From NCBI GenBank assembly GCA_002317135.1, contig DCIX01000025.1, positions 64,302 through 128,301 on the forward strand: a stretch of 64,000 nt of DNA, in the 5' to 3' direction. How positions within the stretch are numbered: the stretch's first letter is position 1; each line of letters opens with the position of its first letter. Below the pieces are notes generated by a model. The model saw only the letters and a list, made by a program, of their open reading frames with translations. It was not told the origin of the DNA and ran no database searches. Source of the stretch: Bacteroidales bacterium UBA1715. Its GTDB lineage: Bacteria; Bacteroidota; Bacteroidia; Bacteroidales; UBA1715. The position numbers were made by a program, and so were the translations under genes. Positions 1-64,000 of this stretch are shown piece by piece.

Positions 1-196
1 GTTCCCGGGAGAACTGGTCCATTTTTGTAAAGACCTTCAGAAATCCGTCCTGCAAAATATCAGAGGCGTCGTCACGGTTTTGCGCATAACGCAAACAAAC
101 CGCAAACATTTTCGATGCATACTTGTCGTACAAGGCTTTCTGCATCTGCCTATTGTTGCTCAAACATCCTTCTATAATTTCATCGTCGGTATACAT
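1..196 (-). CDS. RNA polymerase sigma-70 family (ECF-type) factor, N-terminal part; gene runs off the window start
   Basis: Manual minus-strand translation from ATG at 196-194: MYTDDEIIEGCLSNNRQMQKALYDKYASKMFAVCLRYAQNRDDASDILQDGFLKVFTKMDQF. It fits the sigma region 2 pattern (DAxDIxQxxFxKxF) common in Bacteroidota ECF sigmas. Confidence 0.55.
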   Translation of the reverse strand, partial: MYTDDEIIEGCLSNNRQMQKALYDKYASKMFAVCLRYAQNRDDASDILQDGFLKVFTKMDQFSRE

Positions 197-381
197 TATC
201 ACCAAATCAATTATAAGACATTGAAAAAAATGAAATAGTTACATCTTATTTCAAGATTTTTTCAAAAATAAGAAAATACTGCCAAACTTTTGTAAAGAAA
301 ATAAAAAGGGATGACTTTCCGCCATCCCTTTTCAGCATGAATATTTTGTAGAAATGCGATAACTGCTCCTCTCTACTTATA

Positions 382-1077
382 TTAATTTTCTTTTTTGCAG
401 CAGCAACATTTGTCACATGACAAACATTTCCATACAAGTGCAGCAATAACAGCACCTGCCAATGGAGCGCAAATGAATATCCACAAGTCACACAATGCTT
501 GGCCGCCTTCGAATACTGCAGGAGCAATACTACGAGCTGGGTTCACACTTGTTCCTGTGATTGGAATAAGTACAATGTGAATCAAAATTAACGACAAACC
601 GATTGCAAGACCAGCAAGGTTGCTATTTCCTTTTTCTGAATCAGTAACACCAAGTACAACCAATACGAAAATGAATGTACCAAGTAATTCAGCCAAGAAA
701 CCTGCACAAGAAGAAACACCGTCAGCACAAGCATTTGCACCAGTTTCTGTTGCGTATGACATATCTATACCTTGTGTTAAAGCCCAAAGCAAACCAGAAC
801 CGATAAAAGCACCGATAATTTGGAACACTACATATAAAGCAGCATCCTTACCGCTCATTCTACCACTTGCAAATACACCAAGAGTAATTGCAGGATTAAT
901 ATGACATCCCGAAACACCACCAATCGCATGTGCCATTGCCACTACCGACAAACCAAATGCACAAGCAACAGTTAAAACTTGAGCAGTTGTTCCACAACCA
1001 CCATTAAAGATTGCACTACCGCAACCTAACAAGACAAGAACCATAGTTCCTATCATTTCAGCTACATATTTTTTCAT
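382..1077 (-). CDS. aqpZ: Aquaporin Z-like MIP-family water channel with Cys-rich C-terminal tail
   Basis: Two NPA boxes (HINPAITLG and SVNPARSIAP) and six hydrophobic segments. Start set at the internal MKKYVAEM (ATG 1077) because a TAnnTTTG -7 box lies inside the longer ORF. Confidence 0.9.
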   Translation of the reverse strand: MKKYVAEMIGTMVLVLLGCGSAIFNGGCGTTAQVLTVACAFGLSVVAMAHAIGGVSGCHINPAITLGVFASGRMSGKDAALYVVFQIIGAFIGSGLLWALTQGIDMSYATETGANACADGVSSCAGFLAELLGTFIFVLVVLGVTDSEKGNSNLAGLAIGLSLILIHIVLIPITGTSVNPARSIAPAVFEGGQALCDLWIFICAPLAGAVIAALVWKCLSCDKCCCCKKEN

Positions 1078-1100
1078 AGTTACTATAATTAAAGACTGGT

Positions 1101-1108
1101 CAAAAATA
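1101..1108 (-). promoter_or_regulatory. Bacteroidota -7 promoter box (TATTTTTG on minus strand) for aqpZ
   Basis: Plus-strand caaaaata matches TAnnTTTG on the minus strand, 24 nt upstream of ATG 1077. Confidence 0.45.
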
Positions 1109-1316
1109 CACGTTATTAGGAGTTTCACAAATAGAAAAAATCTATTGAACTATTTCTTCCCAAATATTCCTTTTATAATCGCATTTCCAATTTTTCTTTC
1201 CAACCCAGCCTTAGTTGTTGGAAGTCCCGTTTTCTTTGCGACAGACTGTTTAATCTTTGAAATACCTAAAGCCCTTTTCAACGAAAATGACACACCTGGA
1301 ATTTTCATATATACAA

Positions 1317-2495
1317 TTATTTTAATAAAATTTCAGAAATAAATATGCCCATCAAATATTCCTTACCCGGTGTTCGTTCTATATGAGGACTTACTGCGTA
1401 CACCTCTCCTTCGCCATATTTGTTTGTCCATATAGCAGGAGAACCGAAAGCCTTATACATACTGTCAGGGAAATATATTTCTTCATCAAATGTTGCCAAA
1501 ACTGTAAAATCCGAACAAGTACAATCATTATTATACTGAACAATCGGTCCATTATGATATATAATTGGAACTATTTCCTCTTCAACATCCGGGAAAAAAG
1601 ATTTTCCTTCTTCGGTAAACTTAATATTAGCCAAGACCTCACCTCTGTGCGTATGTTCAACATCTGGAATTACAACCGGACTAACATTCAAATACGTTCT
1701 ATTTTGCTGTGACACGGCATAAGCACCGGCACAAACTCCTAAAAGTTTTCCGCCTTTTTTTAAAAAAGTACGAACAGATTTCTTTCCTGAATCCCCCAAT
1801 CCCCCACAAATACTTTTGCTATCACCGCCCGGGATTATAAGCAAATCATATTTCTGTAACTCTTCTTCAGTAAATAAATCAGAATATAAAATTGACAAAG
1901 AGCCTAAATCATGTTTTTCATACAAATTCTGCCAATATCCAATTGTTTTTCCCTTTACTCCTGTCCCAGAATAAATAGCAGTTTTACAGGTACATTTCTT
2001 TCCTGAATAATCAAAATCTATTATAGGTGAAGACTTGCTAAACGATTCGATATACTCCGATGGCAATCCTTGTTCTGTCATTCCTGCAAGCACAACATTT
2101 TTATAATTCTTAGAAGGATAGTAATATGCTGTATCCAAGCAATGCTTTGCGATATATGTTTCAACTTGATACACTTTATTGTCTGCATCTGCGACCGAAA
2201 CACAAACTCTATTGTATTTTTTAGGAGCACCTTCTTTTTTATCAAATACTTCCAACTGGGAATCATCCAATTCGTAAATCACTCCCCATACAGAAGCATC
2301 CTTTTGTGGCATAACATTCAATACACCACATTTTCGACGTTTAGAATAAGTTGTCCAACAAAGAGAATGATTTTTTAATTTCGCATTACAAACCTTTTGC
2401 AAAAGAAACGGTGCAATTTGTTTTTCAACGCAATATTGTTTAAAATCATCCGAATTCAAATTTGAGCCATACGCAAAAATCAAATGTTTCGCCAT
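1317..2495 (-). CDS. Fusion protein: N-terminal gamma-glutamylcyclotransferase (GGCT/AIG2-like) domain plus C-terminal class I glutamine amidotransferase-like (BPL_N-type) domain
   Basis: The N-terminus has LIFAYGSNLN ... VWGVIYELDDSQLEVFDKKEG, matching the GGCT YGSN and catalytic Glu context. The C-terminus has LLIIPGGDS ... LLGVCAGAYA, the nucleophile-elbow GxCxG of the GATase1 fold. The start lies 1 nt after the upstream channel stop. Confidence 0.7.
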   Translation of the reverse strand: MAKHLIFAYGSNLNSDDFKQYCVEKQIAPFLLQKVCNAKLKNHSLCWTTYSKRRKCGVLNVMPQKDASVWGVIYELDDSQLEVFDKKEGAPKKYNRVCVSVADADNKVYQVETYIAKHCLDTAYYYPSKNYKNVVLAGMTEQGLPSEYIESFSKSSPIIDFDYSGKKCTCKTAIYSGTGVKGKTIGYWQNLYEKHDLGSLSILYSDLFTEEELQKYDLLIIPGGDSKSICGGLGDSGKKSVRTFLKKGGKLLGVCAGAYAVSQQNRTYLNVSPVVIPDVEHTHRGEVLANIKFTEEGKSFFPDVEEEIVPIIYHNGPIVQYNNDCTCSDFTVLATFDEEIYFPDSMYKAFGSPAIWTNKYGEGEVYAVSPHIERTPGKEYLMGIFISEILLK

Positions 2496-2496
2496 A

Positions 2497-4200
2497 TCAG
2501 TCTATATAATCAGAAAAACCAAAATCATGACCTTTTTGTCGTGTTACCATTTCCAAAGGTAATACAAATTCTTTTTCTGGCTCAATGTTTTTTCTAATAA
2601 TATCGGCGAGAATTTGTGCTTTCCCCAACGCACCTCCATCAAAATAACAAACTTTACATTCAACACGAAGATTAAATGTATTCTGACACTTTAAATAATG
2701 AGAAATATTCTTTGCATTCACGGCGTAATATTCATTTTTATCTGAATTCAAAGAAAATTTCTCGCGCATTGTCCGCTCCACATCTGTATATATTTTATCG
2801 AATGTTTCTACATCAACAAACGATTTATTTGCATCATCGTATGTAGCATCATGTTTTTGGCTACTATAACAGAAATGAAATTGATGTGGACGAGATTGTA
2901 GTCCCATAGCTCCAAGAATTGTTATTACCCAACTATCAGGTTGACTCGAAAGTCTATCTATATCCTGAATAAACTGTGGCAAGTTAGGACAATCATTGAC
3001 ATCAGAAATTGTAAAATATGTTATAGGATTATCTGCATCAAGTTCTATTTCTTTAGCAACATAATTAAAACCACCCAATTTTGCAATATGATATGCAAAC
3101 CAACTTGTTATTGGTTCTGTAGATCCAGAAGTGCTCACAACTGTCACTTTTGATTTTCTATCGATACAAACACCATACGGAGTATTTTTAGGGTGATTTA
3201 CGACAACTATCTTATCCTCTGGATTTTCCGATTGATTTATTGCATTCGCAAGATTATATAAATGTAATTGATCTGAATTTTCAACAGTAGTGATTATGTC
3301 TGCTTCGGCCATATACTTTCGTGTTAGAATAGTATTTAAAGGTACAAATCGTGGAACAGCAAATAGATTTGTATAGTGTTGATCTTTTTCGAACTTAAAA
3401 GAATGGATAATTCGACTTATGTTTTCTTGTGTTCTCTTTTTCTTTCTATCGTTATCCATTGCATCGGTAAAGCCACTGCCTATTAAACCGGCAGGAACTG
3501 CAAATATTGCAATTCCAAGAATACCGACCAAACAAGCTATCAACCTTCCGACAAATGTAATTGGAGGATTTTCCGCAAAACCTCCAGGATCACCTATATA
3601 TTGAGCAAAAGCCCAAACAACCGGATATGTTCCATCAACATAGACATCAGGTTGCGCGTCGTGTTCTACAAAAAACAAAATAAAAGAAAGAATTATCGTT
3701 ACAATAAATAAAAATTGCAACGACACCCACAATTCCATTTTCTTTGAATTAATAGCTTCTGAAAGCAAGCGGAACGATTTCATATAACGGAAAATTCTAA
3801 ACAAGCGGGCGATTCTCAGTGTTTTGAGAGCCGTGTATGGAATATTCATCACAAAATTCAAATAGAATGGATAGGTAGAAAGAATGTCTATCAAGCCATA
3901 AAAGCTAAAGCAATAGCGAATTCTCCCCCAAAAACCTTTGTATTTTTCATCCAATAAATCTGCACACCAAATACGAAGCGATACTTCCACAGTAAAAACT
4001 ACGGTTGGGAACACATCAACCCAATGCAAAAGCCGTCCATATTTTTCAACCACTCCATCGAATGTTGAAAGAAAAACCTCAACTGTACTAATAATTATTA
4101 ATGCAATTATAGTGTAGTCAACTATATTGTGCCATTGTTTTGTATGCAGATCATCGTCGAATACACGCGATAGTTCTTGCTTAATTTCTTGTATGTTCAT
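2497..4200 (-). CDS. Voltage-sensor-type ion transport protein (6TM) with non-canonical pore and about 300-aa uncharacterised cytosolic C-terminal domain
   Basis: S4-like helix LRIARLFRIFRYMKSFR has a positive charge every third residue. The S5-pore-S6 region reads WAFAQYIGDPGGFAENPPITFVGRL and lacks TVGYG. Residues about 270-567 are soluble and matched no motif I recognise. Confidence 0.7.
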   Translation of the reverse strand: MNIQEIKQELSRVFDDDLHTKQWHNIVDYTIIALIIISTVEVFLSTFDGVVEKYGRLLHWVDVFPTVVFTVEVSLRIWCADLLDEKYKGFWGRIRYCFSFYGLIDILSTYPFYLNFVMNIPYTALKTLRIARLFRIFRYMKSFRLLSEAINSKKMELWVSLQFLFIVTIILSFILFFVEHDAQPDVYVDGTYPVVWAFAQYIGDPGGFAENPPITFVGRLIACLVGILGIAIFAVPAGLIGSGFTDAMDNDRKKKRTQENISRIIHSFKFEKDQHYTNLFAVPRFVPLNTILTRKYMAEADIITTVENSDQLHLYNLANAINQSENPEDKIVVVNHPKNTPYGVCIDRKSKVTVVSTSGSTEPITSWFAYHIAKLGGFNYVAKEIELDADNPITYFTISDVNDCPNLPQFIQDIDRLSSQPDSWVITILGAMGLQSRPHQFHFCYSSQKHDATYDDANKSFVDVETFDKIYTDVERTMREKFSLNSDKNEYYAVNAKNISHYLKCQNTFNLRVECKVCYFDGGALGKAQILADIIRKNIEPEKEFVLPLEMVTRQKGHDFGFSDYID

Positions 4201-4267
4201 TTTCCCTAATCAAAAACACTCCTAAAAAAAAGATTGACTCTTTTTTTAAATTAGCCGTATAATTGGA

Positions 4268-4606
4268 TTAACGTTTAATCCAACTTAAGCCTTTATTTGT
4301 TGAACGATACAGCCCTTTACTTGTAGTAGCAATAATTTCATTCCCGGTTACCATTAAGCCATGGAAATCGCCGCACGAAGTTCCTGTATATCTTGACATC
4401 CAAGACAAGCCTTTATTTGTCGAATAATAAATACCCTTACTTGTGGCAGCAATAATATCTGTTCCGTAAACAATCAAGTCACGAAATTCGCCACACGAAG
4501 AACCAGTATAACGTCGGTTCCACGTTATACCTTTATTGATAGAATACTCTATCCCTTTGTCACTGTAACGAATAATTTCGTTACCATAATTAATCATTTG
4601 AGGCAT
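4268..4606 (-). CDS. Small BNR/Asp-box-like repeat protein (about 2.7 propeller blades)
   Basis: Tandem 40-41-aa repeats: SKGIYYSTNKGLSWMSRYTGTSCGDFHGLMVTGNEIIATT and relatives. SxNKGxSW resembles the Asp-box SxDxGxTW. Confidence 0.6.
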   Translation of the reverse strand: MPQMINYGNEIIRYSDKGIEYSINKGITWNRRYTGSSCGEFRDLIVYGTDIIAATSKGIYYSTNKGLSWMSRYTGTSCGDFHGLMVTGNEIIATTSKGLYRSTNKGLSWIKR

Positions 4607-4614
4607 AGGTGTGA

Positions 4615-4857
4615 TTATTTTTCTCGTTTCATGCTCTCCTTTGCTGATTCAATCTGCTTTTTGTAAGACTCAATATGTCTATCGTGAGTTGCAGCATGAT
4701 CAACCTTTGATTTTCTAAAAGAAGCCTTAGAAGAAGGAGTGCTTGCACTTTTTATCATCTTAGCATAATATTCGTTATCTTTTTTCTTTGCGTCCTTCTC
4801 TTTTTGCATAGCAGCACGCAAGTCAATAATTTTTTTACGATAGTATTCTTTGCTCAT
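4615..4857 (-). CDS. Hypothetical 80-aa Lys-rich, probably helical protein
   Basis: ORF packed 8 nt upstream of the next gene and 22 nt downstream of the previous one. No recognisable domain. Confidence 0.5.
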   Translation of the reverse strand: MSKEYYRKKIIDLRAAMQKEKDAKKKDNEYYAKMIKSASTPSSKASFRKSKVDHAATHDRHIESYKKQIESAKESMKREK

Positions 4858-4879
4858 AGATTTAACTAATCTAATATTT

Positions 4880-5692
4880 CTACATTTCTTTTGCTAACTC
4901 AAAAAGTGATTTCAACACTGGCTTTTCTTTCAAAAATTTCATTTTTGTCAAATCATATTTTGAAAAGTCAAAACCCTTTTCATTAAACTCACAACCATAT
5001 TTCTTATACTCTTCCATAGTAAGTATAAGAGAAAGATTTCCTCTTAGAATCTTACCTGTATGCCACAGCAACCGATCAAGCGAATCGTATGTTAATTCTT
5101 TAGGATTACCTAATTTCTTTTTCAACAAGTCTATTGCCTCAACAAATGCGATAATATTATCCACCATACTCGTCATTTTAGGCATCTCTTTTTTAGGCAA
5201 TCCACAATAACTCCATAACAACGGATACATTTCCCGAACTATAGAATCATAAATAGGGAACTGATAATTAGTTTCAAAATATGCATATTTTGTAATAAGC
5301 GAAAGAGCATGCCCTTTATCACTACCATCCTTTCCTATTCCATATTTTTCTGTAAAAAGCTTCTTTTCTTCACCGTTGCAAACAACAGTAAATTTTTCTA
5401 CATCTTTGTCTTTTAGAAAAGTCAAAAACATATCCGATAGTTTTTGCTTCTCCTGCAGTTTGGCCAAAACCTCTGCTAACTCTTCCAACCCATAATACCT
5501 TCGTCCCATCTGGGTAGAATACATACTATCAATTAAAGTTAACCGTGCAAGAATATTCTCTACGCTATTTCCCTCAATTGAATCAAAAACCTTTCTGATA
5601 GTATTCTTCCCTGTTACATAGCCAGATCTTTCTTCTCCAGTTCTTTCAAAAGAAGAAAGAATATTTAATATTTTATCAGTGTTTGTCATCAT
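4880..5692 (-). CDS. Hypothetical 270-aa protein, possibly OGG-fold/HhH-like (tentative)
   Basis: Motifs LTLIDSMYSTQM, SLITKYAYFETNYQFPIYDSIV and LDRLLWHTGK resemble, from memory, the SKxLHFxxPxxFPIxDSxV ... LDxxLW pattern of families annotated as 8-oxoguanine DNA glycosylase OGG fold protein. Not verified by any search. Confidence 0.5.
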   Translation of the reverse strand: MMTNTDKILNILSSFERTGEERSGYVTGKNTIRKVFDSIEGNSVENILARLTLIDSMYSTQMGRRYYGLEELAEVLAKLQEKQKLSDMFLTFLKDKDVEKFTVVCNGEEKKLFTEKYGIGKDGSDKGHALSLITKYAYFETNYQFPIYDSIVREMYPLLWSYCGLPKKEMPKMTSMVDNIIAFVEAIDLLKKKLGNPKELTYDSLDRLLWHTGKILRGNLSLILTMEEYKKYGCEFNEKGFDFSKYDLTKMKFLKEKPVLKSLFELAKEM

Positions 5693-5701
5693 TCTTTCAT
5701 A

Positions 5702-5729
5702 AAAGCCGACGCAGAAATGCGTCGGCTTT
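5702..5729 (-). terminator. Perfect 12-bp stem / GAAA-loop hairpin downstream of the 104-aa gene; intrinsic terminator or attenuator
   Basis: aaagccgacgca gaaa tgcgtcggcttt. On the minus strand it is followed by UUUUAU. It ends only 10 nt before the ATG of the next gene (5692). Confidence 0.6.
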
Positions 5730-5733
5730 ATAA

Positions 5734-6048
5734 TTATTTACCTGCTTGAACAAGCGTTACATCGTTGTCGGCAAGTTTAGTGTCGTCAGCATTTGCTACT
5801 TGAACACCAATACCCCACATTTCAACGAATTCAGTTTCGAAGTTGCCTACGCGTTTAGCACCTCCAACTGTAAGTTCGCCACCTTTTGCACCTTCAGCAC
5901 GAATTGACGCTAATGTAGCTGCGTCATCTGCCATTTTACCTTTGCATGATGGACTCATGTAAACACGAAGAGAACTTCCAAATGCTTTTTTGAACTCTTC
6001 TTTTAACTTGCGTACTGTTGTACGACCACTGATTTTTAAATCTGCCAT
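5734..6048 (-). CDS. Hypothetical 104-aa protein with internal duplication
   Basis: Two copies of a motif G-x2-[TR]-V-x2-[LF]-[KE]-x-EF-x4-G-x2-[LV]-[RQ]-V: SGRTTVRKLKEEFKKAFGSSLRVY and GGAKRVGNFETEFVEMWGIGVQVA. Followed by a strong hairpin. Confidence 0.6.
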   Translation of the reverse strand: MADLKISGRTTVRKLKEEFKKAFGSSLRVYMSPSCKGKMADDAATLASIRAEGAKGGELTVGGAKRVGNFETEFVEMWGIGVQVANADDTKLADNDVTLVQAGK

Positions 6049-6084
6049 AACTATTTATTTTTATTATTACTTTTTTTATTTTTC

Positions 6085-6243
6085 TTATTTCTTTTTTTTG
6101 CTTAAAACAGAAGAATTTTTCTTCTTACCTGTTGTATCTACAATACCTAAAGTGGCTATTTTGAGAGCTTTTTTAACCGCCTTAACATCTTTACGGCGAT
6201 CGTCTAACAAACCACTATCTTTCCCTTTTGTAAAAAATCCCAT
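6085..6243 (-). CDS. Possible 52-aa basic small protein (below ORF-track threshold)
   Basis: Manual translation gives MGFFTKGKDSGLLDDRRKDVKAVKKALKIATLGIVDTTGKKKNSSVLSKKKK. It fills the gap between two co-directional genes, 6 nt after the upstream stop. Confidence 0.3.
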   Translation of the reverse strand: MGFFTKGKDSGLLDDRRKDVKAVKKALKIATLGIVDTTGKKKNSSVLSKKKK

Positions 6244-6249
6244 CTTCTA

Positions 6250-6516
6250 TTATTTAAATAATCGTTTTAATTTATTCTTGAAACTATTTTTAGCCTTTCG
6301 AGCCTCTGCCATTCGAGCAGCTGCTGCTTTTCCTTCTTTTGTTCGTTGGTCTAAATGACCATCGGCACGACGTGTAGAAGACGAGGATTTTTTAATAGCT
6401 GGTTTTGCTTTTGTTGTCTTTTGAGCAGCACGTGCCTTTTTCGCACGTTCAACCATTTCTTTATATTCTTTGGTACGTTTGTCAACTTTACCAGATGCTG
6501 TTTTTTGTATTGCCAT
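6250..6516 (-). CDS. Lys/Ala-rich histone-H1-like basic protein (88 aa) with internal repeat
   Basis: Composition, plus the duplicated motif SGKVDKRTKEYKEMVERAKKARAAQK / DGHLDQRTKEGKAAAARMAEARKAK. Confidence 0.55.
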   Translation of the reverse strand: MAIQKTASGKVDKRTKEYKEMVERAKKARAAQKTTKAKPAIKKSSSSTRRADGHLDQRTKEGKAAAARMAEARKAKNSFKNKLKRLFK

Positions 6517-6534
6517 AGTCCTATAAATTAATGG

Positions 6535-6939
6535 TTATTCTTCTATTATTAAATCTTCTTCTTCATCAACAAATTCATCAAGTATTGAACTTGCCGTAGA
6601 TTCGTCAACACCAAGAATTTCTGCAAAAGCAAAGAAATTTTCTACTTCATCGTTTGCCAAAAAAGCATCTGCACACATCATTTGCAGACACAATGTCAAT
6701 ACCCCTTCTTTTTCTTCGGGATCGACTTGTTTAGCAGCTTCTTCAAGACATGAGGACAATTCATCTTCTGTCATTTTTTCTGTTGCCTTTATTGCACTTT
6801 CCAAATCGGAGCATAATGTTTTTACTTCAAGAATTTCTCCAACTTGTGCAACAAATTCTTTTTCAAATTCATCATATTCTCCATCTGCCCATACCGCAGC
6901 CGAAAGAAATGACGACAATGTTTTTGAGCTTGTTTTCAT
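6535..6939 (-). CDS. TerB-like (tellurite-resistance TerB fold) domain protein with acidic tail
   Basis: AAVWADGEYDEFEKEFV ... MMCADAFLANDEVENFFAFAEILGV is the typical paired DG/E helical TerB pattern. The C-terminus reads EEEDLIIEE. Confidence 0.6.
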   Translation of the reverse strand: MKTSSKTLSSFLSAAVWADGEYDEFEKEFVAQVGEILEVKTLCSDLESAIKATEKMTEDELSSCLEEAAKQVDPEEKEGVLTLCLQMMCADAFLANDEVENFFAFAEILGVDESTASSILDEFVDEEEDLIIEE

Positions 6940-6951
6940 CTGTTTATATAT

Positions 6952-7872
6952 TTATTCTATTACTATAAATTCCGTTCTTCTATTTACGTTCGATTCTGGA
7001 TTTACGGCATCTTTCAATTCGCTGCTTCCCTTTCCTTCCCACTGTAAACGGTCTTGGGAAATTCCTTGAGAAATCAAGAAATCAACAGCTGCTTTCGCAC
7101 GACCCTCCGAAAGTTTTTGATTAAATTTAGCATCACCTTCAGCAGATGTGTGACCAACAATTTTCAATTTAATTTGTTGTTGTTTACCCATCAATGTAGC
7201 TAAATCATGAAGTACAAACTTTGATGCATCCGACAAATCTGTTTTTCCTTTTTCAAACTCTGCTGCATTAAAGTTCTTTTCTATTTCTTCTATTTGTTGT
7301 ACATATACCGTATCAACTACCGTTACTATTTTCTCAATAACTTGTGGTTCTTTATTACAACTACGCATTAACAACAAGGCTAAAATTGCAATCACAATTG
7401 CAGCACCTATTAAAATCCATAACCAAGTTTTTGATTTAGTTGGTACAGGTGGAACATAGCCATTAAGATATTCAAGACGCCAACCGCCTTTTTCTCCCTT
7501 TACACCTTTTTCAAATTCGGCAATTTCTATATCATACGATTTTGCATGAGAAACCAATCTATCAAAACTAGGTTTTGTCCACATGCGTACAACTGCGAAT
7601 TTTATACCATCACTAGATGTCATATATTCTTCTGGCTCAACAAAGTATCCTTGACCTTGTGTATACCATGCGTCTCCTGCTGCAACATGTTCTTGGATTT
7701 CTTTCTCCGTAAGAAAAATATTTTTTGATCCACAATCTGGATTTATCTCATTAGGAAAAGATTTCTTGAAATCCTCATAGGTTGCTTGAGGGAACATTAC
7801 TTGATACGCATTGATAATTCCCAATGCTGTTCGGTTTTGTGCTTTTCCGTAAACTCTTACTTTGCTTGGCAT
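6952..7872 (-). CDS. OmpA/MotB-type peptidoglycan-binding protein: unknown cytoplasmic N-domain, one TM helix, periplasmic OmpA_C domain
   Basis: TM segment WLWILIGAAIVIAILALLLM. The C-terminus is KIVGHTSAEGDAKFNQKLSEGRAKAAVDFLISQGISQDRL ... NRRTEFIVIE, the OmpA_C signature. Confidence 0.8.
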   Translation of the reverse strand: MPSKVRVYGKAQNRTALGIINAYQVMFPQATYEDFKKSFPNEINPDCGSKNIFLTEKEIQEHVAAGDAWYTQGQGYFVEPEEYMTSSDGIKFAVVRMWTKPSFDRLVSHAKSYDIEIAEFEKGVKGEKGGWRLEYLNGYVPPVPTKSKTWLWILIGAAIVIAILALLLMRSCNKEPQVIEKIVTVVDTVYVQQIEEIEKNFNAAEFEKGKTDLSDASKFVLHDLATLMGKQQQIKLKIVGHTSAEGDAKFNQKLSEGRAKAAVDFLISQGISQDRLQWEGKGSSELKDAVNPESNVNRRTEFIVIE

Positions 7873-8020
7873 ATTTTTTTAATTAAACTTCCACATTACA
7901 AACAAACATCTTTTCTCAACCTTTTCAAAAGTCCTTTTTAGTCCTTTTCTAAATCTGTAAACAATCATTATGTAACAAAACCTGCCTCAAGAGCCTGATT
8001 AAGATGTTGTAGACATAGTA

Positions 8021-8036
8021 TTATCATTTATGATAA
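8021..8036. promoter_or_regulatory. 16-bp palindrome TTATCATTTATGATAA, candidate XRE operator O1
   Basis: 7-nt inverted arms TTATCAT/ATGATAA. An identical copy lies 67 bp away in the same divergent intergenic region. Confidence 0.55.
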
Positions 8037-8087
8037 TGCAATTATATAAATTTTTCAGGGAAAAACAAACAAATCATAACGAAAAAC

Positions 8088-8103
8088 TTATCATTTATGA
8101 TAA
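8088..8103. promoter_or_regulatory. 16-bp palindrome TTATCATTTATGATAA, candidate XRE operator O2
   Basis: Identical to 8021-8036. It lies just upstream of a near-consensus -7 box (taaacttg, 8118-8125) for the XRE gene. Confidence 0.55.
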
Positions 8104-8130
8104 TAAACAAGCGGTAATAAACTTGTTCAT

Positions 8131-8376
8131 TTGAACAATTCAAATTGTTTTACCGTGAACGAAGCAGATTTGTATAAAAAAATCGGACAACGAATTAAGT
8201 TTTTACGAGAGCAAGAAGGCATTTCGCAACATGAACTTGCGCTTCGTTGCGATTTTGAGACATCAAATATGTGCAGAATAGAATCAGGGAAAACTAATCT
8301 TACCGTAAAAACAATTGCCACAATAGCAAAGGCTCTGGAACTTCCATTTTATAGAATTACAGAAGGGATAAAATAG
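8131..8376 (+). CDS. XRE-family helix-turn-helix transcriptional regulator
   Basis: LYKKIGQRIKFLREQEGISQHELALRCDFETSNMCRIESGKTNLTVKTIATIAKAL is a canonical HTH_3 sequence. The true start is uncertain; the in-frame GTG at 8155 is more likely than the TTG at 8131. Confidence 0.85.
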   Translation: MNNSNCFTVNEADLYKKIGQRIKFLREQEGISQHELALRCDFETSNMCRIESGKTNLTVKTIATIAKALELPFYRITEGIK

Positions 8377-8386
8377 ATATATAGGG

Positions 8387-9685
8387 TTATAACCGTTTCA
8401 AATAAGGAATAAAAGCATATAAAGGTACATTCACCAAATTTTCTTGCTCAATCATATTCTTCATAGAAATTCGTACAGCCTTTAAATTTGGATTTTTTTG
8501 TAGAAAAGCTTTTAATGATTTTGCATGAACATTTTCTTCCGCTTTTACTTCTATCGGGAAAACATTCATTGTACCTTGAATCACAAAATCTAGTTCTTTA
8601 TGAGCGTCGTCAGAGGAATAATAAAAAGGATTCATTTTATTGGAAATCATTTGAGTTGCCACAAACAATTCTGTGAACATACCTTTATATTCAGAAAAAA
8701 TATTATTATTAACCAACATTGATTCAGCAGAAGTGGCCGCGAGAGCACCCATTAAACCTACATCTATCAAAAAAAGCTTAAAGGCTCCCATATCCTCATA
8801 GAATTTTAATGGCATCTTAACAACAGAAACTCTATTTACTTTATATATCAAACCTGCATCAATGAGCCATTGAATTGCCAATTCAAATTCCGAGGCTCTT
8901 GCACCATGTTTTAATGCACCATAAACAAATTTTTTATTTTCTTTTGACAACTGCGATGGTATGGAATTCCAAACCAAATTGATTCGAGGAACCAAAGACT
9001 GTGGAGCATGTTTCGAAAAATCTCTTGAATAATCAAATAAAATCTGATTTTGTAACGCCCGAACTTTAGTTAGTTCCCTAGTTTCAACAAACTGTTTTAC
9101 AACTGCTGGCATACCACCCACATAATAATACATACGCAGTAATTCTTGCAATTCAGTAGAAAGAAGATTTAAGACTTCGTAATTTTCTTGCATAATTACT
9201 TCAACAAATTTTGTCTTACCATTTGCTTCCAGAAACTCACAGAAATCCATAGGGAACATTCTAATCATATCAATCTTACCAACAGGAAACGAGATATTGT
9301 TATGTAAAGAAATTCCCAATAATGAACCTGCAACAGCTACAAAATATTCGGAAGCATCCTCTGAAAAGTATTTCAAAGCTTCTAAAGCTTTGGGACAATC
9401 TTGAATTTCATCTAAGACGATAAGAGTATCTTTAGGTGTTATATCAACACCCGATATTGCCGAAAGAGAAAGTATTATGGAGTGAATATCAGTAGTATTC
9501 TCAAAGATAGAGCGTACACTCAACTCTCTATCTAGAGAAAAGAAGGCTAATTTTTTAAATTCAGATTTTCCAAACTCCTTTAAAATATATGTTTTTCCTA
9601 TTTGTCGAGCCCCACTTAAAACCAATGGTTTTCTATCTTCACTCAATTTCCACTGTATCAAATCATTATAAACACTCCTATACAT
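8387..9685 (-). CDS. AAA-family ATPase of the AAA_14 / DUF4143 type
   Basis: Walker A LSGARQIGKTY, Walker B LIVLDEIQ, and the length and C-terminal region typical of the multi-copy Bacteroidota DUF4143 ATPases. Confidence 0.8.
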   Translation of the reverse strand: MYRSVYNDLIQWKLSEDRKPLVLSGARQIGKTYILKEFGKSEFKKLAFFSLDRELSVRSIFENTTDIHSIILSLSAISGVDITPKDTLIVLDEIQDCPKALEALKYFSEDASEYFVAVAGSLLGISLHNNISFPVGKIDMIRMFPMDFCEFLEANGKTKFVEVIMQENYEVLNLLSTELQELLRMYYYVGGMPAVVKQFVETRELTKVRALQNQILFDYSRDFSKHAPQSLVPRINLVWNSIPSQLSKENKKFVYGALKHGARASEFELAIQWLIDAGLIYKVNRVSVVKMPLKFYEDMGAFKLFLIDVGLMGALAATSAESMLVNNNIFSEYKGMFTELFVATQMISNKMNPFYYSSDDAHKELDFVIQGTMNVFPIEVKAEENVHAKSLKAFLQKNPNLKAVRISMKNMIEQENLVNVPLYAFIPYLKRL

Positions 9686-9691
9686 AATAAT

Positions 9692-9809
9692 TACATTTTT
9701 CGTGATGAGATTTCACAACAAATATACACTTTTCGTAACAAGTTTAGTATAGAACAACACATTTTTCGTTAGGAGTTTTATACAAAAAAAATACACTTTT
9801 CGTTAGGAA
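9692..9809. repeat. Four phased direct repeats (consensus yACAyTTTTCGTnAnnAG) at 33-34 bp spacing
   Basis: Copies at 9692-9709 tacatttttcgtgatgag, 9725-9742 tacacttttcgtaacaag, 9758-9775 cacatttttcgttaggag and 9792-9809 tacacttttcgttaggaa. They sit directly upstream of the AAA ATPase start (9685). Confidence 0.75.
9719..9726 (-). promoter_or_regulatory. -7 promoter box (TATATTTG on minus strand) for the AAA ATPase gene
   Basis: Plus-strand caaatata matches TAnnTTTG, 34 nt upstream of ATG 9685. It overlaps repeat 2. Confidence 0.4.
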
Positions 9810-9826
9810 TAATTGGTATTACCTTT

Positions 9827-11227
9827 TTATTTACACCTAGGTAAATCCTTAATACGAGGGTACAATTGTTGGTTATAAATGGTATCATCATATTTACGAA
9901 CATAAGGAAGCGCATACTTCTGCCAAATGTCCATTTCTTCCTTTTCGGACCTAAAAACTCCTGAATCCTTTAACGGAATCCAAATATCATAGGTTATTTT
10001 CACAGCCAAATCATAATAACGATTAAGCGCCGTCTCCCAACAAACATATTTATTTGTCATCAAACTGTCAATATATGGTTTATACAAACTATCTATCGCA
10101 GTCTTAAAACTTTCCAAATCAAAGCCAACAGTTTTTTCAACTGATGAACTTTTTTGTTCGGTAATTATTGCATAAACAGATGCACTATCACTTGATGTTT
10201 TAACAGGAACAGATTTAATAACTTGTTCTTCTGACTCGTAATTTACCATAACCGTATCCCGAACAAATGCTCTATTACTTAACGTTTTAACAGGAATAGA
10301 TTCAACAAATTGCTCTTCTGACTCGTAATTTTCCACAACCGTTTTTCGAACAGAAGTACTATCATTCAACACTTCATTATTGTTAACATATTCAACAGTT
10401 GATACTGATGGTCGAAGTACAGTTTCTGTTTTTTTTAACATAAAAAAACAAAATAGAACAATCATAAACACAAGAAGTCCAGAAACTATTCTTCTCAACC
10501 AATACAAACGTAATTGCTGCTGTATTTCAATAGCAGAACCATACCGTTTATCCCTATTTTCTGTAGTACATTTTTTTGTAACACCTCTATAGCAATACGG
10601 GAAGACATCTCCCATTATTTTTCCGAAAGAATATAAATCACTTCTACAATCAAGCACAACGCCTTCTTGCAATTGTTCCGGAGCAATATAGTTCGCACTG
10701 CCGGCAGGTTGTTTTAGAATTGCATGGCTATCGCTATCGGCCAAACCAAAATCAATAATTTTAACATGATTACCATTACGGGAAACAAGTATATTGCTTG
10801 GTTTTAAGTCTCTATGTATTATTTGTTTTGAATGAATATACTGCAAACCATCAAGCAATTCATTCACCACTGCAATACGGATACGCGAAGATGGATTTAA
10901 ACGAAGAAATTCCCGCAGAGTATAACCTTCAACGTATTCCAGCACAATACATTTTCCAATTTTAGAATCATATTCAAAAGAAAATGCACTAACAATATTG
11001 GGATGATACAGCAAAGAAGTTAATTCATACTCTTTGCGTAAAAGATTTTGATAAATTGTTTGTTGCGCATATTCTGGCTTTAATCCTTTCAACACAAACC
11101 ATCGTCCTTGGCGTTTTGCACGATATAGACAATTAAAGCTAGCACAAGGAATTTCCACATAATCAGAAAATTCCGAACATATCAATTCATTATTTGATAA
11201 TACTATACCAGAAGATGAAGTGTCCAT
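9827..11227 (-). CDS. Membrane-anchored Hanks-type Ser/Thr protein kinase with unknown extracytoplasmic domain
   Basis: [16 protein letters not shown] and SANYIAPE motifs. TM segment [14 protein letters not shown]. About 190 aa of C-terminal domain have no recognised motif. Confidence 0.85.
10197..10351 (-). repeat. 87-bp tandem duplication inside the kinase gene (29-aa repeat [17 protein letters not shown])
   Basis: 10197-10264 and 10284-10351 are near-identical at DNA level. Confidence 0.7.
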
Positions 11228-11265
11228 TCATACAAATATCACACATTTTTATGAAAAAAAGCTAT

Positions 11266-11835
11266 CTATTCGACCATAATTTCCTCCAAACCACCTTTTG
11301 TACCAAGAACGAAAGGCGTAGGAGGATTATCTTCCTGTATAAGATTATCTATATATAACGGCTCATGATGTATAAAAAAGGAACATTCAAACGTATTTCC
11401 CACTTGCAACTTTGAATTCAATGCAGAAACAACACGGAACTTTATTCCTCCTAAAAAAAGAAAAGTACATTTTCTATCTGGTTTCCATGAAACGGTTACC
11501 GTATTTCCTTCATGTAATTCCGACGTTTTAACTGATTGTGACACAATAAAATCGGAAGCTTCCGGAGCCAAATCATGTAATTTTACGAGAAAAGCATCCC
11601 AATGCTCGTATCCTAAGAACTGTGACAAAATATTTAACGTACTCCTACGGGTCATATCTGCCCCTTCTATATATCCCCACAAACGTTTTAATGTCGTAGG
11701 ACTGATAGTTACATGCATTCTCTCCCATATAACACCAACCAAAAACTCAAAATCGGAGGGTGTTCTAATTTGACGATTTACTGACTGTTCAATTTCATAC
11801 CGTAACATCAATATTTCTGGAGAATGTTTTGTCAT
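11266..11835 (-). CDS. Hypothetical 189-aa protein with N-terminal HTH-like segment, co-oriented with the kinase
   Basis: N-terminal TPSDFEFLVGVIWERMHVTISPTTLKRLWGY resembles an HTH module seen at N-termini of Bacteroidota signalling proteins (from memory). There is a 38-bp gap to the kinase gene. Confidence 0.55.
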   Translation of the reverse strand: MTKHSPEILMLRYEIEQSVNRQIRTPSDFEFLVGVIWERMHVTISPTTLKRLWGYIEGADMTRRSTLNILSQFLGYEHWDAFLVKLHDLAPEASDFIVSQSVKTSELHEGNTVTVSWKPDRKCTFLFLGGIKFRVVSALNSKLQVGNTFECSFFIHHEPLYIDNLIQEDNPPTPFVLGTKGGLEEIMVE

Positions 11836-11850
11836 CGCTTTTATTTTTCA

Positions 11851-11858
11851 CAAAAATA
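11851..11858 (-). promoter_or_regulatory. -7 promoter box (TATTTTTG on minus strand) for the 189-aa/kinase operon
   Basis: Plus-strand caaaaata, 16 nt upstream of ATG 11835. Confidence 0.4.
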
Positions 11859-11921
11859 AGTTGTTTTATCATTCTACCTACAGTCCTTTTTAGTCCATTT
11901 GGAAATTCAACTCCTACGCAA

Positions 11922-11929
11922 TACCTTTG
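11922..11929 (+). promoter_or_regulatory. -7 promoter box TACCTTTG for the MATE gene
   Basis: Matches TAnnTTTG, 21 nt upstream of ATG 11950 and inside the longer TTG-initiated ORF. Confidence 0.45.
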
Positions 11930-11949
11930 CCGGCAAAGATTTTCATACG

Positions 11950-13290
11950 ATGAAGGAAGAACGCGACTCACTTGATTTTAGCAAAGAGCCTGTAAGCCAA
12001 CTCTTTCGCAAGATGTTCATTCCTACTCTTCTTGGTATGGTTTCGATGGTGGGGCTTAACATTACCGATGGGGCTTTTGTTGGACATGGTGTGGGCAGCG
12101 AAGCATTAGCTGCTATCAATATTGTGGCTCCCTTATTTCTTATTGCTGGCGGTTTGGGACTATTATTCGGCATTGGCAGCAGTGTGGTCGCAAGCATTCA
12201 TTTAGCAAAAGGAAATGAACACGCAGCCAATCTTAATCTTACTCAAGGTGTGATTGCAAGTGTGACTATTGGAATACTTGTCGGAAGCATTGTGTTGCTT
12301 TTTCCAGAGCAAACATGTCTATTATTTGGTGGTTCTGAAGCACTTATGCCACTTACTTGTGCTTATCTAAAATGGATTGCGCTACTTACTCCATTCAATA
12401 TGTTCGGCATGACAGCAATGTTTATGGTCAGACTTGACGGGAAACCTGGATTTGCAGGTTTTATGAATAGTTTTTGCGCAATTCTCAACATTATTCTCGA
12501 CTATATTTTCATTTTTCCACTACAAATGGGTATAGAAGGTGCTGCACTTGCGTCATTTACAGCATTTGCCTCGGGAAATATTCCACTTGCAATTTTTCTA
12601 TTCACAAGAACAACAAAAGTTCATTTTCATCCAATAAAACTATCAAAAACAAGTCTATTCCTTTCTCTCCGGAATCTTGCATACCAGATAAAGATTGGTG
12701 CTTCGGCACTACTTGGTGAACTCGCCATTGCGTCTATTATGATTGTAGGCAACTATATGTTTATGCGTTTTCTTGGCGAAGATGGTGTTGCCGCCTATTC
12801 TGTTGGGTGTTATTGTCTGCCAATAGTTTTCATGATTGGAAATGCCATTATTCAAAGTGTACAACCAATAATGAGTTTTGCTCACGGTGCAAATGACAAA
12901 ATCCGCCTCTATGAAGCAAAAAAAATCGCACTAAAGTTTGCATTACTCATTGGTTTGGGCGGAATGATATCGCTACTATTTTTCTCAGAACCAATTACTT
13001 CTATTTTTCTTGTTCCAGACTGTCGGGCACACGAATTATGCAGTAACGGGCTGCGAATATTTGCACCCGCATTCTTATTTATTGCAATAAACATTGTTTT
13101 AATTGGCTATCTACAAAGTATTGAAGCAGCAAAAGCAGCAACAATTTTCACTGTACTTCGCGGATTCATATTATCCATTCCGTGCTTTATTTTCCTACCC
13201 TATATCGTTGGTACAAACGGACTTTGGTTAGCGTTGCCATGTGCAGAATGTGTAACAATGGTATTACTTTTTATAAAAATGAAAAAATAA
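11950..13290 (+). CDS. MATE family multidrug/oligosaccharide efflux transporter
   Basis: About 12 hydrophobic segments. The N-terminal PVSQLFRKMFIPTLLGM pattern and overall length are typical of MATE. The start was moved to the ATG at 11950. Confidence 0.8.
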   Translation: MKEERDSLDFSKEPVSQLFRKMFIPTLLGMVSMVGLNITDGAFVGHGVGSEALAAINIVAPLFLIAGGLGLLFGIGSSVVASIHLAKGNEHAANLNLTQGVIASVTIGILVGSIVLLFPEQTCLLFGGSEALMPLTCAYLKWIALLTPFNMFGMTAMFMVRLDGKPGFAGFMNSFCAILNIILDYIFIFPLQMGIEGAALASFTAFASGNIPLAIFLFTRTTKVHFHPIKLSKTSLFLSLRNLAYQIKIGASALLGELAIASIMIVGNYMFMRFLGEDGVAAYSVGCYCLPIVFMIGNAIIQSVQPIMSFAHGANDKIRLYEAKKIALKFALLIGLGGMISLLFFSEPITSIFLVPDCRAHELCSNGLRIFAPAFLFIAINIVLIGYLQSIEAAKAATIFTVLRGFILSIPCFIFLPYIVGTNGLWLALPCAECVTMVLLFIKMKK

Positions 13291-13291
13291 T

Positions 13292-13705
13292 ATGATTAAC
13301 CAGGTTGAATTTACTCTCCAAGAAAAAAGACGTGGCTGTCATCTCATAACAAACGAGATTATCGCACAAATCAGTCATCTTTTACCAAAAGCCGGACTAC
13401 TTCATCTATTCGTTAAACATACATCTTGTGCGTTATCCATAAATGAGAACGCCGATCCTGATGTCCGCGGCGATATGGAACAAATTCTTAATCACATTGT
13501 AAAAGAAAACGAGACATATTATAACCACACACTCGAAGGTGCCGATGATATGCCAGCCCATGCTAAGAGTAGTTTGTTCGGCGTAAGTATAACCATTCCT
13601 ATAACAAACGGACGACTAAATTTAGGCACTTGGCAAGGAATTTACCTGTGTGAATTCCGTAACTATGGTGGACCTCGCAAAATTGTAGCAACTATTTATT
13701 CGTAA
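13292..13705 (+). CDS. yjbQ: YjbQ/UPF0047 family protein (secondary thiamine-phosphate synthase enzyme)
   Basis: HTSCALSINENADPDV ... DDMPAHAKSSLFG ... GTWQGIYLCEFR, conserved YjbQ blocks. Confidence 0.85.
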   Translation: MINQVEFTLQEKRRGCHLITNEIIAQISHLLPKAGLLHLFVKHTSCALSINENADPDVRGDMEQILNHIVKENETYYNHTLEGADDMPAHAKSSLFGVSITIPITNGRLNLGTWQGIYLCEFRNYGGPRKIVATIYS

Positions 13706-13708
13706 TTG

Positions 13709-14536
13709 ATGATGAAAACAACTATTACATACAAAGCAATCGTTCTTGATTTAGACGGAACGCTTACAAACAGTAAAAAAGAAATCACACCTCGTACAAA
13801 AAAAGCACTTATGAAAGCACAAGAACAAGGTGTGCGAGTTGTGTTGGCATCGGGACGACCAACACATGGCATAAAACCTGTAGCCAAAGAACTTGAAATT
13901 GAAAAATATGACGGCTATGTCTTGTCGTTCAATGGTGGAACAATCACTCATTGGCCAACAAAAGAGGTAATTTTCGACCAAAAACTAGATCCTTCATTTG
14001 TTCCGGAACTTTATAAAGCAGCAAAAAACAATGATTTTGAGATACTTACACCACAAGGAGAGAGCATTGCGTCATCAAATATTCAAGACAAATATGTGCA
14101 ACACGAGGCTTTCATAAACAAATTGTCCCTCATTCAATATGACGACTTCTTGAATCAAGTACAATATCCTATCAACAAATGTCTAATCGTTGGTGATCCA
14201 ACGCGTCTTGCTGTACTGGAAAAAAAACTTGCAAAGCAAATGGAAGGCCGTATGAACATCTACCGTTCAGCAGATTTTTTCTTGGAATGTGTACCACTTG
14301 GCATAGACAAAGCTGCCTCACTTGACAGACTTTTCTCGAAATTAGGCATCAAAAAAGAAGAAGTTATTGCTTGTGGAGACGGACACAACGACATATCGAT
14401 GATTCAATATGCTGGTCTTGGCGTAGCGATGGCAAACGCCGACGATGAAGTAAAAAGCCAAGCAAATTTCATTACTCTTTCAAACGAAGAAGATGGTGTT
14501 GCTACAGTTGTAGAACAATTTATTTTGAACGAATAA
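13709..14536 (+). CDS. Cof-type HAD-IIB family hydrolase
   Basis: The LDLDGTL motif I and the GDGHNDISM motif IV. Confidence 0.85.
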   Translation: MMKTTITYKAIVLDLDGTLTNSKKEITPRTKKALMKAQEQGVRVVLASGRPTHGIKPVAKELEIEKYDGYVLSFNGGTITHWPTKEVIFDQKLDPSFVPELYKAAKNNDFEILTPQGESIASSNIQDKYVQHEAFINKLSLIQYDDFLNQVQYPINKCLIVGDPTRLAVLEKKLAKQMEGRMNIYRSADFFLECVPLGIDKAASLDRLFSKLGIKKEEVIACGDGHNDISMIQYAGLGVAMANADDEVKSQANFITLSNEEDGVATVVEQFILNE

Positions 14537-14739
14537 TGACTGGAAAAAAACAAACATTATACGCACTAATGGAAAACCAAGGATATAGTTACGGTTTCAT
14601 CATGACTGCCGTAAACATTCTTGGACAATCAAAACTGGCACTCGACGAGATGATTATCTTCATTGATGACTTTCATCCAACTGAAGAACAATGCATAGAG
14701 CATTTGGCAGAAATTTGTAGCAAAGAAAAATTACACTAA
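14536..14739 (+). CDS. Hypothetical 67-aa protein
   Basis: ORF whose start overlaps the upstream stop by 1 nt (TAATG). No recognised domain. Confidence 0.4.
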   Translation: MTGKKQTLYALMENQGYSYGFIMTAVNILGQSKLALDEMIIFIDDFHPTEEQCIEHLAEICSKEKLH

Positions 14740-14740
14740 T

Positions 14741-15022
14741 ATGGACGCTTCTTTATTATATTACATCATAGTAATTTCTATCGTAACCTTTTGTGCATAC
14801 GGAATAGATAAATACAAAGCAAAGAAACAACAATGGAGAATTCCAGAACGAACACTAATTTTACTTGCTGTTTTTGGTGGCTCTATCGGTGCTTTAGCAG
14901 CTATGCGTATGTTTCGGCATAAAACACTGCACAATAAATTTAGATTGGGAATTCCTTGTATTCTTATACTACAAGTTGCTTGCCTTTATTACTTCTATCA
15001 ACAAGGATTATTCTTGCAATAA
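14741..15022 (+). CDS. DUF1294 domain membrane protein
   Basis: YGIDKYKAKKQQWRIPERTLILLAVFGGSIGALAAMRMFRHKT matches the DUF1294 signature. Confidence 0.75.
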   Translation: MDASLLYYIIVISIVTFCAYGIDKYKAKKQQWRIPERTLILLAVFGGSIGALAAMRMFRHKTLHNKFRLGIPCILILQVACLYYFYQQGLFLQ

Positions 15023-15466
15023 TTTATCCAAATCCGACAATTCTTCTTCGGATTGCAAAGCAGGAAAATTGATTTTATCTGTAATCAAATAAGATACAGG
15101 GAAGTCAACCAACAACTTCTTGTATAATGCGTATGCTTCGTCTTTTGTGCGGAAATCACCGACACGGATTTTGAAGAATGGAGGTTGATAAATCAAATAT
15201 GCACCAATGTCAGGATACTTTGACAAAAATAATTTACGTTTATTTTGTGCTTCTGTTCTAGAATTTGTTCCCGACGAGTTGTAAATCTGAACACGCCAGC
15301 CAGACATGGTGCCATTTTGTTCTTTTGCCAACGCCTTGTGCGTATTTAATAATTCCTGAATACGACTATCTTGAGTAATTGTAATCACTCCGTATTGAGT
15401 TGTATCGATTTGTGCCATTGCACCAAACGATAATACCATGCACAATATGAATAAGATTCGCTTCAT
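15008..15466 (-). CDS. SPOR domain-containing protein (secreted)
   Basis: Signal peptide, plus SGWRVQIYNSSG ... FFKIRVGDFRTKDEA, a SPOR-like pattern. Confidence 0.65.
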   Translation of the reverse strand: MKRILFILCMVLSFGAMAQIDTTQYGVITITQDSRIQELLNTHKALAKEQNGTMSGWRVQIYNSSGTNSRTEAQNKRKLFLSKYPDIGAYLIYQPPFFKIRVGDFRTKDEAYALYKKLLVDFPVSYLITDKINFPALQSEEELSDLDKLLQE

Positions 15467-15510
15467 TGTTATTCTTTCTGCAAAAATATGATTTTCGTAA
15501 TATACAACAA

Positions 15511-16590
15511 TCAGTTCTCCTGTTTTTTCGCGAACAATTGCTTATCGATATAAACTTTATCTAGTCCAAGAATATTTAAGTGATTGGTACACAAATTCTT
15601 CACATATTTTCGTGTGATATTATAATGTCGCTGTGCACCGTACAGTGTTATACCATTTGCATCAGAAATTTCATATTCCATTTCGGCAGGGAAACTTGCC
15701 ACAATTGCAGGAACTTTCTCTCCTGGAATAAGCAAAATCGCGTCAATTTCATTATTCACAAACAATTCGACCTCATCGTCCAAAGTCTTTACTTTTGTAA
15801 TTCGCACAGAATCCAAATACGGCAATCGACAATTATCACCATCTTTTTCAAAATAGTATGTGCTTTTTATAAATCGAAACTCTACACTATCGTGTTCATA
15901 AGAAAACGGCCCAACATTTACTGTCGATTCCATACCATATTTCTCAACTGCCTCAAAAGGGATAATAGAAGCCGCAGGATATGCAAGATTTTGCAAGAAA
16001 TGAGCTGATGGTTTATCCAAAGTAACCGTTAGTGTATGGTCATCTATCACTTTTATTCCAGCAATACGACTTGTATCGCGTTGTTCATCTGTCATTGAAA
16101 AGTACTCCTTTGCCCCCTGAATGCGATATACTGTATTTGTGAAATTCGTTGTACTATAATGCGGATTTGCAAGCAAATGAAACGTATATTTTACATCGTA
16201 TGCAGTGACTTTTCTTGTCATAGAACGGCCGAAACAATCGTCTTTGTTAAATTGTGCAGTGGTATCCAGATAGAATGTGTAAACCAATCCAGAATTGTCC
16301 ACCTCCCAATTTCGACAAAGTGCATTTTCAACCTCAACAGTAACAGGATTTATCTTAAAAAGTCCCGTATAAAACATACTGGCAAAACATTTTTCCAACT
16401 CACTACCAATTGTCGGAGGGAAAATATAGTCGTCAAATGTATATCGAAAAACCGCAAGACGTAAAGTGCCACCACTCTTCCCGCTTTCCTGTTTTTTGAG
16501 CGTGTTCGCACAAGAAACAACAAGCAACGAAAGCACAACAAAAACAAGCCATTTACACCTATACAATTTGGAAAACTGCATTATAATCAA
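15511..16590 (-). CDS. Family-5-like solute-binding lipoprotein, unusually short (about 355 aa)
   Basis: Lipobox LLVVSC. The N-terminal half resembles peptide/nickel SBP family 5. The start may be M4 (16581). Confidence 0.5.
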   Translation of the reverse strand: MIIMQFSKLYRCKWLVFVVLSLLVVSCANTLKKQESGKSGGTLRLAVFRYTFDDYIFPPTIGSELEKCFASMFYTGLFKINPVTVEVENALCRNWEVDNSGLVYTFYLDTTAQFNKDDCFGRSMTRKVTAYDVKYTFHLLANPHYSTTNFTNTVYRIQGAKEYFSMTDEQRDTSRIAGIKVIDDHTLTVTLDKPSAHFLQNLAYPAASIIPFEAVEKYGMESTVNVGPFSYEHDSVEFRFIKSTYYFEKDGDNCRLPYLDSVRITKVKTLDDEVELFVNNEIDAILLIPGEKVPAIVASFPAEMEYEISDANGITLYGAQRHYNITRKYVKNLCTNHLNILGLDKVYIDKQLFAKKQEN

Positions 16591-17002
16591 TTAGTTGTTT
16601 TTTAGAAAGATTCGCTACCGAAACCTTTTGCATAAAGGTAATCTCACGACAAGTATGTAATTTCTTTTGTAACCAACGGATTTGTGCCTCTGAAAAAACG
16701 GGTGAAATCTTTATAAAGAACGTCACCGTTCTCATAAAAGCAAACAACGGTCCTTCTTCTGTTTTATTTACAACAACAGAGACTTCATATCGTTTTTCTT
16801 CATCAAAATAAGAGAAAATCAACGGATTTGTTTCTTTTTCGTTTATCGTGATAGGAGCAATAGGTTTGCATACCAAATCAATTTCAAACAAACGATTAAG
16901 CAAGGCACAAAATTTATAATCAGGTAATACGGTACCGATAGCAAAAACTTCATAGAAATCAGCCTGTGGAGTATGTTTTATTGTCACTTGCTTCTTTATC
17001 AT
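16559..17002 (-). CDS. IPExxxVDY-family protein (tentative)
   Basis: FAIGTVLPDYKFCALLN resembles the family hallmark (from memory). Start set at MIKKQ (17002), forming an ATGA overlap with the upstream hydrolase stop. Confidence 0.45.
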   Translation of the reverse strand: MIKKQVTIKHTPQADFYEVFAIGTVLPDYKFCALLNRLFEIDLVCKPIAPITINEKETNPLIFSYFDEEKRYEVSVVVNKTEEGPLFAFMRTVTFFIKISPVFSEAQIRWLQKKLHTCREITFMQKVSVANLSKKQLIDYNAVFQIV

Positions 17003-17730
17003 TTGAAATCCTTTAAGAAAAACAATAAACTCAACCAAAACGACTCATTCCCGTCCGACTCCCACCACAACGATTTAGCGCCATGTTCTTTCGTATTTTT
17101 ATCTGGACGGAATACAACTTTCTTTTTTGTAGCAACATCTTTCACCATTGCCGAAACATACGAGTATTCGTTGCGATTACATGCAACATACAATGGAATC
17201 TGCAATGGTTTCACATATTCCGCCATGCTCATTTCCCCAAAATATTCTCCTGGACTATACGCAATTACTGCCTTAAACAAAGAACTACTATCGACAGCGA
17301 CTTTTAGACACAAGGAACCAGAAAATGAACTACCAAGTAAAAATAATTCGGCATTAGGATTCTCTGAACGAACATAATTGATTGCAGCAAGAATATCTTT
17401 CTCACAATCAAGCATAGACACAGCATAATTGCCAGATTTTGCAAGCATAGCCGTTTCGTTATTGATGAAGTTCACTTCATTCCCATAGCGCAAATCAACA
17501 GCAACACAATTATAATCAAGTTTGACCAAACGTTTTGCTATCTGTTGAAATTCACCTCTACTACATTCCGCTTGATGAAACAAAAGCATATATTTATTCG
17601 AAGGCTCAAATGTTTCATACACGTCGGCAGTGATAGAAAGACCATCAGCAGCAGTAAATGTCACGATTTTCTGTCCCCAAACCGTGAAGACAAAACACAA
17701 CGACAATACTATTGCAAATAGTTTCTTCAT
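16999..17730 (-). CDS. Secreted alpha/beta hydrolase (dienelactone-hydrolase-like)
   Basis: Signal peptide and a nucleophile elbow GSSFSG. Confidence 0.65.
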   Translation of the reverse strand: MKKLFAIVLSLCFVFTVWGQKIVTFTAADGLSITADVYETFEPSNKYMLLFHQAECSRGEFQQIAKRLVKLDYNCVAVDLRYGNEVNFINNETAMLAKSGNYAVSMLDCEKDILAAINYVRSENPNAELFLLGSSFSGSLCLKVAVDSSSLFKAVIAYSPGEYFGEMSMAEYVKPLQIPLYVACNRNEYSYVSAMVKDVATKKKVVFRPDKNTKEHGAKSLWWESDGNESFWLSLLFFLKDFK

Positions 17731-17745
17731 ATTTCTTATTATACC

Positions 17746-17776
17746 AAAAAAGCCACTATTGGATTAGTGGCTTTTT
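17746..17776 (-). terminator. Intrinsic terminator downstream of atpC
   Basis: Stem agccacta/tagtggct flanked by an A-run and a T-run. Confidence 0.65.
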
Positions 17777-17795
17777 GAATGTGTCCCAATGTATA

Positions 17796-18032
17796 TTATT
17801 CAACTAATACGATTACCTTATTTGCTGACTGCTCAACAACACCTCCACCAATTTCAAATGTTTGTTGTTGGTTTTGGTCGTCAACTATTGTAATAGTTCC
17901 AGCAGCCAATGTTGCCACGATAGGAGCGTGATTTTCCAACATACCAAAAGAGCCATTGCTACCTGGCAAATTGATTTCTTTTGCCGTTCCTGAGTACAAT
18001 TTTTCTGTTGGGGTAATAATATCGATTGTCAT
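17796..18032 (-). CDS. atpC: F0F1 ATP synthase subunit epsilon (short form)
   Basis: Position directly after atpD. The beta-sandwich N-domain sequence is IITPTEKLYSGTAKEINLPGSNGSFGMLENHAPIV. Confidence 0.85.
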   Translation of the reverse strand: MTIDIITPTEKLYSGTAKEINLPGSNGSFGMLENHAPIVATLAAGTITIVDDQNQQQTFEIGGGVVEQSANKVIVLVE

Positions 18033-18043
18033 AATTGCAAATA

Positions 18044-19636
<1,593 letters not shown>

Positions 19637-19937
19637 TTATTCCACATTATAGAAAAAAGCAGAAGCCACAAAATATGACTTCTGCAATGGGGCGGTATCG
19701 CGAGATTTTCTGTCTGTGTCATTTTGCCCCTCAACGACACAGTTACAATGATTGGCAGGACAAAGATTACACTATTTTTACACTCTACAAAATGCCCTAT
19801 AGCCGCATTTTTCCAAGTAATACGGAGTATTATGATTTCGTTTGAAATCCTACAATATTTTTATGATTATTCTGTAAAAAAAATTTAATTATCCTTTAAG
19901 ACTTACGTCTTACCATTTCCTTTTTTTTACTACAGGT

Positions 19938-19967
19938 AAAAAAAAGAGACGGTGTGCAACCGTCTCT
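19938..19967 (-). terminator. Intrinsic terminator downstream of feoAB
   Basis: Stem agagacgg/ccgtctct with a 7-nt loop, followed on the minus strand by a run of 7 T. Confidence 0.7.
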
Positions 19968-19993
19968 ACAACAAAATCAAGACCTACAAATTA

Positions 19994-22405
19994 TTACAAT
20001 AACAAACTACCTATTGTGTAAACTACAAACGCCAAAAGCCACGCTACAGCCGTATTATAAATAACAGTAAACGCAGCCCAACGCTTTTTCCCCGACTCAC
20101 CATAAACAGCGCTAATTGTTGCCATACAAGGGAAAGTCAACAGCATAAACACCATCATTGCCATTGCAGAAGCGGCAGTAAATGTTCCCGCACTGAGAAT
20201 ATTTTCTCCCAAAGTATCTTCGTCTTCATTTCCATATAAAACGCCAAGTGTACTCACTGCAATTTCTTTAGCTGGAAGACTTGCAACAACAGCGACACTA
20301 GCACGCCAGTCAAAGCCAAGCGGCTTCATTACTGGTTCCAATAATTTTCCAAACTTGCCCAAATATGAATCTTCGCAATTCTTTGCATCTGCAGGTGCTT
20401 CTACCATTACAACTTCGCCAGTTTCTGTAGTTTGTTCTACCAATGGTCGAGGGAAATAGGTAAGCACCCACACAATTATAGTTGCAGTAAGAATAACTGT
20501 GCCTATCTTTTTCAAATATTCAAAACATTTATCCCACATGTGTTTTAACACAGCTATAACTGTTGGCATTCTATATGGAGGAAGTTCCATCACAAATGGT
20601 GTTTCATCTTCGCCAAACTTTATAGCACGAAGGATTTTCGCGGTAAATGCAGCAACCAAAATTCCCAATAAATACAATAGTATCATAACTGTAGCTGCAT
20701 GATTCGGGAAGAATGTACCAGCAAACAACACATATATAGGTAAACGAGCACTACAAGACATAAATGGCACTATCAACATGGTTATCAGTCGACTACTACG
20801 GCTTTCTATCGTTCTCGTAGCCATAATTGCAGGAGCATTACAGCCAAAGCCCATCAACATCGGGATGAAAGATTTGCCATGTAAACCCATTTTGTGCATC
20901 AAACTATCCATAATAAATGCCGCACGCGACATATATCCAGAGTCTTCCATTAAAGAAATAAAGAAGTACAGCAACAAGATATTTGGCACAAATGAACATA
21001 CTGCTCCAACACCTGCAAGAATGCCATCAACTAATAACGAACGCCAAGCAGAATCCGACATAATTGAATTCAATACGTCTGTCAATGCAGTGAATCCCAT
21101 ATCTATCCATTCTTGTGGATATGAGCCTAATTGGAATGTCACAAAGAACATCAGCCACATAATAAATATGAACAATGGAAAACCAAACCACTTGTTCGCA
21201 ACCATACGGTCAATTTTACGGGACACTCTATTGATATCGATTTTACCTTCTTCAAAAGTTTCTTGCAATGCACCAGAAATAAAGCCATATTTGGCATCGC
21301 TTATGGCTGTTTCTATATCGTTACTCAATTCTCTTTCAATTGTTTGCCGAGATTTTTCTGCAACATTCTCCCATTCTTTGAATTGTTTGCAAGATTGTAG
21401 GACAGAAACTGCTTCCGTATCTCCTTCTATCAATTTTATAGACCAATAACGGGCAGGAAATTGCTGAGGCAAGTCATCTACGGTATGCAAGGCAGATGAC
21501 AAGGCACGAATTTCTGGTTCCATTACCGTACCATAATTAATATGTATATGACGAGTATGTTGATCGTGTTCTTTTTCCTCGAAAACAGAGATAATTGTAT
21601 CGAGCAAGTCATTCAAACCCTGACCATTTTTTGCCACAGTCGGGACCATCGGAATACCCAACATAGAGCCAAGAGTATTGTAATCAAGAGTTGCTCCACT
21701 TGCCGACAATTCGTCGTACATATTCAAAGCAACAACAACACGCTGACTAAGGTCAATCAACTCTGTTGTCAAATATAAATTTCGTTCAAGATTTGAAGCA
21801 ACTACCGCATTTACAATAACATCGGGCATAGTTTGCTGTAAATGTCGGCGAACATAGACCTCTTCTGGGGAATATGCTGACAATGAATATGTTCCTGGCA
21901 AATCTGTAACATTGAAATGGTAACCTTTATAGTTAAAATGTCCTGTTTTTACATCAACAGTGACACCGCTATAATTACCAACATGTTCATTCCCTCCCGA
22001 AAGAGCATTAAACAACGACGTCTTGCCACTATTTGGATTTCCAACAAAGGCAATATTTATAATGTTACGCTGCGTTGTTTTATGAAAATCTTTCTTGCAA
22101 CTGCCACAACAGCCACAATCATCACACGAAAAATAGGTAGGAGCACTTGCATCTTCACCAGAAATCAATGCGTCGGCCATATCTTCCGACAAAACTTCAA
22201 TCAAGTCCGCCTCTGCACGACGGAGCGACACATCATACCCCATAATTAGGTATTTTATAGGATCGTTCGTAGGAGCATTTATTACCGAGGTAACCTTATG
22301 ACCACGCACAAAGCCCATTTCCATAATTCGTTTACGAAAACCGCCATGGCCCGAAACCCTTACAATTACCGCCGACTCACCGTTCTTTAACTCCGATAAC
22401 TTCAT
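19994..22405 (-). CDS. feoB: Ferrous iron transporter, FeoA-FeoB fusion
   Basis: N-terminal FeoA (LSELKNGESAVIVRV), G-domain GNPNSGKTSLFN, and polytopic C-terminal permease. A Cys-rich linker CDDCGCCGSC joins FeoA and FeoB. Confidence 0.95.
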   Translation of the reverse strand: MKLSELKNGESAVIVRVSGHGGFRKRIMEMGFVRGHKVTSVINAPTNDPIKYLIMGYDVSLRRAEADLIEVLSEDMADALISGEDASAPTYFSCDDCGCCGSCKKDFHKTTQRNIINIAFVGNPNSGKTSLFNALSGGNEHVGNYSGVTVDVKTGHFNYKGYHFNVTDLPGTYSLSAYSPEEVYVRRHLQQTMPDVIVNAVVASNLERNLYLTTELIDLSQRVVVALNMYDELSASGATLDYNTLGSMLGIPMVPTVAKNGQGLNDLLDTIISVFEEKEHDQHTRHIHINYGTVMEPEIRALSSALHTVDDLPQQFPARYWSIKLIEGDTEAVSVLQSCKQFKEWENVAEKSRQTIERELSNDIETAISDAKYGFISGALQETFEEGKIDINRVSRKIDRMVANKWFGFPLFIFIMWLMFFVTFQLGSYPQEWIDMGFTALTDVLNSIMSDSAWRSLLVDGILAGVGAVCSFVPNILLLYFFISLMEDSGYMSRAAFIMDSLMHKMGLHGKSFIPMLMGFGCNAPAIMATRTIESRSSRLITMLIVPFMSCSARLPIYVLFAGTFFPNHAATVMILLYLLGILVAAFTAKILRAIKFGEDETPFVMELPPYRMPTVIAVLKHMWDKCFEYLKKIGTVILTATIIVWVLTYFPRPLVEQTTETGEVVMVEAPADAKNCEDSYLGKFGKLLEPVMKPLGFDWRASVAVVASLPAKEIAVSTLGVLYGNEDEDTLGENILSAGTFTAASAMAMMVFMLLTFPCMATISAVYGESGKKRWAAFTVIYNTAVAWLLAFVVYTIGSLLL

Positions 22406-22424
22406 ATCCTATAAATTTCTTGCA

Positions 22425-22432
22425 CAAACATA
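22425..22432 (-). promoter_or_regulatory. -7 promoter box (TATGTTTG on minus strand) for feoAB
   Basis: Plus-strand caaacata, 20 nt upstream of ATG 22405. Confidence 0.45.
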
Positions 22433-22503
22433 CACACAAGCAGAAAATTATGCAATCACTATTTGTTGTGATTTCTTTCTTTTTTAATGAATACAAAAAT
22501 TTA

Positions 22504-22511
22504 TATCTTTG
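22504..22511 (+). promoter_or_regulatory. -7 promoter box TATCTTTG for the TPR-PP2C gene
   Basis: Matches TAnnTTTG, 24 nt upstream of ATG 22535. It lies inside the longer ORF, arguing against the 22487 start. Confidence 0.45.
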
Positions 22512-22534
22512 ACTCAAGAATGTTCTTTATAAAA

Positions 22535-25108
22535 ATGAAAAAAATCTTTTCACTATTACTCCTTTGTTGTTCCGTGTTTTCTTATGCGCAAACACAAAAT
22601 ACCATTGATAGTCTTGAAAATACGCTTAAGACAGCCAAAGGAGACAATAAAATTACGACACTACAAAAACTGTCGGTTTTGTATCTGAACGAATCGCCAC
22701 AAAAAGCATTCGAAACTGCATATAAATCATTCTATTACACTTCATTTAGCACAAATTCAACATTACTTTCCGATGCCTATTACACCATTGGATACCTTCA
22801 TTCTAAAACAAGTTCCTTAGATTCGGCAAAGTTTTATTTCAACAAAGCATTACAAACAAGCGAAACAAACGAACAAACAGCCAAAGTGCTTGACAACCTT
22901 GGTATAATTTACAGAGAATTAAGCAATTACGACTCATCGCTCGTTTGCCACGAACAAGCTTTAAAATTAGAACAAGTTATCGGCGACCGCGAAGCTATCT
23001 CGGTCTGCTACAAAAACATAGGCAACGTACACATGCAAATGGCTCAATACGAAGATGCTTTAGAATACTACAAACTTGCCTGCGAACAACGATCCACCGA
23101 AAACGACCAAAAAGCAATTGCCTCGTTATACAATAACATGAGCAACGCACTCGTTGGACTTAACCAATATGGCGACGCATTGTCATATTTAACACAAGCT
23201 GTTGATTTACAAGCACAAATCGGCGATAAAGCCGACGAAGCCTATACACTAAACGGCATCGGTAACTTCTATTTCCGATTAAAAGTTTACGACAAAGCCC
23301 AAGAATATTATACCAAAGCACTTGATTTGCGTCTGCAAGTTGGAGACAAAAACGATATTGCCGCATCGCAGTTCAATATTGCTACTGTTCACAGAGATTT
23401 AGGAAACTATAGAGAAGCACTTAAATACTATGAGCAGGCGTTGGAATTGCGTAAGCAAACCGACAACAAAGAAGCACAAGCATTGATTTACAATGCCATA
23501 GGCGGAACCTACAAAAATCAAAAAGCGTATCAGAAAGCAATAGACAACTATTTTTTTGCATTGGAAATCAATGAAAAAATTGGCGGGAAAAAGAATATTG
23601 CCAGTTCATACGAACGACTTGGTATGATTTATAAAGACACCTGCTTATATGACAAAGCAGCAAACTACTATCAAAAGGCAATTCAAGAATATCTTGCCAT
23701 TGGCGACACGCTTAATGTGGGCAGAATGTATAATTTCTATGGAAACCTCAACAAAGAAAAAGGCGACATGACTGCCGCAATGCAATGCTACGAGAAAGCA
23801 ATGCATTTCTACCAGCACAATACTCTCGGATTGGCCTACACAACATTCAACCAAGGAAAAATAACAAACTCAGAATCTCATTATACACGAGCATTAGGAT
23901 TTGCCGAACAATGTGAAGAAAAAACCTTGGTACGCGACATATTATTTGCCTTATACACGCTTAAAAAACAGCAAAATAATACAGAACAATCTTTGTCGTA
24001 TTACGAACGATTTGTCGCTTTAAAAGATTCTATAGAAAATGACAAAAACAGGGAACGAATCGCAGAACTTGAATTTGAATCAGACATAAAAGTATTGGAA
24101 CACGAAAACGAGAACCAACTGCTCCGTCTGCACGAAGAAGAATTGAAAAACACACAAATCCATACGTTAATCGGATTTCTTTGTCTGATTTTACTTGCAA
24201 TTTTGGGATTTTTCATCATACTCTACAAGCAATTATCGCAAAAGAAAAACGCATTTAATCTATTGACTCAAAAACAATTAGAAGTTGAATCCGCATACAG
24301 CGATGTTAAAAAAGTGAATGAAGCTTTAGCACACAAAAACTCACAGATAACGGATAGTTTAACATACGCAAAACGCATACAAAAATCCATTCTACCTTCG
24401 GAAACAGACATTGCTACTGTTTTCCCGCAACATTTCATCTATTATCTTCCAAAAGAAATAGTTAGCGGTGATTTCTATTGGTTCTCGCAAACGGATTCGT
24501 ATGTATTTTTTGCAGCAATTGACTGTACTGGTCACGGAGTTCCAGGAGCATGTATGTCGATGGTAGGCAATACTTTACTAAACCAAATTATTAACGAAAG
24601 TAAAATCACTTCGCCTGCGGAGATATTGAATCAACTTGACAGCGAAGTTATCAAGACATTGCATCAAAACGGAGACAACAACTCGCAAGAAGATGGTATG
24701 GCAATTTCGCTCATTCGTTACGACAAAAGTAAATCCGAGATTGTGTTTGCTGGTGCCGGACAAAAAATTCTCATCCATCAAAACAATGAATTGCAAGAAT
24801 ATACAACATCACTGTATAGCATTGGTGGAATGCATGCTTATAAGCAAACAAAAAACATTACTTTCGAAGAAATAGTCATTCCAGTAGAAACTGGTGCAAC
24901 AATCTATCTATATTCCGACGGATATGCCGACCAGTTTGGACACGAGAAAAACGAACGATTCTCTTCGCAAAAATTCAAACAAATGATTGCCGATATGCAG
25001 GCAATGGATATGTCGGAGCAGTTTATGAATGTGTCAAGAACATTTGATGCTTGGAAAGGTAGCGAGAAACAAATTGACGACATTCTTGTTGTTGGTTTAA
25101 AACTATAA
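22535..25108 (+). CDS. TPR-repeat sensor protein with TM helix and C-terminal PP2C/SpoIIE-type Ser/Thr phosphatase domain
   Basis: Signal peptide and about 10 TPR units (AxxYYxxAL pattern). TM segment LIGFLCLILLAILGFFIIL. SpoIIE blocks are SGDFYWF and DCTGHGVPGA. Confidence 0.85.
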   Translation: MKKIFSLLLLCCSVFSYAQTQNTIDSLENTLKTAKGDNKITTLQKLSVLYLNESPQKAFETAYKSFYYTSFSTNSTLLSDAYYTIGYLHSKTSSLDSAKFYFNKALQTSETNEQTAKVLDNLGIIYRELSNYDSSLVCHEQALKLEQVIGDREAISVCYKNIGNVHMQMAQYEDALEYYKLACEQRSTENDQKAIASLYNNMSNALVGLNQYGDALSYLTQAVDLQAQIGDKADEAYTLNGIGNFYFRLKVYDKAQEYYTKALDLRLQVGDKNDIAASQFNIATVHRDLGNYREALKYYEQALELRKQTDNKEAQALIYNAIGGTYKNQKAYQKAIDNYFFALEINEKIGGKKNIASSYERLGMIYKDTCLYDKAANYYQKAIQEYLAIGDTLNVGRMYNFYGNLNKEKGDMTAAMQCYEKAMHFYQHNTLGLAYTTFNQGKITNSESHYTRALGFAEQCEEKTLVRDILFALYTLKKQQNNTEQSLSYYERFVALKDSIENDKNRERIAELEFESDIKVLEHENENQLLRLHEEELKNTQIHTLIGFLCLILLAILGFFIILYKQLSQKKNAFNLLTQKQLEVESAYSDVKKVNEALAHKNSQITDSLTYAKRIQKSILPSETDIATVFPQHFIYYLPKEIVSGDFYWFSQTDSYVFFAAIDCTGHGVPGACMSMVGNTLLNQIINESKITSPAEILNQLDSEVIKTLHQNGDNNSQEDGMAISLIRYDKSKSEIVFAGAGQKILIHQNNELQEYTTSLYSIGGMHAYKQTKNITFEEIVIPVETGATIYLYSDGYADQFGHEKNERFSSQKFKQMIADMQAMDMSEQFMNVSRTFDAWKGSEKQIDDILVVGLKL

Positions 25109-25110
25109 CT

Positions 25111-25773
25111 ATGGCGACACCGTTAGCAGAAGCATTGATTTTTATACGCCATCATCAAGATGGTGAAATTGCCGAAAAAATACGCGAAAGCGGCTTACAA
25201 TATAATATGAATTACGGCGTATCGTCGCTACTTTTGGCAAATTATGCCAAAGCACGCGAACGCAACCAAGAACTTGCCGACCAATTGTGGAAAGAGAATT
25301 TCCGTGAGGCAAAATTGCTGTCGTTTATGTTTGCCGAATATGAAAACTGTACCGATTCAATTGTACAGCAATACATTACAGGCTGTGTAAACAACGAAAT
25401 GGCGGAAATTGCCGTGACGTATTTTTTTGCAAAACTTGCCAATGCATTCGACTATGCAAAAGATTGGATTCTATCGGAAAACCGTTATATAAAAATGGCG
25501 GGGTACCTTACTCTTGTTCGCTTAACAATGACAAAAAAATTAAGCGATAAAAACGACGTATTGGTATTATTTCCAGCCATAGAAAAAGATATCGTTTCCG
25601 ACGATTACTTTGTATTTCAATCAGTTAGCAAGCTGTTACAAGAATTAGGATTCCGTTGTCCGGAACAGAAGCCATTATTAATTGAAAAATTACAATACAT
25701 TTGTGAGGAAAATAAATCCTCAAAATTTGAGTTACAACTAAACGAATTATTAGAAAACATACAAAACTTTTAA
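25111..25773 (+). CDS. DNA alkylation repair (AlkD-like HEAT repeat) family protein
   Basis: Length and helical-repeat pattern (WKENFREAKLLSFMFAEYE). Family assignment is from memory. Confidence 0.5.
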   Translation: MATPLAEALIFIRHHQDGEIAEKIRESGLQYNMNYGVSSLLLANYAKARERNQELADQLWKENFREAKLLSFMFAEYENCTDSIVQQYITGCVNNEMAEIAVTYFFAKLANAFDYAKDWILSENRYIKMAGYLTLVRLTMTKKLSDKNDVLVLFPAIEKDIVSDDYFVFQSVSKLLQELGFRCPEQKPLLIEKLQYICEENKSSKFELQLNELLENIQNF

Positions 25774-25784
25774 ATAGACACATT

Positions 25785-26528
25785 ATGGGAATGTTAGCAA
25801 AAACTTCGAATCCTGCATTTTCGGGTAATGTATTTGAACAACAAACTCGCACATTTGCAGCAAACTCTATGACTCTACAAGGTACAGTTAATAAGAGTTT
25901 AACATTATTAGGTCTTATTTTGGTAGCTGCCTTAGTCACATGGAAAATGGCTTTTGCAGGAAATGGAATGGTTATGCCATTGATGATTGGCGGTTTGATT
26001 GTTGGAACAATCAGTTCGTTCATTACCATTTTCAAGCCAGAGAAAGCAAAAGTAACTTCTGTTATCTACGCTATTGCCGAAGGTTTGGTATTAGGAGGTA
26101 TTTCTGCAGTTTACGAAATGGGTAATGGCATAGTATTCAATGCAATACTTCTTACCATAGGCGTATTTTTCGTGATGTTGTATTTGTACAAGCAACGCAT
26201 TATTCAACCAACACAAAAATTCATGATGGGCATAGTTGCCGCTACAGGAGCTATTGCAATTGTTTACCTAATTGACCTTGTAATGGGATTCTTCGGTTCG
26301 TCTATCGGATTCCTACACAGCAATGGTCCACTTGGAATTGGCATCAGCCTTATTATAGTTGCTGTTGCAGCACTAAACTTTATCCTTGACTTCAAGAATG
26401 TGGAAGACGGCGTTGCCAACGGTGCACCAGAATATATGGAATGGTACTGTGCATTCGGTCTTATGTTGACCTTGGTATGGTTATACTTGGAAATGCTACG
26501 ATTGCTTTCGAAATTGAATAGAGACTAG
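25785..26528 (+). CDS. Bax inhibitor-1/YccA family membrane protein
   Basis: N-terminal KTSNPAFSG followed by 6-7 TM helices, typical of this family in Bacteroidota. Confidence 0.7.
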   Translation: MGMLAKTSNPAFSGNVFEQQTRTFAANSMTLQGTVNKSLTLLGLILVAALVTWKMAFAGNGMVMPLMIGGLIVGTISSFITIFKPEKAKVTSVIYAIAEGLVLGGISAVYEMGNGIVFNAILLTIGVFFVMLYLYKQRIIQPTQKFMMGIVAATGAIAIVYLIDLVMGFFGSSIGFLHSNGPLGIGISLIIVAVAALNFILDFKNVEDGVANGAPEYMEWYCAFGLMLTLVWLYLEMLRLLSKLNRD

Positions 26529-26558
26529 GATAGTGATTAGTTATTAGTGATTAATAAG

Positions 26559-26590
26559 ACGCAGAATCAAGATTGGTTCTGCGTTTTTTA
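26559..26590 (+). terminator. Intrinsic terminator after the YccA-family gene
   Basis: Stem acgcagaa/ttctgcgt followed by TTTTTT. Confidence 0.7.
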
Positions 26591-26637
26591 TTGCATTGTT
26601 TCAATAAACAAAGTCAAACTTTTGTAAAAGAATAATC

Positions 26638-26970
26638 GTATGCCGTTAGGCATACACACTTGGTAGAAACAAAGGATTTCCGCCACCATACATTCCGTAG
26701 GAATGAACCGATATGGTTTGTTTCTGCGGAATTTTTATTGTTAATGCTGAAAGCCTATCATTTTTTTGTAATGACTTTCAGCCATTGGGTGCTGGGGGTA
26801 TATTCTCCCGAGACTTCGTCACAGGTTACTTGAATATTGCCTTGCCAGGCAATAGTATATTTTGATTCTTATTGCACATAAAAAAGTAATGGCTGGAAGC
26901 CATTATTTGAGTAACCTGCGACGTAGTCTCAGGATTGGAATATGTGGAATACATTTGGCTGGAAGCCAAT
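26638..26970. repeat. Cluster of at least 6 REP-like hairpins, including a 23-bp long-range inverted repeat enclosing two stem-loops
   Basis: Short stems: gtatgcc/ggcatac (26638-55), gctgaaag/ctttcagc (26746-82) and ttggc/gccaa (about 26955-69). A long imperfect hairpin spans 26665-26725. The long-range inverted repeat pairs 26807-26829 with 26911-26933 (20/23 paired). It encloses attgcc/ggcaat and taatggc/gccatta. Confidence 0.6.
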
Positions 26971-26988
26971 ACAAAAATCTCAGAACGA

Positions 26989-27252
26989 CTATTTGCCTTC
27001 TTTCTGTTTATCCAACACTTTTTGTAACGCAACAGCAAGTTGGTCCGGGCAAGATGTTTGTTTTGGGCCACAGGTAATTCCCGACAAGCGTTTGATTGCC
27101 TCTTCGGCAGTCATTCCTTCCACCAACTTACCTATTCCCTTTAGATTGCCATTGCAACCACCATAAAATACAACGTTGGAAATCACATTGTCATTCAATT
27201 CAAAATCAATCTGTTGGCTACAAGTGCCAACTGTTTTGTAACGATATTTCAT
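26989..27252 (-). CDS. TIGR03905-type TSCPD domain protein
   Basis: VGTCSQQIDFEL ... FYGGCNGNLKGIGKLVEGM ... GITCGPKQTSCPDQLA. Confidence 0.8.
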   Translation of the reverse strand: MKYRYKTVGTCSQQIDFELNDNVISNVVFYGGCNGNLKGIGKLVEGMTAEEAIKRLSGITCGPKQTSCPDQLAVALQKVLDKQKEGK

Positions 27253-27257
27253 ACAAA

Positions 27258-28379
27258 CTACATTAACGATCTATACACCATATCGGTTTTATTAGCAAAT
27301 TCCTTCAAAGTGAATTTCTTTGCTTGTTCAAAACCATCGTTCACTAACTGCATACGAAGATTTTTATTTTCGTGCAGTTCCATTATTGCCCGGGCAATGC
27401 TTTCTATATTGTACGGATCAATATAATAGCAAGCATCGCCTCCAACTTCTGGCAACGACGACACATTACTAATAACTACTGGCACACCGCTCCGGAACGC
27501 TTCCAAAATAGGAATACCAAAACCTTCGTAACATGACGGATACAAGAACATTTCCGCACACTGGTACACAATTGGCAACACATCGTTACCAATTGAACTG
27601 CACACAAAAACCTTATCTTGCAGATTTTCAGCCTCAATATACGCCATCAACTTTTTTTGGCAATCACGACCTTTACCAACAATAACTAATGGTATGTCAA
27701 TTTGATTCTTTATTAGGTTATATGCCTTTACCAACGACAAAACATTCTTTCTATCCATTATGGCTCCAACATACAACAAATACTTCGAAGGCAAGCCTAC
27801 TTTTTCAAGCACTTGATTCTTTTCATCCTCGGAAAAGCGAGCATCAAAAATAGAGCTACATGTTTGATATACAACGGATATTTTCTTTGGATCAACCTTA
27901 AAAAACTTGACTATATCATTCTTGGTTGCCTCGCTGGTTGCAATAATCGCATTAGCATTTTGGCAAGAATTTTTCCACTTTAAATCGTAAATTTTCTTGT
28001 CTATTAAAGGGAAATCACTTGGAAATAATTTATAGATTAAATCATGAATAGTCACTACCGTTTTTATAGTAGTATCTTCAATACCCAATGGCAATTCGTG
28101 ACTTAAACCATGATAAATGTCAATATCCTTTTCAACAAGACTATTGACAATCAGATGTGAGCGCCAAAACGACTTCGACATAAAGATACTTGGCGTAACT
28201 GTTTCAAATTCTTTTGTGAAGAAAAAACTCTCATCGTTATACGTTATCGACGGAGAGTACAAAATATAGGTATTCTCTGGATAATACTCCTTCAAACTAC
28301 GCAACAAACTTCGACTATAATTTCCAAGCCCTGTTGTGTTATGAAACAAACGCTTTGCGTCGAAACCAATTCTATACAT
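27258..28379 (-). CDS. Glycosyltransferase family 4 (GT-B, group 1)
   Basis: EGFGIPILEA motif and length. Confidence 0.8.
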   Translation of the reverse strand: MYRIGFDAKRLFHNTTGLGNYSRSLLRSLKEYYPENTYILYSPSITYNDESFFFTKEFETVTPSIFMSKSFWRSHLIVNSLVEKDIDIYHGLSHELPLGIEDTTIKTVVTIHDLIYKLFPSDFPLIDKKIYDLKWKNSCQNANAIIATSEATKNDIVKFFKVDPKKISVVYQTCSSIFDARFSEDEKNQVLEKVGLPSKYLLYVGAIMDRKNVLSLVKAYNLIKNQIDIPLVIVGKGRDCQKKLMAYIEAENLQDKVFVCSSIGNDVLPIVYQCAEMFLYPSCYEGFGIPILEAFRSGVPVVISNVSSLPEVGGDACYYIDPYNIESIARAIMELHENKNLRMQLVNDGFEQAKKFTLKEFANKTDMVYRSLM

Positions 28380-29095
28380 TAGAAGTTAGCTAAAATGTCA
28401 ACAATATGTATAACCTTGATAGGTAGATTATTACGATCGATATACGCTTTCATATTCATTAAGCATGAATACTCTGTTCCTGTGATATATTCAGCGCCAG
28501 TCTCTAATGCAAAGCGAACTTTTTGTTCCACCATAGCAGAAGAAATATCTTTCTGTTTAATTGAGAAGGTTCCACCAAAACCGCAGCAAGTCGTACTTTC
28601 TTCCATTTCTACAATTTCCAAGCCTTTCACATTCGAAAGCAATGTACGAGGTTCTGTTACCATACCATATTCGCGCAATGCCGAACAGGAATCATGAACG
28701 GTTACTTTTGCATTGAAAGTTGCACCTAAATCAGTAACTTTCATAACATTCACAAGAAAATCGCAAATGTCGTAAATCCTATTTGAAAGAGATTCTGCTT
28801 GTTGTTTTTCTGCAGCCTCGTCGAACAACGAAGCATAACGGCGTTTTATGAAACCAGTACAAGAACCACCAGGACTTACAATCATACGTTCGCCCTCAAA
28901 GTCCTTCATAAATTTATGTGCAATTTCCTGTGTTTCTTTTGTATAGCCACTATTAAACTGTGGTTGTCCACAACATGTTTGTTTTGGGTTGTAATGAGTT
29001 TCACAACCAACATGTTTCAATATTTTTATAAGATTCTCCCCTGTTTCAGGTGTTAACTGATCAACGAAACAAGGTATAAACAAATCAACTTCCAT
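28379..29095 (-). CDS. (Fe-S)-binding CCG-domain protein, LutA-like
   Basis: VDLFIPCFVDQ ... CCGQP and a second CCGFGG block. No lutB or lutC is adjacent. Confidence 0.75.
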   Translation of the reverse strand: MEVDLFIPCFVDQLTPETGENLIKILKHVGCETHYNPKQTCCGQPQFNSGYTKETQEIAHKFMKDFEGERMIVSPGGSCTGFIKRRYASLFDEAAEKQQAESLSNRIYDICDFLVNVMKVTDLGATFNAKVTVHDSCSALREYGMVTEPRTLLSNVKGLEIVEMEESTTCCGFGGTFSIKQKDISSAMVEQKVRFALETGAEYITGTEYSCLMNMKAYIDRNNLPIKVIHIVDILANF

Positions 29096-29143
29096 AATAA
29101 AACTTTAATATACAAAAGTAATATTTCTCATTAACTTACGAGC

Positions 29144-30481
29144 TTAATCTCTCTTGAAAATATCTCGTGTATAAACTTTATCTTGCACATCGTCAAGACA
29201 ACTATCGTATCGGTTGGCAATAATCGCCTGAGACTGTTTCTTAAACGCATCCAAATCATTTACCACCATACTACCAAAAAATGTGCTTCCATTTTCCAAA
29301 GTTGGCTCATAAATAATGACTTGCGCACCCTTTGCCTTAATTCTCTTCATAACGCCTTGAATAGAACTTTGGCGGAAATTGTCGCTATTGCTCTTCATTG
29401 TAAGACGGAACACACCAATTGTCACAGATTTTTCTTGCGACTTGCTGAAATTATTCGCATTACTATAACCATAGTAGCCAGCCTTGGCAAGCACTTGGTC
29501 GGCAATAAAATCCTTACGAGTGCGGTTACTTTCGACTATGGCTGTCATCATATTCTGAGGAACATCTTGATAATTTGCAAGTAATTGTTTGGTATCCTTT
29601 GGAAGGCAATAGCCACCATATCCAAACGAAGGATTATTATAATGGCCGCCAATACGAGGATCCAAGCCAACTCCTTGAATAATTGCCTGTGAATCAAGTC
29701 CTTTAACCTCTGCGTATGTATCCAATTCGTTAAAATAACTTACACGCAAAGCAAGATAGGTATTAGCAAACAATTTTACCGCTTCGGCTTCGGTCATTCC
29801 CATAAAAAGAATGTCAATATTTTCTTTTATAGCACCTTCTTGCAACAAAGCAGCAAACCTATGTGCAGCTTGCTCCAAATCGCTACCTATAATGTTTCGT
29901 ACCAATGCATCTTCATCGCCAAATTGTTCCGAATCCTTTGGATAGCCTACAATAATTCGGCTTGGATACAAATTATCATACAATGCTTTACTTTCGCGAA
30001 GGAATTCCGGAGAGAACAACAAATTCAAAGTACGGTTAGTCCAACCATTGGCAGCAAATTTCAGAGCATATTTCTTATACAACGAACGGCAATAGCCTAC
30101 CGGTATTGTACTTTTTATAATCATTACCGCCTGTGGATTCACCTCCAGCACTAAATCTATCACTTCCTCCACATGACTTGTATCAAAATAATTTTTTACA
30201 GGATCATAGTTTGTTGGTGCTGCAATCACAACAAAATCAGCAGTACGATATGCCTCGGCACCATCTAATGTTGCCGTTAAATGCAATTCTTTTTCGGCTA
30301 AAAATTTCTCAATATATTCATCTTGAATTGGCGATTTCTTATTGTTAATCATTGCTACCTTTTCAGGAACGACATCAACAGCAGTAACCGAATGGTGTTG
30401 TGCAAGAAGTGTTGCGATACTCAAACCAACATAACCAGTTCCCGCTACCGCGATTGTTATGTCCTTACATTCTTTATTCAT
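29144..30481 (-). CDS. ugd: UDP-glucose 6-dehydrogenase / nucleotide-sugar dehydrogenase
   Basis: N-terminal Rossmann GTGYVGLS, the motif SPEFLRE, and the catalytic GGYCLPKD. Confidence 0.8.
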
Positions 30482-30583
30482 AGTTTTTCTTCTCTAAACG
30501 GCATAAAATTACAGTTTTTATAAATGTATTCTACATTTTCGTTAAAAAATAAGTAACTTGCACGCGTTTTAATACGATTCGAG

Positions 30584-31318
30584 ATGAAAAAACACATTCC
30601 TAATACGCTCACAATCTGCAACTTGCTATGTGGCGTATTTTCTGTAGTAATTTCAACAACCCAATTCAAATCGCTTGAACTTGCAGTCGCACTAATTTTC
30701 TGCGGAGCAGTTTTCGACTTTTTTGACGGTTTTTCCGCACGACTACTAAAAGTTGCATCTCCTATCGGCAAAGAACTTGATTCTCTTGCAGATTTAATAA
30801 CCTTCGGATTTGCTCCTGCAGCAATAACCTCAAGTCTTATCTTCGACTCTCTATACGGCGGCCAACTTACCGATTATGACAATATTAGCACTTATGCATT
30901 AGCACTTACATTCTTCCCATACATCATAGTTGCATTTTCTGCACTTCGATTGGCTAAATTCAATTTAGACACTCGTCAGGCACATTCTTTCATTGGATTG
31001 CCAACTCCAGCAAATGCTATATTCTTTGCTAGTTTCGCATTCCTACCAGACATTGACTTGGAAATTTTCCCTATCATTCTCGATGTACTTTGCTTGGTAT
31101 TCTCATTGTTGTTAGTTTCAGAAATTCCTATGTTCTCGCTCAAGTTCCAAAATTATTCTTGGGCTGATAACAAGATACGTTTTTCATTCCTAATTTGTAC
31201 GGTTATTTTATTGGCTATATTCAAATTACAAGCACTTACAGGCATTATGGTCTTGTATATCGTACTATCGCTTGTTGACGACTTTGTAAACAAAAAAACG
31301 CCAGACAATTTGGAATAA
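30584..31318 (+). CDS. pssA: CDP-diacylglycerol-serine O-phosphatidyltransferase
   Basis: CDP-alcohol phosphatidyltransferase motif DFFDGFSARLLKVASPIGKELDSLAD. Confidence 0.85.
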   Translation: MKKHIPNTLTICNLLCGVFSVVISTTQFKSLELAVALIFCGAVFDFFDGFSARLLKVASPIGKELDSLADLITFGFAPAAITSSLIFDSLYGGQLTDYDNISTYALALTFFPYIIVAFSALRLAKFNLDTRQAHSFIGLPTPANAIFFASFAFLPDIDLEIFPIILDVLCLVFSLLLVSEIPMFSLKFQNYSWADNKIRFSFLICTVILLAIFKLQALTGIMVLYIVLSLVDDFVNKKTPDNLE

Positions 31319-31470
31319 AAATGACATTTTGATGATGAATGTATATTGCGTATGCAATCCAACAAACTATTGGGCGTATGCGATACACCCCTACGATAAT
31401 CAATATTCATTAACCATTTAATATTAACCATTTTATTGTAACTTTACCCCAATTTATTTGTCTATTGTAA

Positions 31471-34400
31471 ATGAAACGATTGGGGTTGACAATACTATTT
31501 CTCTATTCACTCTTGAGCGCATTTGCCCAAGAATCATCCATCGTTTTCACTGAAAACCAAAAACAATGGCCATCGAATGTATTGTTTCGCAGTCAGTTAC
31601 ACAAAGGAAATCTATTCCTTGAAAAGAACTGTTTTACCTATTATTTTTTCGACAACGAAAACTCGCAACATCGCCACGGGGCATATTCTGTTTCGGAAAA
31701 GGAATTAAGCCAAAGTTTAGAACGGTTTGAACAAACAGGCGAACAACCCAAACGAAGACAAGAACAAAGACCTGATTCTCTTCGTGCACACGCATACAAA
31801 GTTTCGTTTGTAAATATGAACTCACGAACGAAAATCTATGGAGTTTCTCAAACGCCATACACCGAAAACTATTTGATAGGGAATAATCCCAAAAATTGGT
31901 CTACTGGCGTTCGCAGTTTCTCGAAAGTCATCTACGAAAACATCTATAAAAACACTCTTTTACAAGTTTACGGAAACGGTCCTGACCTAAAATATGACTT
32001 CGTCATTCAACCAGGCGGCGATCCAAAGAAAATCAAACTGCACTATTCCGATGTACCGTCAATGAGCGTACGAAGCGACGGCGTGCTACAAATCAACACA
32101 TCGGTAAACGAAGTCTATGAGCAAAAACCATACGCTTACCAAATCATTGACGGTAAAACTGTTACGATTCCATGTTCGTACTATCTTGAACATTTTACCG
32201 TAAGCTACAATTTAGGCGAATACAATCCAGCATATACCCTATACATTGATCCAGATTTAATTTTCTCGACTTATACTGGTTCAACATCAGACAATTGGGG
32301 TTTTACCGCGACATACGACTCCGAAAACAACGCATACCTTGGTGGTATTGTTGAAGGATTTGGCTACCCAGTCAATATGGGAGCCATTCAAACAGAATAT
32401 GCCGGTGGTAATTGGGATATTGGCATCATTAAACTTGACGGAACTGGAACTAAACGATTATATGCCACATATTTAGGTGGCTCAAGCTGCGAAATGCCTC
32501 ATAGTTTCATAGTAAACAGCAAAAACGAACTACTGATTTTAGGAACTACAGGCTCGGCCGACTTTCCTACAGAAAATGCTTATCAAAAGACATTCGCCGG
32601 TGGTGATTATACTTTATATGACAACACTATATTGTTCGAAAACGGTGTGGACATTTTCGTAAGCCGTCTTTCACCAGACGGAACGACATTATTGTCTTCT
32701 ACATTTTTAGGCGGAAGCAAAAACGACGGTATAAATTTTAGCTGGGAAACAGATTTGGAATACGGCCACGACTCTCTCTACTATAACTACGGCGATGGCG
32801 CTCGTGGCGAGATTATGATTGACGATGACGACAATGTATATATTGCCTCAACCACATTCTCCGACGACTTTCCTATTGTAAACGGATTTCAAAGCACATT
32901 CGGAGGCATGCAAGATGGCATTGTATGCAAATTCGATCCCGAAGTTTCCACCTTACAATGGAGTTCATACATTGGTGGCGAAAGCAAGGACGCGTCATAT
33001 TCAATAGACATTGACCACGACAATAGTGCGTATGTTACTGGAGGAACGTGTTCTTCCACTCTTAATATGCCTGCTGGCGGCTATCAAACCAACCGCATCG
33101 GTGGAACCGTAGATGCATATATTCTTAAAATAGATAGAACTTCTGGCGAATTACAAGCAGGAACATATTTCGGTTCTACGGAATATGACCAAGCACACTT
33201 TGTTCGAGTAAATTCCAACAATAAAGTATTCATCTTTGGACAAACCACAGCAAAAGGTAACACACTGATTTACAACGCAAAATACAACAATCCCAATAGT
33301 GGACAATTCTTAGCCTCGTTTTCGAACGACCTACAGACACTAAATTGGTCAACAGTATTTGGATCAGGTTTAGGAAGGCCGAACATATCACCTACAGCTT
33401 TTGAAGTGGACATTTGCAACCGTATTTATCTTGCCGGTGTCGGACGAGATTGGAATGACCAACCAGGTTGGTATTTTTACGGGAATACCGGATATCGTTT
33501 ATATGACTACGGATGGGAAGCGATACAGGGGACTAAGGGAATGGAAGTAACCGACGATGCTTACCAAAAAGAAACCGACGGCAAGGATTTCTACATCATG
33601 GTTACCGACGACGAGGCGAATAATCTTGACTACGCAACATTCTTCGGTGAACTTTCCGATGCGTATGTGCTTTACAACCCATTTAACGGCCAATATTTAT
33701 ACAATGGTTGTTCTTCGAGTGGCCGCGACCATGTGGATGGAGGAACAAGCCGTTTCGATGCAAATGGCTATGTTTATCAGAGTGTTTGTGCAAGTTGTGG
33801 TGGTTGTAATGGGTTCCCGATTTATCCGAAACCAGGTGCTTGGTCAACAAAAAACAACGCAAGCAACTGTAACAGTGCCATTCTCCGATTTGTTATTGAT
33901 TTCGGTCTTATTAAAGCAAATTTCGATTTACCGGAAGTTGGCTGTGCAAGTAAAGAATTGACCTTTAAAAACACCTCGGAAGTTCACTATAACAATCCTA
34001 AACTAACCTATCTCTGGGACTTCGGAGATGGAACTACCTCAACAGAAGAATCTCCTTCGCACACATACAAGACTAACGGGAAATATACCATTACTCTATG
34101 GGTAAAAGATTCGACCTCGTGCAATCAAAGTGATTCTATTACAAAAGTTCTTACTATTGTTACCAAAACAAATTACGAGATTTTAGACACTAAAAACATC
34201 TGTCTTAGCGATAGCGTTGCCATTGGTATTCCAAACGAATACGACGAATCACTTGAATATTCCTGGTCACCAACGGATTGGATTACCGATCCGTCAAAAC
34301 CATCGTCGTACGCAAGACCGAACGACACAACCACGTATCAACTTTCCGTTACGTCTGGTTGGTGTCAAACGATTTACGAGCAAACAGTCAATACGTTTAA

Positions 34401-35922
34401 TCAAGACTATTATGTAAAGAAAATCAGCGTTGAGAAAAACGGAGTTCCACAAAAACCATACGTCTGTAAAGGCGACAGAATCAGACTTACCGTCGAAACC
34501 AATGCTCCATCGCAAAGATTTTTATGGGCAACAGACAAGAATTTCAGCAACATTATAAATCCGGACTTTTCGCTAAACTATGTTGAATTCACTCCAACAG
34601 AAACCACAACAATTTATGTAAAAACACTGAGCACTTACTGTGAATTTGAAGCATTAGATTCCATCAAATTATATGTATTCCATAACGACATCACCGTTAC
34701 TGGAGACACGCTCATTTGCCGTGGTGACATAACAAGCATTTTCGTGGAAAATCTTACGCCAAAGAATCCACTTACCTATAAATGGACACCGAAAAACAAA
34801 ATCTACGACGGAGCCGAAACAAATTCTCCTATTGTAAAACCAGACAAGACAACTGATTTCGTCGTATATGCAACAGATTCTGTTGGTTGCAGTTACACCG
34901 ACACAGTACACATAGAAGTAGATGAATTACAAGTACTTGTAGAAAATTTCAAACCGATTAGTTGTCACGGAGATACCGACGCACAATTTGAGATTGTTCC
35001 TATTGGATTTCCACCATATCAAATTGCCTGGGACGACAACACAAATTTCTATGGGAAATATAATGTTGGGTCAGGTATCTATACTGTTTTTGTTAGCGAT
35101 AGTTTAGGATGCACAACAAAAGAAGAAATCGTTGTTACAGAACCGAAAGAACTTACAATTGACTCCACTCTATTCACACACGAAACGTGTAAAGGTGCCT
35201 GCAATGGTAGTATTTCCGTAAAGGTTTCTGGAGGGACAGAACCTTATTCGTATTTGTGGAACACCGAAGACAACACGGCAAGTCTAACACGACTTTGTCC
35301 TGGAGAATATAGCACAACAGTAACCGATGCACATGGATGTACCACTGCACTGTCACAACCAATACAAATTAAATTAGAAGAAAAAATTCCTGAACTTGAC
35401 GCGTTTGCCGAATCAAATCTAATTTTTATCGGTCAGGAAACAAAAATCTATGCAACCAAGACTCCAGAAGAGAATGTCACATATCTTTGGACACCAAACA
35501 TTTGGATAGACGATAACACAAAAGCGGTTACAACTGTCACACCCGACATCCCATTGGAACTAACATTCAAAGTCATTGCCATAGATGCGTATGGATGTCA
35601 AAATACCGACACTGTGCAACTTACATCTGTAGAATGGATTTGCGACAAGCCATTCATATTTGTACCAACAGCATTCACTCCAAACAACGACGGGAAAAAT
35701 GATGTAATTTCTGTCAATAGCAAAGTAATCACTAATTTAGAATTTTCGATATTCGACCGTTGGGGAGAACTTGTTTTTGAGACAAACGACATCAACTCCA
35801 GTTGGGACGGAACATATCACGGAAAACTTCTACAACCACAAGTATTTGTGTATCATTTAAAAGCGACCTGCTTAAATGGTGAAAAATTCGAAGAAAAAGG
35901 AAACATCACACTCATACGATAA
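31471..35922 (+). CDS. Large T9SS cargo adhesin: SBBP beta-propeller repeats, PKD domain, SprB-type repeats, type B (gliding-motility-associated) C-terminal sorting domain
   Basis: Signal peptide, SBBP-like YATYLGGS repeats and PKD block WDFGDGTTSTEESPSHTY. SprB-like repeats CxGxxNGSISVKVSGGTEPYSYLWN. The C-terminus reads VPTAFTPNNDGKNDV ... FDRWGELVFE. Confidence 0.85.
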   Translation: MKRLGLTILFLYSLLSAFAQESSIVFTENQKQWPSNVLFRSQLHKGNLFLEKNCFTYYFFDNENSQHRHGAYSVSEKELSQSLERFEQTGEQPKRRQEQRPDSLRAHAYKVSFVNMNSRTKIYGVSQTPYTENYLIGNNPKNWSTGVRSFSKVIYENIYKNTLLQVYGNGPDLKYDFVIQPGGDPKKIKLHYSDVPSMSVRSDGVLQINTSVNEVYEQKPYAYQIIDGKTVTIPCSYYLEHFTVSYNLGEYNPAYTLYIDPDLIFSTYTGSTSDNWGFTATYDSENNAYLGGIVEGFGYPVNMGAIQTEYAGGNWDIGIIKLDGTGTKRLYATYLGGSSCEMPHSFIVNSKNELLILGTTGSADFPTENAYQKTFAGGDYTLYDNTILFENGVDIFVSRLSPDGTTLLSSTFLGGSKNDGINFSWETDLEYGHDSLYYNYGDGARGEIMIDDDDNVYIASTTFSDDFPIVNGFQSTFGGMQDGIVCKFDPEVSTLQWSSYIGGESKDASYSIDIDHDNSAYVTGGTCSSTLNMPAGGYQTNRIGGTVDAYILKIDRTSGELQAGTYFGSTEYDQAHFVRVNSNNKVFIFGQTTAKGNTLIYNAKYNNPNSGQFLASFSNDLQTLNWSTVFGSGLGRPNISPTAFEVDICNRIYLAGVGRDWNDQPGWYFYGNTGYRLYDYGWEAIQGTKGMEVTDDAYQKETDGKDFYIMVTDDEANNLDYATFFGELSDAYVLYNPFNGQYLYNGCSSSGRDHVDGGTSRFDANGYVYQSVCASCGGCNGFPIYPKPGAWSTKNNASNCNSAILRFVIDFGLIKANFDLPEVGCASKELTFKNTSEVHYNNPKLTYLWDFGDGTTSTEESPSHTYKTNGKYTITLWVKDSTSCNQSDSITKVLTIVTKTNYEILDTKNICLSDSVAIGIPNEYDESLEYSWSPTDWITDPSKPSSYARPNDTTTYQLSVTSGWCQTIYEQTVNTFNQDYYVKKISVEKNGVPQKPYVCKGDRIRLTVETNAPSQRFLWATDKNFSNIINPDFSLNYVEFTPTETTTIYVKTLSTYCEFEALDSIKLYVFHNDITVTGDTLICRGDITSIFVENLTPKNPLTYKWTPKNKIYDGAETNSPIVKPDKTTDFVVYATDSVGCSYTDTVHIEVDELQVLVENFKPISCHGDTDAQFEIVPIGFPPYQIAWDDNTNFYGKYNVGSGIYTVFVSDSLGCTTKEEIVVTEPKELTIDSTLFTHETCKGACNGSISVKVSGGTEPYSYLWNTEDNTASLTRLCPGEYSTTVTDAHGCTTALSQPIQIKLEEKIPELDAFAESNLIFIGQETKIYATKTPEENVTYLWTPNIWIDDNTKAVTTVTPDIPLELTFKVIAIDAYGCQNTDTVQLTSVEWICDKPFIFVPTAFTPNNDGKNDVISVNSKVITNLEFSIFDRWGELVFETNDINSSWDGTYHGKLLQPQVFVYHLKATCLNGEKFEEKGNITLIR

Positions 35923-36938
35923 TGCGCAAGAAATTGCTGACATATCTATTTCTCCTTTTCATTGTGCAAAGTGCTATTGCACAAGATATTCACTTTTCTA
36001 ATTTCTATTCGAACACACTCAATTTAAATCCTGCAGAATCTGGATTTTTTACGGGTAGGCATCGATTTTGCCTTGCCTATCGCGACCAATACCGAACAGT
36101 CGCACAACCATACAAAACACTTGCAGCAAGTTACGACAGAAGAATATCCAAACGAACTATGAATAGTATGTTCGGCGTAGGAATTTTACTTGACACCGAT
36201 ATTGCCGGCGATGCCAACTACACAACCGTACAATTCGGTATTCCACTTGCCCATCATATTCCATTGGCAGGAAAAACTATCATTATTTCCTATGGGATTA
36301 TGCCTGCTATTCATCATTCCTCAATTGATTACAGCAACCTCACTTTTGGGGAACAATTCAATGGCATACAATTCATTCCCGACTATGAAATAAGCGAAGA
36401 TGTGGATATGAATTCTGTTCTCTATTTTAATATAGATGCTGGTACACAAATAACGTATAAACCATCTAAAACACAAACATATACAATTGGAGTTGCTTGG
36501 AACAATATCAACAAGCCAACAATGTCATTCTTCAAAGACGACGATGCACAATTACGTCAACGAGTGTTGTTACACACATCTGCAATACTTTCAATAACAT
36601 CAACATTTGACCTTGTTCCTGGAGCAAAAATCCAATTTCAAGGCAAACAACATGAATTCCAGTTTGGCGGAATGGGAATTTGTTACTTCCCCAAATCAAC
36701 AATCTCACAAGGACAAGCGGGAATCTGGTTCCGATCAAAAAACAAAGATGCTATCATTTTTGGAATGGGAGCACAATACAACGGATTTGACATTATGCTA
36801 AACTACGACTTAAACATATCTAAATTACACACTGCCAGCAACTTCCACGGTGCATTTGAAATAACATTGTCGTACATTGTTGAGGAACAAAATCGTAGCA
36901 AACGAATGACGGCAGTGCGTTGTCCACATACTTTGTAG
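35922..36938 (+). CDS. PorP/SprF family type IX secretion system membrane protein
   Basis: QDIHFSNFYSNTLNLNPAESG start motif. Position immediately after a type B CTD cargo gene, with a TAATG overlap. Confidence 0.85.
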   Translation: MRKKLLTYLFLLFIVQSAIAQDIHFSNFYSNTLNLNPAESGFFTGRHRFCLAYRDQYRTVAQPYKTLAASYDRRISKRTMNSMFGVGILLDTDIAGDANYTTVQFGIPLAHHIPLAGKTIIISYGIMPAIHHSSIDYSNLTFGEQFNGIQFIPDYEISEDVDMNSVLYFNIDAGTQITYKPSKTQTYTIGVAWNNINKPTMSFFKDDDAQLRQRVLLHTSAILSITSTFDLVPGAKIQFQGKQHEFQFGGMGICYFPKSTISQGQAGIWFRSKNKDAIIFGMGAQYNGFDIMLNYDLNISKLHTASNFHGAFEITLSYIVEEQNRSKRMTAVRCPHTL

Positions 36939-36976
36939 ATACAAACAATTATATTTTTTATTCCCTTCTAAATTTA

Positions 36977-36984
36977 TATCTTTG
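36977..36984 (+). promoter_or_regulatory. -7 promoter box TATCTTTG for the BNR lipoprotein / CotH pair
   Basis: Matches TAnnTTTG, 15 nt upstream of ATG 36999. Confidence 0.4.
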
Positions 36985-36998
36985 TGGAAACAAATAAA

Positions 36999-38000
36999 AT
37001 GACTATGAAAAAAATACTCTCTACTATATTTTTTGTTGGATTAACAACACTCGTATTTGTTGGTTGCAAAAAACTCGACCGAATGTATTTCAGTCCTGTT
37101 ACAACCATAGACAAGATGGAAGTCATTGATTTAACACCTGTTACCGACAGCATTTTTCTTGTTCTTTGCAAAGACAAAGATGAAAAGCGCGAAATATATC
37201 GTTGCACATGGGGGAAAAATCAAAAAGTAACATCTACCAAGATGGGGAAATCATTAAGTCTTAAATTCAACACTATTGAATTCAAAGATGGCAAAACATG
37301 GATTGGCGGTGACACTCTTGCAATTAGAATGAGTGAAGATACAGGAAAAACATGGGTACGTTGGAGAACAAATTCTTTTGACAACTGGAAAGAAAACTGG
37401 CCAGGTGATATTTCAAATCTTACCAATATCTACATCAAAAACGACGAACCATATTTTGCAATCGGAAGCGACGACCTATTCAAAGGTAATTTCTATTGGT
37501 TCTGCACAGAATGGAATAGTTGGAAGAGCGGACAAAAGCAATTTGGTTTAAACGACATGATAGTATGCGACGACAGTCTTGTATACATAGCAGGGTATGG
37601 TTCAATTTGTTATGCAAATCAATTAGGAGAAAATCAAACCTTGGAAAATGTCGGTGGTGAAAACTTCACAAGCATTTGTTCCAATGGGAAATATGTTTTC
37701 GCATGTTCATATTCAGGAAAAATATTCCGTACGGAAATGAGTGAAAACAAATGGGAAAAAGTTTCTTCAAAAGGAACACGTCTTTTATTTATTGAAGCGG
37801 ACAATAATGGCAATGTTGTAGCCGTAGGAGAAAGCAAAAAAGTTCTTATCTCTAACGACAACGGTGAAACATGGAGAGAAGAAAGTTATTCCGAAGGAAA
37901 TAAAATTTCATGTATGAAAATGCTTAACAATGAATTTTACATTGGAACAGAAAAAGGAGTAATTATAAAACTAAATAACGCAAACCTTAACCTTCAATGA
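36999..38000 (+). CDS. BNR/Asp-box (Ycf48-like propeller) lipoprotein
   Basis: Lipobox LVFVGC. Asp-boxes SEDTGKTW and SNDNGETW. The stop overlaps the CotH start (ATGA). Confidence 0.7.
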   Translation: MTMKKILSTIFFVGLTTLVFVGCKKLDRMYFSPVTTIDKMEVIDLTPVTDSIFLVLCKDKDEKREIYRCTWGKNQKVTSTKMGKSLSLKFNTIEFKDGKTWIGGDTLAIRMSEDTGKTWVRWRTNSFDNWKENWPGDISNLTNIYIKNDEPYFAIGSDDLFKGNFYWFCTEWNSWKSGQKQFGLNDMIVCDDSLVYIAGYGSICYANQLGENQTLENVGGENFTSICSNGKYVFACSYSGKIFRTEMSENKWEKVSSKGTRLLFIEADNNGNVVAVGESKKVLISNDNGETWREESYSEGNKISCMKMLNNEFYIGTEKGVIIKLNNANLNLQ

Positions 38001-41000
38001 GAAAACTATTTTTCCTCGCAACACTAATTTTATTTTCATACTATTCATTTTCGCAGCAACTTATTCTTAACGAAATAGTTGCAAAGAATGCCAACTCCTA
38101 CATAAACAATCAGGGAAGTTCTCCAGACTGGATTGAAATAAAGAATATCTCAAATTCTGCCATTCAACTTTCAGACTATAGTCTTGCAACAAAAGAGTGT
38201 TTGAATACACCATGGCAATTTCCAGACAAAAAACTAGCAGCTGGCGCTGTTTCATTATTTGAAGCAAAAGAATCCAAGACTGCTGCACAATGGGAAACTG
38301 TTATTGATTTAGGACATTCCTTCACATTTACAGTACCTTCATACGAAATAAGCAACTGGTACAAAGAAGATTACAACGTCAGCGAATGGAATAATGGTCC
38401 TTCCCCTATCGGATTTGGAGAATCAAACATCGCTAGCAGCGTCCCAGCAGGAACAAAATCAGTATTTCTACGAACAACATTTTCCGTCAGCGATATCAAC
38501 GACATTACAGACCTCATGCTCCACATGGACTGCGATGATGGATTTATTGCATACATAAACGGGAAAGAAGTTGTACGATTCAATATGAATCAAACAGCAT
38601 ACAATGCATTTGCGAACAACGCGACAGAAGGAGTTATTGCAAACGGAGGAATACCTGAAAAATACACCATTGAAAATCCACAAAATATTTTACACGAAGG
38701 TATTAACACATTTTGTGTACAGGTTCACAACTGCAATGCAACATCAAGCGACTTGTTAGCAATTCCTATCTTGAGCATCGGATATAACACATATAAAGAC
38801 TATCGTGGAGGAACATCCAAATATTGTAGCTTCTCAAGCGGAAACATATTTCCCCACTCATTAGATGCCTCTTCCGACATTGTATACTTATTGTATAACA
38901 ATAACATTGTTGATAGCATTTCATGGAAAGACATTCCTGTAGATATATCTATCGGACGAAAAAGTGGTGACAATACGAATATTTATTATTTCCAAAAACC
39001 AACTCCAGGTAAAGCAAATAGTAACGAGGCTTTCGTTTCTGAAACTCTTGAAAAACCTAAACTTTCAGTACCAGGAACCGTGTTCACAATCGATGAAACA
39101 TTCTATGTATCAGCATATTCCAGCGAAACCGACGTAACTATTCGCTACACAACCGATGGCTCTGTCCCAACAGAGAAGTCAAAAGTATTTCCAGAAAAAT
39201 TACTTATTTCTACAACAACAAACCTACGCGTGCGAGCATTTCGTAACGGATACTTACCAAGTAAAACAACAACCAATAGTTACCTGTATTTAAATAGAAA
39301 TCAAAATCTGCCAATTGCTTCTATTACAGCAAACGAAGACGATTTTTTCAGCTACCAATCGGGGATATACGAAAAGGGACCGAATGCCTCAAATGAAGAG
39401 CCTTACTACGGGGCGAACTTCTGGCAAGACTGGGAAAAACCTATCCATTTTGAATATTTCGACGAAAATGGAGATTGTGTAGTATCGCAAGATGCAGGCG
39501 TAAAAATTGGCGGAAACTGGAGCCGTGCCCAACCGCAAAAAACATTAAAAATCTATGCTCGCGACGAATATGGTAAAGACGAAATGGAATATCAGTTTTT
39601 TAAAGATAAACCTATTTCTTCATTCCACCTTATTTTACTACGAAACAGTGGTAACGATTTCAATAACACACAAATGCGTGATGGCGTTATTTCCGAACTT
39701 GCAAAACAAATGGACATAGACCGACAAGCATATCAACCTGCAATCGTATTCATAAATGGTAACTATTACGGTATTCAAAATGTGCGTGAAAAGCAAAACA
39801 AACACTATGTTGCCGAAAATTATGGATACGATAAAGATGATATTGATGTCATTAAAAATAACGGCGAAGTTGCTGATGGCAATAACACCGATTATTTCAT
39901 CATGCGTAATTTTATGGAAAACAATGACTTATCCAACGAACAAAATTACGAACAAGCTAAAAAATACATTGATATTCAAAACTTTATAGACTACAACATT
40001 CTGGAAATGTATGTAGTAAACGAGGACTGGCCAGGAAATAACATTGCCTACTGGCATTCCCGTTCGGGAAATACTCCGTGGCGTTATATGCTTTTTGACG
40101 CCGATTTCGGATTAGGCATCTGGGATGTAGAAACCAAAGTCAACAAAAATATGTTCCAATGGTGCACATTGGCAAATTCAAGCAACTATGCAACTGCACC
40201 TTGGTCAACAATAATTTTACGACAATTATTACAAAATGCTGACTTCAAACGAGATTTTCTTAATAGTTTAGCTGATAGATTAAACACAACTCTTTCTGCA
40301 TATTCAATAAACCATACAATTGACTCTGTTTACGATATAATAGAAAACGAAATGGTTTTTCATAAAGAAAAATGGGGAGATAATTGGCAAGATGGCTGGC
40401 TTAACCAAATGAAGGATTTCGGTAACCGCCGCGATAACATCATGAGAAGACAAGCCGAAAATTTCTTCTCAACCAACGGCAGTTATAAACTAACAATTTC
40501 ATCTTCGGAAAAAAATGCAGGTGTTATTCAACTGAACAGCATAACTGTTTCTACTTTCCCGTGGTCTGGGAAATACTTCAACAACAACACTATTTCATTA
40601 ACAGCCATAGCAAAACCTGGATATAAATTCATACGTTGGGAAGGTGCTGTTAATTCTACTGATAAAACAATAACTATCACGACCAATCAAACCACAAACA
40701 TTACCGCTGTGTTTGAATACGTTGGAAATGAACCTAACATTTTGTTTACAGAAATTTATTATCACACATACCAAGACGACGAAACAAAATGGATAGAACT
40801 GTACAATAAAAACAATGCACAGCCAATCCTTGACATTTCCAATTGGACCATTACACTCGACCGATACAACCAAACATTTACATTCCCTGAAGGAAGCAAA
40901 TTGGGAACAGACGAACATCCCAATATACTTATTATCGCAAAAAACAAGGAACGTTTCTGTGAGAAATACCCAACTATTCCTGCCGAATCGGTTATTGGAA

Positions 41001-41947
41001 ATATAGACATAGATTTTCCAAAAGACTTTGCCACTGTTACATTACGCAATGTCGATGGCTGCAAAATGGCAGAAATGTATTACACAGACCAAGCGGCATA
41101 CGCACAAAAAGCCGACGGCTACGGATATTCTTATGCGTATTTTGATAAGAAATGGTATGCATACGCTTTAGGAGGCGATCCATTATTTTTCTCCGAAAAT
41201 AATTCTGTACCAGCTGTACCAACTCTAAGACCTGTTATCACAGAAATAAACTTTGCACCAAGCAAAACTTTAGATTCTGGCGACTGGATAGAAATCTATA
41301 ATCCAGATGAATATACCGCATTTAATTTAAAAGATTGGATGATACAGGACGACGGAGGCAAAATTTCTGTTATATACGATGATATCACTATTGCCCCAGG
41401 TGAATACATTGTTTTCGCAAACAATCCAGAGAAATTCAATAGCATTTACCCTGATGTAAAATGCTATCAATTAGACTTGTCGCTCAACAATTATCAAGAC
41501 GGTATAACAGTATATAATGAATACGAAAAAACAATAGATTTTGTTTCTTATTCGATGTTCGAAGATGAATGGTCGAAAAACACGTTCAAAACAGGAAGAA
41601 CACTTTCACTTCGCGACTATAAGAGCGATAACGCATTAGGTAAAAACTGGTCGGCAAGTAAAAGTTTTGGAACACCAGGAAGAGAAAACGACTATATTCT
41701 AACAGATATTCCTGAAAATGAACAAATTCAAGTTGCAGCATATCCAAATCCATGTAAAGATTATCTTACAATACAATGTGAAGGTAGTTTTACATACGAA
41801 ATAGTTACTTCTAATGGCGTGATGATTGCTTCAAACGAAGCCGAAAAACAAGTATTCGTTCCAGTAAGAGAACTTTCTACAGGAATATATTTTGTTGTTG
41901 TTTATAAAGAAAATCTAACTATTATTAAGAAAATAGTTAAAGAATAG
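37997..41947 (+). CDS. CotH kinase-fold family protein with three lamin-tail domains, chitobiase-C-like domain, InlB-B-like repeat and T9SS type A sorting domain
   Basis: LTD signatures: LILNEIVAKN ... SPDWIEIKN, ILFTEIYY ... KWIELYN and PVITEINFAP ... GDWIEIYN. RYTTDGSVPT marks the CHB_HEX_C-like domain, followed by a central CotH-like region. The C-terminus AYPNPCKDYLTI ... GIYFVVVY is the type A sorting domain. Confidence 0.75.
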   Translation: MRKLFFLATLILFSYYSFSQQLILNEIVAKNANSYINNQGSSPDWIEIKNISNSAIQLSDYSLATKECLNTPWQFPDKKLAAGAVSLFEAKESKTAAQWETVIDLGHSFTFTVPSYEISNWYKEDYNVSEWNNGPSPIGFGESNIASSVPAGTKSVFLRTTFSVSDINDITDLMLHMDCDDGFIAYINGKEVVRFNMNQTAYNAFANNATEGVIANGGIPEKYTIENPQNILHEGINTFCVQVHNCNATSSDLLAIPILSIGYNTYKDYRGGTSKYCSFSSGNIFPHSLDASSDIVYLLYNNNIVDSISWKDIPVDISIGRKSGDNTNIYYFQKPTPGKANSNEAFVSETLEKPKLSVPGTVFTIDETFYVSAYSSETDVTIRYTTDGSVPTEKSKVFPEKLLISTTTNLRVRAFRNGYLPSKTTTNSYLYLNRNQNLPIASITANEDDFFSYQSGIYEKGPNASNEEPYYGANFWQDWEKPIHFEYFDENGDCVVSQDAGVKIGGNWSRAQPQKTLKIYARDEYGKDEMEYQFFKDKPISSFHLILLRNSGNDFNNTQMRDGVISELAKQMDIDRQAYQPAIVFINGNYYGIQNVREKQNKHYVAENYGYDKDDIDVIKNNGEVADGNNTDYFIMRNFMENNDLSNEQNYEQAKKYIDIQNFIDYNILEMYVVNEDWPGNNIAYWHSRSGNTPWRYMLFDADFGLGIWDVETKVNKNMFQWCTLANSSNYATAPWSTIILRQLLQNADFKRDFLNSLADRLNTTLSAYSINHTIDSVYDIIENEMVFHKEKWGDNWQDGWLNQMKDFGNRRDNIMRRQAENFFSTNGSYKLTISSSEKNAGVIQLNSITVSTFPWSGKYFNNNTISLTAIAKPGYKFIRWEGAVNSTDKTITITTNQTTNITAVFEYVGNEPNILFTEIYYHTYQDDETKWIELYNKNNAQPILDISNWTITLDRYNQTFTFPEGSKLGTDEHPNILIIAKNKERFCEKYPTIPAESVIGNIDIDFPKDFATVTLRNVDGCKMAEMYYTDQAAYAQKADGYGYSYAYFDKKWYAYALGGDPLFFSENNSVPAVPTLRPVITEINFAPSKTLDSGDWIEIYNPDEYTAFNLKDWMIQDDGGKISVIYDDITIAPGEYIVFANNPEKFNSIYPDVKCYQLDLSLNNYQDGITVYNEYEKTIDFVSYSMFEDEWSKNTFKTGRTLSLRDYKSDNALGKNWSASKSFGTPGRENDYILTDIPENEQIQVAAYPNPCKDYLTIQCEGSFTYEIVTSNGVMIASNEAEKQVFVPVRELSTGIYFVVVYKENLTIIKKIVKE

Positions 41948-42028
41948 CGGATTTTCCAAAGGTTACATTCCGTTTTTAACAATTATGAATACTTATTAAC
42001 AACAGTCTTTTGTTTGTTAAGAAATGTC

Positions 42029-42036
42029 TATTTTTG
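42029..42036 (+). promoter_or_regulatory. -7 promoter box TATTTTTG
   Basis: Matches TAnnTTTG, 28 nt upstream of ATG 42064. Confidence 0.4.
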
Positions 42037-42063
42037 AAATCGGTAAAAAATGATTATTGAACT

Positions 42064-42615
42064 ATGAGATTTAGTAAGCTTGCCTTGTTGTTGGGAATGT
42101 TGATTGTAAGCACAACAGCCTTTGCCCAATATGACGATGATGAAACAGTACAATCAAGAAAAAGTACACATAAAAAAGAAAAAGTTCACTCTGGTCCTGC
42201 GGCAAAAAGCCGTGATATGAAAAAGCAAGACAACTTCAAATCAAGCGTAAACAAAACAACACACTTGAGCAAGAAGGAGCAAGCGAAACTACAAGCAAAA
42301 AAGGAAAAAGAACATCAAAAACGTTTCGAGTCTAACCGCAAAAAAATGCAGGACAAAAAGACTTTGAAACGAATGAAACAAAACGAAAAATACTCATATC
42401 GTACCAATTCAGCCAAAGGTAAGTCTTGGCAAAGTCGAAAACACGAGTCGAAATCTACCAAAGCTAATCGAAAACGAGCAAAAGCATTGGAAAAGAAACA
42501 AGACGAAGCTCGCGACAGATACGAGAACAAGGATTATAAACCGGGAGCGAGAAAAACGACTAGAAAAGGTAAAATCCGAGAATTCCAAAATCCGTTTAAA
42601 CGAGATAAACGATAA
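42064..42615 (+). CDS. Secreted, extremely basic Lys/Arg-rich low-complexity protein (183 aa)
   Basis: Signal peptide LLLGMLIVSTTAFAQ followed by a K/R/Q/E-rich sequence. Confidence 0.55.
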   Translation: MRFSKLALLLGMLIVSTTAFAQYDDDETVQSRKSTHKKEKVHSGPAAKSRDMKKQDNFKSSVNKTTHLSKKEQAKLQAKKEKEHQKRFESNRKKMQDKKTLKRMKQNEKYSYRTNSAKGKSWQSRKHESKSTKANRKRAKALEKKQDEARDRYENKDYKPGARKTTRKGKIREFQNPFKRDKR

Positions 42616-42617
42616 CG

Positions 42618-43565
42618 ATGAAACACTATTGCTGGGAAATAGTTATTGCTCTGCTTATTTCAATAACAGTGCAAGCCCAACAATGTGATTCTCTCTACAT
42701 TGCGTCTCTAAAACTATACGATAGCGAAAACTACAACGCCTCGTTGGAAGCAATCAATACTGTTATTCAGAAATGTGGAAATACAGTTGATTACCAACTA
42801 CATAAAGCGAAATGTTTTAGTGAATTAAAGGACACAAAGGGGAAATTAGGAGCACTCAACGCGGCTTTAGCCCTTGATTCAAACTGTATTGCTGCATTGT
42901 CAGAAAAAGCTGCAATGTATATGTCAGCGGACATTTATTCGTCGGCAATAAAATGCTATAAGAAAATTCTGTCACTAATACCAGCAACCGACACAACAAC
43001 ACGCCTATACCTTACCAACCTAAGTGCATTGTATGTATATACGAATCAAAACAATAAAGCATTTGACTTGTTATGGGATTATTGCCAAAAAGATTCCTCG
43101 GCAAGCAATGAATATATGCTCACAAACTTGTCGGCTTCGGCTATCTATATCGGTAAATATGCAGAAGCAGAATGGGCTCTATCAAAAATTCTGACTGACA
43201 ATCCTGCAAATGTAAAAGCTCTTGTAAATATGGGGCTTTGCAAAGAAGGACAAAAAGACTATGATGCTGCAATTGCATACTACGACAAAGCAATGTTGTA
43301 TGTTCCCGATGACGCATACGCTTGGAACAACCGCGGATACGCCTATTATATGCAGGGAAACTACAAAGACGCACTCGACAATATAGAAAAATCTATTACA
43401 TTAGATCCATCTAACTCATACGCTTACAGAAACAAAGCACTTGTTTTAATTGCTATGGGAAAGAAAAAAGACGCTTGCAAAAACTTAGAGCAAGCTATTG
43501 AAGCTGGATTTACAGAAATGTATGGCAACGAAGTTCTACAATTAATAGAACAAAACTGCCGCTAA
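42618..43565 (+). CDS. Tetratricopeptide repeat protein (secreted)
   Basis: Signal peptide. TPR units such as AWNNRGYAYYMQGNYKDALDNIEKSITLDP. Confidence 0.75.
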   Translation: MKHYCWEIVIALLISITVQAQQCDSLYIASLKLYDSENYNASLEAINTVIQKCGNTVDYQLHKAKCFSELKDTKGKLGALNAALALDSNCIAALSEKAAMYMSADIYSSAIKCYKKILSLIPATDTTTRLYLTNLSALYVYTNQNNKAFDLLWDYCQKDSSASNEYMLTNLSASAIYIGKYAEAEWALSKILTDNPANVKALVNMGLCKEGQKDYDAAIAYYDKAMLYVPDDAYAWNNRGYAYYMQGNYKDALDNIEKSITLDPSNSYAYRNKALVLIAMGKKKDACKNLEQAIEAGFTEMYGNEVLQLIEQNCR

Positions 43566-43577
43566 AAAACAACTACT

Positions 43578-46337
43578 ATGGAAGAAAAGAAACTATTCCT
43601 CATAGACGGACATGCCGTTTTATATCGCTCCTATTTTGCATTCATAAATAATCCTCGTGTAAACTCCAAAGGCGTAAACACCTCGGCAGTATTTGGTTTC
43701 GTAAATACGGTTTACGAAATGATGCGTTCGCAAAAACCAACGCATATTGGCGTTGTGTTTGATCCCAAAGGAAAGACTTTTCGCCACGAGATGTATGAGG
43801 CCTATAAAGCGAATAGACAAGCAACTCCTGAAGATCTTAAAGCAGCCATTCCCGAAGTTATTGAAATCATTCAGGCAATGAATATTCCTGTCGTGCAAGT
43901 CGAAGGCTACGAAGCTGACGATGTTATTGGAACATTGGCTAAACAAGCTGCTAAAAAAGACTTTATGGTCTATATGGTTACGCCAGATAAGGATTATGCA
44001 CAACTTGTCGAAGATTCTATTTACATGTATCGACTTGGTCACAACGGAATCGACATAATGGGGCCACAACAAGTAGCCGATAAATTTTCGGTGAAAAGAC
44101 CAGAACAAGTCATTGACTTATTAGGACTTTGGGGCGATAGTTCCGACAACATTCCAGGTGCCCCTGGCGTGGGTGAAAAAACAGCAAAAGCACTTATTGC
44201 TCAATATGATAGCATTGAGGGTATCTACGAACATATCGAAGAATTAAAAGGTAAACAAAAAGAAAAAATGATTGCAGCAAAAGACCAAGTACTACTATCA
44301 AAAGAACTTGCTACAATCTGCACTCAAGTGCCTATTTCCTTCGACGACTATAATTTTGAAAAAGAGCCATTTAACGCCGAAGCGTTACAAGCAAAATTCA
44401 ATGAATTAGAGTTTATCGGTTTGGCTCAAAAGATGCTTAAAACAACTATAGAACCACAAAAACCAATAGCAAAACCTGTCGTTCAGGAATCCGATACGCA
44501 ATTGGATTTATTTGCAGAACCAGCAGAACAACCTGTCGTTCAAACAAAAACAAAAACATTCAGCAACTATCATATAGTAAAAGATGTTGACTCGTTCATT
44601 AAATTACTTTCAAAACAACTAACTATCAGTTACACAATCTGTTCCGACACAGCAACAACAGTCAACGCACGCGTACTTGGCATAGCTTTCTCGTGGAACA
44701 ACAACGAAGCACACTATCTTGCATTTCCAACCGAAGAAAATGAGCACAAAGAATTAATGCAAAAAATCAAACCGATTTTTAATTCTTGCTCAAAGAAATT
44801 CACCTACGACCTCAAGCAAAGCGTATCTATTCTTTCCCGTTACGGAATTCCCGTCTATGGCGAAACACACGATTTACAGTTAGCACACTATGTTCTTCAA
44901 CCGGAATTACGCCATTCATTAGACACAATTGTACGTCAATATTTAGGGACAAGCATTTTACGAATAGAAGATTTTACTACGACAAAAGCTGCACAATTTT
45001 CATTCGCCGAATTGTCTATTGAACAACAAAAAAACTACTTCTGTGAACAAGCAGATGTCATTTTACAAACAACACCACTTATTGAAAAAAAACTTCGCGA
45101 CCTTGGTCAATATGAGTTATATACAAAAATAGAATGTCCACTTGCCTCTGTTTTAAGCAAGATGGAAATGGCTGGAGTAAAGATTGATTCTGACGCACTT
45201 CGCAAGTCTTCAGAAGTAATCAGCAACGAGGTTTCTAAAATAGAAAATCGCATATATGAATTGGCTGGAGAAACTTTCAACATTGGTTCTCCAAAACAAT
45301 TAGGAGAAATCCTATTTGACAAACTTGCCATTACAGAAAAAGCGAAGAAGACAAAAACGAAACAATATGCCACAGGCGAGGAAGTGCTCGACAAACTCCG
45401 TGACGCACACGAAATTGTACCACTTATTTTGGAATATAGAGAGATGAAAAAACTCTTATCTACCTATATCGACGCCCTACCTCAACTGGTAAACAAACAT
45501 ACTGGAAAAATACACGCCTCATTTAATCAAGCGGTTGTTGCCACTGGTCGATTGAGTTCAACAAACCCAAATCTACAAAACATTCCGGTACGCACCGAAA
45601 TGGGACGGGAAATACGCAAAGTATTTATTCCTTCACAACCAGGAAATATATTCCTATCAGCCGATTATTCACAAATAGAACTTCGTCTTATCGCCCATTT
45701 TAGTGGTGACGAACACTTTATTTCAGCGTTCAAGAATGGCGAAGACATACACCGTGCAACTGCCGCAAAAATCTTTGGTGTTTCACTAGAAGAAGTTACA
45801 GCCGACCAAAGAAGAAAAGCGAAATCAGCGAATTTTGCAATTTCATACGGAACTACAGCATTCGGTCTCTCACAAACATTGAACATCCCTCGCAAAGAAG
45901 CACAAGAACTAATCGACAGTTACTTTGCGAACTATCCGAAAGTAAAAGCCTTAATGGATTCATACATAGATATGGCACGAAATAAAGGCTATGTGGAAAC
46001 AATGTTCAACCGACGCAGATATTTGCCTGACATTAACTCACAAAACGCAACGATACGCGGTGTTGCCGAACGAAATGCTATTAACGCACCGGTACAAGGT
46101 TCTGCAGCAGACATCATAAAAATTGCAATGATTAACATTGCTTCAAAAATGGAAGAACAAAACCTTCGTAGCCGTATGATTCTACAAGTTCACGACGAAT
46201 TAAACTTCGATGTTTTTCCTGACGAACTTGAGGCAATGAAGAAAATCGTGACTGAAGAAATGCAAAATGCGGTAGCATTACAAGTGCCACTTATTGCCGA
46301 AATGGGAATAGGACAAAACTGGTTAGAAGCACATTAA
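43578..46337 (+). CDS. polA: DNA polymerase I
   Basis: 5'-nuclease N-terminus (LIDGHAVLYRSYFA). Pol motifs DYSQIELR, RRKAKSANFAISYG and QVHDEL. Confidence 0.97.
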   Translation: MEEKKLFLIDGHAVLYRSYFAFINNPRVNSKGVNTSAVFGFVNTVYEMMRSQKPTHIGVVFDPKGKTFRHEMYEAYKANRQATPEDLKAAIPEVIEIIQAMNIPVVQVEGYEADDVIGTLAKQAAKKDFMVYMVTPDKDYAQLVEDSIYMYRLGHNGIDIMGPQQVADKFSVKRPEQVIDLLGLWGDSSDNIPGAPGVGEKTAKALIAQYDSIEGIYEHIEELKGKQKEKMIAAKDQVLLSKELATICTQVPISFDDYNFEKEPFNAEALQAKFNELEFIGLAQKMLKTTIEPQKPIAKPVVQESDTQLDLFAEPAEQPVVQTKTKTFSNYHIVKDVDSFIKLLSKQLTISYTICSDTATTVNARVLGIAFSWNNNEAHYLAFPTEENEHKELMQKIKPIFNSCSKKFTYDLKQSVSILSRYGIPVYGETHDLQLAHYVLQPELRHSLDTIVRQYLGTSILRIEDFTTTKAAQFSFAELSIEQQKNYFCEQADVILQTTPLIEKKLRDLGQYELYTKIECPLASVLSKMEMAGVKIDSDALRKSSEVISNEVSKIENRIYELAGETFNIGSPKQLGEILFDKLAITEKAKKTKTKQYATGEEVLDKLRDAHEIVPLILEYREMKKLLSTYIDALPQLVNKHTGKIHASFNQAVVATGRLSSTNPNLQNIPVRTEMGREIRKVFIPSQPGNIFLSADYSQIELRLIAHFSGDEHFISAFKNGEDIHRATAAKIFGVSLEEVTADQRRKAKSANFAISYGTTAFGLSQTLNIPRKEAQELIDSYFANYPKVKALMDSYIDMARNKGYVETMFNRRRYLPDINSQNATIRGVAERNAINAPVQGSAADIIKIAMINIASKMEEQNLRSRMILQVHDELNFDVFPDELEAMKKIVTEEMQNAVALQVPLIAEMGIGQNWLEAH

Positions 46338-46361
46338 TAAGGAACGTAAGATATTGCAATC

Positions 46362-46844
46362 CTACATCTTTTTCACATAGTTTGTTGTAGAAAAACCTTC
46401 AACAAATTCGATTGTCTTCACCTCGCCACCGTTGGCAAGCACTTCTTTTGCGCCAACTATATTTTCTATTTGGTAATCACTACCTTTCACAAGTACATCG
46501 GGAAGTAAGGTCGAAATCACATTAAGCGGAGTATCTTCGTCAAATAAAATCACAAGGTCAATAAATTCGAAACTGGCAATAGTCAACGCTCGAGATTCTT
46601 CTTCTTTTATAGGACGGTTTTCTCCCTTTAATCGTTTTATAGACGCATCGGTATTCAATCCCAAAATCAATTTTGAACCCAAATCGCGTGCCTTCGACAA
46701 ATAATAGATATGCCCTTTGTGAATTATATCGAAACAACCATTGGTAAAAACAATCTTTTCACCCTGAATTCTCCAATTGGCAACAATTTGTTTCGCTTCT
46801 TCAAGAGAAACAATTTTATGTAGTATTGTATCTAACTGATTCAT
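46362..46844 (-). CDS. RfaE-domain-II-type cytidylyl/adenylyltransferase (D-beta-D-heptose 1-phosphate adenylyltransferase-like)
   Basis: FTNGCFDIIHKGH nucleotidyltransferase signature. About 160 aa. Confidence 0.8.
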   Translation of the reverse strand: MNQLDTILHKIVSLEEAKQIVANWRIQGEKIVFTNGCFDIIHKGHIYYLSKARDLGSKLILGLNTDASIKRLKGENRPIKEEESRALTIASFEFIDLVILFDEDTPLNVISTLLPDVLVKGSDYQIENIVGAKEVLANGGEVKTIEFVEGFSTTNYVKKM

Positions 46845-47833
46845 TGATTTTGCTTTTTACGGAAAACGAAATACAAAGATACGATTCCAAGAAGAATCTC
46901 TAATATCAATTGCGACTCGTGGCTAATTGTTGCATACAACAAGCCTACCGAATTGAAATCTAATCCATAGATTGTAAGTGCAAGGGCTACAATATAATGA
47001 TAAGCTCCAATTCCCCCCTGAACAGGCACCGCCATACCAATACTTCCAACAACAAGCAAGAATAAGCCATCGGCAAGACCAAGATGTGCCGTAGGCGGAA
47101 GTGCCAAACACACAAACCAAGTCATTATCCAATAACACAGCCACAATGCAATGGTATAGAAGACAAACAATCCACGTTTTTCCAATTTATAAACCGAAGC
47201 AAGTCCATCAAAAATTCCTTTACAAAAAGACTGTATCTTGGCAACGACAAGATTATCCTTGCCTTTCAATATAAAGAAAAGAGCAAGAGCGACAACTATC
47301 ACCACACAAATCAAAACAATGATTTCCAACGATATAGAAGAAAATCGCTCTGCTGTTGGAGCCAAAACCTTATCACGAATAAAAGCACCAAACAAATCAA
47401 TTTGTAGGAAGAATGTGATAAACGCAAGCAATAATGTAACTAACACATCGAATGCACGTTCCACAATAACAGTACCAACAAGCGTATCAAATGGAAGATT
47501 TTCTGTCCGTTTCAATGCACCACAACGAGCAATTTCGCCAACGCGAGGTAAAGCAAGATTAGCAAAATAGCCGAACATTTCTGCCCAAAACGAATTAGCA
47601 AGCGTCGGTTTATGATCGCAAGTTGCTTCAATAAGAAGATTCCATCGTGCTGCACGACAAATATACGCCACCATTGCAAGAACAAGCGCAAAACCAATCC
47701 ACACAAAATTAGCATGAACAATGTCGTTCCACATTGCAGCAAAATCTACATCTTTAAAAACGAAAAACAGCAAGCCAACTCCAATCAGAGCAAAAACAAT
47801 GTAAGATATTGTTTTTGAAAGGCTTTTATCCAT
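46841..47833 (-). CDS. UPF0104 / lysylphosphatidylglycerol-synthase-TM-region (flippase-like) membrane protein
   Basis: About 8 TM helices. RVGEIARCGAL motif typical of the family. ATGA overlap with the downstream nucleotidyltransferase. Confidence 0.7.
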   Translation of the reverse strand: MDKSLSKTISYIVFALIGVGLLFFVFKDVDFAAMWNDIVHANFVWIGFALVLAMVAYICRAARWNLLIEATCDHKPTLANSFWAEMFGYFANLALPRVGEIARCGALKRTENLPFDTLVGTVIVERAFDVLVTLLLAFITFFLQIDLFGAFIRDKVLAPTAERFSSISLEIIVLICVVIVVALALFFILKGKDNLVVAKIQSFCKGIFDGLASVYKLEKRGLFVFYTIALWLCYWIMTWFVCLALPPTAHLGLADGLFLLVVGSIGMAVPVQGGIGAYHYIVALALTIYGLDFNSVGLLYATISHESQLILEILLGIVSLYFVFRKKQNQ

Positions 47834-47836
47834 AAA

Positions 47837-48187
47837 CTACACTAATTTATTGGTAGCAGTGTCAGGAAAAACAACCGAAGGAGTAAATGTTTTTGCCTCT
47901 TCAAAATCCATTTGCGCATACGAAATAATTATGGCAACATCACCCACATTAAATTTGTGAGCAGCAGGTCCATTCAAACAAACAACACCACTATTTCTTT
48001 CACCTTTAATTGCGTAAGTTTCAATTCGTTCACCTGAATTTAAATTTAGAACCTGCACTTTTTCATTAGGAATGATATTAGAGGCTTCCATCAAGGCTTC
48101 GTCCAATGTAATGCTACCGATATAGTTAAGATTTGCTTCGGTAACTGTCACACGGTGGATTTTAGATTTCATTATTTCTATCATCAT
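47837..48187 (-). CDS. panD: Aspartate 1-decarboxylase
   Basis: [23 protein letters not shown], including the GS self-cleavage site. Confidence 0.95.
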
Positions 48188-48191
48188 AGCC

Positions 48192-49049
48192 CTATATGTT
48201 TTTTAGTGCAATATTATCAATTAAACGAACATCGCCGACATTTACGGTAATACATCCAACAACCCATTCTGCTTCGTCCCAAGAAGAAATTGGTTGCATT
48301 GTGTACCCATTCACAACCTCGAAATATTCAACTTCCAATAGAGGAACATTATTCACCGTATTTTCTACAAAAGCCTTCACTTCTGCAACTGTTGAAGAAG
48401 CAACTAAATCAACTGCTTTGAACAACGTTTGTGAAATTTGAACAGCCTGAACGCGTTGCTCCGCGTTCAAACGAGTATTACGAGAACTTAACGCCAATCC
48501 ATCCTCTTCGCGAACAATCGGACAAGGAATAATTTCAATATTGATATTGCTTTGGCGAACCATTTCGCGAATAATTGCAATTTGTTGGAAATCTTTCATT
48601 CCAAAATAACCTTTGTCTGCTGGAATTAAGTCAAACAAACGGTGTACAACAATACCAACACCATTAAAATGTCCAGGGCGTGCAGCACCTTCCATTACTG
48701 CACCAATTGCACCAAAATCATACGATTCTGTTACATTTTCCAAACCTTCTGGATAGATAGCTTCAATTGTCGGTACAAAAGCTATATCAACGCCAGCGTT
48801 TTCCAACAAAGCTAAATCTGCCTCAACCGTGCGTGGATATGTCAATAAATCATTCTTATTGTTAAATTGTGTTGGATTCACAAATATACTTACAGCTGTA
48901 CAATCGTTTTCTTCAATAGAGCGAGTTACCAACGAAATATGTCCTTGGTGAAGTGCACCCATCGTTGGAACAAATCCTAACGAACGATTTGCCTTACGAA
49001 CTTCTGCTACCGCGTTCGTAATCTCTTCTCTTGTTCTACAAACAATCAT
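48192..49049 (-). CDS. panC: Pantoate-beta-alanine ligase
   Basis: [16 protein letters not shown] motif. Start moved to MIVCRT (49049) because a -7 box lies inside the longer ORF. Confidence 0.95.
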
Positions 49050-49069
49050 TTCAATATCAAAAATTTGGA

Positions 49070-49077
49070 CAAAGGTA
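49070..49077 (-). promoter_or_regulatory. -7 promoter box (TACCTTTG on minus strand) for panCD
   Basis: Plus-strand caaaggta, 20 nt upstream of ATG 49049. Confidence 0.45.
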
Positions 49078-49174
49078 TGTTTTTTTTTCACTATCGTTCT
49101 TTTTTTCATAGTTTATTCAAACACTACAGTGTAGTTTTTTGAATTTTATGTAAAATTTCCCGAAAAAATTTTTA

Positions 49175-49182
49175 TAATTTTG
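49175..49182 (+). promoter_or_regulatory. -7 promoter box TAATTTTG for the glycogen-synthase-like gene
   Basis: Matches TAnnTTTG, 20 nt upstream of ATG 49202. Confidence 0.45.
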
Positions 49183-49201
49183 CATACGAAATTTTTTAAA
49201 G

Positions 49202-50011
49202 ATGAAGAAAGCAAAAGTTCTGTATGTAACTCAAGAAATGGCGAAATACCTTCCAGACACTGAAATGTCTTTAAAAAGTCGCTATTTACCTCAGTATATC
49301 CAAGAAAGCGGAAAAGAAATCCGTTGCTTTATGCCTCGATATGGATTAGTAAACGAACGAAGAAATCAACTACACGAAGTTATTCGTTTGTCGGGTATGA
49401 ATCTTATCATCGATGACACTGACCATCCACTAATTATCAAGGTTGCTTCTATCCAACAAGCAAGACTTCAGGTATATTTTATCGACAACGATGAATTTTT
49501 CCACCGCAAAGCAATGTTTGTTGACGAAAATGGTAAAGAATTCGAAGATAACGAAGACCGTATGATTTTCTTTGCTCGCGGTGTATTGGAAACAGTAAAG
49601 AAACTTCGCTGGGCTCCAGACATCGTTCACTGCCAAGGATGGTTTACATCTCTTCTTCCTCTATATCTAAAAAAGACGTTCTACGAAGATCCATTGTTTG
49701 CAAATGCAAAAGTGGTATACTCTCTATACAACAACTCTTTTGAGAAACCATTCTCAAAGGATTTTGCCAACAAGATTCACTTCGATGGCATTACTTCCGA
49801 CGACATTGCTTCAATCAAAAACAATGCAGATTGGTTAAGCATCAATAAATTAGCTATCGATCAAGCTGAAGGTATTGTTCTTGGCGAAGAAAAAGTAAAT
49901 GAAGAATTGTTGCAATATTGTAAAGAAAAGAATAAAATCATCCTTCCTTACCAAGGACAGGAAGATTATACACAAGCATATTCTGATTTTTACGATGGTT
50001 TATTAGACTAG
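49202..50011 (+). CDS. Short glycogen/starch synthase-like protein (N-terminal catalytic-domain type found in Bacteroidota)
   Basis: VLYVTQEM ... start and CQGWFTS block. Conserved panC / glgA-like / DUF4270 / glmS neighbourhood (from memory). Confidence 0.6.
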   Translation: MKKAKVLYVTQEMAKYLPDTEMSLKSRYLPQYIQESGKEIRCFMPRYGLVNERRNQLHEVIRLSGMNLIIDDTDHPLIIKVASIQQARLQVYFIDNDEFFHRKAMFVDENGKEFEDNEDRMIFFARGVLETVKKLRWAPDIVHCQGWFTSLLPLYLKKTFYEDPLFANAKVVYSLYNNSFEKPFSKDFANKIHFDGITSDDIASIKNNADWLSINKLAIDQAEGIVLGEEKVNEELLQYCKEKNKIILPYQGQEDYTQAYSDFYDGLLD

Positions 50012-50015
50012 AACT

Positions 50016-51332
50016 ATGAACGTACACACTCGTGTAATTGTATTGTTTTTCCTATCTCTTTTCTGTCTTTCTTGCGAAAAAGAAGACCAGACAATAGGAA
50101 TCGGTATGCTACCAGATAGCGATTTGCTTACAACTGCAGCCGACTCATCAACTATAATTACTTTGGAAACGATTGCCGATGATAGTACGCGCTCAACATT
50201 GGTGACCTATATGCTTGGCGAAAATTATGATGATGTTTTTGGAAAAACTCGTGCTTCGTATGCCACTCGCCTATATCTGCAATCTATGGTCACAGATTTT
50301 GAAGGATATAAGTTGGATTCTGCTTGTTTCAATTTAGCCAAATCTGCTAAATATGTCTATGGCGACACAACAGTTGCACAAACATTTTCGGTTTACGAAA
50401 TGCCACAAGCAATCACTGTTGCAGACTGCAAAAACTACGAAGAAAATGGCACAAAACCAGCTTGGTTGTCGTCTATAAAGTCAGCTACTAAGATTTGTGA
50501 CATACAAGTACCTGCCTATAAAGATACCCTACGCACATATAGTTGTAAATTGGCTACAGATTTTGCAGCATCACTTTTTTCTAAAATAAAAGAGTGCACT
50601 AAAACTGATACTTCTTTACAATACGTTGATTCTCTATTCATTAAAAAATTCAACGGAATTTATGTAACAACAAAAGACAATCAGTTCAACAATGTAAATT
50701 CAGTAATTGTCCATAGTCTTCCGGGTATTACATTCTATCTTTCTGGCAAAGACACAACTACAACATTAACATTGGCTCCGTCACCACAACCATACGACGA
50801 AGCTTTGAAAACCGACCCAAGCCAGATTTATCTTCAAGCTATCAACTTCTTTGAGCACGACTACTCGAGTACAGATATCACTCTCAATACCGAAAGCAAT
50901 ACGGCTTACGTACAAGGTTTCATGGGAACAAAAGCAAAAGTCACATTCTCAGACCTTGAAAGATGGAGAAAAGCTGTTGACCACAATACTCCATCCGACT
51001 CAACTATCGTGATTAATTCTGCGAAATTGTATCTTCCAATAAAGAAATACGACACTTGGAACCAATACCTTCCTCTGAATTTCAGAGTGTACGACGAAAC
51101 AAAAAAGCCTCATAAATTGATATATTCTACAGTATCGACAACAGAAGATAGCACAAACTTTATCTTCAATATCCATAGTTTCCTAATAACGTTATACAAT
51201 GGAGCAACTAAGGCCGACAATTACTCGTACGAAATTGCTGTTCCTGAAAACAATGCGTATGGAAACATGTTTGTTCTTGACGGAACTACCGATCCTAAAA
51301 AATTGAAATTAGTAATTACATACACCAAATAA
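50016..51332 (+). CDS. DUF4270-like lipoprotein
   Basis: Lipobox FCLSC. Position between the glycogen-synthase-like gene and glmS, as in other Bacteroidales (from memory). Confidence 0.5.
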   Translation: MNVHTRVIVLFFLSLFCLSCEKEDQTIGIGMLPDSDLLTTAADSSTIITLETIADDSTRSTLVTYMLGENYDDVFGKTRASYATRLYLQSMVTDFEGYKLDSACFNLAKSAKYVYGDTTVAQTFSVYEMPQAITVADCKNYEENGTKPAWLSSIKSATKICDIQVPAYKDTLRTYSCKLATDFAASLFSKIKECTKTDTSLQYVDSLFIKKFNGIYVTTKDNQFNNVNSVIVHSLPGITFYLSGKDTTTTLTLAPSPQPYDEALKTDPSQIYLQAINFFEHDYSSTDITLNTESNTAYVQGFMGTKAKVTFSDLERWRKAVDHNTPSDSTIVINSAKLYLPIKKYDTWNQYLPLNFRVYDETKKPHKLIYSTVSTTEDSTNFIFNIHSFLITLYNGATKADNYSYEIAVPENNAYGNMFVLDGTTDPKKLKLVITYTK

Positions 51333-51333
51333 T

Positions 51334-53178
51334 ATGTGTGGAATAGTTGGTTACATTGGCGATAAGGATGCCTATCCTATTCTTATTGCAGGCTTAAAAC
51401 GATTGGAATATAGAGGTTATGACTCTACAGGTATTGCTCTTATTCAAAATGGTGAGACAATAGCATATAAAAAACAAGGAAAAGTTGCAGATCTTGAAGC
51501 ATATTTGGAAGACCAAAATACTTCTGGTTGCATCGGAATGGGACACACTCGTTGGGCAACCCACGGTGAGCCAAACGATGTAAATGCACACCCACATACT
51601 TCTATGAAAGGTAAATTCGTTGTAATCCACAACGGTATCATAGAAAATTACAATGCACTAAAGAAAAAACTTACGGCAAAAGGTTACGAATTCAAGAGCG
51701 AAACCGATACTGAAGTTATCGCAGACTATATTGAATATATCTACCTAAAAGGAAAAGGGAAAGTTAGTGCTGAAGTTGCTGTACGTTTGGCTTTATTGGA
51801 AGTACAAGGTGCTTACGGTCTTGTGGTTATTTGCACAGACGAACCTGACCAACTTATTGTTGCCAGAAATGGTAGCCCACTCGTTGTTGGTGTGGGACAA
51901 GGCGAATATTTCGTTGCTTCCGATGCTACTCCTATCGTGGAACATACCAAACGCATCATTTACTTGAATGACCTTGAAATGGCAACAATCACAAAAAATG
52001 AGTTGTCACTAAAAACCATCAAAAACGATACGTTAACTCCGGTTATTCAAGAACTTGAACTTGATATTGAAGGCATAGAAAAAGGTGGATATGAACACTT
52101 TATGTTGAAGGAAATTTTTGAACAGCCTTCTGCTATTATGGATACATTCCGAGGTCGTGCTACAAAAAATCCACCCAAAATTTATCTTGGCGGTTTATAC
52201 AACGCATTCGATAAATTTGATAAAGCAGACAGAATCATTATCGTTGCATGCGGAACATCTTGGCATGCTGGTTTGGTAGGCGAATATTTGTTCGAAGAAT
52301 ATGCCCGCATTCCTGTAGAAGTTGAGTATGCTTCGGAATTCCGTTATAGAAATCCAATCATTCGCGAGAATGATGTTGTTATCGCTATTAGCCAAAGTGG
52401 TGAAACTGCCGATACATTGGCAGCAATCCGTCTTGCAAAAGCTGCAAATGCTACCGTAGTTGGTATTTGTAATGTGGTTGGTTCAAGCATTCCACGCGAA
52501 ACTGACGCCGGCGTTTACACACATGCGGGACCAGAAATCGGTGTGGCTTCTACTAAATCATTCACAACGCAAGTAACGGTACTTACGATGATGGCATTAA
52601 TGCTGGGTAAACGTAGAAATGCCATTGCCGACGACGAATACAAAAAACTTATTTCCGAACTATATAAGATTCCAGCAAAAGTTGAAAGTATTCTTACTCA
52701 TATAGACGAATACAAACAAATCGCCGAAACATATAAAGATGCACAAAACTTTATTTATTTAGGTAGAAGCTATTTGTATCCTGTTGCGTTAGAAGGTGCA
52801 CTAAAACTAAAAGAAATCTCGTACATTCACGCAGAAGGATATCCTGCCGCAGAAATGAAACACGGTCCTATCGCTTTGATAGACAAGAATATGCCAGTAG
52901 TTGTTATTGCAACAAAAGACAAACAATACGATAAGGTCGTAAGCAATGTACAAGAAGTTAAAGCACGACAAGGTGTGGTAATTGCAGTGGTAACACAAGG
53001 CGATACTGTTCTTTCGAAAATTGCAGATCACGTAATTGAAGTTCCCGAAACCTCTCCTGCGCTTACTCCACTTACGACAGTTATTCCTTTACAGATTCTT
53101 TCATATTACATCGCCGTAATGCGTGGCTGTAACGTGGATCAACCTCGTAACTTGGCAAAATCGGTAACGGTAGAATAG
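51334..53178 (+). CDS. glmS: Glutamine-fructose-6-phosphate aminotransferase (isomerising)
   Basis: MCGIVGY N-terminal nucleophile, two SIS domains, and the C-terminal NLAKSVTVE. Confidence 0.97.
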   Translation: MCGIVGYIGDKDAYPILIAGLKRLEYRGYDSTGIALIQNGETIAYKKQGKVADLEAYLEDQNTSGCIGMGHTRWATHGEPNDVNAHPHTSMKGKFVVIHNGIIENYNALKKKLTAKGYEFKSETDTEVIADYIEYIYLKGKGKVSAEVAVRLALLEVQGAYGLVVICTDEPDQLIVARNGSPLVVGVGQGEYFVASDATPIVEHTKRIIYLNDLEMATITKNELSLKTIKNDTLTPVIQELELDIEGIEKGGYEHFMLKEIFEQPSAIMDTFRGRATKNPPKIYLGGLYNAFDKFDKADRIIIVACGTSWHAGLVGEYLFEEYARIPVEVEYASEFRYRNPIIRENDVVIAISQSGETADTLAAIRLAKAANATVVGICNVVGSSIPRETDAGVYTHAGPEIGVASTKSFTTQVTVLTMMALMLGKRRNAIADDEYKKLISELYKIPAKVESILTHIDEYKQIAETYKDAQNFIYLGRSYLYPVALEGALKLKEISYIHAEGYPAAEMKHGPIALIDKNMPVVVIATKDKQYDKVVSNVQEVKARQGVVIAVVTQGDTVLSKIADHVIEVPETSPALTPLTTVIPLQILSYYIAVMRGCNVDQPRNLAKSVTVE

Positions 53179-54218
53179 TGAGCAATTCATCGCAGATATC
53201 TAAGATTCTTGTTTTTCGATTGAGTTCAATCGGCGATATTGTTCTCACTACGGCTTTATTGCGCTGTTTACGGGACAAATATCCACAAGCACAAATTGAC
53301 TTTGTTGTAAAAAAACAATTTGCCGCTATTTTACGTTGCGTTCCATTTGTCAGTAATGTAATTGAACTTGACTCAAAGAAAGGTCTTACAGAACTGTTTG
53401 CCTTACGAAGACAATTGAAAGACGAGAAATACGATGTTGCTCTCGATATTCATAAAAACTGGCGTAGTCTATTCATTTGCAGAACTATAGGAGCTAAACA
53501 AGTTTTCGCATTCAACAAACACGTTTTTCGCCGTTGGGTATTAACAACATTCCATAAAAATATCTACAAAGAAGTTCGACCTGTTTATCTACGATTTACA
53601 GATGCAGCCAAACAAATTGGCGTAGAATCTGACGGAAAATACACTGAATTGGTTGTTCCATCAGAAATTCAAATTGCAACCGACAACATATTGCAACAAA
53701 AAGGATTCGACACTTCGAAACCAGCAATTGCCCTCTGTCCAGGAGCAAGTTTCAAGAACAAGCAATGGCAGCCAGAAAAGTTCGCCGAATTGGCTAAGAA
53801 AATCGTTACAGAGCTTGACTATCAAGTTATTCTAATTGGCGGCAAAAACGAACAACCATTGTGTGAAATTATACAAAAGGAAGAACCTTTGGCTATTTCT
53901 TTTGCAGGAGAATTCGACTTAAGTCAATCTATCGCGGCTCTCAATAGAGTACGAGCAACGGTTGTCAACGATACCGGCATGCTTCACGCCTCAGAAGCAC
54001 TTGGAGTTCCTGTTATTGGGATATATGGCGCAACTGCATACCCTTTCGGCTACTATCCTATTCTACCACAAAGCAAAGTTGCCGACGTTGACCTACCATG
54101 CAGACCATGCACAAAAATGGGCAAAAACTCCTGTCCTAAAGGACATTTTAACTGCATGAACCAATTGCACACGCAAAAGGTTTTCGAATTGCTACAAGAG
54201 GTTTTAAAAGAAAAATAG
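53178..54218 (+). CDS. Glycosyltransferase family 9 (heptosyltransferase-like)
   Basis: ILVFRLSSIGD start motif and the GNDTG-like block VVNDTGMLH. A GTG start overlaps the glmS stop. Confidence 0.8.
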   Translation: MSNSSQISKILVFRLSSIGDIVLTTALLRCLRDKYPQAQIDFVVKKQFAAILRCVPFVSNVIELDSKKGLTELFALRRQLKDEKYDVALDIHKNWRSLFICRTIGAKQVFAFNKHVFRRWVLTTFHKNIYKEVRPVYLRFTDAAKQIGVESDGKYTELVVPSEIQIATDNILQQKGFDTSKPAIALCPGASFKNKQWQPEKFAELAKKIVTELDYQVILIGGKNEQPLCEIIQKEEPLAISFAGEFDLSQSIAALNRVRATVVNDTGMLHASEALGVPVIGIYGATAYPFGYYPILPQSKVADVDLPCRPCTKMGKNSCPKGHFNCMNQLHTQKVFELLQEVLKEK

Positions 54219-54228
54219 ATATTACTCC

Positions 54229-54714
54229 CTATTGTTTCTTTACATAATACCTGTAACACGTAGAAATAGGATTATTCCTAAAATTAGAATCGTAACCAAA
54301 ACAAAGAGTATCATTTAACAAGCAAACATAGCCTGTATGTTGACTTAAATCCATCAAATTTCGAATAATTAAAGAATCAGCTGCAATTGTGTAAGTATAC
54401 ACTTTCTCCATACTTGTACATTTTTCAATAGCATCATCGTCGGGAGCTATTGAATAAACCTCATCTTCTGTAAATGTAAAATAGAAATTATGCTTGCAGC
54501 TACAATTATTATAACCATTCTGCCCTTTAACATATTCAAGATACCAATCACATCCAATAACTTGCTTTTGTATCTCGTAAGGATCTAGAACAAAAACACT
54601 TTCTTCTTGAGATATTTCTTTCTGATTATCCCCACCATTAGGCTTGGGTTCATCATCTTTATTGCAAGCACACATTACCAATGCACTTAGCAAAATCATC
54701 AATATCTTTCTCAT
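54229..54714 (-). CDS. Hypothetical lipoprotein
   Basis: Lipobox LVMCAC. No recognised domain. Confidence 0.55.
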   Translation of the reverse strand: MRKILMILLSALVMCACNKDDEPKPNGGDNQKEISQEESVFVLDPYEIQKQVIGCDWYLEYVKGQNGYNNCSCKHNFYFTFTEDEVYSIAPDDDAIEKCTSMEKVYTYTIAADSLIIRNLMDLSQHTGYVCLLNDTLCFGYDSNFRNNPISTCYRYYVKKQ

Positions 54715-54845
54715 AATAGATTGATTTAAAGTTTACTACGCAAAGTAAAAAAAATAAATAAACAAATAAAAAGATTTCTTTTTAGGATTTTTATAAAAAA
54801 AATGGACTCAAAACAATGAGCATTTTGCATTTATCAGAATTTGTT

Positions 54846-54853
54846 TACATTTG
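54846..54853 (+). promoter_or_regulatory. -7 promoter box TACATTTG upstream of the TonB-dependent receptor leader
   Basis: Matches TAnnTTTG, 18 nt upstream of ATG 54872 and about 390 nt upstream of the receptor ATG. Confidence 0.45.
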
Positions 54854-54871
54854 CCGCATCAAAAAATTACG

Positions 54872-55270
54872 ATGAAGAAAACCTTCCGATATAAAAAACA
54901 GACTTTCCGTTTCCATCGTTGGAATCGTGCGAATTACTCTGCATTTATGAGTATCGGAAAACAAATCACGATTGGTCGTGTAAATACTGAAATTGCTGAT
55001 GGTCTTCTTCGCGACCAACATATCAAAGAAATTTTCACATCTGAATTCATGAACGGTTCATCAGATGATGATGACTCTTCGGGCGGAGACGAAAATATAC
55101 TTGCTCTTTTAGAACAAACTATTCTTTGCCCTACACAATTAACTACAGAAGCATGTCCTGCTTCTTGTAAATCTTCCTATTTTGTAAACTCTAATCCTAT
55201 CTTCTGGTGGCCACAGTCGATAGGATTTTTTATTTTTAAATCTTATGAAAAAAATCAACTTGCTTTGTAG
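54872..55270 (+). CDS. Uncertain 132-aa leader ORF. Its N-terminus resembles the extended N-terminal leader of some Bacteroidales TonB-dependent receptors. It may be a remnant or non-coding leader.
   Basis: MKKTFRYKKQTFRFHRWNRANYSAFMSIGKQITIG resembles (from memory) the ...RKGYAxFxSLGKEVxIG... N-termini of BtuB-like receptors. It overlaps the receptor start by 26 nt in another frame. Confidence 0.25.
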   Translation: MKKTFRYKKQTFRFHRWNRANYSAFMSIGKQITIGRVNTEIADGLLRDQHIKEIFTSEFMNGSSDDDDSSGGDENILALLEQTILCPTQLTTEACPASCKSSYFVNSNPIFWWPQSIGFFIFKSYEKNQLAL

Positions 55271-57164
55271 CATTGCGCTACTCTCCCTACCTGGCTTTTG
55301 CCAAGTTTCAGACGATTCCCTATTAGTGAATCTGCCTAACATCGAAGTCGTAAAACAACAAACTACATTGGCGTCTGAATCACTTCGTATTGTAACAACA
55401 TTGACGAAACAAGAAATCGCCAAAATTCCGGCACAAAGTATCAACGACCTACTTGACTACATTCCTGGTATAGATGTACGTTCTCGTGGAAACAACGGTG
55501 TACAAGCCGACATGATTATGCGTGGCGGAACATTCGACCAAGTTATTATTCTTCTAAACGGCGTGAACATTACCGACCCACAAACAGGTCACCAAAATCT
55601 CGACATTCCTATCGATCTTTCTATTGTTGATAGAATAGAAATCTTACAAGGAACTTCTATGAATATTTTTGGACTATCATCTTTTAGTGGTGCAATCAAT
55701 ATCATCACAGGCACACAAAAAGACACTAAAGTTGACGTCGGTCTTATTGGCGGCAGCAACGGATATGTTGCACCACACATTAGTGCAACTGCTTCAAAAG
55801 GCAAATGGGATGTGTCGGCATCTGCGTCAACTAATCAATCATCTGGTTATATCGACAACACTGATTTCAAGTACACTAATGCCTACCTACAAACAAACTA
55901 CACGGATTCAACCCTTGGTAAATTTAGTTTTCAACTTGGCGGACAACTAAAAGAATTTGGTGCAAATTCTTTTTACTCACTTGCATATCCAAACCAGTTC
56001 GAGAAAGACAAAACTTTACTAACATCATTACTTTGGACTAAAGGATTCGGTCGTTTTGATGTGACATCATCGGTTTTCTATCGTGCGCACTACGATGAAT
56101 TCCAACTATTCCGCGACGACTACGGTCTTACTATACCAAGTTGGTACACCAACCACAACTATCACATTTCACAAGTTACAGGTGGTAATATCAAAACTTC
56201 GGCATACACAAAAATTGGTAAGTCAACTCTTGGTATTGAAATCCGTAACGAACACATTGTCAGCAATGTTTTAGGCGACTCTTTATCTGCACCAAAAGAA
56301 GTTCCATTTGCTAAAGGAGAATATTTCACTGTTGGAAAAAACAGATTGAATTTCAATTACTTCGGCGAACAGACATTTATTGTAAAGAAATTCACAGCAT
56401 CTGTGGGATTTTCAGGCAATTACAATTCCATGTTTAATTCAAACTTTTGTGCTGGTGGAAACCTTGGCTATAACTTTTCTTCACTTTGCAAAATCTATGC
56501 AAACGCCAACAGCGCACTACGCTTACCAACATTCACCGACATGTACTATAAAAGTGCAACACAATTGGCAAATCCAAACTTGCAACCAGAGAAAAGTATC
56601 ACTATGGAATTGGGAGCACAAGGCCATTCTAGTGCATTTTCTTACCGAGCATCAGCATACTACCGCATAGGAAAAGACATTATTGACTGGGCAAAAGCCG
56701 AAGGCGAAGAGAAATGGAGAAGTATGAATATTGATAATGTGAACGCTCTTGGAGCAGAACTTTCGGCTCAATATAAATTCAAGACATTCTTGAAACAAAT
56801 CGGTGCTACATTCTCATATTGTAAGCTAAATAAGGAATCTGGAGAACTAATCAGCAAATATGCACTCGACTATCTTCACACGTCGTTTACACTTAACATA
56901 GATCATACTATCTACAAAAATTGGGGAGCTAATTGGCAACTTTCATATCAAGATAGAGAAGGAAATTATATCGGCACAAAAGGAACTGCCGAAGATTATG
57001 AACCTATCGCATTGTTAGATGTACAAACATATTGGTCTAACAAAAACACGAAAATTTTCATTGAAGCTACTAACTTGTTTGGAACCAAATATTTTGACTA
57101 CGGTGGCGTTGAACAACCAGGCTTACAAGCACGCGTTGGCATTAATGTACACTTTGCAAAATAA
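55245..57164 (+). CDS. TonB-dependent outer-membrane receptor (BtuB/small-substrate size class, 639 aa)
   Basis: Signal peptide and a TonB box-like LPNIEVV. The plug region reads DLLDYIPGIDVRSRGNNGVQADMIMRGGTFDQVIILLNGV. The protein ends in an aromatic residue (NVHFAK context). Confidence 0.9.
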   Translation: MKKINLLCSIALLSLPGFCQVSDDSLLVNLPNIEVVKQQTTLASESLRIVTTLTKQEIAKIPAQSINDLLDYIPGIDVRSRGNNGVQADMIMRGGTFDQVIILLNGVNITDPQTGHQNLDIPIDLSIVDRIEILQGTSMNIFGLSSFSGAINIITGTQKDTKVDVGLIGGSNGYVAPHISATASKGKWDVSASASTNQSSGYIDNTDFKYTNAYLQTNYTDSTLGKFSFQLGGQLKEFGANSFYSLAYPNQFEKDKTLLTSLLWTKGFGRFDVTSSVFYRAHYDEFQLFRDDYGLTIPSWYTNHNYHISQVTGGNIKTSAYTKIGKSTLGIEIRNEHIVSNVLGDSLSAPKEVPFAKGEYFTVGKNRLNFNYFGEQTFIVKKFTASVGFSGNYNSMFNSNFCAGGNLGYNFSSLCKIYANANSALRLPTFTDMYYKSATQLANPNLQPEKSITMELGAQGHSSAFSYRASAYYRIGKDIIDWAKAEGEEKWRSMNIDNVNALGAELSAQYKFKTFLKQIGATFSYCKLNKESGELISKYALDYLHTSFTLNIDHTIYKNWGANWQLSYQDREGNYIGTKGTAEDYEPIALLDVQTYWSNKNTKIFIEATNLFGTKYFDYGGVEQPGLQARVGINVHFAK

Positions 57165-57174
57165 TTTGGGATTG

Positions 57175-57209
57175 GTAGAGACGCAAATTATTGCGTTTCT
57201 ACTTTTTTT
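57175..57209 (+). terminator. REP-type hairpin terminator (gtagagacgcaa/ttgcgtttctac plus T7) between convergent genes
   Basis: 12-bp stem with one G-U pair, ATTA loop, 7 T. It abuts the stop of the minus-strand GT90 gene. Confidence 0.7.
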
Positions 57210-58170
57210 ACAACTTAGATTGCGATGTCCTCTCGAAATATTTCTGCAAGACTAACAACGATACAATATCCTCTCGCTCGGCATCTAAAAATTGTTGCAC
57301 ATATTCATTTGCATGACGAATAATGGCAAGAGCCTCGTCTTCGTGGCTAATATAATAGTTCAATCGTTCTTCTAAATCAGAAAAATCGTCAGCAATTGCA
57401 ACATAATGATAATTCGGAATGAGTGTACCTTCCATAAACCAAGTTTCAAACTTCGGTTTAGGCATCACCGCCAACGAATTCGTAAGCATTACCCATTTTA
57501 AATTTGTAGCGACGTCATTTCCCTCTAAACACAATATAAATTTATATTGCAAATGAGCTTCGCGTGACATTTTTTCACATATCCAAGCAGGATTATATAC
57601 TGGTTTCGTATTTACCTGCCCTAAATCACAAAGAGGTGTTCCAAACCATTTCTTGTAAAAATCTATTCTATTTTGCTGATACAGCAACCCACGACCAATC
57701 AATTTGTTCTGTTTAGCAGAAAAAGGCGTTTGATCTGCAATAAAATTAAAATGGCGAAACTTATTTAACTTTAAAAGCACCGAATTCTCGTTTGAATCAC
57801 CTATAGGACGACTTTTTACAATTGTAGGACATTCTGGAATCCAAGTTATATCACCAAAAGAAAAGCAGAAACGAAGCTGTTTCGAAAAATATTTCACATA
57901 CTCGTATGTATCAAAGAAATAGGCAAAATGATATTGTTTGCCGAACTTGAAATTGCCAACAGATAAGGCATTTCCCGGCAACGCCTTCGTTTCCTGTAAC
58001 TTACAATAATAGTCTACGCGTTGCTTTATGTACGATTGTTGTTCAGGATGTTTTTGAAAATAGTGTGCAATCTTTTTCTTCCGTCTTTTCTCAAAAAGAA
58101 TACGAGGAATCAAGTACAAAACCAGATTCTTAGCCTGATACGGAAATTTTGCATTCTTACGAACTTTCAT
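57208..58170 (-). CDS. Glycosyltransferase family 90 (CAP10/LpsA-like)
   Basis: FILCLEGNDVATNLKWVMLTNSLAVMP block typical of the CAP10 domain. Confidence 0.65.
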   Translation of the reverse strand: MKVRKNAKFPYQAKNLVLYLIPRILFEKRRKKKIAHYFQKHPEQQSYIKQRVDYYCKLQETKALPGNALSVGNFKFGKQYHFAYFFDTYEYVKYFSKQLRFCFSFGDITWIPECPTIVKSRPIGDSNENSVLLKLNKFRHFNFIADQTPFSAKQNKLIGRGLLYQQNRIDFYKKWFGTPLCDLGQVNTKPVYNPAWICEKMSREAHLQYKFILCLEGNDVATNLKWVMLTNSLAVMPKPKFETWFMEGTLIPNYHYVAIADDFSDLEERLNYYISHEDEALAIIRHANEYVQQFLDAEREDIVSLLVLQKYFERTSQSKL

Positions 58171-58173
58171 AAA

Positions 58174-58869
58174 CTACTCCTTCTTCTCCCTATTTTCTAC
58201 AGAAAAACCTGGAAAATGCTTCAAAAATGATTTAGGAATTGGCACATCAAACACCATTGGTTGACGAGTAATCGGATGCACAAATGCCAATCTATTGTTA
58301 TGTAACATCAAACGATTTTCCGGATCTGTTTTAGCACCATATTTTCTATCGCCTGCAATGCACCAACCATGTTCAGACAATTGCACACGAATTTGATTCT
58401 TACGACCAGTAAGTATCTGAACATCAAGCAGTGCCATATTTCTATACTCAGCCATAACTTTATAACGAGTTATCGCCAATTTTCCCGTTTCTTTATTTCG
58501 AGTTGAATACACATAGGTTGCAGAATTTTCAGCAAGATACGAACGAATCTCCGCTTTTTTAGGATTCGGAACAACCTCTGTAACAGCAACATACCGTCTA
58601 TCTAACACATAATCGTTCCAAGCATTACGAAATGTCTGTTGAATTTCTTCGGTCTTGGCAAACAACAAAATTCCCGATGTGTATTGGTCAAGTCTATGAC
58701 AAACATAGGCTTCGTTCTTTATATACTTGTGTTTCAGATAATCACGTACCAACTGCCATGCATTCACATCCTTCGAAGTTTTGTTGCCAACAGACAACAA
58801 TCCAGATGGTTTCTCTATAACAATCAACCATTTGTCTTCGTATAGAATATTGAGTTTGCGTGAGTTCAT
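58174..58869 (-). CDS. RluA-family pseudouridine synthase
   Basis: Catalytic motif HRLDQYTSGILLFAK. Confidence 0.85.
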   Translation of the reverse strand: MNSRKLNILYEDKWLIVIEKPSGLLSVGNKTSKDVNAWQLVRDYLKHKYIKNEAYVCHRLDQYTSGILLFAKTEEIQQTFRNAWNDYVLDRRYVAVTEVVPNPKKAEIRSYLAENSATYVYSTRNKETGKLAITRYKVMAEYRNMALLDVQILTGRKNQIRVQLSEHGWCIAGDRKYGAKTDPENRLMLHNNRLAFVHPITRQPMVFDVPIPKSFLKHFPGFSVENREKKE

Positions 58870-58871
58870 AG

Positions 58872-60137
58872 CTAATTCTCTAAAACATTTCTATAAAATG
58901 CACGAACATCATTCCATTTGTAATAAGGAGCAATATCACTTGAAATAGGTAAATCAACTTCGCGTTCGTTTAACAAAACCTTCACTAAAATTTCATCCGA
59001 CTTCGATGATTTATAAAATATTATTTGAAGATTACCAGCCATTGGAATAATCGCATAGTCTCTCCATACATCAGACAATTTTTCCAAATCTGTAACTTGT
59101 GCATTACAGCCTTCCAACTGCATCAAACCACACAAAGGCAACAAACCTGTATCGTGACCAAAACGTAAATTGGCACATACACCACTTTTGTCAGACAAAG
59201 CCATATCTGCCTCATCCAAAATATGTTTCAAAATTGTCTTTCCATATAAAACACCTTGAGAACGCGTCATCGGGCAAGTTCCATACGAACCGTACCACCA
59301 CGCATTTTGTACAAGCCAATTACCGTACAATTCATCTTCGGTAAACACATCGTTCAAGTTAAATCCCAAAGTATCCATTCCTTGTATGCTCGCTTGAACA
59401 TCATAAAATTTTCGCATAAATTGAGTTGCATCAATATTATTTGCTACAAATGCTGAATCAGAAAAAAGTCTCTTCATTAGTTGCTGTGGCTTAATGTATT
59501 TCTCATTCAAAGCGCCAAACGGTTTTTGCCATTCTTCTTTTGATTGGAAATCAGAAATCTCTCCCCAAGCATCAGTAACAATAAACGGCATTGTTTTCTT
59601 GCTACATTCTGTTAGAAATTCCAAATCAGTGTATAACGAAGACAATTGCGTACAAAAAGCAGACATACTCACAATACAGCGTGGTGTCGTCGAAGACAAT
59701 ACTGCAACAGAAGAACGGTTCTTTTGGCTAAACACTTCTGGAAAATGTAATGCCATTCGTTCAGCAATGCCTTTGTGCTGTGTTTGACCCAACAACGTCA
59801 AATCGCCAGCACGTAATGTTGCATAATCATTTAATTTATATACACGTTCTGCAACTGACTTCCCAAAATCAGTTAATACATTGGCAGATTCTGCTTTTTG
59901 GAATAATTCATAAAAGAACGTATAGTCATCTTGACTCCAATGAAATCGAGAGCCATGACGTCCATAATGACTCAAATAAAAAGGTTTATATCCCTTTGGT
60001 GCAGGCGTGTATTTTTCATTTGGAACTTCGTATGCCAAATAATTACTACACATTTGATTACGAGTTGGACGCATTGTTTGCGAAAAACAAACTATACTAA
60101 TACAAATCGTAAATACTATCGTTGTAAATTTTCTCAT
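58872..60137 (-). CDS. Secreted histidine acid phosphatase (MINPP/phytase-like)
   Basis: RHGSR motif (GRHGSRFH) and a downstream HD (FGHDTG). Start set at MRKFTTIVF, which carries a signal peptide. Confidence 0.75.
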   Translation of the reverse strand: MRKFTTIVFTICISIVCFSQTMRPTRNQMCSNYLAYEVPNEKYTPAPKGYKPFYLSHYGRHGSRFHWSQDDYTFFYELFQKAESANVLTDFGKSVAERVYKLNDYATLRAGDLTLLGQTQHKGIAERMALHFPEVFSQKNRSSVAVLSSTTPRCIVSMSAFCTQLSSLYTDLEFLTECSKKTMPFIVTDAWGEISDFQSKEEWQKPFGALNEKYIKPQQLMKRLFSDSAFVANNIDATQFMRKFYDVQASIQGMDTLGFNLNDVFTEDELYGNWLVQNAWWYGSYGTCPMTRSQGVLYGKTILKHILDEADMALSDKSGVCANLRFGHDTGLLPLCGLMQLEGCNAQVTDLEKLSDVWRDYAIIPMAGNLQIIFYKSSKSDEILVKVLLNEREVDLPISSDIAPYYKWNDVRAFYRNVLEN

Positions 60138-60210
60138 ATTCCTATTAATTACAAAAAATCCCAATAGAAAATCATTTCCATTGGGATTCCTATACAATTA
60201 ATTTTTACAA

Positions 60211-60771
60211 TTAAATCTTCATAATATCTGCTTCTTTTGCAGCAGCCTTTTCGTCAACTTTTACAATCGCAGCATCAATAATTTTCTGAATTTGTGCTTC
60301 GCCATCCTTTGCCATATCTTCAGCAAGACCATCTTTCTGCAATTTCTTTAGCATTTCATTCGCATCGCGACGAATATTACGAATCACAACCTTTGTATTT
60401 TCCGCTTCGGAACGAACTTGCTTACAAAGTTCCTTACGGCGTTCTTCTGTCAATACTGGAATAGAAATACGAATTAACTGACCATCGTTGATTGGAGTCA
60501 AGCCAAGATTTGCAACCATAATTGCTTTTTCAATTGGGTCAATCATTTTCTTTTCCCAAGGTTGAACAACCAATGTACGAGCATCGGCAGAGTTCACATT
60601 TGCTACCTGATTTAATGGAGTCATTGTCCCGTAATAATCTACGCGAACAGATTCCAACATAACAGGAGACGCTTTACCAGCACGCAATTTTGAAAGTTCA
60701 GAATCTAAACGCTGCAATGGAGCGTTCATTCTATCTTTTGTATCTTCAATAACTAATTCTAGTTCTTCCAT
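60211..60771 (-). CDS. frr: Ribosome recycling factor
   Basis: Conserved throughout (LRAGKASPVMLESVRVDYYG ... NIRRDAN). Confidence 0.95.
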   Translation of the reverse strand: MEELELVIEDTKDRMNAPLQRLDSELSKLRAGKASPVMLESVRVDYYGTMTPLNQVANVNSADARTLVVQPWEKKMIDPIEKAIMVANLGLTPINDGQLIRISIPVLTEERRKELCKQVRSEAENTKVVIRNIRRDANEMLKKLQKDGLAEDMAKDGEAQIQKIIDAAIVKVDEKAAAKEADIMKI

Positions 60772-60772
60772 A

Positions 60773-61471
60773 TTATTTACCTAATTTGAATTGAACTGGT
60801 AAGTTAAAATATACAGGAACTTTTTCACCAGCTTGCTCTCCTGGTTCAAATGCTGGCAATTTTGCAACAACATCCAAAGCAGCCTTGTCAAGCAATGGGT
60901 TTACTGATTTCAAAATTTCTGGATGAACTGCCTTACCTTGTTTGTTTACAACGAATTTCACAACCACAGTACCTTCAGCACCCATATCTGCAGCTTCTTG
61001 TGGGTATTCCAATTTTTCACCAATGAATTTAATCAAAGCACCCATACCACCAGGAAAACTAGGCATCTTTTCAACACGAACGTGAGGAGTTCCTTCGTTT
61101 ACTTCTTCATCATCGTTGCCAAAATCTGGTTGGTCTTGAATATTTGCATTTTGATCATCATTGTTTGCTTGCATTTGATCAGATTGGTCTTCATTCGCAT
61201 CTTCTGTTTCCACAACTTGATCAGAAGCAGGAGGTTCTGGTAATTCTGGTTTTGGTTGCTCAACTTCTGGCTGTTCTGGTTCACGAGTAACTTCCACCAT
61301 TTCCATATCATCTTCTGAACCAATAGTTTCGCGTTGTACAGAATTACTAGATTCGCTTACACCAACCTCAAACGCAACCAATACAATAAGAAGCACTACA
61401 ACAAATCCTATTTCTCTGAATAACAATCTTTTGTCTTCAAGATTTGCTTTTTCACTTTTCTTTATTTCCAT
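60773..61471 (-). CDS. Energy transducer TonB family protein
   Basis: N-terminal TM anchor, acidic/Pro-rich linker, and C-terminal TonB_C (PSFPGG ... GTVVVKFVVNKQG). Confidence 0.8.
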   Translation of the reverse strand: MEIKKSEKANLEDKRLLFREIGFVVVLLIVLVAFEVGVSESSNSVQRETIGSEDDMEMVEVTREPEQPEVEQPKPELPEPPASDQVVETEDANEDQSDQMQANNDDQNANIQDQPDFGNDDEEVNEGTPHVRVEKMPSFPGGMGALIKFIGEKLEYPQEAADMGAEGTVVVKFVVNKQGKAVHPEILKSVNPLLDKAALDVVAKLPAFEPGEQAGEKVPVYFNLPVQFKLGK

Positions 61472-61573
61472 AATACAATGTATAATTCCTCAAAATTTTT
61501 GCTAAAATAGTAAATTACTTTGAATAAATAAGTCACCGTACCGATTTTTTCGACAACAAATAAAAATTACAAC

Positions 61574-62941
61574 TTACTCGGCATCAGTTTTTTTGAAAAT
61601 TTCCCGGAAAGTCTTATCAATTCTTGAGCAAGAAATTACCTGACACTGCGAAACACTCTTTATTTCACAAGGCGGAACAAACATTTTTTGAATGCCTAAT
61701 TTTGCCGATTCCTTCACACGTTTTTCTACTTGTGATACAGAACGAACCTCACCTGTAAGACCAACTTCACCGGCAAAACAGAAGGTGTTTGGAATATAAA
61801 AATCAAACAAAGATGACAATATTGCTGCAACTACTGCAAAATCTATAGAAGTATCCTGAACTCGTATACCACCAGCAACATTTATAAACACATCTTTCGT
61901 ATAAATTTTAACGCCTAATCGTTTTTCTATCACTGCAAGAAGCATATTCAAACGCTTGCTATCGTAACCATTCACCGTTCTTTGCGGAGTTCCGTATGCC
62001 GCTGTACTTACCAAAGCCTGCACTTCAATCATCATCGGACGTACACCTTCCATTACCGATGCCACGGCCACGCCACTCAATTTTTCAGGATTTCCACTCA
62101 GCATAATTTCCGACGGATTCGAAACTTCTTTCAATCCCGATTGAATCATCTCAAAAATACCAATTTCCGCAGTTGAACCAAAGCGGTTTTTATTGCTACG
62201 CAGGATTCTATACACATTATGCATATCACCCTCAAACTGCAACACGACATCCACCATGTGTTCCAAAATCTTTGGTCCGGCAATGCTTCCTTCCTTATTG
62301 ATATGACCAATCAATATCATTGGAATATGTGTTGATTTTGCCAACTCTATCAACAAGTTCGAAGTTTCCCGTATTTGCGAAACACTTCCTGGAGTCGCAT
62401 CAATATCGGGATGTTTCAATGTTTGAACGGAATCAATTATCACTAATTCGGGCTGAAATTGCTTTATTTCCTGAATGATTGCGGCTACATTTGTCTCGCT
62501 ATAAATGTAACAACTCTCCGACCGTGTATTCAATCGTTGGGCACGGAGGAATATCTGTTGTGGACTCTCCTCACCCGAAACATATAAAACCTTTTTATTC
62601 AAAGAAACGGCAACTTGCAACAACAATGTTGACTTTCCTATACCTGGTTCACCACCCAATAATATAACTGAACCAGGAACGATTCCGCCACCAACAACTT
62701 GGTCAAGTTCTTGAATTCCAGTTTGAATACGGTCTAACTTTTCTGTTTTTATCTGACCTAACACCACAGGTTTTGTTGCAGAAACCACAGACGCGCTCGA
62801 CGAAGATTTCCCAACATTGGACTGAATCACCTCTTCTTGAAACGAGTTCCACGAACCACACGAGGTACATTTACCCATCCACTTCGGGGACTGGGCACCA
62901 CAATTTTGGCAAACAAATACAACCTTTGATTTTATAGCCAC
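61574..62941 (-). CDS. radA: DNA repair protein RadA/Sms
   Basis: The zinc finger CQNCGAQSPKWMGKCTSCGSW, a Walker A GEPGIGKST, and a Lon-like C-terminal domain. Confidence 0.95.
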   Translation of the reverse strand: MAIKSKVVFVCQNCGAQSPKWMGKCTSCGSWNSFQEEVIQSNVGKSSSSASVVSATKPVVLGQIKTEKLDRIQTGIQELDQVVGGGIVPGSVILLGGEPGIGKSTLLLQVAVSLNKKVLYVSGEESPQQIFLRAQRLNTRSESCYIYSETNVAAIIQEIKQFQPELVIIDSVQTLKHPDIDATPGSVSQIRETSNLLIELAKSTHIPMILIGHINKEGSIAGPKILEHMVDVVLQFEGDMHNVYRILRSNKNRFGSTAEIGIFEMIQSGLKEVSNPSEIMLSGNPEKLSGVAVASVMEGVRPMMIEVQALVSTAAYGTPQRTVNGYDSKRLNMLLAVIEKRLGVKIYTKDVFINVAGGIRVQDTSIDFAVVAAILSSLFDFYIPNTFCFAGEVGLTGEVRSVSQVEKRVKESAKLGIQKMFVPPCEIKSVSQCQVISCSRIDKTFREIFKKTDAE

Positions 62942-62944
62942 GAC

Positions 62945-63331
62945 TTATTTTGTAAATTCACGACGTAAATATGCACCTTGCGTATTGCCATCAAGCAATT
63001 CCACGCGGTTCAATTTCAATTTACGACTATTAAGTTTTTCTATGCGCCAAACACCATTCATCGCACATCCCTTGATTCTAACATAAGGTGTAACTACAGA
63101 ACGTGTAAATACTTTATATTCTCCAAATGCAGTAGAATCTTTTTGACTAACATACTGATCATTCTGAATCTCCAATCTGCCACCAGAATAGAAAATCCAT
63201 TTAGCATCTTTGGACCACCCACATTCGCCAACACTCTCTACATTCCACTCACCAATTAGGCGAGCTTCTTTTCCTTTGGAACATCCCAAAAATGTCAAAG
63301 TAACAAGAATAATAAAAATAAATTTTTTCAT
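62945..63331 (-). CDS. Small lipoprotein (lipocalin-like?), paralogue of 63419-63820
   Basis: Lipobox FLGCS. Shares RLxGEWxV, GxCGW, WxFYSxGxL, WRIxK and GAxLRREFxK with its neighbour. Confidence 0.6.
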   Translation of the reverse strand: MKKFIFIILVTLTFLGCSKGKEARLIGEWNVESVGECGWSKDAKWIFYSGGRLEIQNDQYVSQKDSTAFGEYKVFTRSVVTPYVRIKGCAMNGVWRIEKLNSRKLKLNRVELLDGNTQGAYLRREFTK

Positions 63332-63349
63332 AAGCCTATATGTATTTTA

Positions 63350-63357
63350 CAAATATA
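63350..63357 (-). promoter_or_regulatory. -7 promoter box (TATATTTG on minus strand)
   Basis: Plus-strand caaatata, 19 nt upstream of ATG 63331. Confidence 0.4.
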
Positions 63358-63418
63358 GGAAACGCTCTATGTTTTACAAAGAGAAAATAAGAAATTCTAA
63401 CTGAAAAGGGATATTTGG

Positions 63419-63820
63419 TTAGTCTTTAATAAATTCACGGCGAAGAAATGCACCGTCTTTTGAACCATCAAGAAATGATTCACGAGTTATAAGAAGGACT
63501 CCACGTTTGTGTTTGTCGATTCGCCAATCACCTTGAAACCAACCATAATCAGATTTTATTCGTATGTAATTGTGCCATTTGTTATGGAATGTTTCCCACG
63601 AAGCAGTTATTGATGAATCTGCTTTTGCATTTACATCATTCGTTAATACTAAATCTCCATCGGAATAGAATGTCCATGTTGTGCGATCTGGCCAACCACA
63701 GTCACCAACAGTAATAACAACCCATTCGCCAACTAAACGAGACTCTTCAAATTTTGCACAGCCAACTAAGCCAACTGCACACAACAAAACAAGTACAAGT
63801 GTATTAATCTGCTTTTTCAT
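63419..63820 (-). CDS. Small lipoprotein, paralogue of 62945-63331
   Basis: Lipobox LVGCA. Shared motifs as listed for the neighbour. Confidence 0.6.
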   Translation of the reverse strand: MKKQINTLVLVLLCAVGLVGCAKFEESRLVGEWVVITVGDCGWPDRTTWTFYSDGDLVLTNDVNAKADSSITASWETFHNKWHNYIRIKSDYGWFQGDWRIDKHKRGVLLITRESFLDGSKDGAFLRREFIKD

Positions 63821-64000
63821 TTTTTTGATGTGGTATATTCGTATGTAATTTTTGCGTAACGCATTGCTCTTTCATCTGGTTGGAAAGTTGTTTTCTTGGC
63901 AGCTTCTTTTGCGGCATTAATACAAGCTTGCTCTGTCAATGCAGTCTCAACCGATTGAATCGAGGTAACAACTCCTGCTGAATTTACTACGACAGTCAGC
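63817..64000 (-). CDS. C-terminal end of a TonB_C-like domain protein (5' part outside window)
   Basis: Manual translation gives LTVVVNSAGVVTSIQSVETALTEQACINAAKEAAKKTTFQPDERAMRYAKITYEYTTSKK*. The stop overlaps the next ATG (ATGA). Confidence 0.4.
   Translation of the reverse strand, partial: LTVVVNSAGVVTSIQSVETALTEQACINAAKEAAKKTTFQPDERAMRYAKITYEYTTSKK

Follow-up and report, generated by a model that had tools for sequence, protein, structure and literature searches.

A voltage-sensor channel and an adjoining glutamyl-processing enzyme in a mosaic gene array of herbivore-gut Bacteroidales

The question raised by this locus is whether five closely packed minus-strand genes form a unit of their own. 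In a preliminary description of the window (the whole 64,000-nucleotide stretch that was analysed), these genes were proposed, as a hypothesis, to form a sensor-effector stress or conflict module. The five ORFs lie exactly where they had been placed, at 1317–2495, 2497–4200, 4268–4606, 4615–4857 and 4880–5692, with gaps of 1, 67, 8 and 22 nt from 1317 upward. Comparison with L014, the closest public genome (∼94% nucleotide identity to the window), gives dN/dS values of 0.04–0.29 for the five ORFs and their neighbours, which marks them as real genes rather than chance ORFs. All five are under purifying selection.

A co-directional array controlled by an XRE operator

The same strand and the same tight packing go on in both directions, with gaps of 6–41 nt upstream, from p104 to the OmpA-like gene, and of 8 nt downstream, before the minus-strand gene p52. 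The five ORFs are thus the distal half of a 12-gene co-directional array under an XRE operator, running from 7872 down to 1150, and the genes upstream, formerly assigned to a separate XRE-controlled operon, belong to this same array. I compared it with 92 related loci, whose mosaic arrays draw on ∼30 families; 47 of these loci have full upstream sequence. The features of the array and of its control region are as follows.

8131–8376, plus strand: XRE-type HTH regulator, divergent from the array (an ORF whose homologues carry HTH_3/HTH_19/HTH_31)
8088–8103: operator O2, TTATCATAAATGATAA, a perfect site of palindrome type, 28 nt before the XRE start
8021–8036: operator O1, a second exact copy of the O2 site, just downstream of the putative −7 box
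6952–7872, minus strand: OmpA-like protein, 306 aa, first array gene (Pfam OmpA, E 3.9e-15)
6535–6939, minus strand: TerB-like protein, 134 aa (Pfam TerB, 32.4 bits against a cut-off of 24.4)
6250–6516, minus strand: K88, Lys-rich, 88 aa (22.7% Lys; 18 of 92 loci)
6085–6243, minus strand: p52b, Lys-rich, 52 aa (26.9% Lys; close relatives only)
5734–6048, minus strand: p104, an orphan 104-aa family (57 of 92 loci)
5702–5729, minus strand: GC-rich stem-loop between p104 and p270, nine G/C-rich pairs with an AAA/TTT extension, 9 nt ahead of the start codon of p270
4880–5692, minus strand: p270, all-alpha, a new family and accessory array member (AF2 model, pLDDT 88)
4615–4857, minus strand: K80, Lys-rich and helical, 80 aa (22.5% Lys), core array member
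4268–4606, minus strand: BNR112, a 112-aa mini-propeller with three Asp-box-like S-x-N-K-G-x-[ST]-W repeats and no signal peptide
3432–4200, minus strand: N-terminal 6TM module of the channel, residues 1–256 (Ion_trans, E 1.9e-15)
2497–3431, minus strand: cytosolic C-terminal domain of the channel, residues about 257–567, ∼300 aa (AF2 pLDDT 78.5)
1317–2495, minus strand: gamma-glutamyl cyclotransferase (GGCT) fused to a GATase1-like BPL_N domain, 392 aa, 1 nt after the channel stop
1150–1308, minus strand: p52, Lys-rich, 52 aa, last array gene (33 of 92 loci; dN/dS 0.04), left out of the preliminary description

The two exact copies of the operator site are the only ones in the 64 kb, a count reached in 0 of 100 shuffles, and both lie between the XRE gene and the array. 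I read a near-consensus Bacteroides −7 box, TATAATTG, which faces the array at about 8039–8046, as a putative array promoter. The XRE gene was matched in nine loci by tblastn, and homologues occupy the equivalent position in L005–L008 and L093. Co-transcription, as had been suggested for the five genes, is plausible for the array, since all gaps are of 67 nt or less and no strict Bacteroides-type promoter was found inside it on the minus strand. The aquaporin Z gene (aqpZ) follows directly downstream, with a promoter at 1101–1131, after p52; this adjacency is found only in close relatives.

The window array exemplifies a mosaic type of island that occurs in shuffled form in hundreds of herbivore-gut Bacteroidales and has as its upstream anchor a 190-aa HTH-like protein, a membrane Ser/Thr kinase and an XRE repressor. 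In the window, the GC content of the island is 2–4 points lower than that of the remainder. The channel lies in a co-directional array in all 92 loci, the repertoire being shuffled and the channel strand kept throughout. In the 47 loci with full upstream sequence, p104 is found in 38, K80 in 35, OmpA in 28, p270 in six, the mini-propeller in three and the fusion enzyme in two. Co-localisation of the five homologues in other genomes, named beforehand as the test of the module, does not hold for the set of five, which recurs solely in the nearest relative, L014. The module boundary drawn earlier is wrong, since strand and packing continue on both sides.

The channel and the enzyme slot

The 567-aa channel was correctly recognised at the outset as a 6TM voltage-sensor protein carrying a ∼300-aa domain. 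Its S4 has four invariant arginines (R129/132/135/138), and its pore sequence is YIGDPGG in place of TVGYG; together with the Ion_trans match, these residues identify a predicted cation channel of the 6TM voltage-sensor kind whose filter is not of K+ type. Relatives of the channel were not found in IMG/VR.

The C-terminal domain is a new alpha/beta domain family, hypervariable and exchangeable. It has no Pfam annotation, and gave no match at the level of sequence or sequence profile. All of its 183 representatives are C-terminal to a 6TM or 2TM pore module. Median identity is 37% for this domain versus 70% for the TM part, and 40 channel pairs have a TM identity of at least 90% yet a C-domain identity of 50% or less. 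L046 and L047 are 97% identical to the window at the nucleotide level up to position 3432, the linker between the two parts; past this point another C-domain and a pyroglutamyl peptidase (PepC15) jointly take the place of C-domain and enzyme, and a remnant of the GGCT-GATase gene, its 3′ 190 nt, remains. A Foldseek search with the C-domain model returned M14, FGase-like, PghP and amidase_3 folds at E 1e-5 to 1e-3, with weak TM-scores of 0.3–0.56. These neighbours, among them M14 carboxypeptidases, FGase-like Atu2144, phage poly-gamma-glutamate hydrolase, CCP5 and aspartoacylase, are Zn hydrolases that handle glutamate. The C-domain itself lacks a conserved HxxE...H metal site.

The GGCT-GATase1 call also stood, with GGACT/AIG2_2 and BPL_N matches above the Pfam cut-offs. 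Aligned to human GGCT, the GGCT half has both the YGSNL motif and the catalytic Glu, and the GATase1-like triad Cys255/His371/Glu373 is invariant. This fusion is a rare family (31 clusters), which adjoins or overlaps the channel in seven of eight independent contexts: it follows the channel directly in the window, L009, L048, L011, L098, L099 and L100, at gaps of +15 to −16 nt and often with overlaps of 4–16 nt, and in the lone exception, L013, the GGCT motifs are lost. Adjacency persists down to 28–33% channel identity, with start/stop overlap kept from 98% to 28%, and the identities of enzyme, TM part and C-domain co-vary (r = 0.83–0.87). The functional unit among the five genes is thus a two-gene cassette, the channel first and then a GGCT-GATase1 that is presumably coupled to it in translation.

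Other enzymes occupy the same slot. Immediately downstream of 101 channels lie PepC15 in 20 cases, an M42-like enzyme in 21 and GGCT-GATase1 in seven, often overlapping, and for a further nine one of the three lies immediately upstream. PepC15 retains its Glu-Cys-His triad, and the M42-like family, of 241 aa, is an M42/M20 peptidase that is truncated but still has its metal and catalytic residues. C-domain type and enzyme type are only moderately coupled: among pairs with a C-domain identity of at least 75%, 42% share their downstream gene, against a background of 13%, PepC15 is found after at least two very different C-domains, and of 84 dereplicated channels, 44 stand without an enzyme next to them.

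Companion genes and conflict context

The 270-aa protein had been likened to an OGG/HhH-type fold that binds nucleic acid or nucleotides. It has no sequence match in Pfam, NCBIfam or PDB, and its AF2 model has no significant structural neighbour. HhH-GPD glycosylases top its structural list only at E of 1.6 or more and probability of 0.25 or less, neither Pfam nor HMM comparison to PDB gave an HhH-GPD signal, and hhalign against EndoIII was empty; the OGG/HhH assignment is therefore not supported, and neither is the role in nucleic-acid binding. Some of its 346 homologues are weakly flagged as PF27257 (HI_0787_N), and every context examined is of the same island type. In L093, p270 is accompanied only by a short Ion_trans protein.

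The descriptions of the Lys-rich 80-aa protein and of the 112-aa Asp-box protein hold. K80, in 54 of the 92 loci, is frequently just upstream of the channel (immediate neighbour of 11 channels). BNR112, which scores 24.9 bits for Pfam BNR, just under the 27-bit cut-off, is confined to the window, L014, L046 and L047 among the loci compared, and was inserted between K80 and the channel in this lineage only. Of all array members, p104 is found most widely, often with several paralogues; it has no match in Pfam or PDB. The OmpA-like protein, with a cytoplasmic N-domain, a single TM helix and, in the periplasm, an OmpA-like domain that binds peptidoglycan, is encoded in 42 of the 92 loci, on the channel strand every time, and the TerB-like protein in 23. 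The dN of p52b is 0 against both L014 and L047. The core small proteins show 60–88% identity across families, and among 41 distinct loci, 85% have an equivalent of the window hairpin after the 104-aa p104 gene, versus 14% of random windows. Such conservation and such a hairpin are unusual for immune genes; conserved mRNA hairpins typically go with structural or stress proteins made in abundance.

No PADLOC model and no known defence family matched any of the five genes. In 27 of the 47 full-upstream arrays, KAP/PifA-like NTPases, GIY-YIG and PD-(D/E)XK nucleases, and the PADLOC candidates PDC-S01 and PDC-M09A are found, and GmrSD, PvuRts1I-SRA and MNT-HEPN adjoin three GGCT-GATase cassettes. 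A DUF4143 ATPase gene is cleanly inserted or deleted between relatives. Mosaic content, cassette replacement in near-identical genomes, defence-candidate co-residents and the lowered GC content give the wider locus conflict-island traits; the negative PADLOC and IMG/VR searches, the conserved small proteins and the p104 hairpin count against a defence reading. From the preliminary description, the ORFs, their spacing, most descriptors, the channel-enzyme pair and the conflict-island traits are thus kept, whereas the OGG-like call, the five-gene unit and the nucleic-acid role of p270 are not. The only conserved unit among the five is a voltage-sensor channel paired with a glutamyl-processing enzyme.

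Possible function and comparison with known systems

I tentatively favour, at a probability of about 0.4, a ligand-sensing cation channel that is tuned by its enzyme and belongs to an inducible island for stress or conflict. The C-domain would be a gating or sensor module, probably a non-catalytic derivative of a carboxypeptidase/amidohydrolase fold, and its ligand may be of glutamyl type (a gamma-glutamyl, pyroglutamyl or N-terminally blocked peptide or amide, or a protein terminus). Glutamyl binding is here suggested by relatives that share the fold and not by a conserved pocket, because the TM-scores are weak, profile support is lacking and the metal site is absent. The adjacent enzyme, GGCT-GATase1 in the window and PepC15 or the truncated M42/M20 aminopeptidase elsewhere, would set the ligand level and so control channel opening, and the resulting ion flux or depolarisation would be the output of an island directed at envelope stress or at conflict with phages or competitors. 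Outside the cassette, p270, K80 and the mini-propeller would be accessory or independent array members.

Three other explanations were weighed. The locus could be a cation/glutamate homeostasis island, where the channel passes K+ or another cation in osmotic or envelope stress, and the glutamate or 5-oxoproline that adjacent enzymes release from gamma-glutamyl compounds, pGlu-peptides or N-terminal Glu serves as counter-anion or osmolyte. The OmpA-like, TerB-like, DUF4230, DUF1232, outer-membrane-barrel and hydrophilic Lys-rich proteins would then be envelope or hydration stress proteins, and phages would not be involved. All three partner enzymes release Glu or 5-oxoproline, envelope proteins dominate the array content, conservation among the core small proteins is strong, the p104 hairpin points to high expression, aqpZ is immediately downstream, and housekeeping genes border the locus, which has no integrase. 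There is also general precedent: osmoadaptation involves joint accumulation of K+ and glutamate, glutathione gates K+ efflux through Kef, and in E. coli the gene for ChaC, a protein with the GGCT fold, adjoins that for the cation transporter ChaA. However, the filter is not of K+ type, aqpZ carries a promoter of its own and adjoins the array in close relatives alone, nucleases and KAP NTPases share the co-directional arrays, and a hypervariable regulatory domain with cassette replacement in near-identical genomes is unexpected for homeostatic genes; I regard this explanation as unlikely.

Less probable still is the absence of any joint function, the array being a recombination hotspot or 'flexible locus' of unrelated cargo and the channel-enzyme adjacency reflecting shared descent of a two-gene fragment. 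Extremely mosaic gene order and content, the clean gain or loss of the DUF4143 gene between relatives, the many channels without adjacent enzyme and array promoter evidence from one strict search agree with this, but not the retention of overlap-type adjacency between co-diverging partners, the convergence of three enzyme families of related chemistry on one slot, the joint replacement of C-domain and enzyme at a domain boundary, or purifying selection on all genes. That all five genes form a dedicated defence system, with p270 as nucleic-acid or nucleotide sensor, the channel as effector and the enzyme as small-molecule processor, is very improbable: the tight spacing, the defence-island-like surroundings, the restriction of p270 homologues to one island type and its non-significant glycosylase matches fit it, but p270 accompanies a long channel in only six of the 47 loci, BNR112 is rarer still, and neither the HhH-GPD and PADLOC searches nor the recurrence of the set speak for it.

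Returning to the favoured enzyme-tuned channel, the C-domain resembles carboxypeptidase, N-formylglutamate amidohydrolase and poly-γ-glutamate hydrolase in predicted fold, but differs from them in having no conserved metal ligands. The cassette as a whole has a mechanistic precedent in Hailong HalA/HalB, a channel and its ligand-controlling enzyme (reviewed in PMC13434031).

Extent and regulation of the array

The five minus-strand genes under study lie exactly where the preliminary description had placed them, and the gaps of 1, 67, 8 and 22 nt between them are as it had given. Every ORF has a dN/dS of 0.04-0.29, with synonymous changes far outnumbering non-synonymous ones, when compared to the related loci L014 (MAG JAZLFM01, the closest public genome, ∼94% nucleotide identity at the locus) and L047; by this substitution pattern, the five ORFs are real genes. 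They had also been taken for a self-contained module, which does not hold, since the tight minus-strand spacing runs on through five genes upstream and one downstream. The features of the region are listed below.

Features of the array and its surroundings (window coordinates)
382-1131, aquaporin Z (NCBIfam PRK05420, E 2e-60)
1150-1308, minus strand, p52, after an 8-nt gap downstream of the GGCT-GATase1 gene
1317-2495, minus strand, GGCT-GATase1 enzyme
2497-4200, minus strand, channel
4268-4606, minus strand, BNR112, the 112-aa protein proposed as a mini-propeller
4615-4857, minus strand, K80
4880-5692, minus strand, p270
5702-5729, hairpin, strong and GC-rich, directly 3' of the p104 stop codon
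5734-6048, minus strand, p104 (104 amino acids), upstream of p270
6085-6243, minus strand, p52b, upstream of p104
6250-6516, minus strand, K88
6535-6939, minus strand, TerB-like protein
6952-7872, minus strand, OmpA-like protein, first gene of the array
8021-8036 and 8088-8103, two exact copies of TTATCATAAATGATAA
8131-8376, divergent from the array, XRE gene
8387-9685, DUF4143/AAA_14 ATPase
9827-11227, membrane Ser/Thr kinase, at the upstream array edge
11266-11835, 190-aa protein, no Pfam match, N-terminus read as HTH-like from its sequence, also at the upstream array edge, with housekeeping genes beyond

A 258-nt intergenic region separates the XRE gene from the OmpA-like gene. It contains both copies of TTATCATAAATGATAA, a count reached in 0 of 100 shuffles; one copy is found 28 nt ahead of the XRE start, the other coincides in part with the presumed promoter of the array, and both are probable XRE operators. 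On the minus strand of 1-8200, the sole match to a strict Bacteroides-type promoter (TTTG-N17-23-TAnnTTTG) is located at 1101-1131, before aquaporin Z, and no such match was found within the array. With a strict promoter of its own, aquaporin Z is probably a separate transcription unit, outside of the array. A scan for sigma-70 promoters and terminators, which is unsuited to Bacteroidota, gave counts at chance level. Taken together, the spacing on both sides, the operators and the location of the sole strict promoter suggest a 12-gene array, running from 7872 down to 1150, and the data (gaps of at most 67 nt, two operators) are consistent with a single operon under XRE control.

The hairpin that follows p104 is retained in position, with a varying sequence, after p104 genes in loci L001-L091. 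An energy of -18 kcal/mol or lower per 70 nt is reached after p104 in 85% of 41 distinct loci, compared to 14% of random windows, and to 0-11% after the p270, p52, OmpA-like, channel, PepC15 (pyroglutamyl peptidase C15) or M42-like (241-aa truncated aminopeptidase) genes. Most copies have no T-run, and Rfam returned only sub-threshold matches in the region, the CsrC match spanning just the terminator-like hairpin. I read this element as an attenuator, or as an mRNA-stabilising element, raising expression of p104 over that of the distal genes; it may attenuate read-through to the later part of the array.

The channel, its C-terminal domain and its partner enzymes

The 567-aa channel matches Ion_trans (PF00520) over residues 24-246, with 57.2 bits against a cut-off of 25 bits. 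Four arginines of S4 (R129, R132, R135 and R138, one at every third position) are invariant in the channel alignment, and every aligned member has AQYIGDPGGF as its pore loop. Its initial description as a six-transmembrane (6TM) voltage sensor without a K+ filter is therefore well founded. Placement in the K+ channel branch was dismissed, as no aligned member has the T-[VI]-G-[YF]-G filter. Three homologues (P0013, P0016 and P0081) are annotated as 'voltage-gated potassium channel' or 'potassium channel family protein' in public sources, a label that is unjustified because the K+ selectivity filter is missing from the family; for annotation, the filter sequence gives it no support. The 6TM layout, the S4 with four arginines and the pore loop followed by S6 are shared with the KvAP/MVP, NaChBac/NavAb and non-selective NaK-type pores. 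In contrast, the YIGDPGG filter is neither TVGYG (K+) nor TLESW (Na+), and only loosely resembles the TVGDG of NaK, while a hypervariable alpha/beta C-terminal domain of ∼300 residues (hereafter referred to as the C-domain) replaces the RCK, CNBD or coiled-coil of known prokaryotic channels. Members of the channel family were found in at least 317 genomes at species level; among these, the best 80 are without exception MAGs of Bacteroidales, recovered from the guts of ruminants, equids and other herbivores. A phage origin was set aside, as scanning IMG/VR with a sequence pattern retrieved no relatives.

The 392-aa protein encoded after the channel had been proposed to fuse two gamma-glutamyl/amide-type enzyme folds, and both halves indeed exceed the Pfam cut-offs, with AIG2_2 at 59.9 bits, GGACT at 45.7 bits and, for the GATase1-like half, BPL_N at 52.8 bits (cut-off 24.2 bits). 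The N-terminal half aligns to human GGCT (2pn7, E 3.6e-10) across the whole fold, and possesses the YGSNL motif and the catalytic glutamate, with the Glu of KEG opposite that of EQEG in 2pn7; these are kept across the fusion family, P0265 excepted. The C-terminal half shows a G-x-C-x-G nucleophile elbow and an H-x-E pair, and its C255/H371/E373 triad is invariant in 23 sequences. The protein thus resembles human GGCT and BPL_N/ThuA in the fold and catalytic motifs of each half, and differs from them in that the two domains are fused. This fusion is rare (31 clusters among 5.8 billion proteins) and almost always linked to a channel.

In seven of eight independent contexts (the window and L009, L048, L011, L098, L099 and L100), the GGCT-GATase1 gene directly follows a channel gene, with gaps of +15 to -16 nt, and these channels are down to 28-33% identical to that of the window. 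Pairwise identities of the enzyme, the transmembrane (TM) part and the C-domain co-vary (r = 0.83-0.87), indicating that the pair has long been inherited together. The single unpaired context is L013, where the GGCT motifs are lost: its homologue (10001-11203), the only one not adjoining a channel, follows a two-component system and has neither YGSNL nor KEG.

Other enzymes occupy the same slot. The gene immediately downstream of 101 channels encodes PepC15 in 20 cases, the M42-like protein in 21 and GGCT-GATase1 in seven, often overlapping the channel gene, and nine further channels have such an enzyme immediately upstream. The Glu-Cys-His triad of PepC15 is intact, and the truncated M42/M20 metallopeptidase conserves HxD, D, EE and H (best PDB match E 3e-11). 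What the three enzyme types have in common is the removal or conversion of glutamyl groups that are N-terminal, gamma-linked or cyclised.

The C-domain spans channel residues ∼257-567, and was modeled with AF2 at a pLDDT of 78.5 and a pTM of 0.79. Neither the single sequence nor a 62-member profile matched anything in Pfam or the PDB, and profile comparisons to the PepC15 and M42-like families were negative; a Pfam PI-PfuI endonuclease subdomain, sub-threshold in 2 of 62 members, was dismissed. The Foldseek neighbours of the model consistently possess the Zn-carboxypeptidase/amidohydrolase alpha/beta fold, and include M14 carboxypeptidases, the N-formylglutamate-amidohydrolase-like (FGase-like) Atu2144, the phage poly-gamma-glutamate hydrolase PghP, amidase_3, CCP5 and aspartoacylase, with E 1.4e-5 to 1e-3 and a probability of ∼1.0, but TM-scores of only 0.30-0.56. 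Many of these act on glutamyl substrates. However, the C-domain shows no sequence-profile similarity to this group, and the H-x-x-E … H metal ligands are not conserved in 62 diverse C-domains, where only Y81, G82, A112, N118 and N246 are invariant. Since there is no invariant His/Glu metal-ligand pattern, the modeled C-domain is probably non-catalytic, and probably a binding domain. An exhaustive search of 1.84 billion representatives retrieved only 183 relatives, always behind ∼130-300 N-terminal residues; the shorter ones have a 2TM pore with the same filter motif. The SCOP fold c.56 ('phosphorylase/hydrolase-like') unites pyroglutamyl peptidases and Zn exopeptidases (M14, M20, M42, FGase) in one fold class. 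If this grouping holds, the C-domain may itself be related to its partner enzymes, as a pseudo-enzyme.

Among 84 dereplicated channels, TM parts have a median identity of 70% and C-domains one of 37%, and 40 channel pairs, including tandem paralogues of one locus, are at least 90% identical in the TM part yet at most 50% identical in the C-domain. In L042, L058 and L080, the tandem channels of one array have TM parts that are 92-94% identical and C-domains that are 26-33% identical, which looks like duplication followed by C-domain exchange. Two further loci, L046 and L047, are 97-98% identical to the window at the nucleotide level from K80 through BNR112 to channel nucleotide 769 (window 3432, residue ∼257), that is, up to the linker between S6 and the C-domain. 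Similarity returns only in the last 197 nt of the GGCT-GATase1 gene (1317-1513), and between these break-points both loci encode another C-domain, then PepC15. The C-domain and the enzyme have therefore been replaced together, behind an unchanged pore. In L047, a remnant of the GGCT-GATase1 3' end (∼12644-12840, ∼190 nt, 88% identical to window 1317-1513) is located downstream of PepC15 and marks the recombination end-point.

Across all loci, C-domain type and enzyme type are linked only moderately. Of the pairs whose C-domains are at least 75% identical, 42% share their downstream gene, compared to 13% of all pairs, and nearest neighbours have concordant partners in 20 of 40 cases by C-domain and in 15 of 40 by TM domain (shuffled labels: mean 7.8, maximum 22). 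A strict specificity of C-domain for enzyme is borne out in part only, as PepC15 is found behind very different C-domains.

Array composition and defence context

I collected 100 loci, comprising 79 channel-anchored GTDB contigs (one genome per species) and metagenomic sequences, and the first 92 were analyzed by tblastn and all-against-all clustering. The channel is found within a co-directional array, the members and gene order of which are reshuffled from one locus to the next, drawn from ∼30 families. These include p104 (57/92 loci, often as several paralogues), K80 (54/92), the OmpA-like protein (42/92), p52 (33/92), the TerB-like protein (23/92), K88 (18/92) and p270 (13/92), as well as DUF4230 lipoproteins, a MetA-type outer-membrane barrel, short Ion_trans proteins, DUF1232, KAP NTPases, and GIY-YIG and PD-(D/E)XK proteins. 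Where at least 8 kb of upstream sequence was available (47 loci), p104 is present in 38, K80 in 35, the OmpA-like protein in 28, p270 in six, BNR112 in three and GGCT-GATase1 in two. The proposed grouping of the five genes is thus not a conserved one, the full set recurring in L014 only. The core small proteins retain 60-88% identity between families. The islands are found between housekeeping genes, without an integrase, and the GC content is 33-35% in that of the window (1-12000), compared to 36.5-40% in the rest of the window. The upstream border consists of the 190-aa HTH-like protein and the membrane Ser/Thr kinase in at least 22 loci; these two may be co-regulators of the island.

For p270, a resemblance to OGG/HhH folds had been suggested, a lead that found no support. 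No HhH-GPD domain was found by profile: there is no Pfam or NCBIfam match, the family profile retrieves no PDB sequence even at E ≤10, and hhalign against an EndoIII gave a probability of 0.2%. The all-alpha AF2 model (pLDDT 88) has no significant structural neighbour in the PDB or BFVD, the top Foldseek matches, which are HhH-GPD glycosylases (MjOgg 3knt, MutY and MagIII), being at E 1.6-4.1, with a probability of at most 0.25 and a TM-score of at most 0.37. Homologues at ∼50% identity are always within this type of island. K80 is Lys-rich as described (22.5% Lys). BNR112 has three Asp-box-like repeats (S-x-N-K-G-x-[ST]-W, where the Asp-box is S-x-D-x-G-x-T-W) and no signal peptide, but its match to Pfam BNR is just below the cut-off (24.9 vs 27 bits); about three blades fit in 112 amino acids, so a closed propeller of at least four blades would need oligomerization. 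Profile searches with p104 against the PDB, Pfam and the N-terminal domain of the OmpA-like protein found nothing.

The five genes had been likened to sensor-effector stress or conflict systems. None of their products matches a PADLOC-DB v2 model, the best E-values (0.003-0.08) being noise, and scans of the five proteins and their neighbours against PADLOC, PHROGs and NCBIfam assigned no defence family to the five, PHROGs giving generic matches only (phrog_7872 for the TM part of the channel, phrog_2520 for GGCT). The surroundings do contain such families. The Ser/Thr kinase matches PD-T4-6 models through its kinase domain, the KAP NTPase among the array members matches PDC-S20, PifA and QatA in PADLOC, and a 447-aa glycine-zipper array protein matches PDC-M09A. 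Nuclease or NTPase families are found in 27 of the 47 fully sampled arrays, and beside three GGCT-GATase1 cassettes there are GmrSD and KAP, PvuRts1I-SRA and GIY-YIG, and MNT-HEPN, respectively. On the opposite side of the balance stand the strong conservation of the core small proteins, the lack of channel relatives in IMG/VR, and the integrase-free setting between housekeeping genes. The DUF4143 ATPase matches the PADLOC candidate PDC-S01 (E 1e-170). Its gene is a clean ∼1.25-kb presence/absence difference between the window and L014, and copies occur in 20 loci in either orientation, which suggests an independently mobile or selfish gene.

The arrays share with defence islands and PADLOC candidate neighbourhoods their variable content and the co-resident nucleases and NTPases. 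They differ in that the locus forms one co-directional array, under probable operator control, at a site on the chromosome, and in that the core families (p104, K80, p52, the OmpA-like protein and the channel) are absent from PADLOC. The OmpA-like protein is, like ZorB of Zorya, an inner-membrane OmpA-like peptidoglycan anchor, but this locus has no MotA/ZorA-like partner.

Possible roles of the cassette and comparison with known systems

The preliminary description is thus partly confirmed, and its interpretation partly supported. The finding is best re-scoped as a new channel-enzyme cassette, together with mosaic arrays that make up a new family in Bacteroidales of herbivore guts and are probably under XRE control. 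The analysis shows the array structure and the operators, the conserved channel/GGCT-GATase1 pair, the alternative peptidases in the same slot, and the hypervariable, swap-prone C-domain. A literature search returned nothing relevant on channel-peptidase pairing, GGCT in conflict systems, HI_0787, or these arrays.

From these features a mechanism can be proposed, in which the C-domain would act as gating or sensing module of the channel and would recognize a glutamyl-type small molecule, peptide or protein terminus, a cue that the adjoining enzyme would tune. Ion flux or depolarisation would be the output, and the setting an inducible stress or conflict island. Taken further, the arrays could represent a kind of immune or conflict system not recognised before, inducible and diversifying, which would depolarise the membrane and have an exchangeable pseudo-peptidase as sensor and a deblocking enzyme (GGCT-GATase1, pyroglutamyl peptidase or M42-like) as guard or reset; the cue would be gamma-glutamyl, pyroglutamyl or N-terminally blocked and peptide-like, or a phage protein. 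I give this speculative reading a little over one chance in five. The main rival of the proposed mechanism is a role in homeostasis, in which cation flux would be combined with the release of glutamate or 5-oxoproline to serve as counter-ion or osmolyte. Such a role is favoured by the neighbouring aquaporin and by the many envelope proteins of the array, but the diversification pattern speaks against it.

If the coupling of channel and enzyme is true, these would be voltage-sensor channels with a gating domain derived from a peptidase fold, and a regulator enzyme of gamma-glutamyl/pyroglutamyl chemistry, a combination not known from any ion channel described so far. Peptide- or amide-based control would then join the short list of bacterial channel-plus-enzyme systems. 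The array also defines about ten orphan protein families (p104, K80, K88, p52, p270, the C-domain and others), and, as a locus that shuffles and is probably under operator control, constitutes a region variable at strain level in Bacteroidales of the rumen and hindgut. Defence and stress systems of these organisms are so far essentially unexplored, and cultured strains account for hardly any of the loci.

Two known systems invite comparison. In the anti-phage system Hailong, HalB is a nucleotidyltransferase (NTase) whose product, oligo-dA, restrains the partner channel effector HalA, and opening of HalA depolarises the cell (Tan et al. 2025, as reviewed in PMC13434031). Both are two-gene pairs of a channel and an adjoining enzyme, which in the cassette would control the ligand of the channel as HalB does, a likeness in proposed logic only. 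The partner here is GGCT-GATase1, or a C15 or M42-like peptidase, and the predicted channel is of the Ion_trans voltage-sensor type with a carboxypeptidase-like C-domain. No NTase is present, and assignment as a Hailong-type pair was rejected.

The second comparison is with Kef and chaABC. Kef K+ efflux is glutathione-gated, and in the E. coli chaABC locus ChaC, a GGCT-fold enzyme degrading glutathione, is found beside the cation transporter ChaA. Common to these and to the cassette is a gamma-glutamyl compound or GGCT-fold enzyme tied, by genetics or by function, to cation transport. However, both Kef, which has a KTN domain, and ChaA are transporters of the antiporter type. ChaC consists of one domain and belongs to the ChaC branch, whereas the GGCT described here falls into the AIG2/GGACT type and has a GATase1-like domain fused to it; glutathione is not known as a Bacteroidales metabolite. 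The channel-enzyme cassette belongs to neither the Hailong nor the Kef/ChaC families. If the arrays do form an immune or conflict system, its logic would be analogous to that of Hailong, with peptide chemistry in place of nucleotide chemistry.
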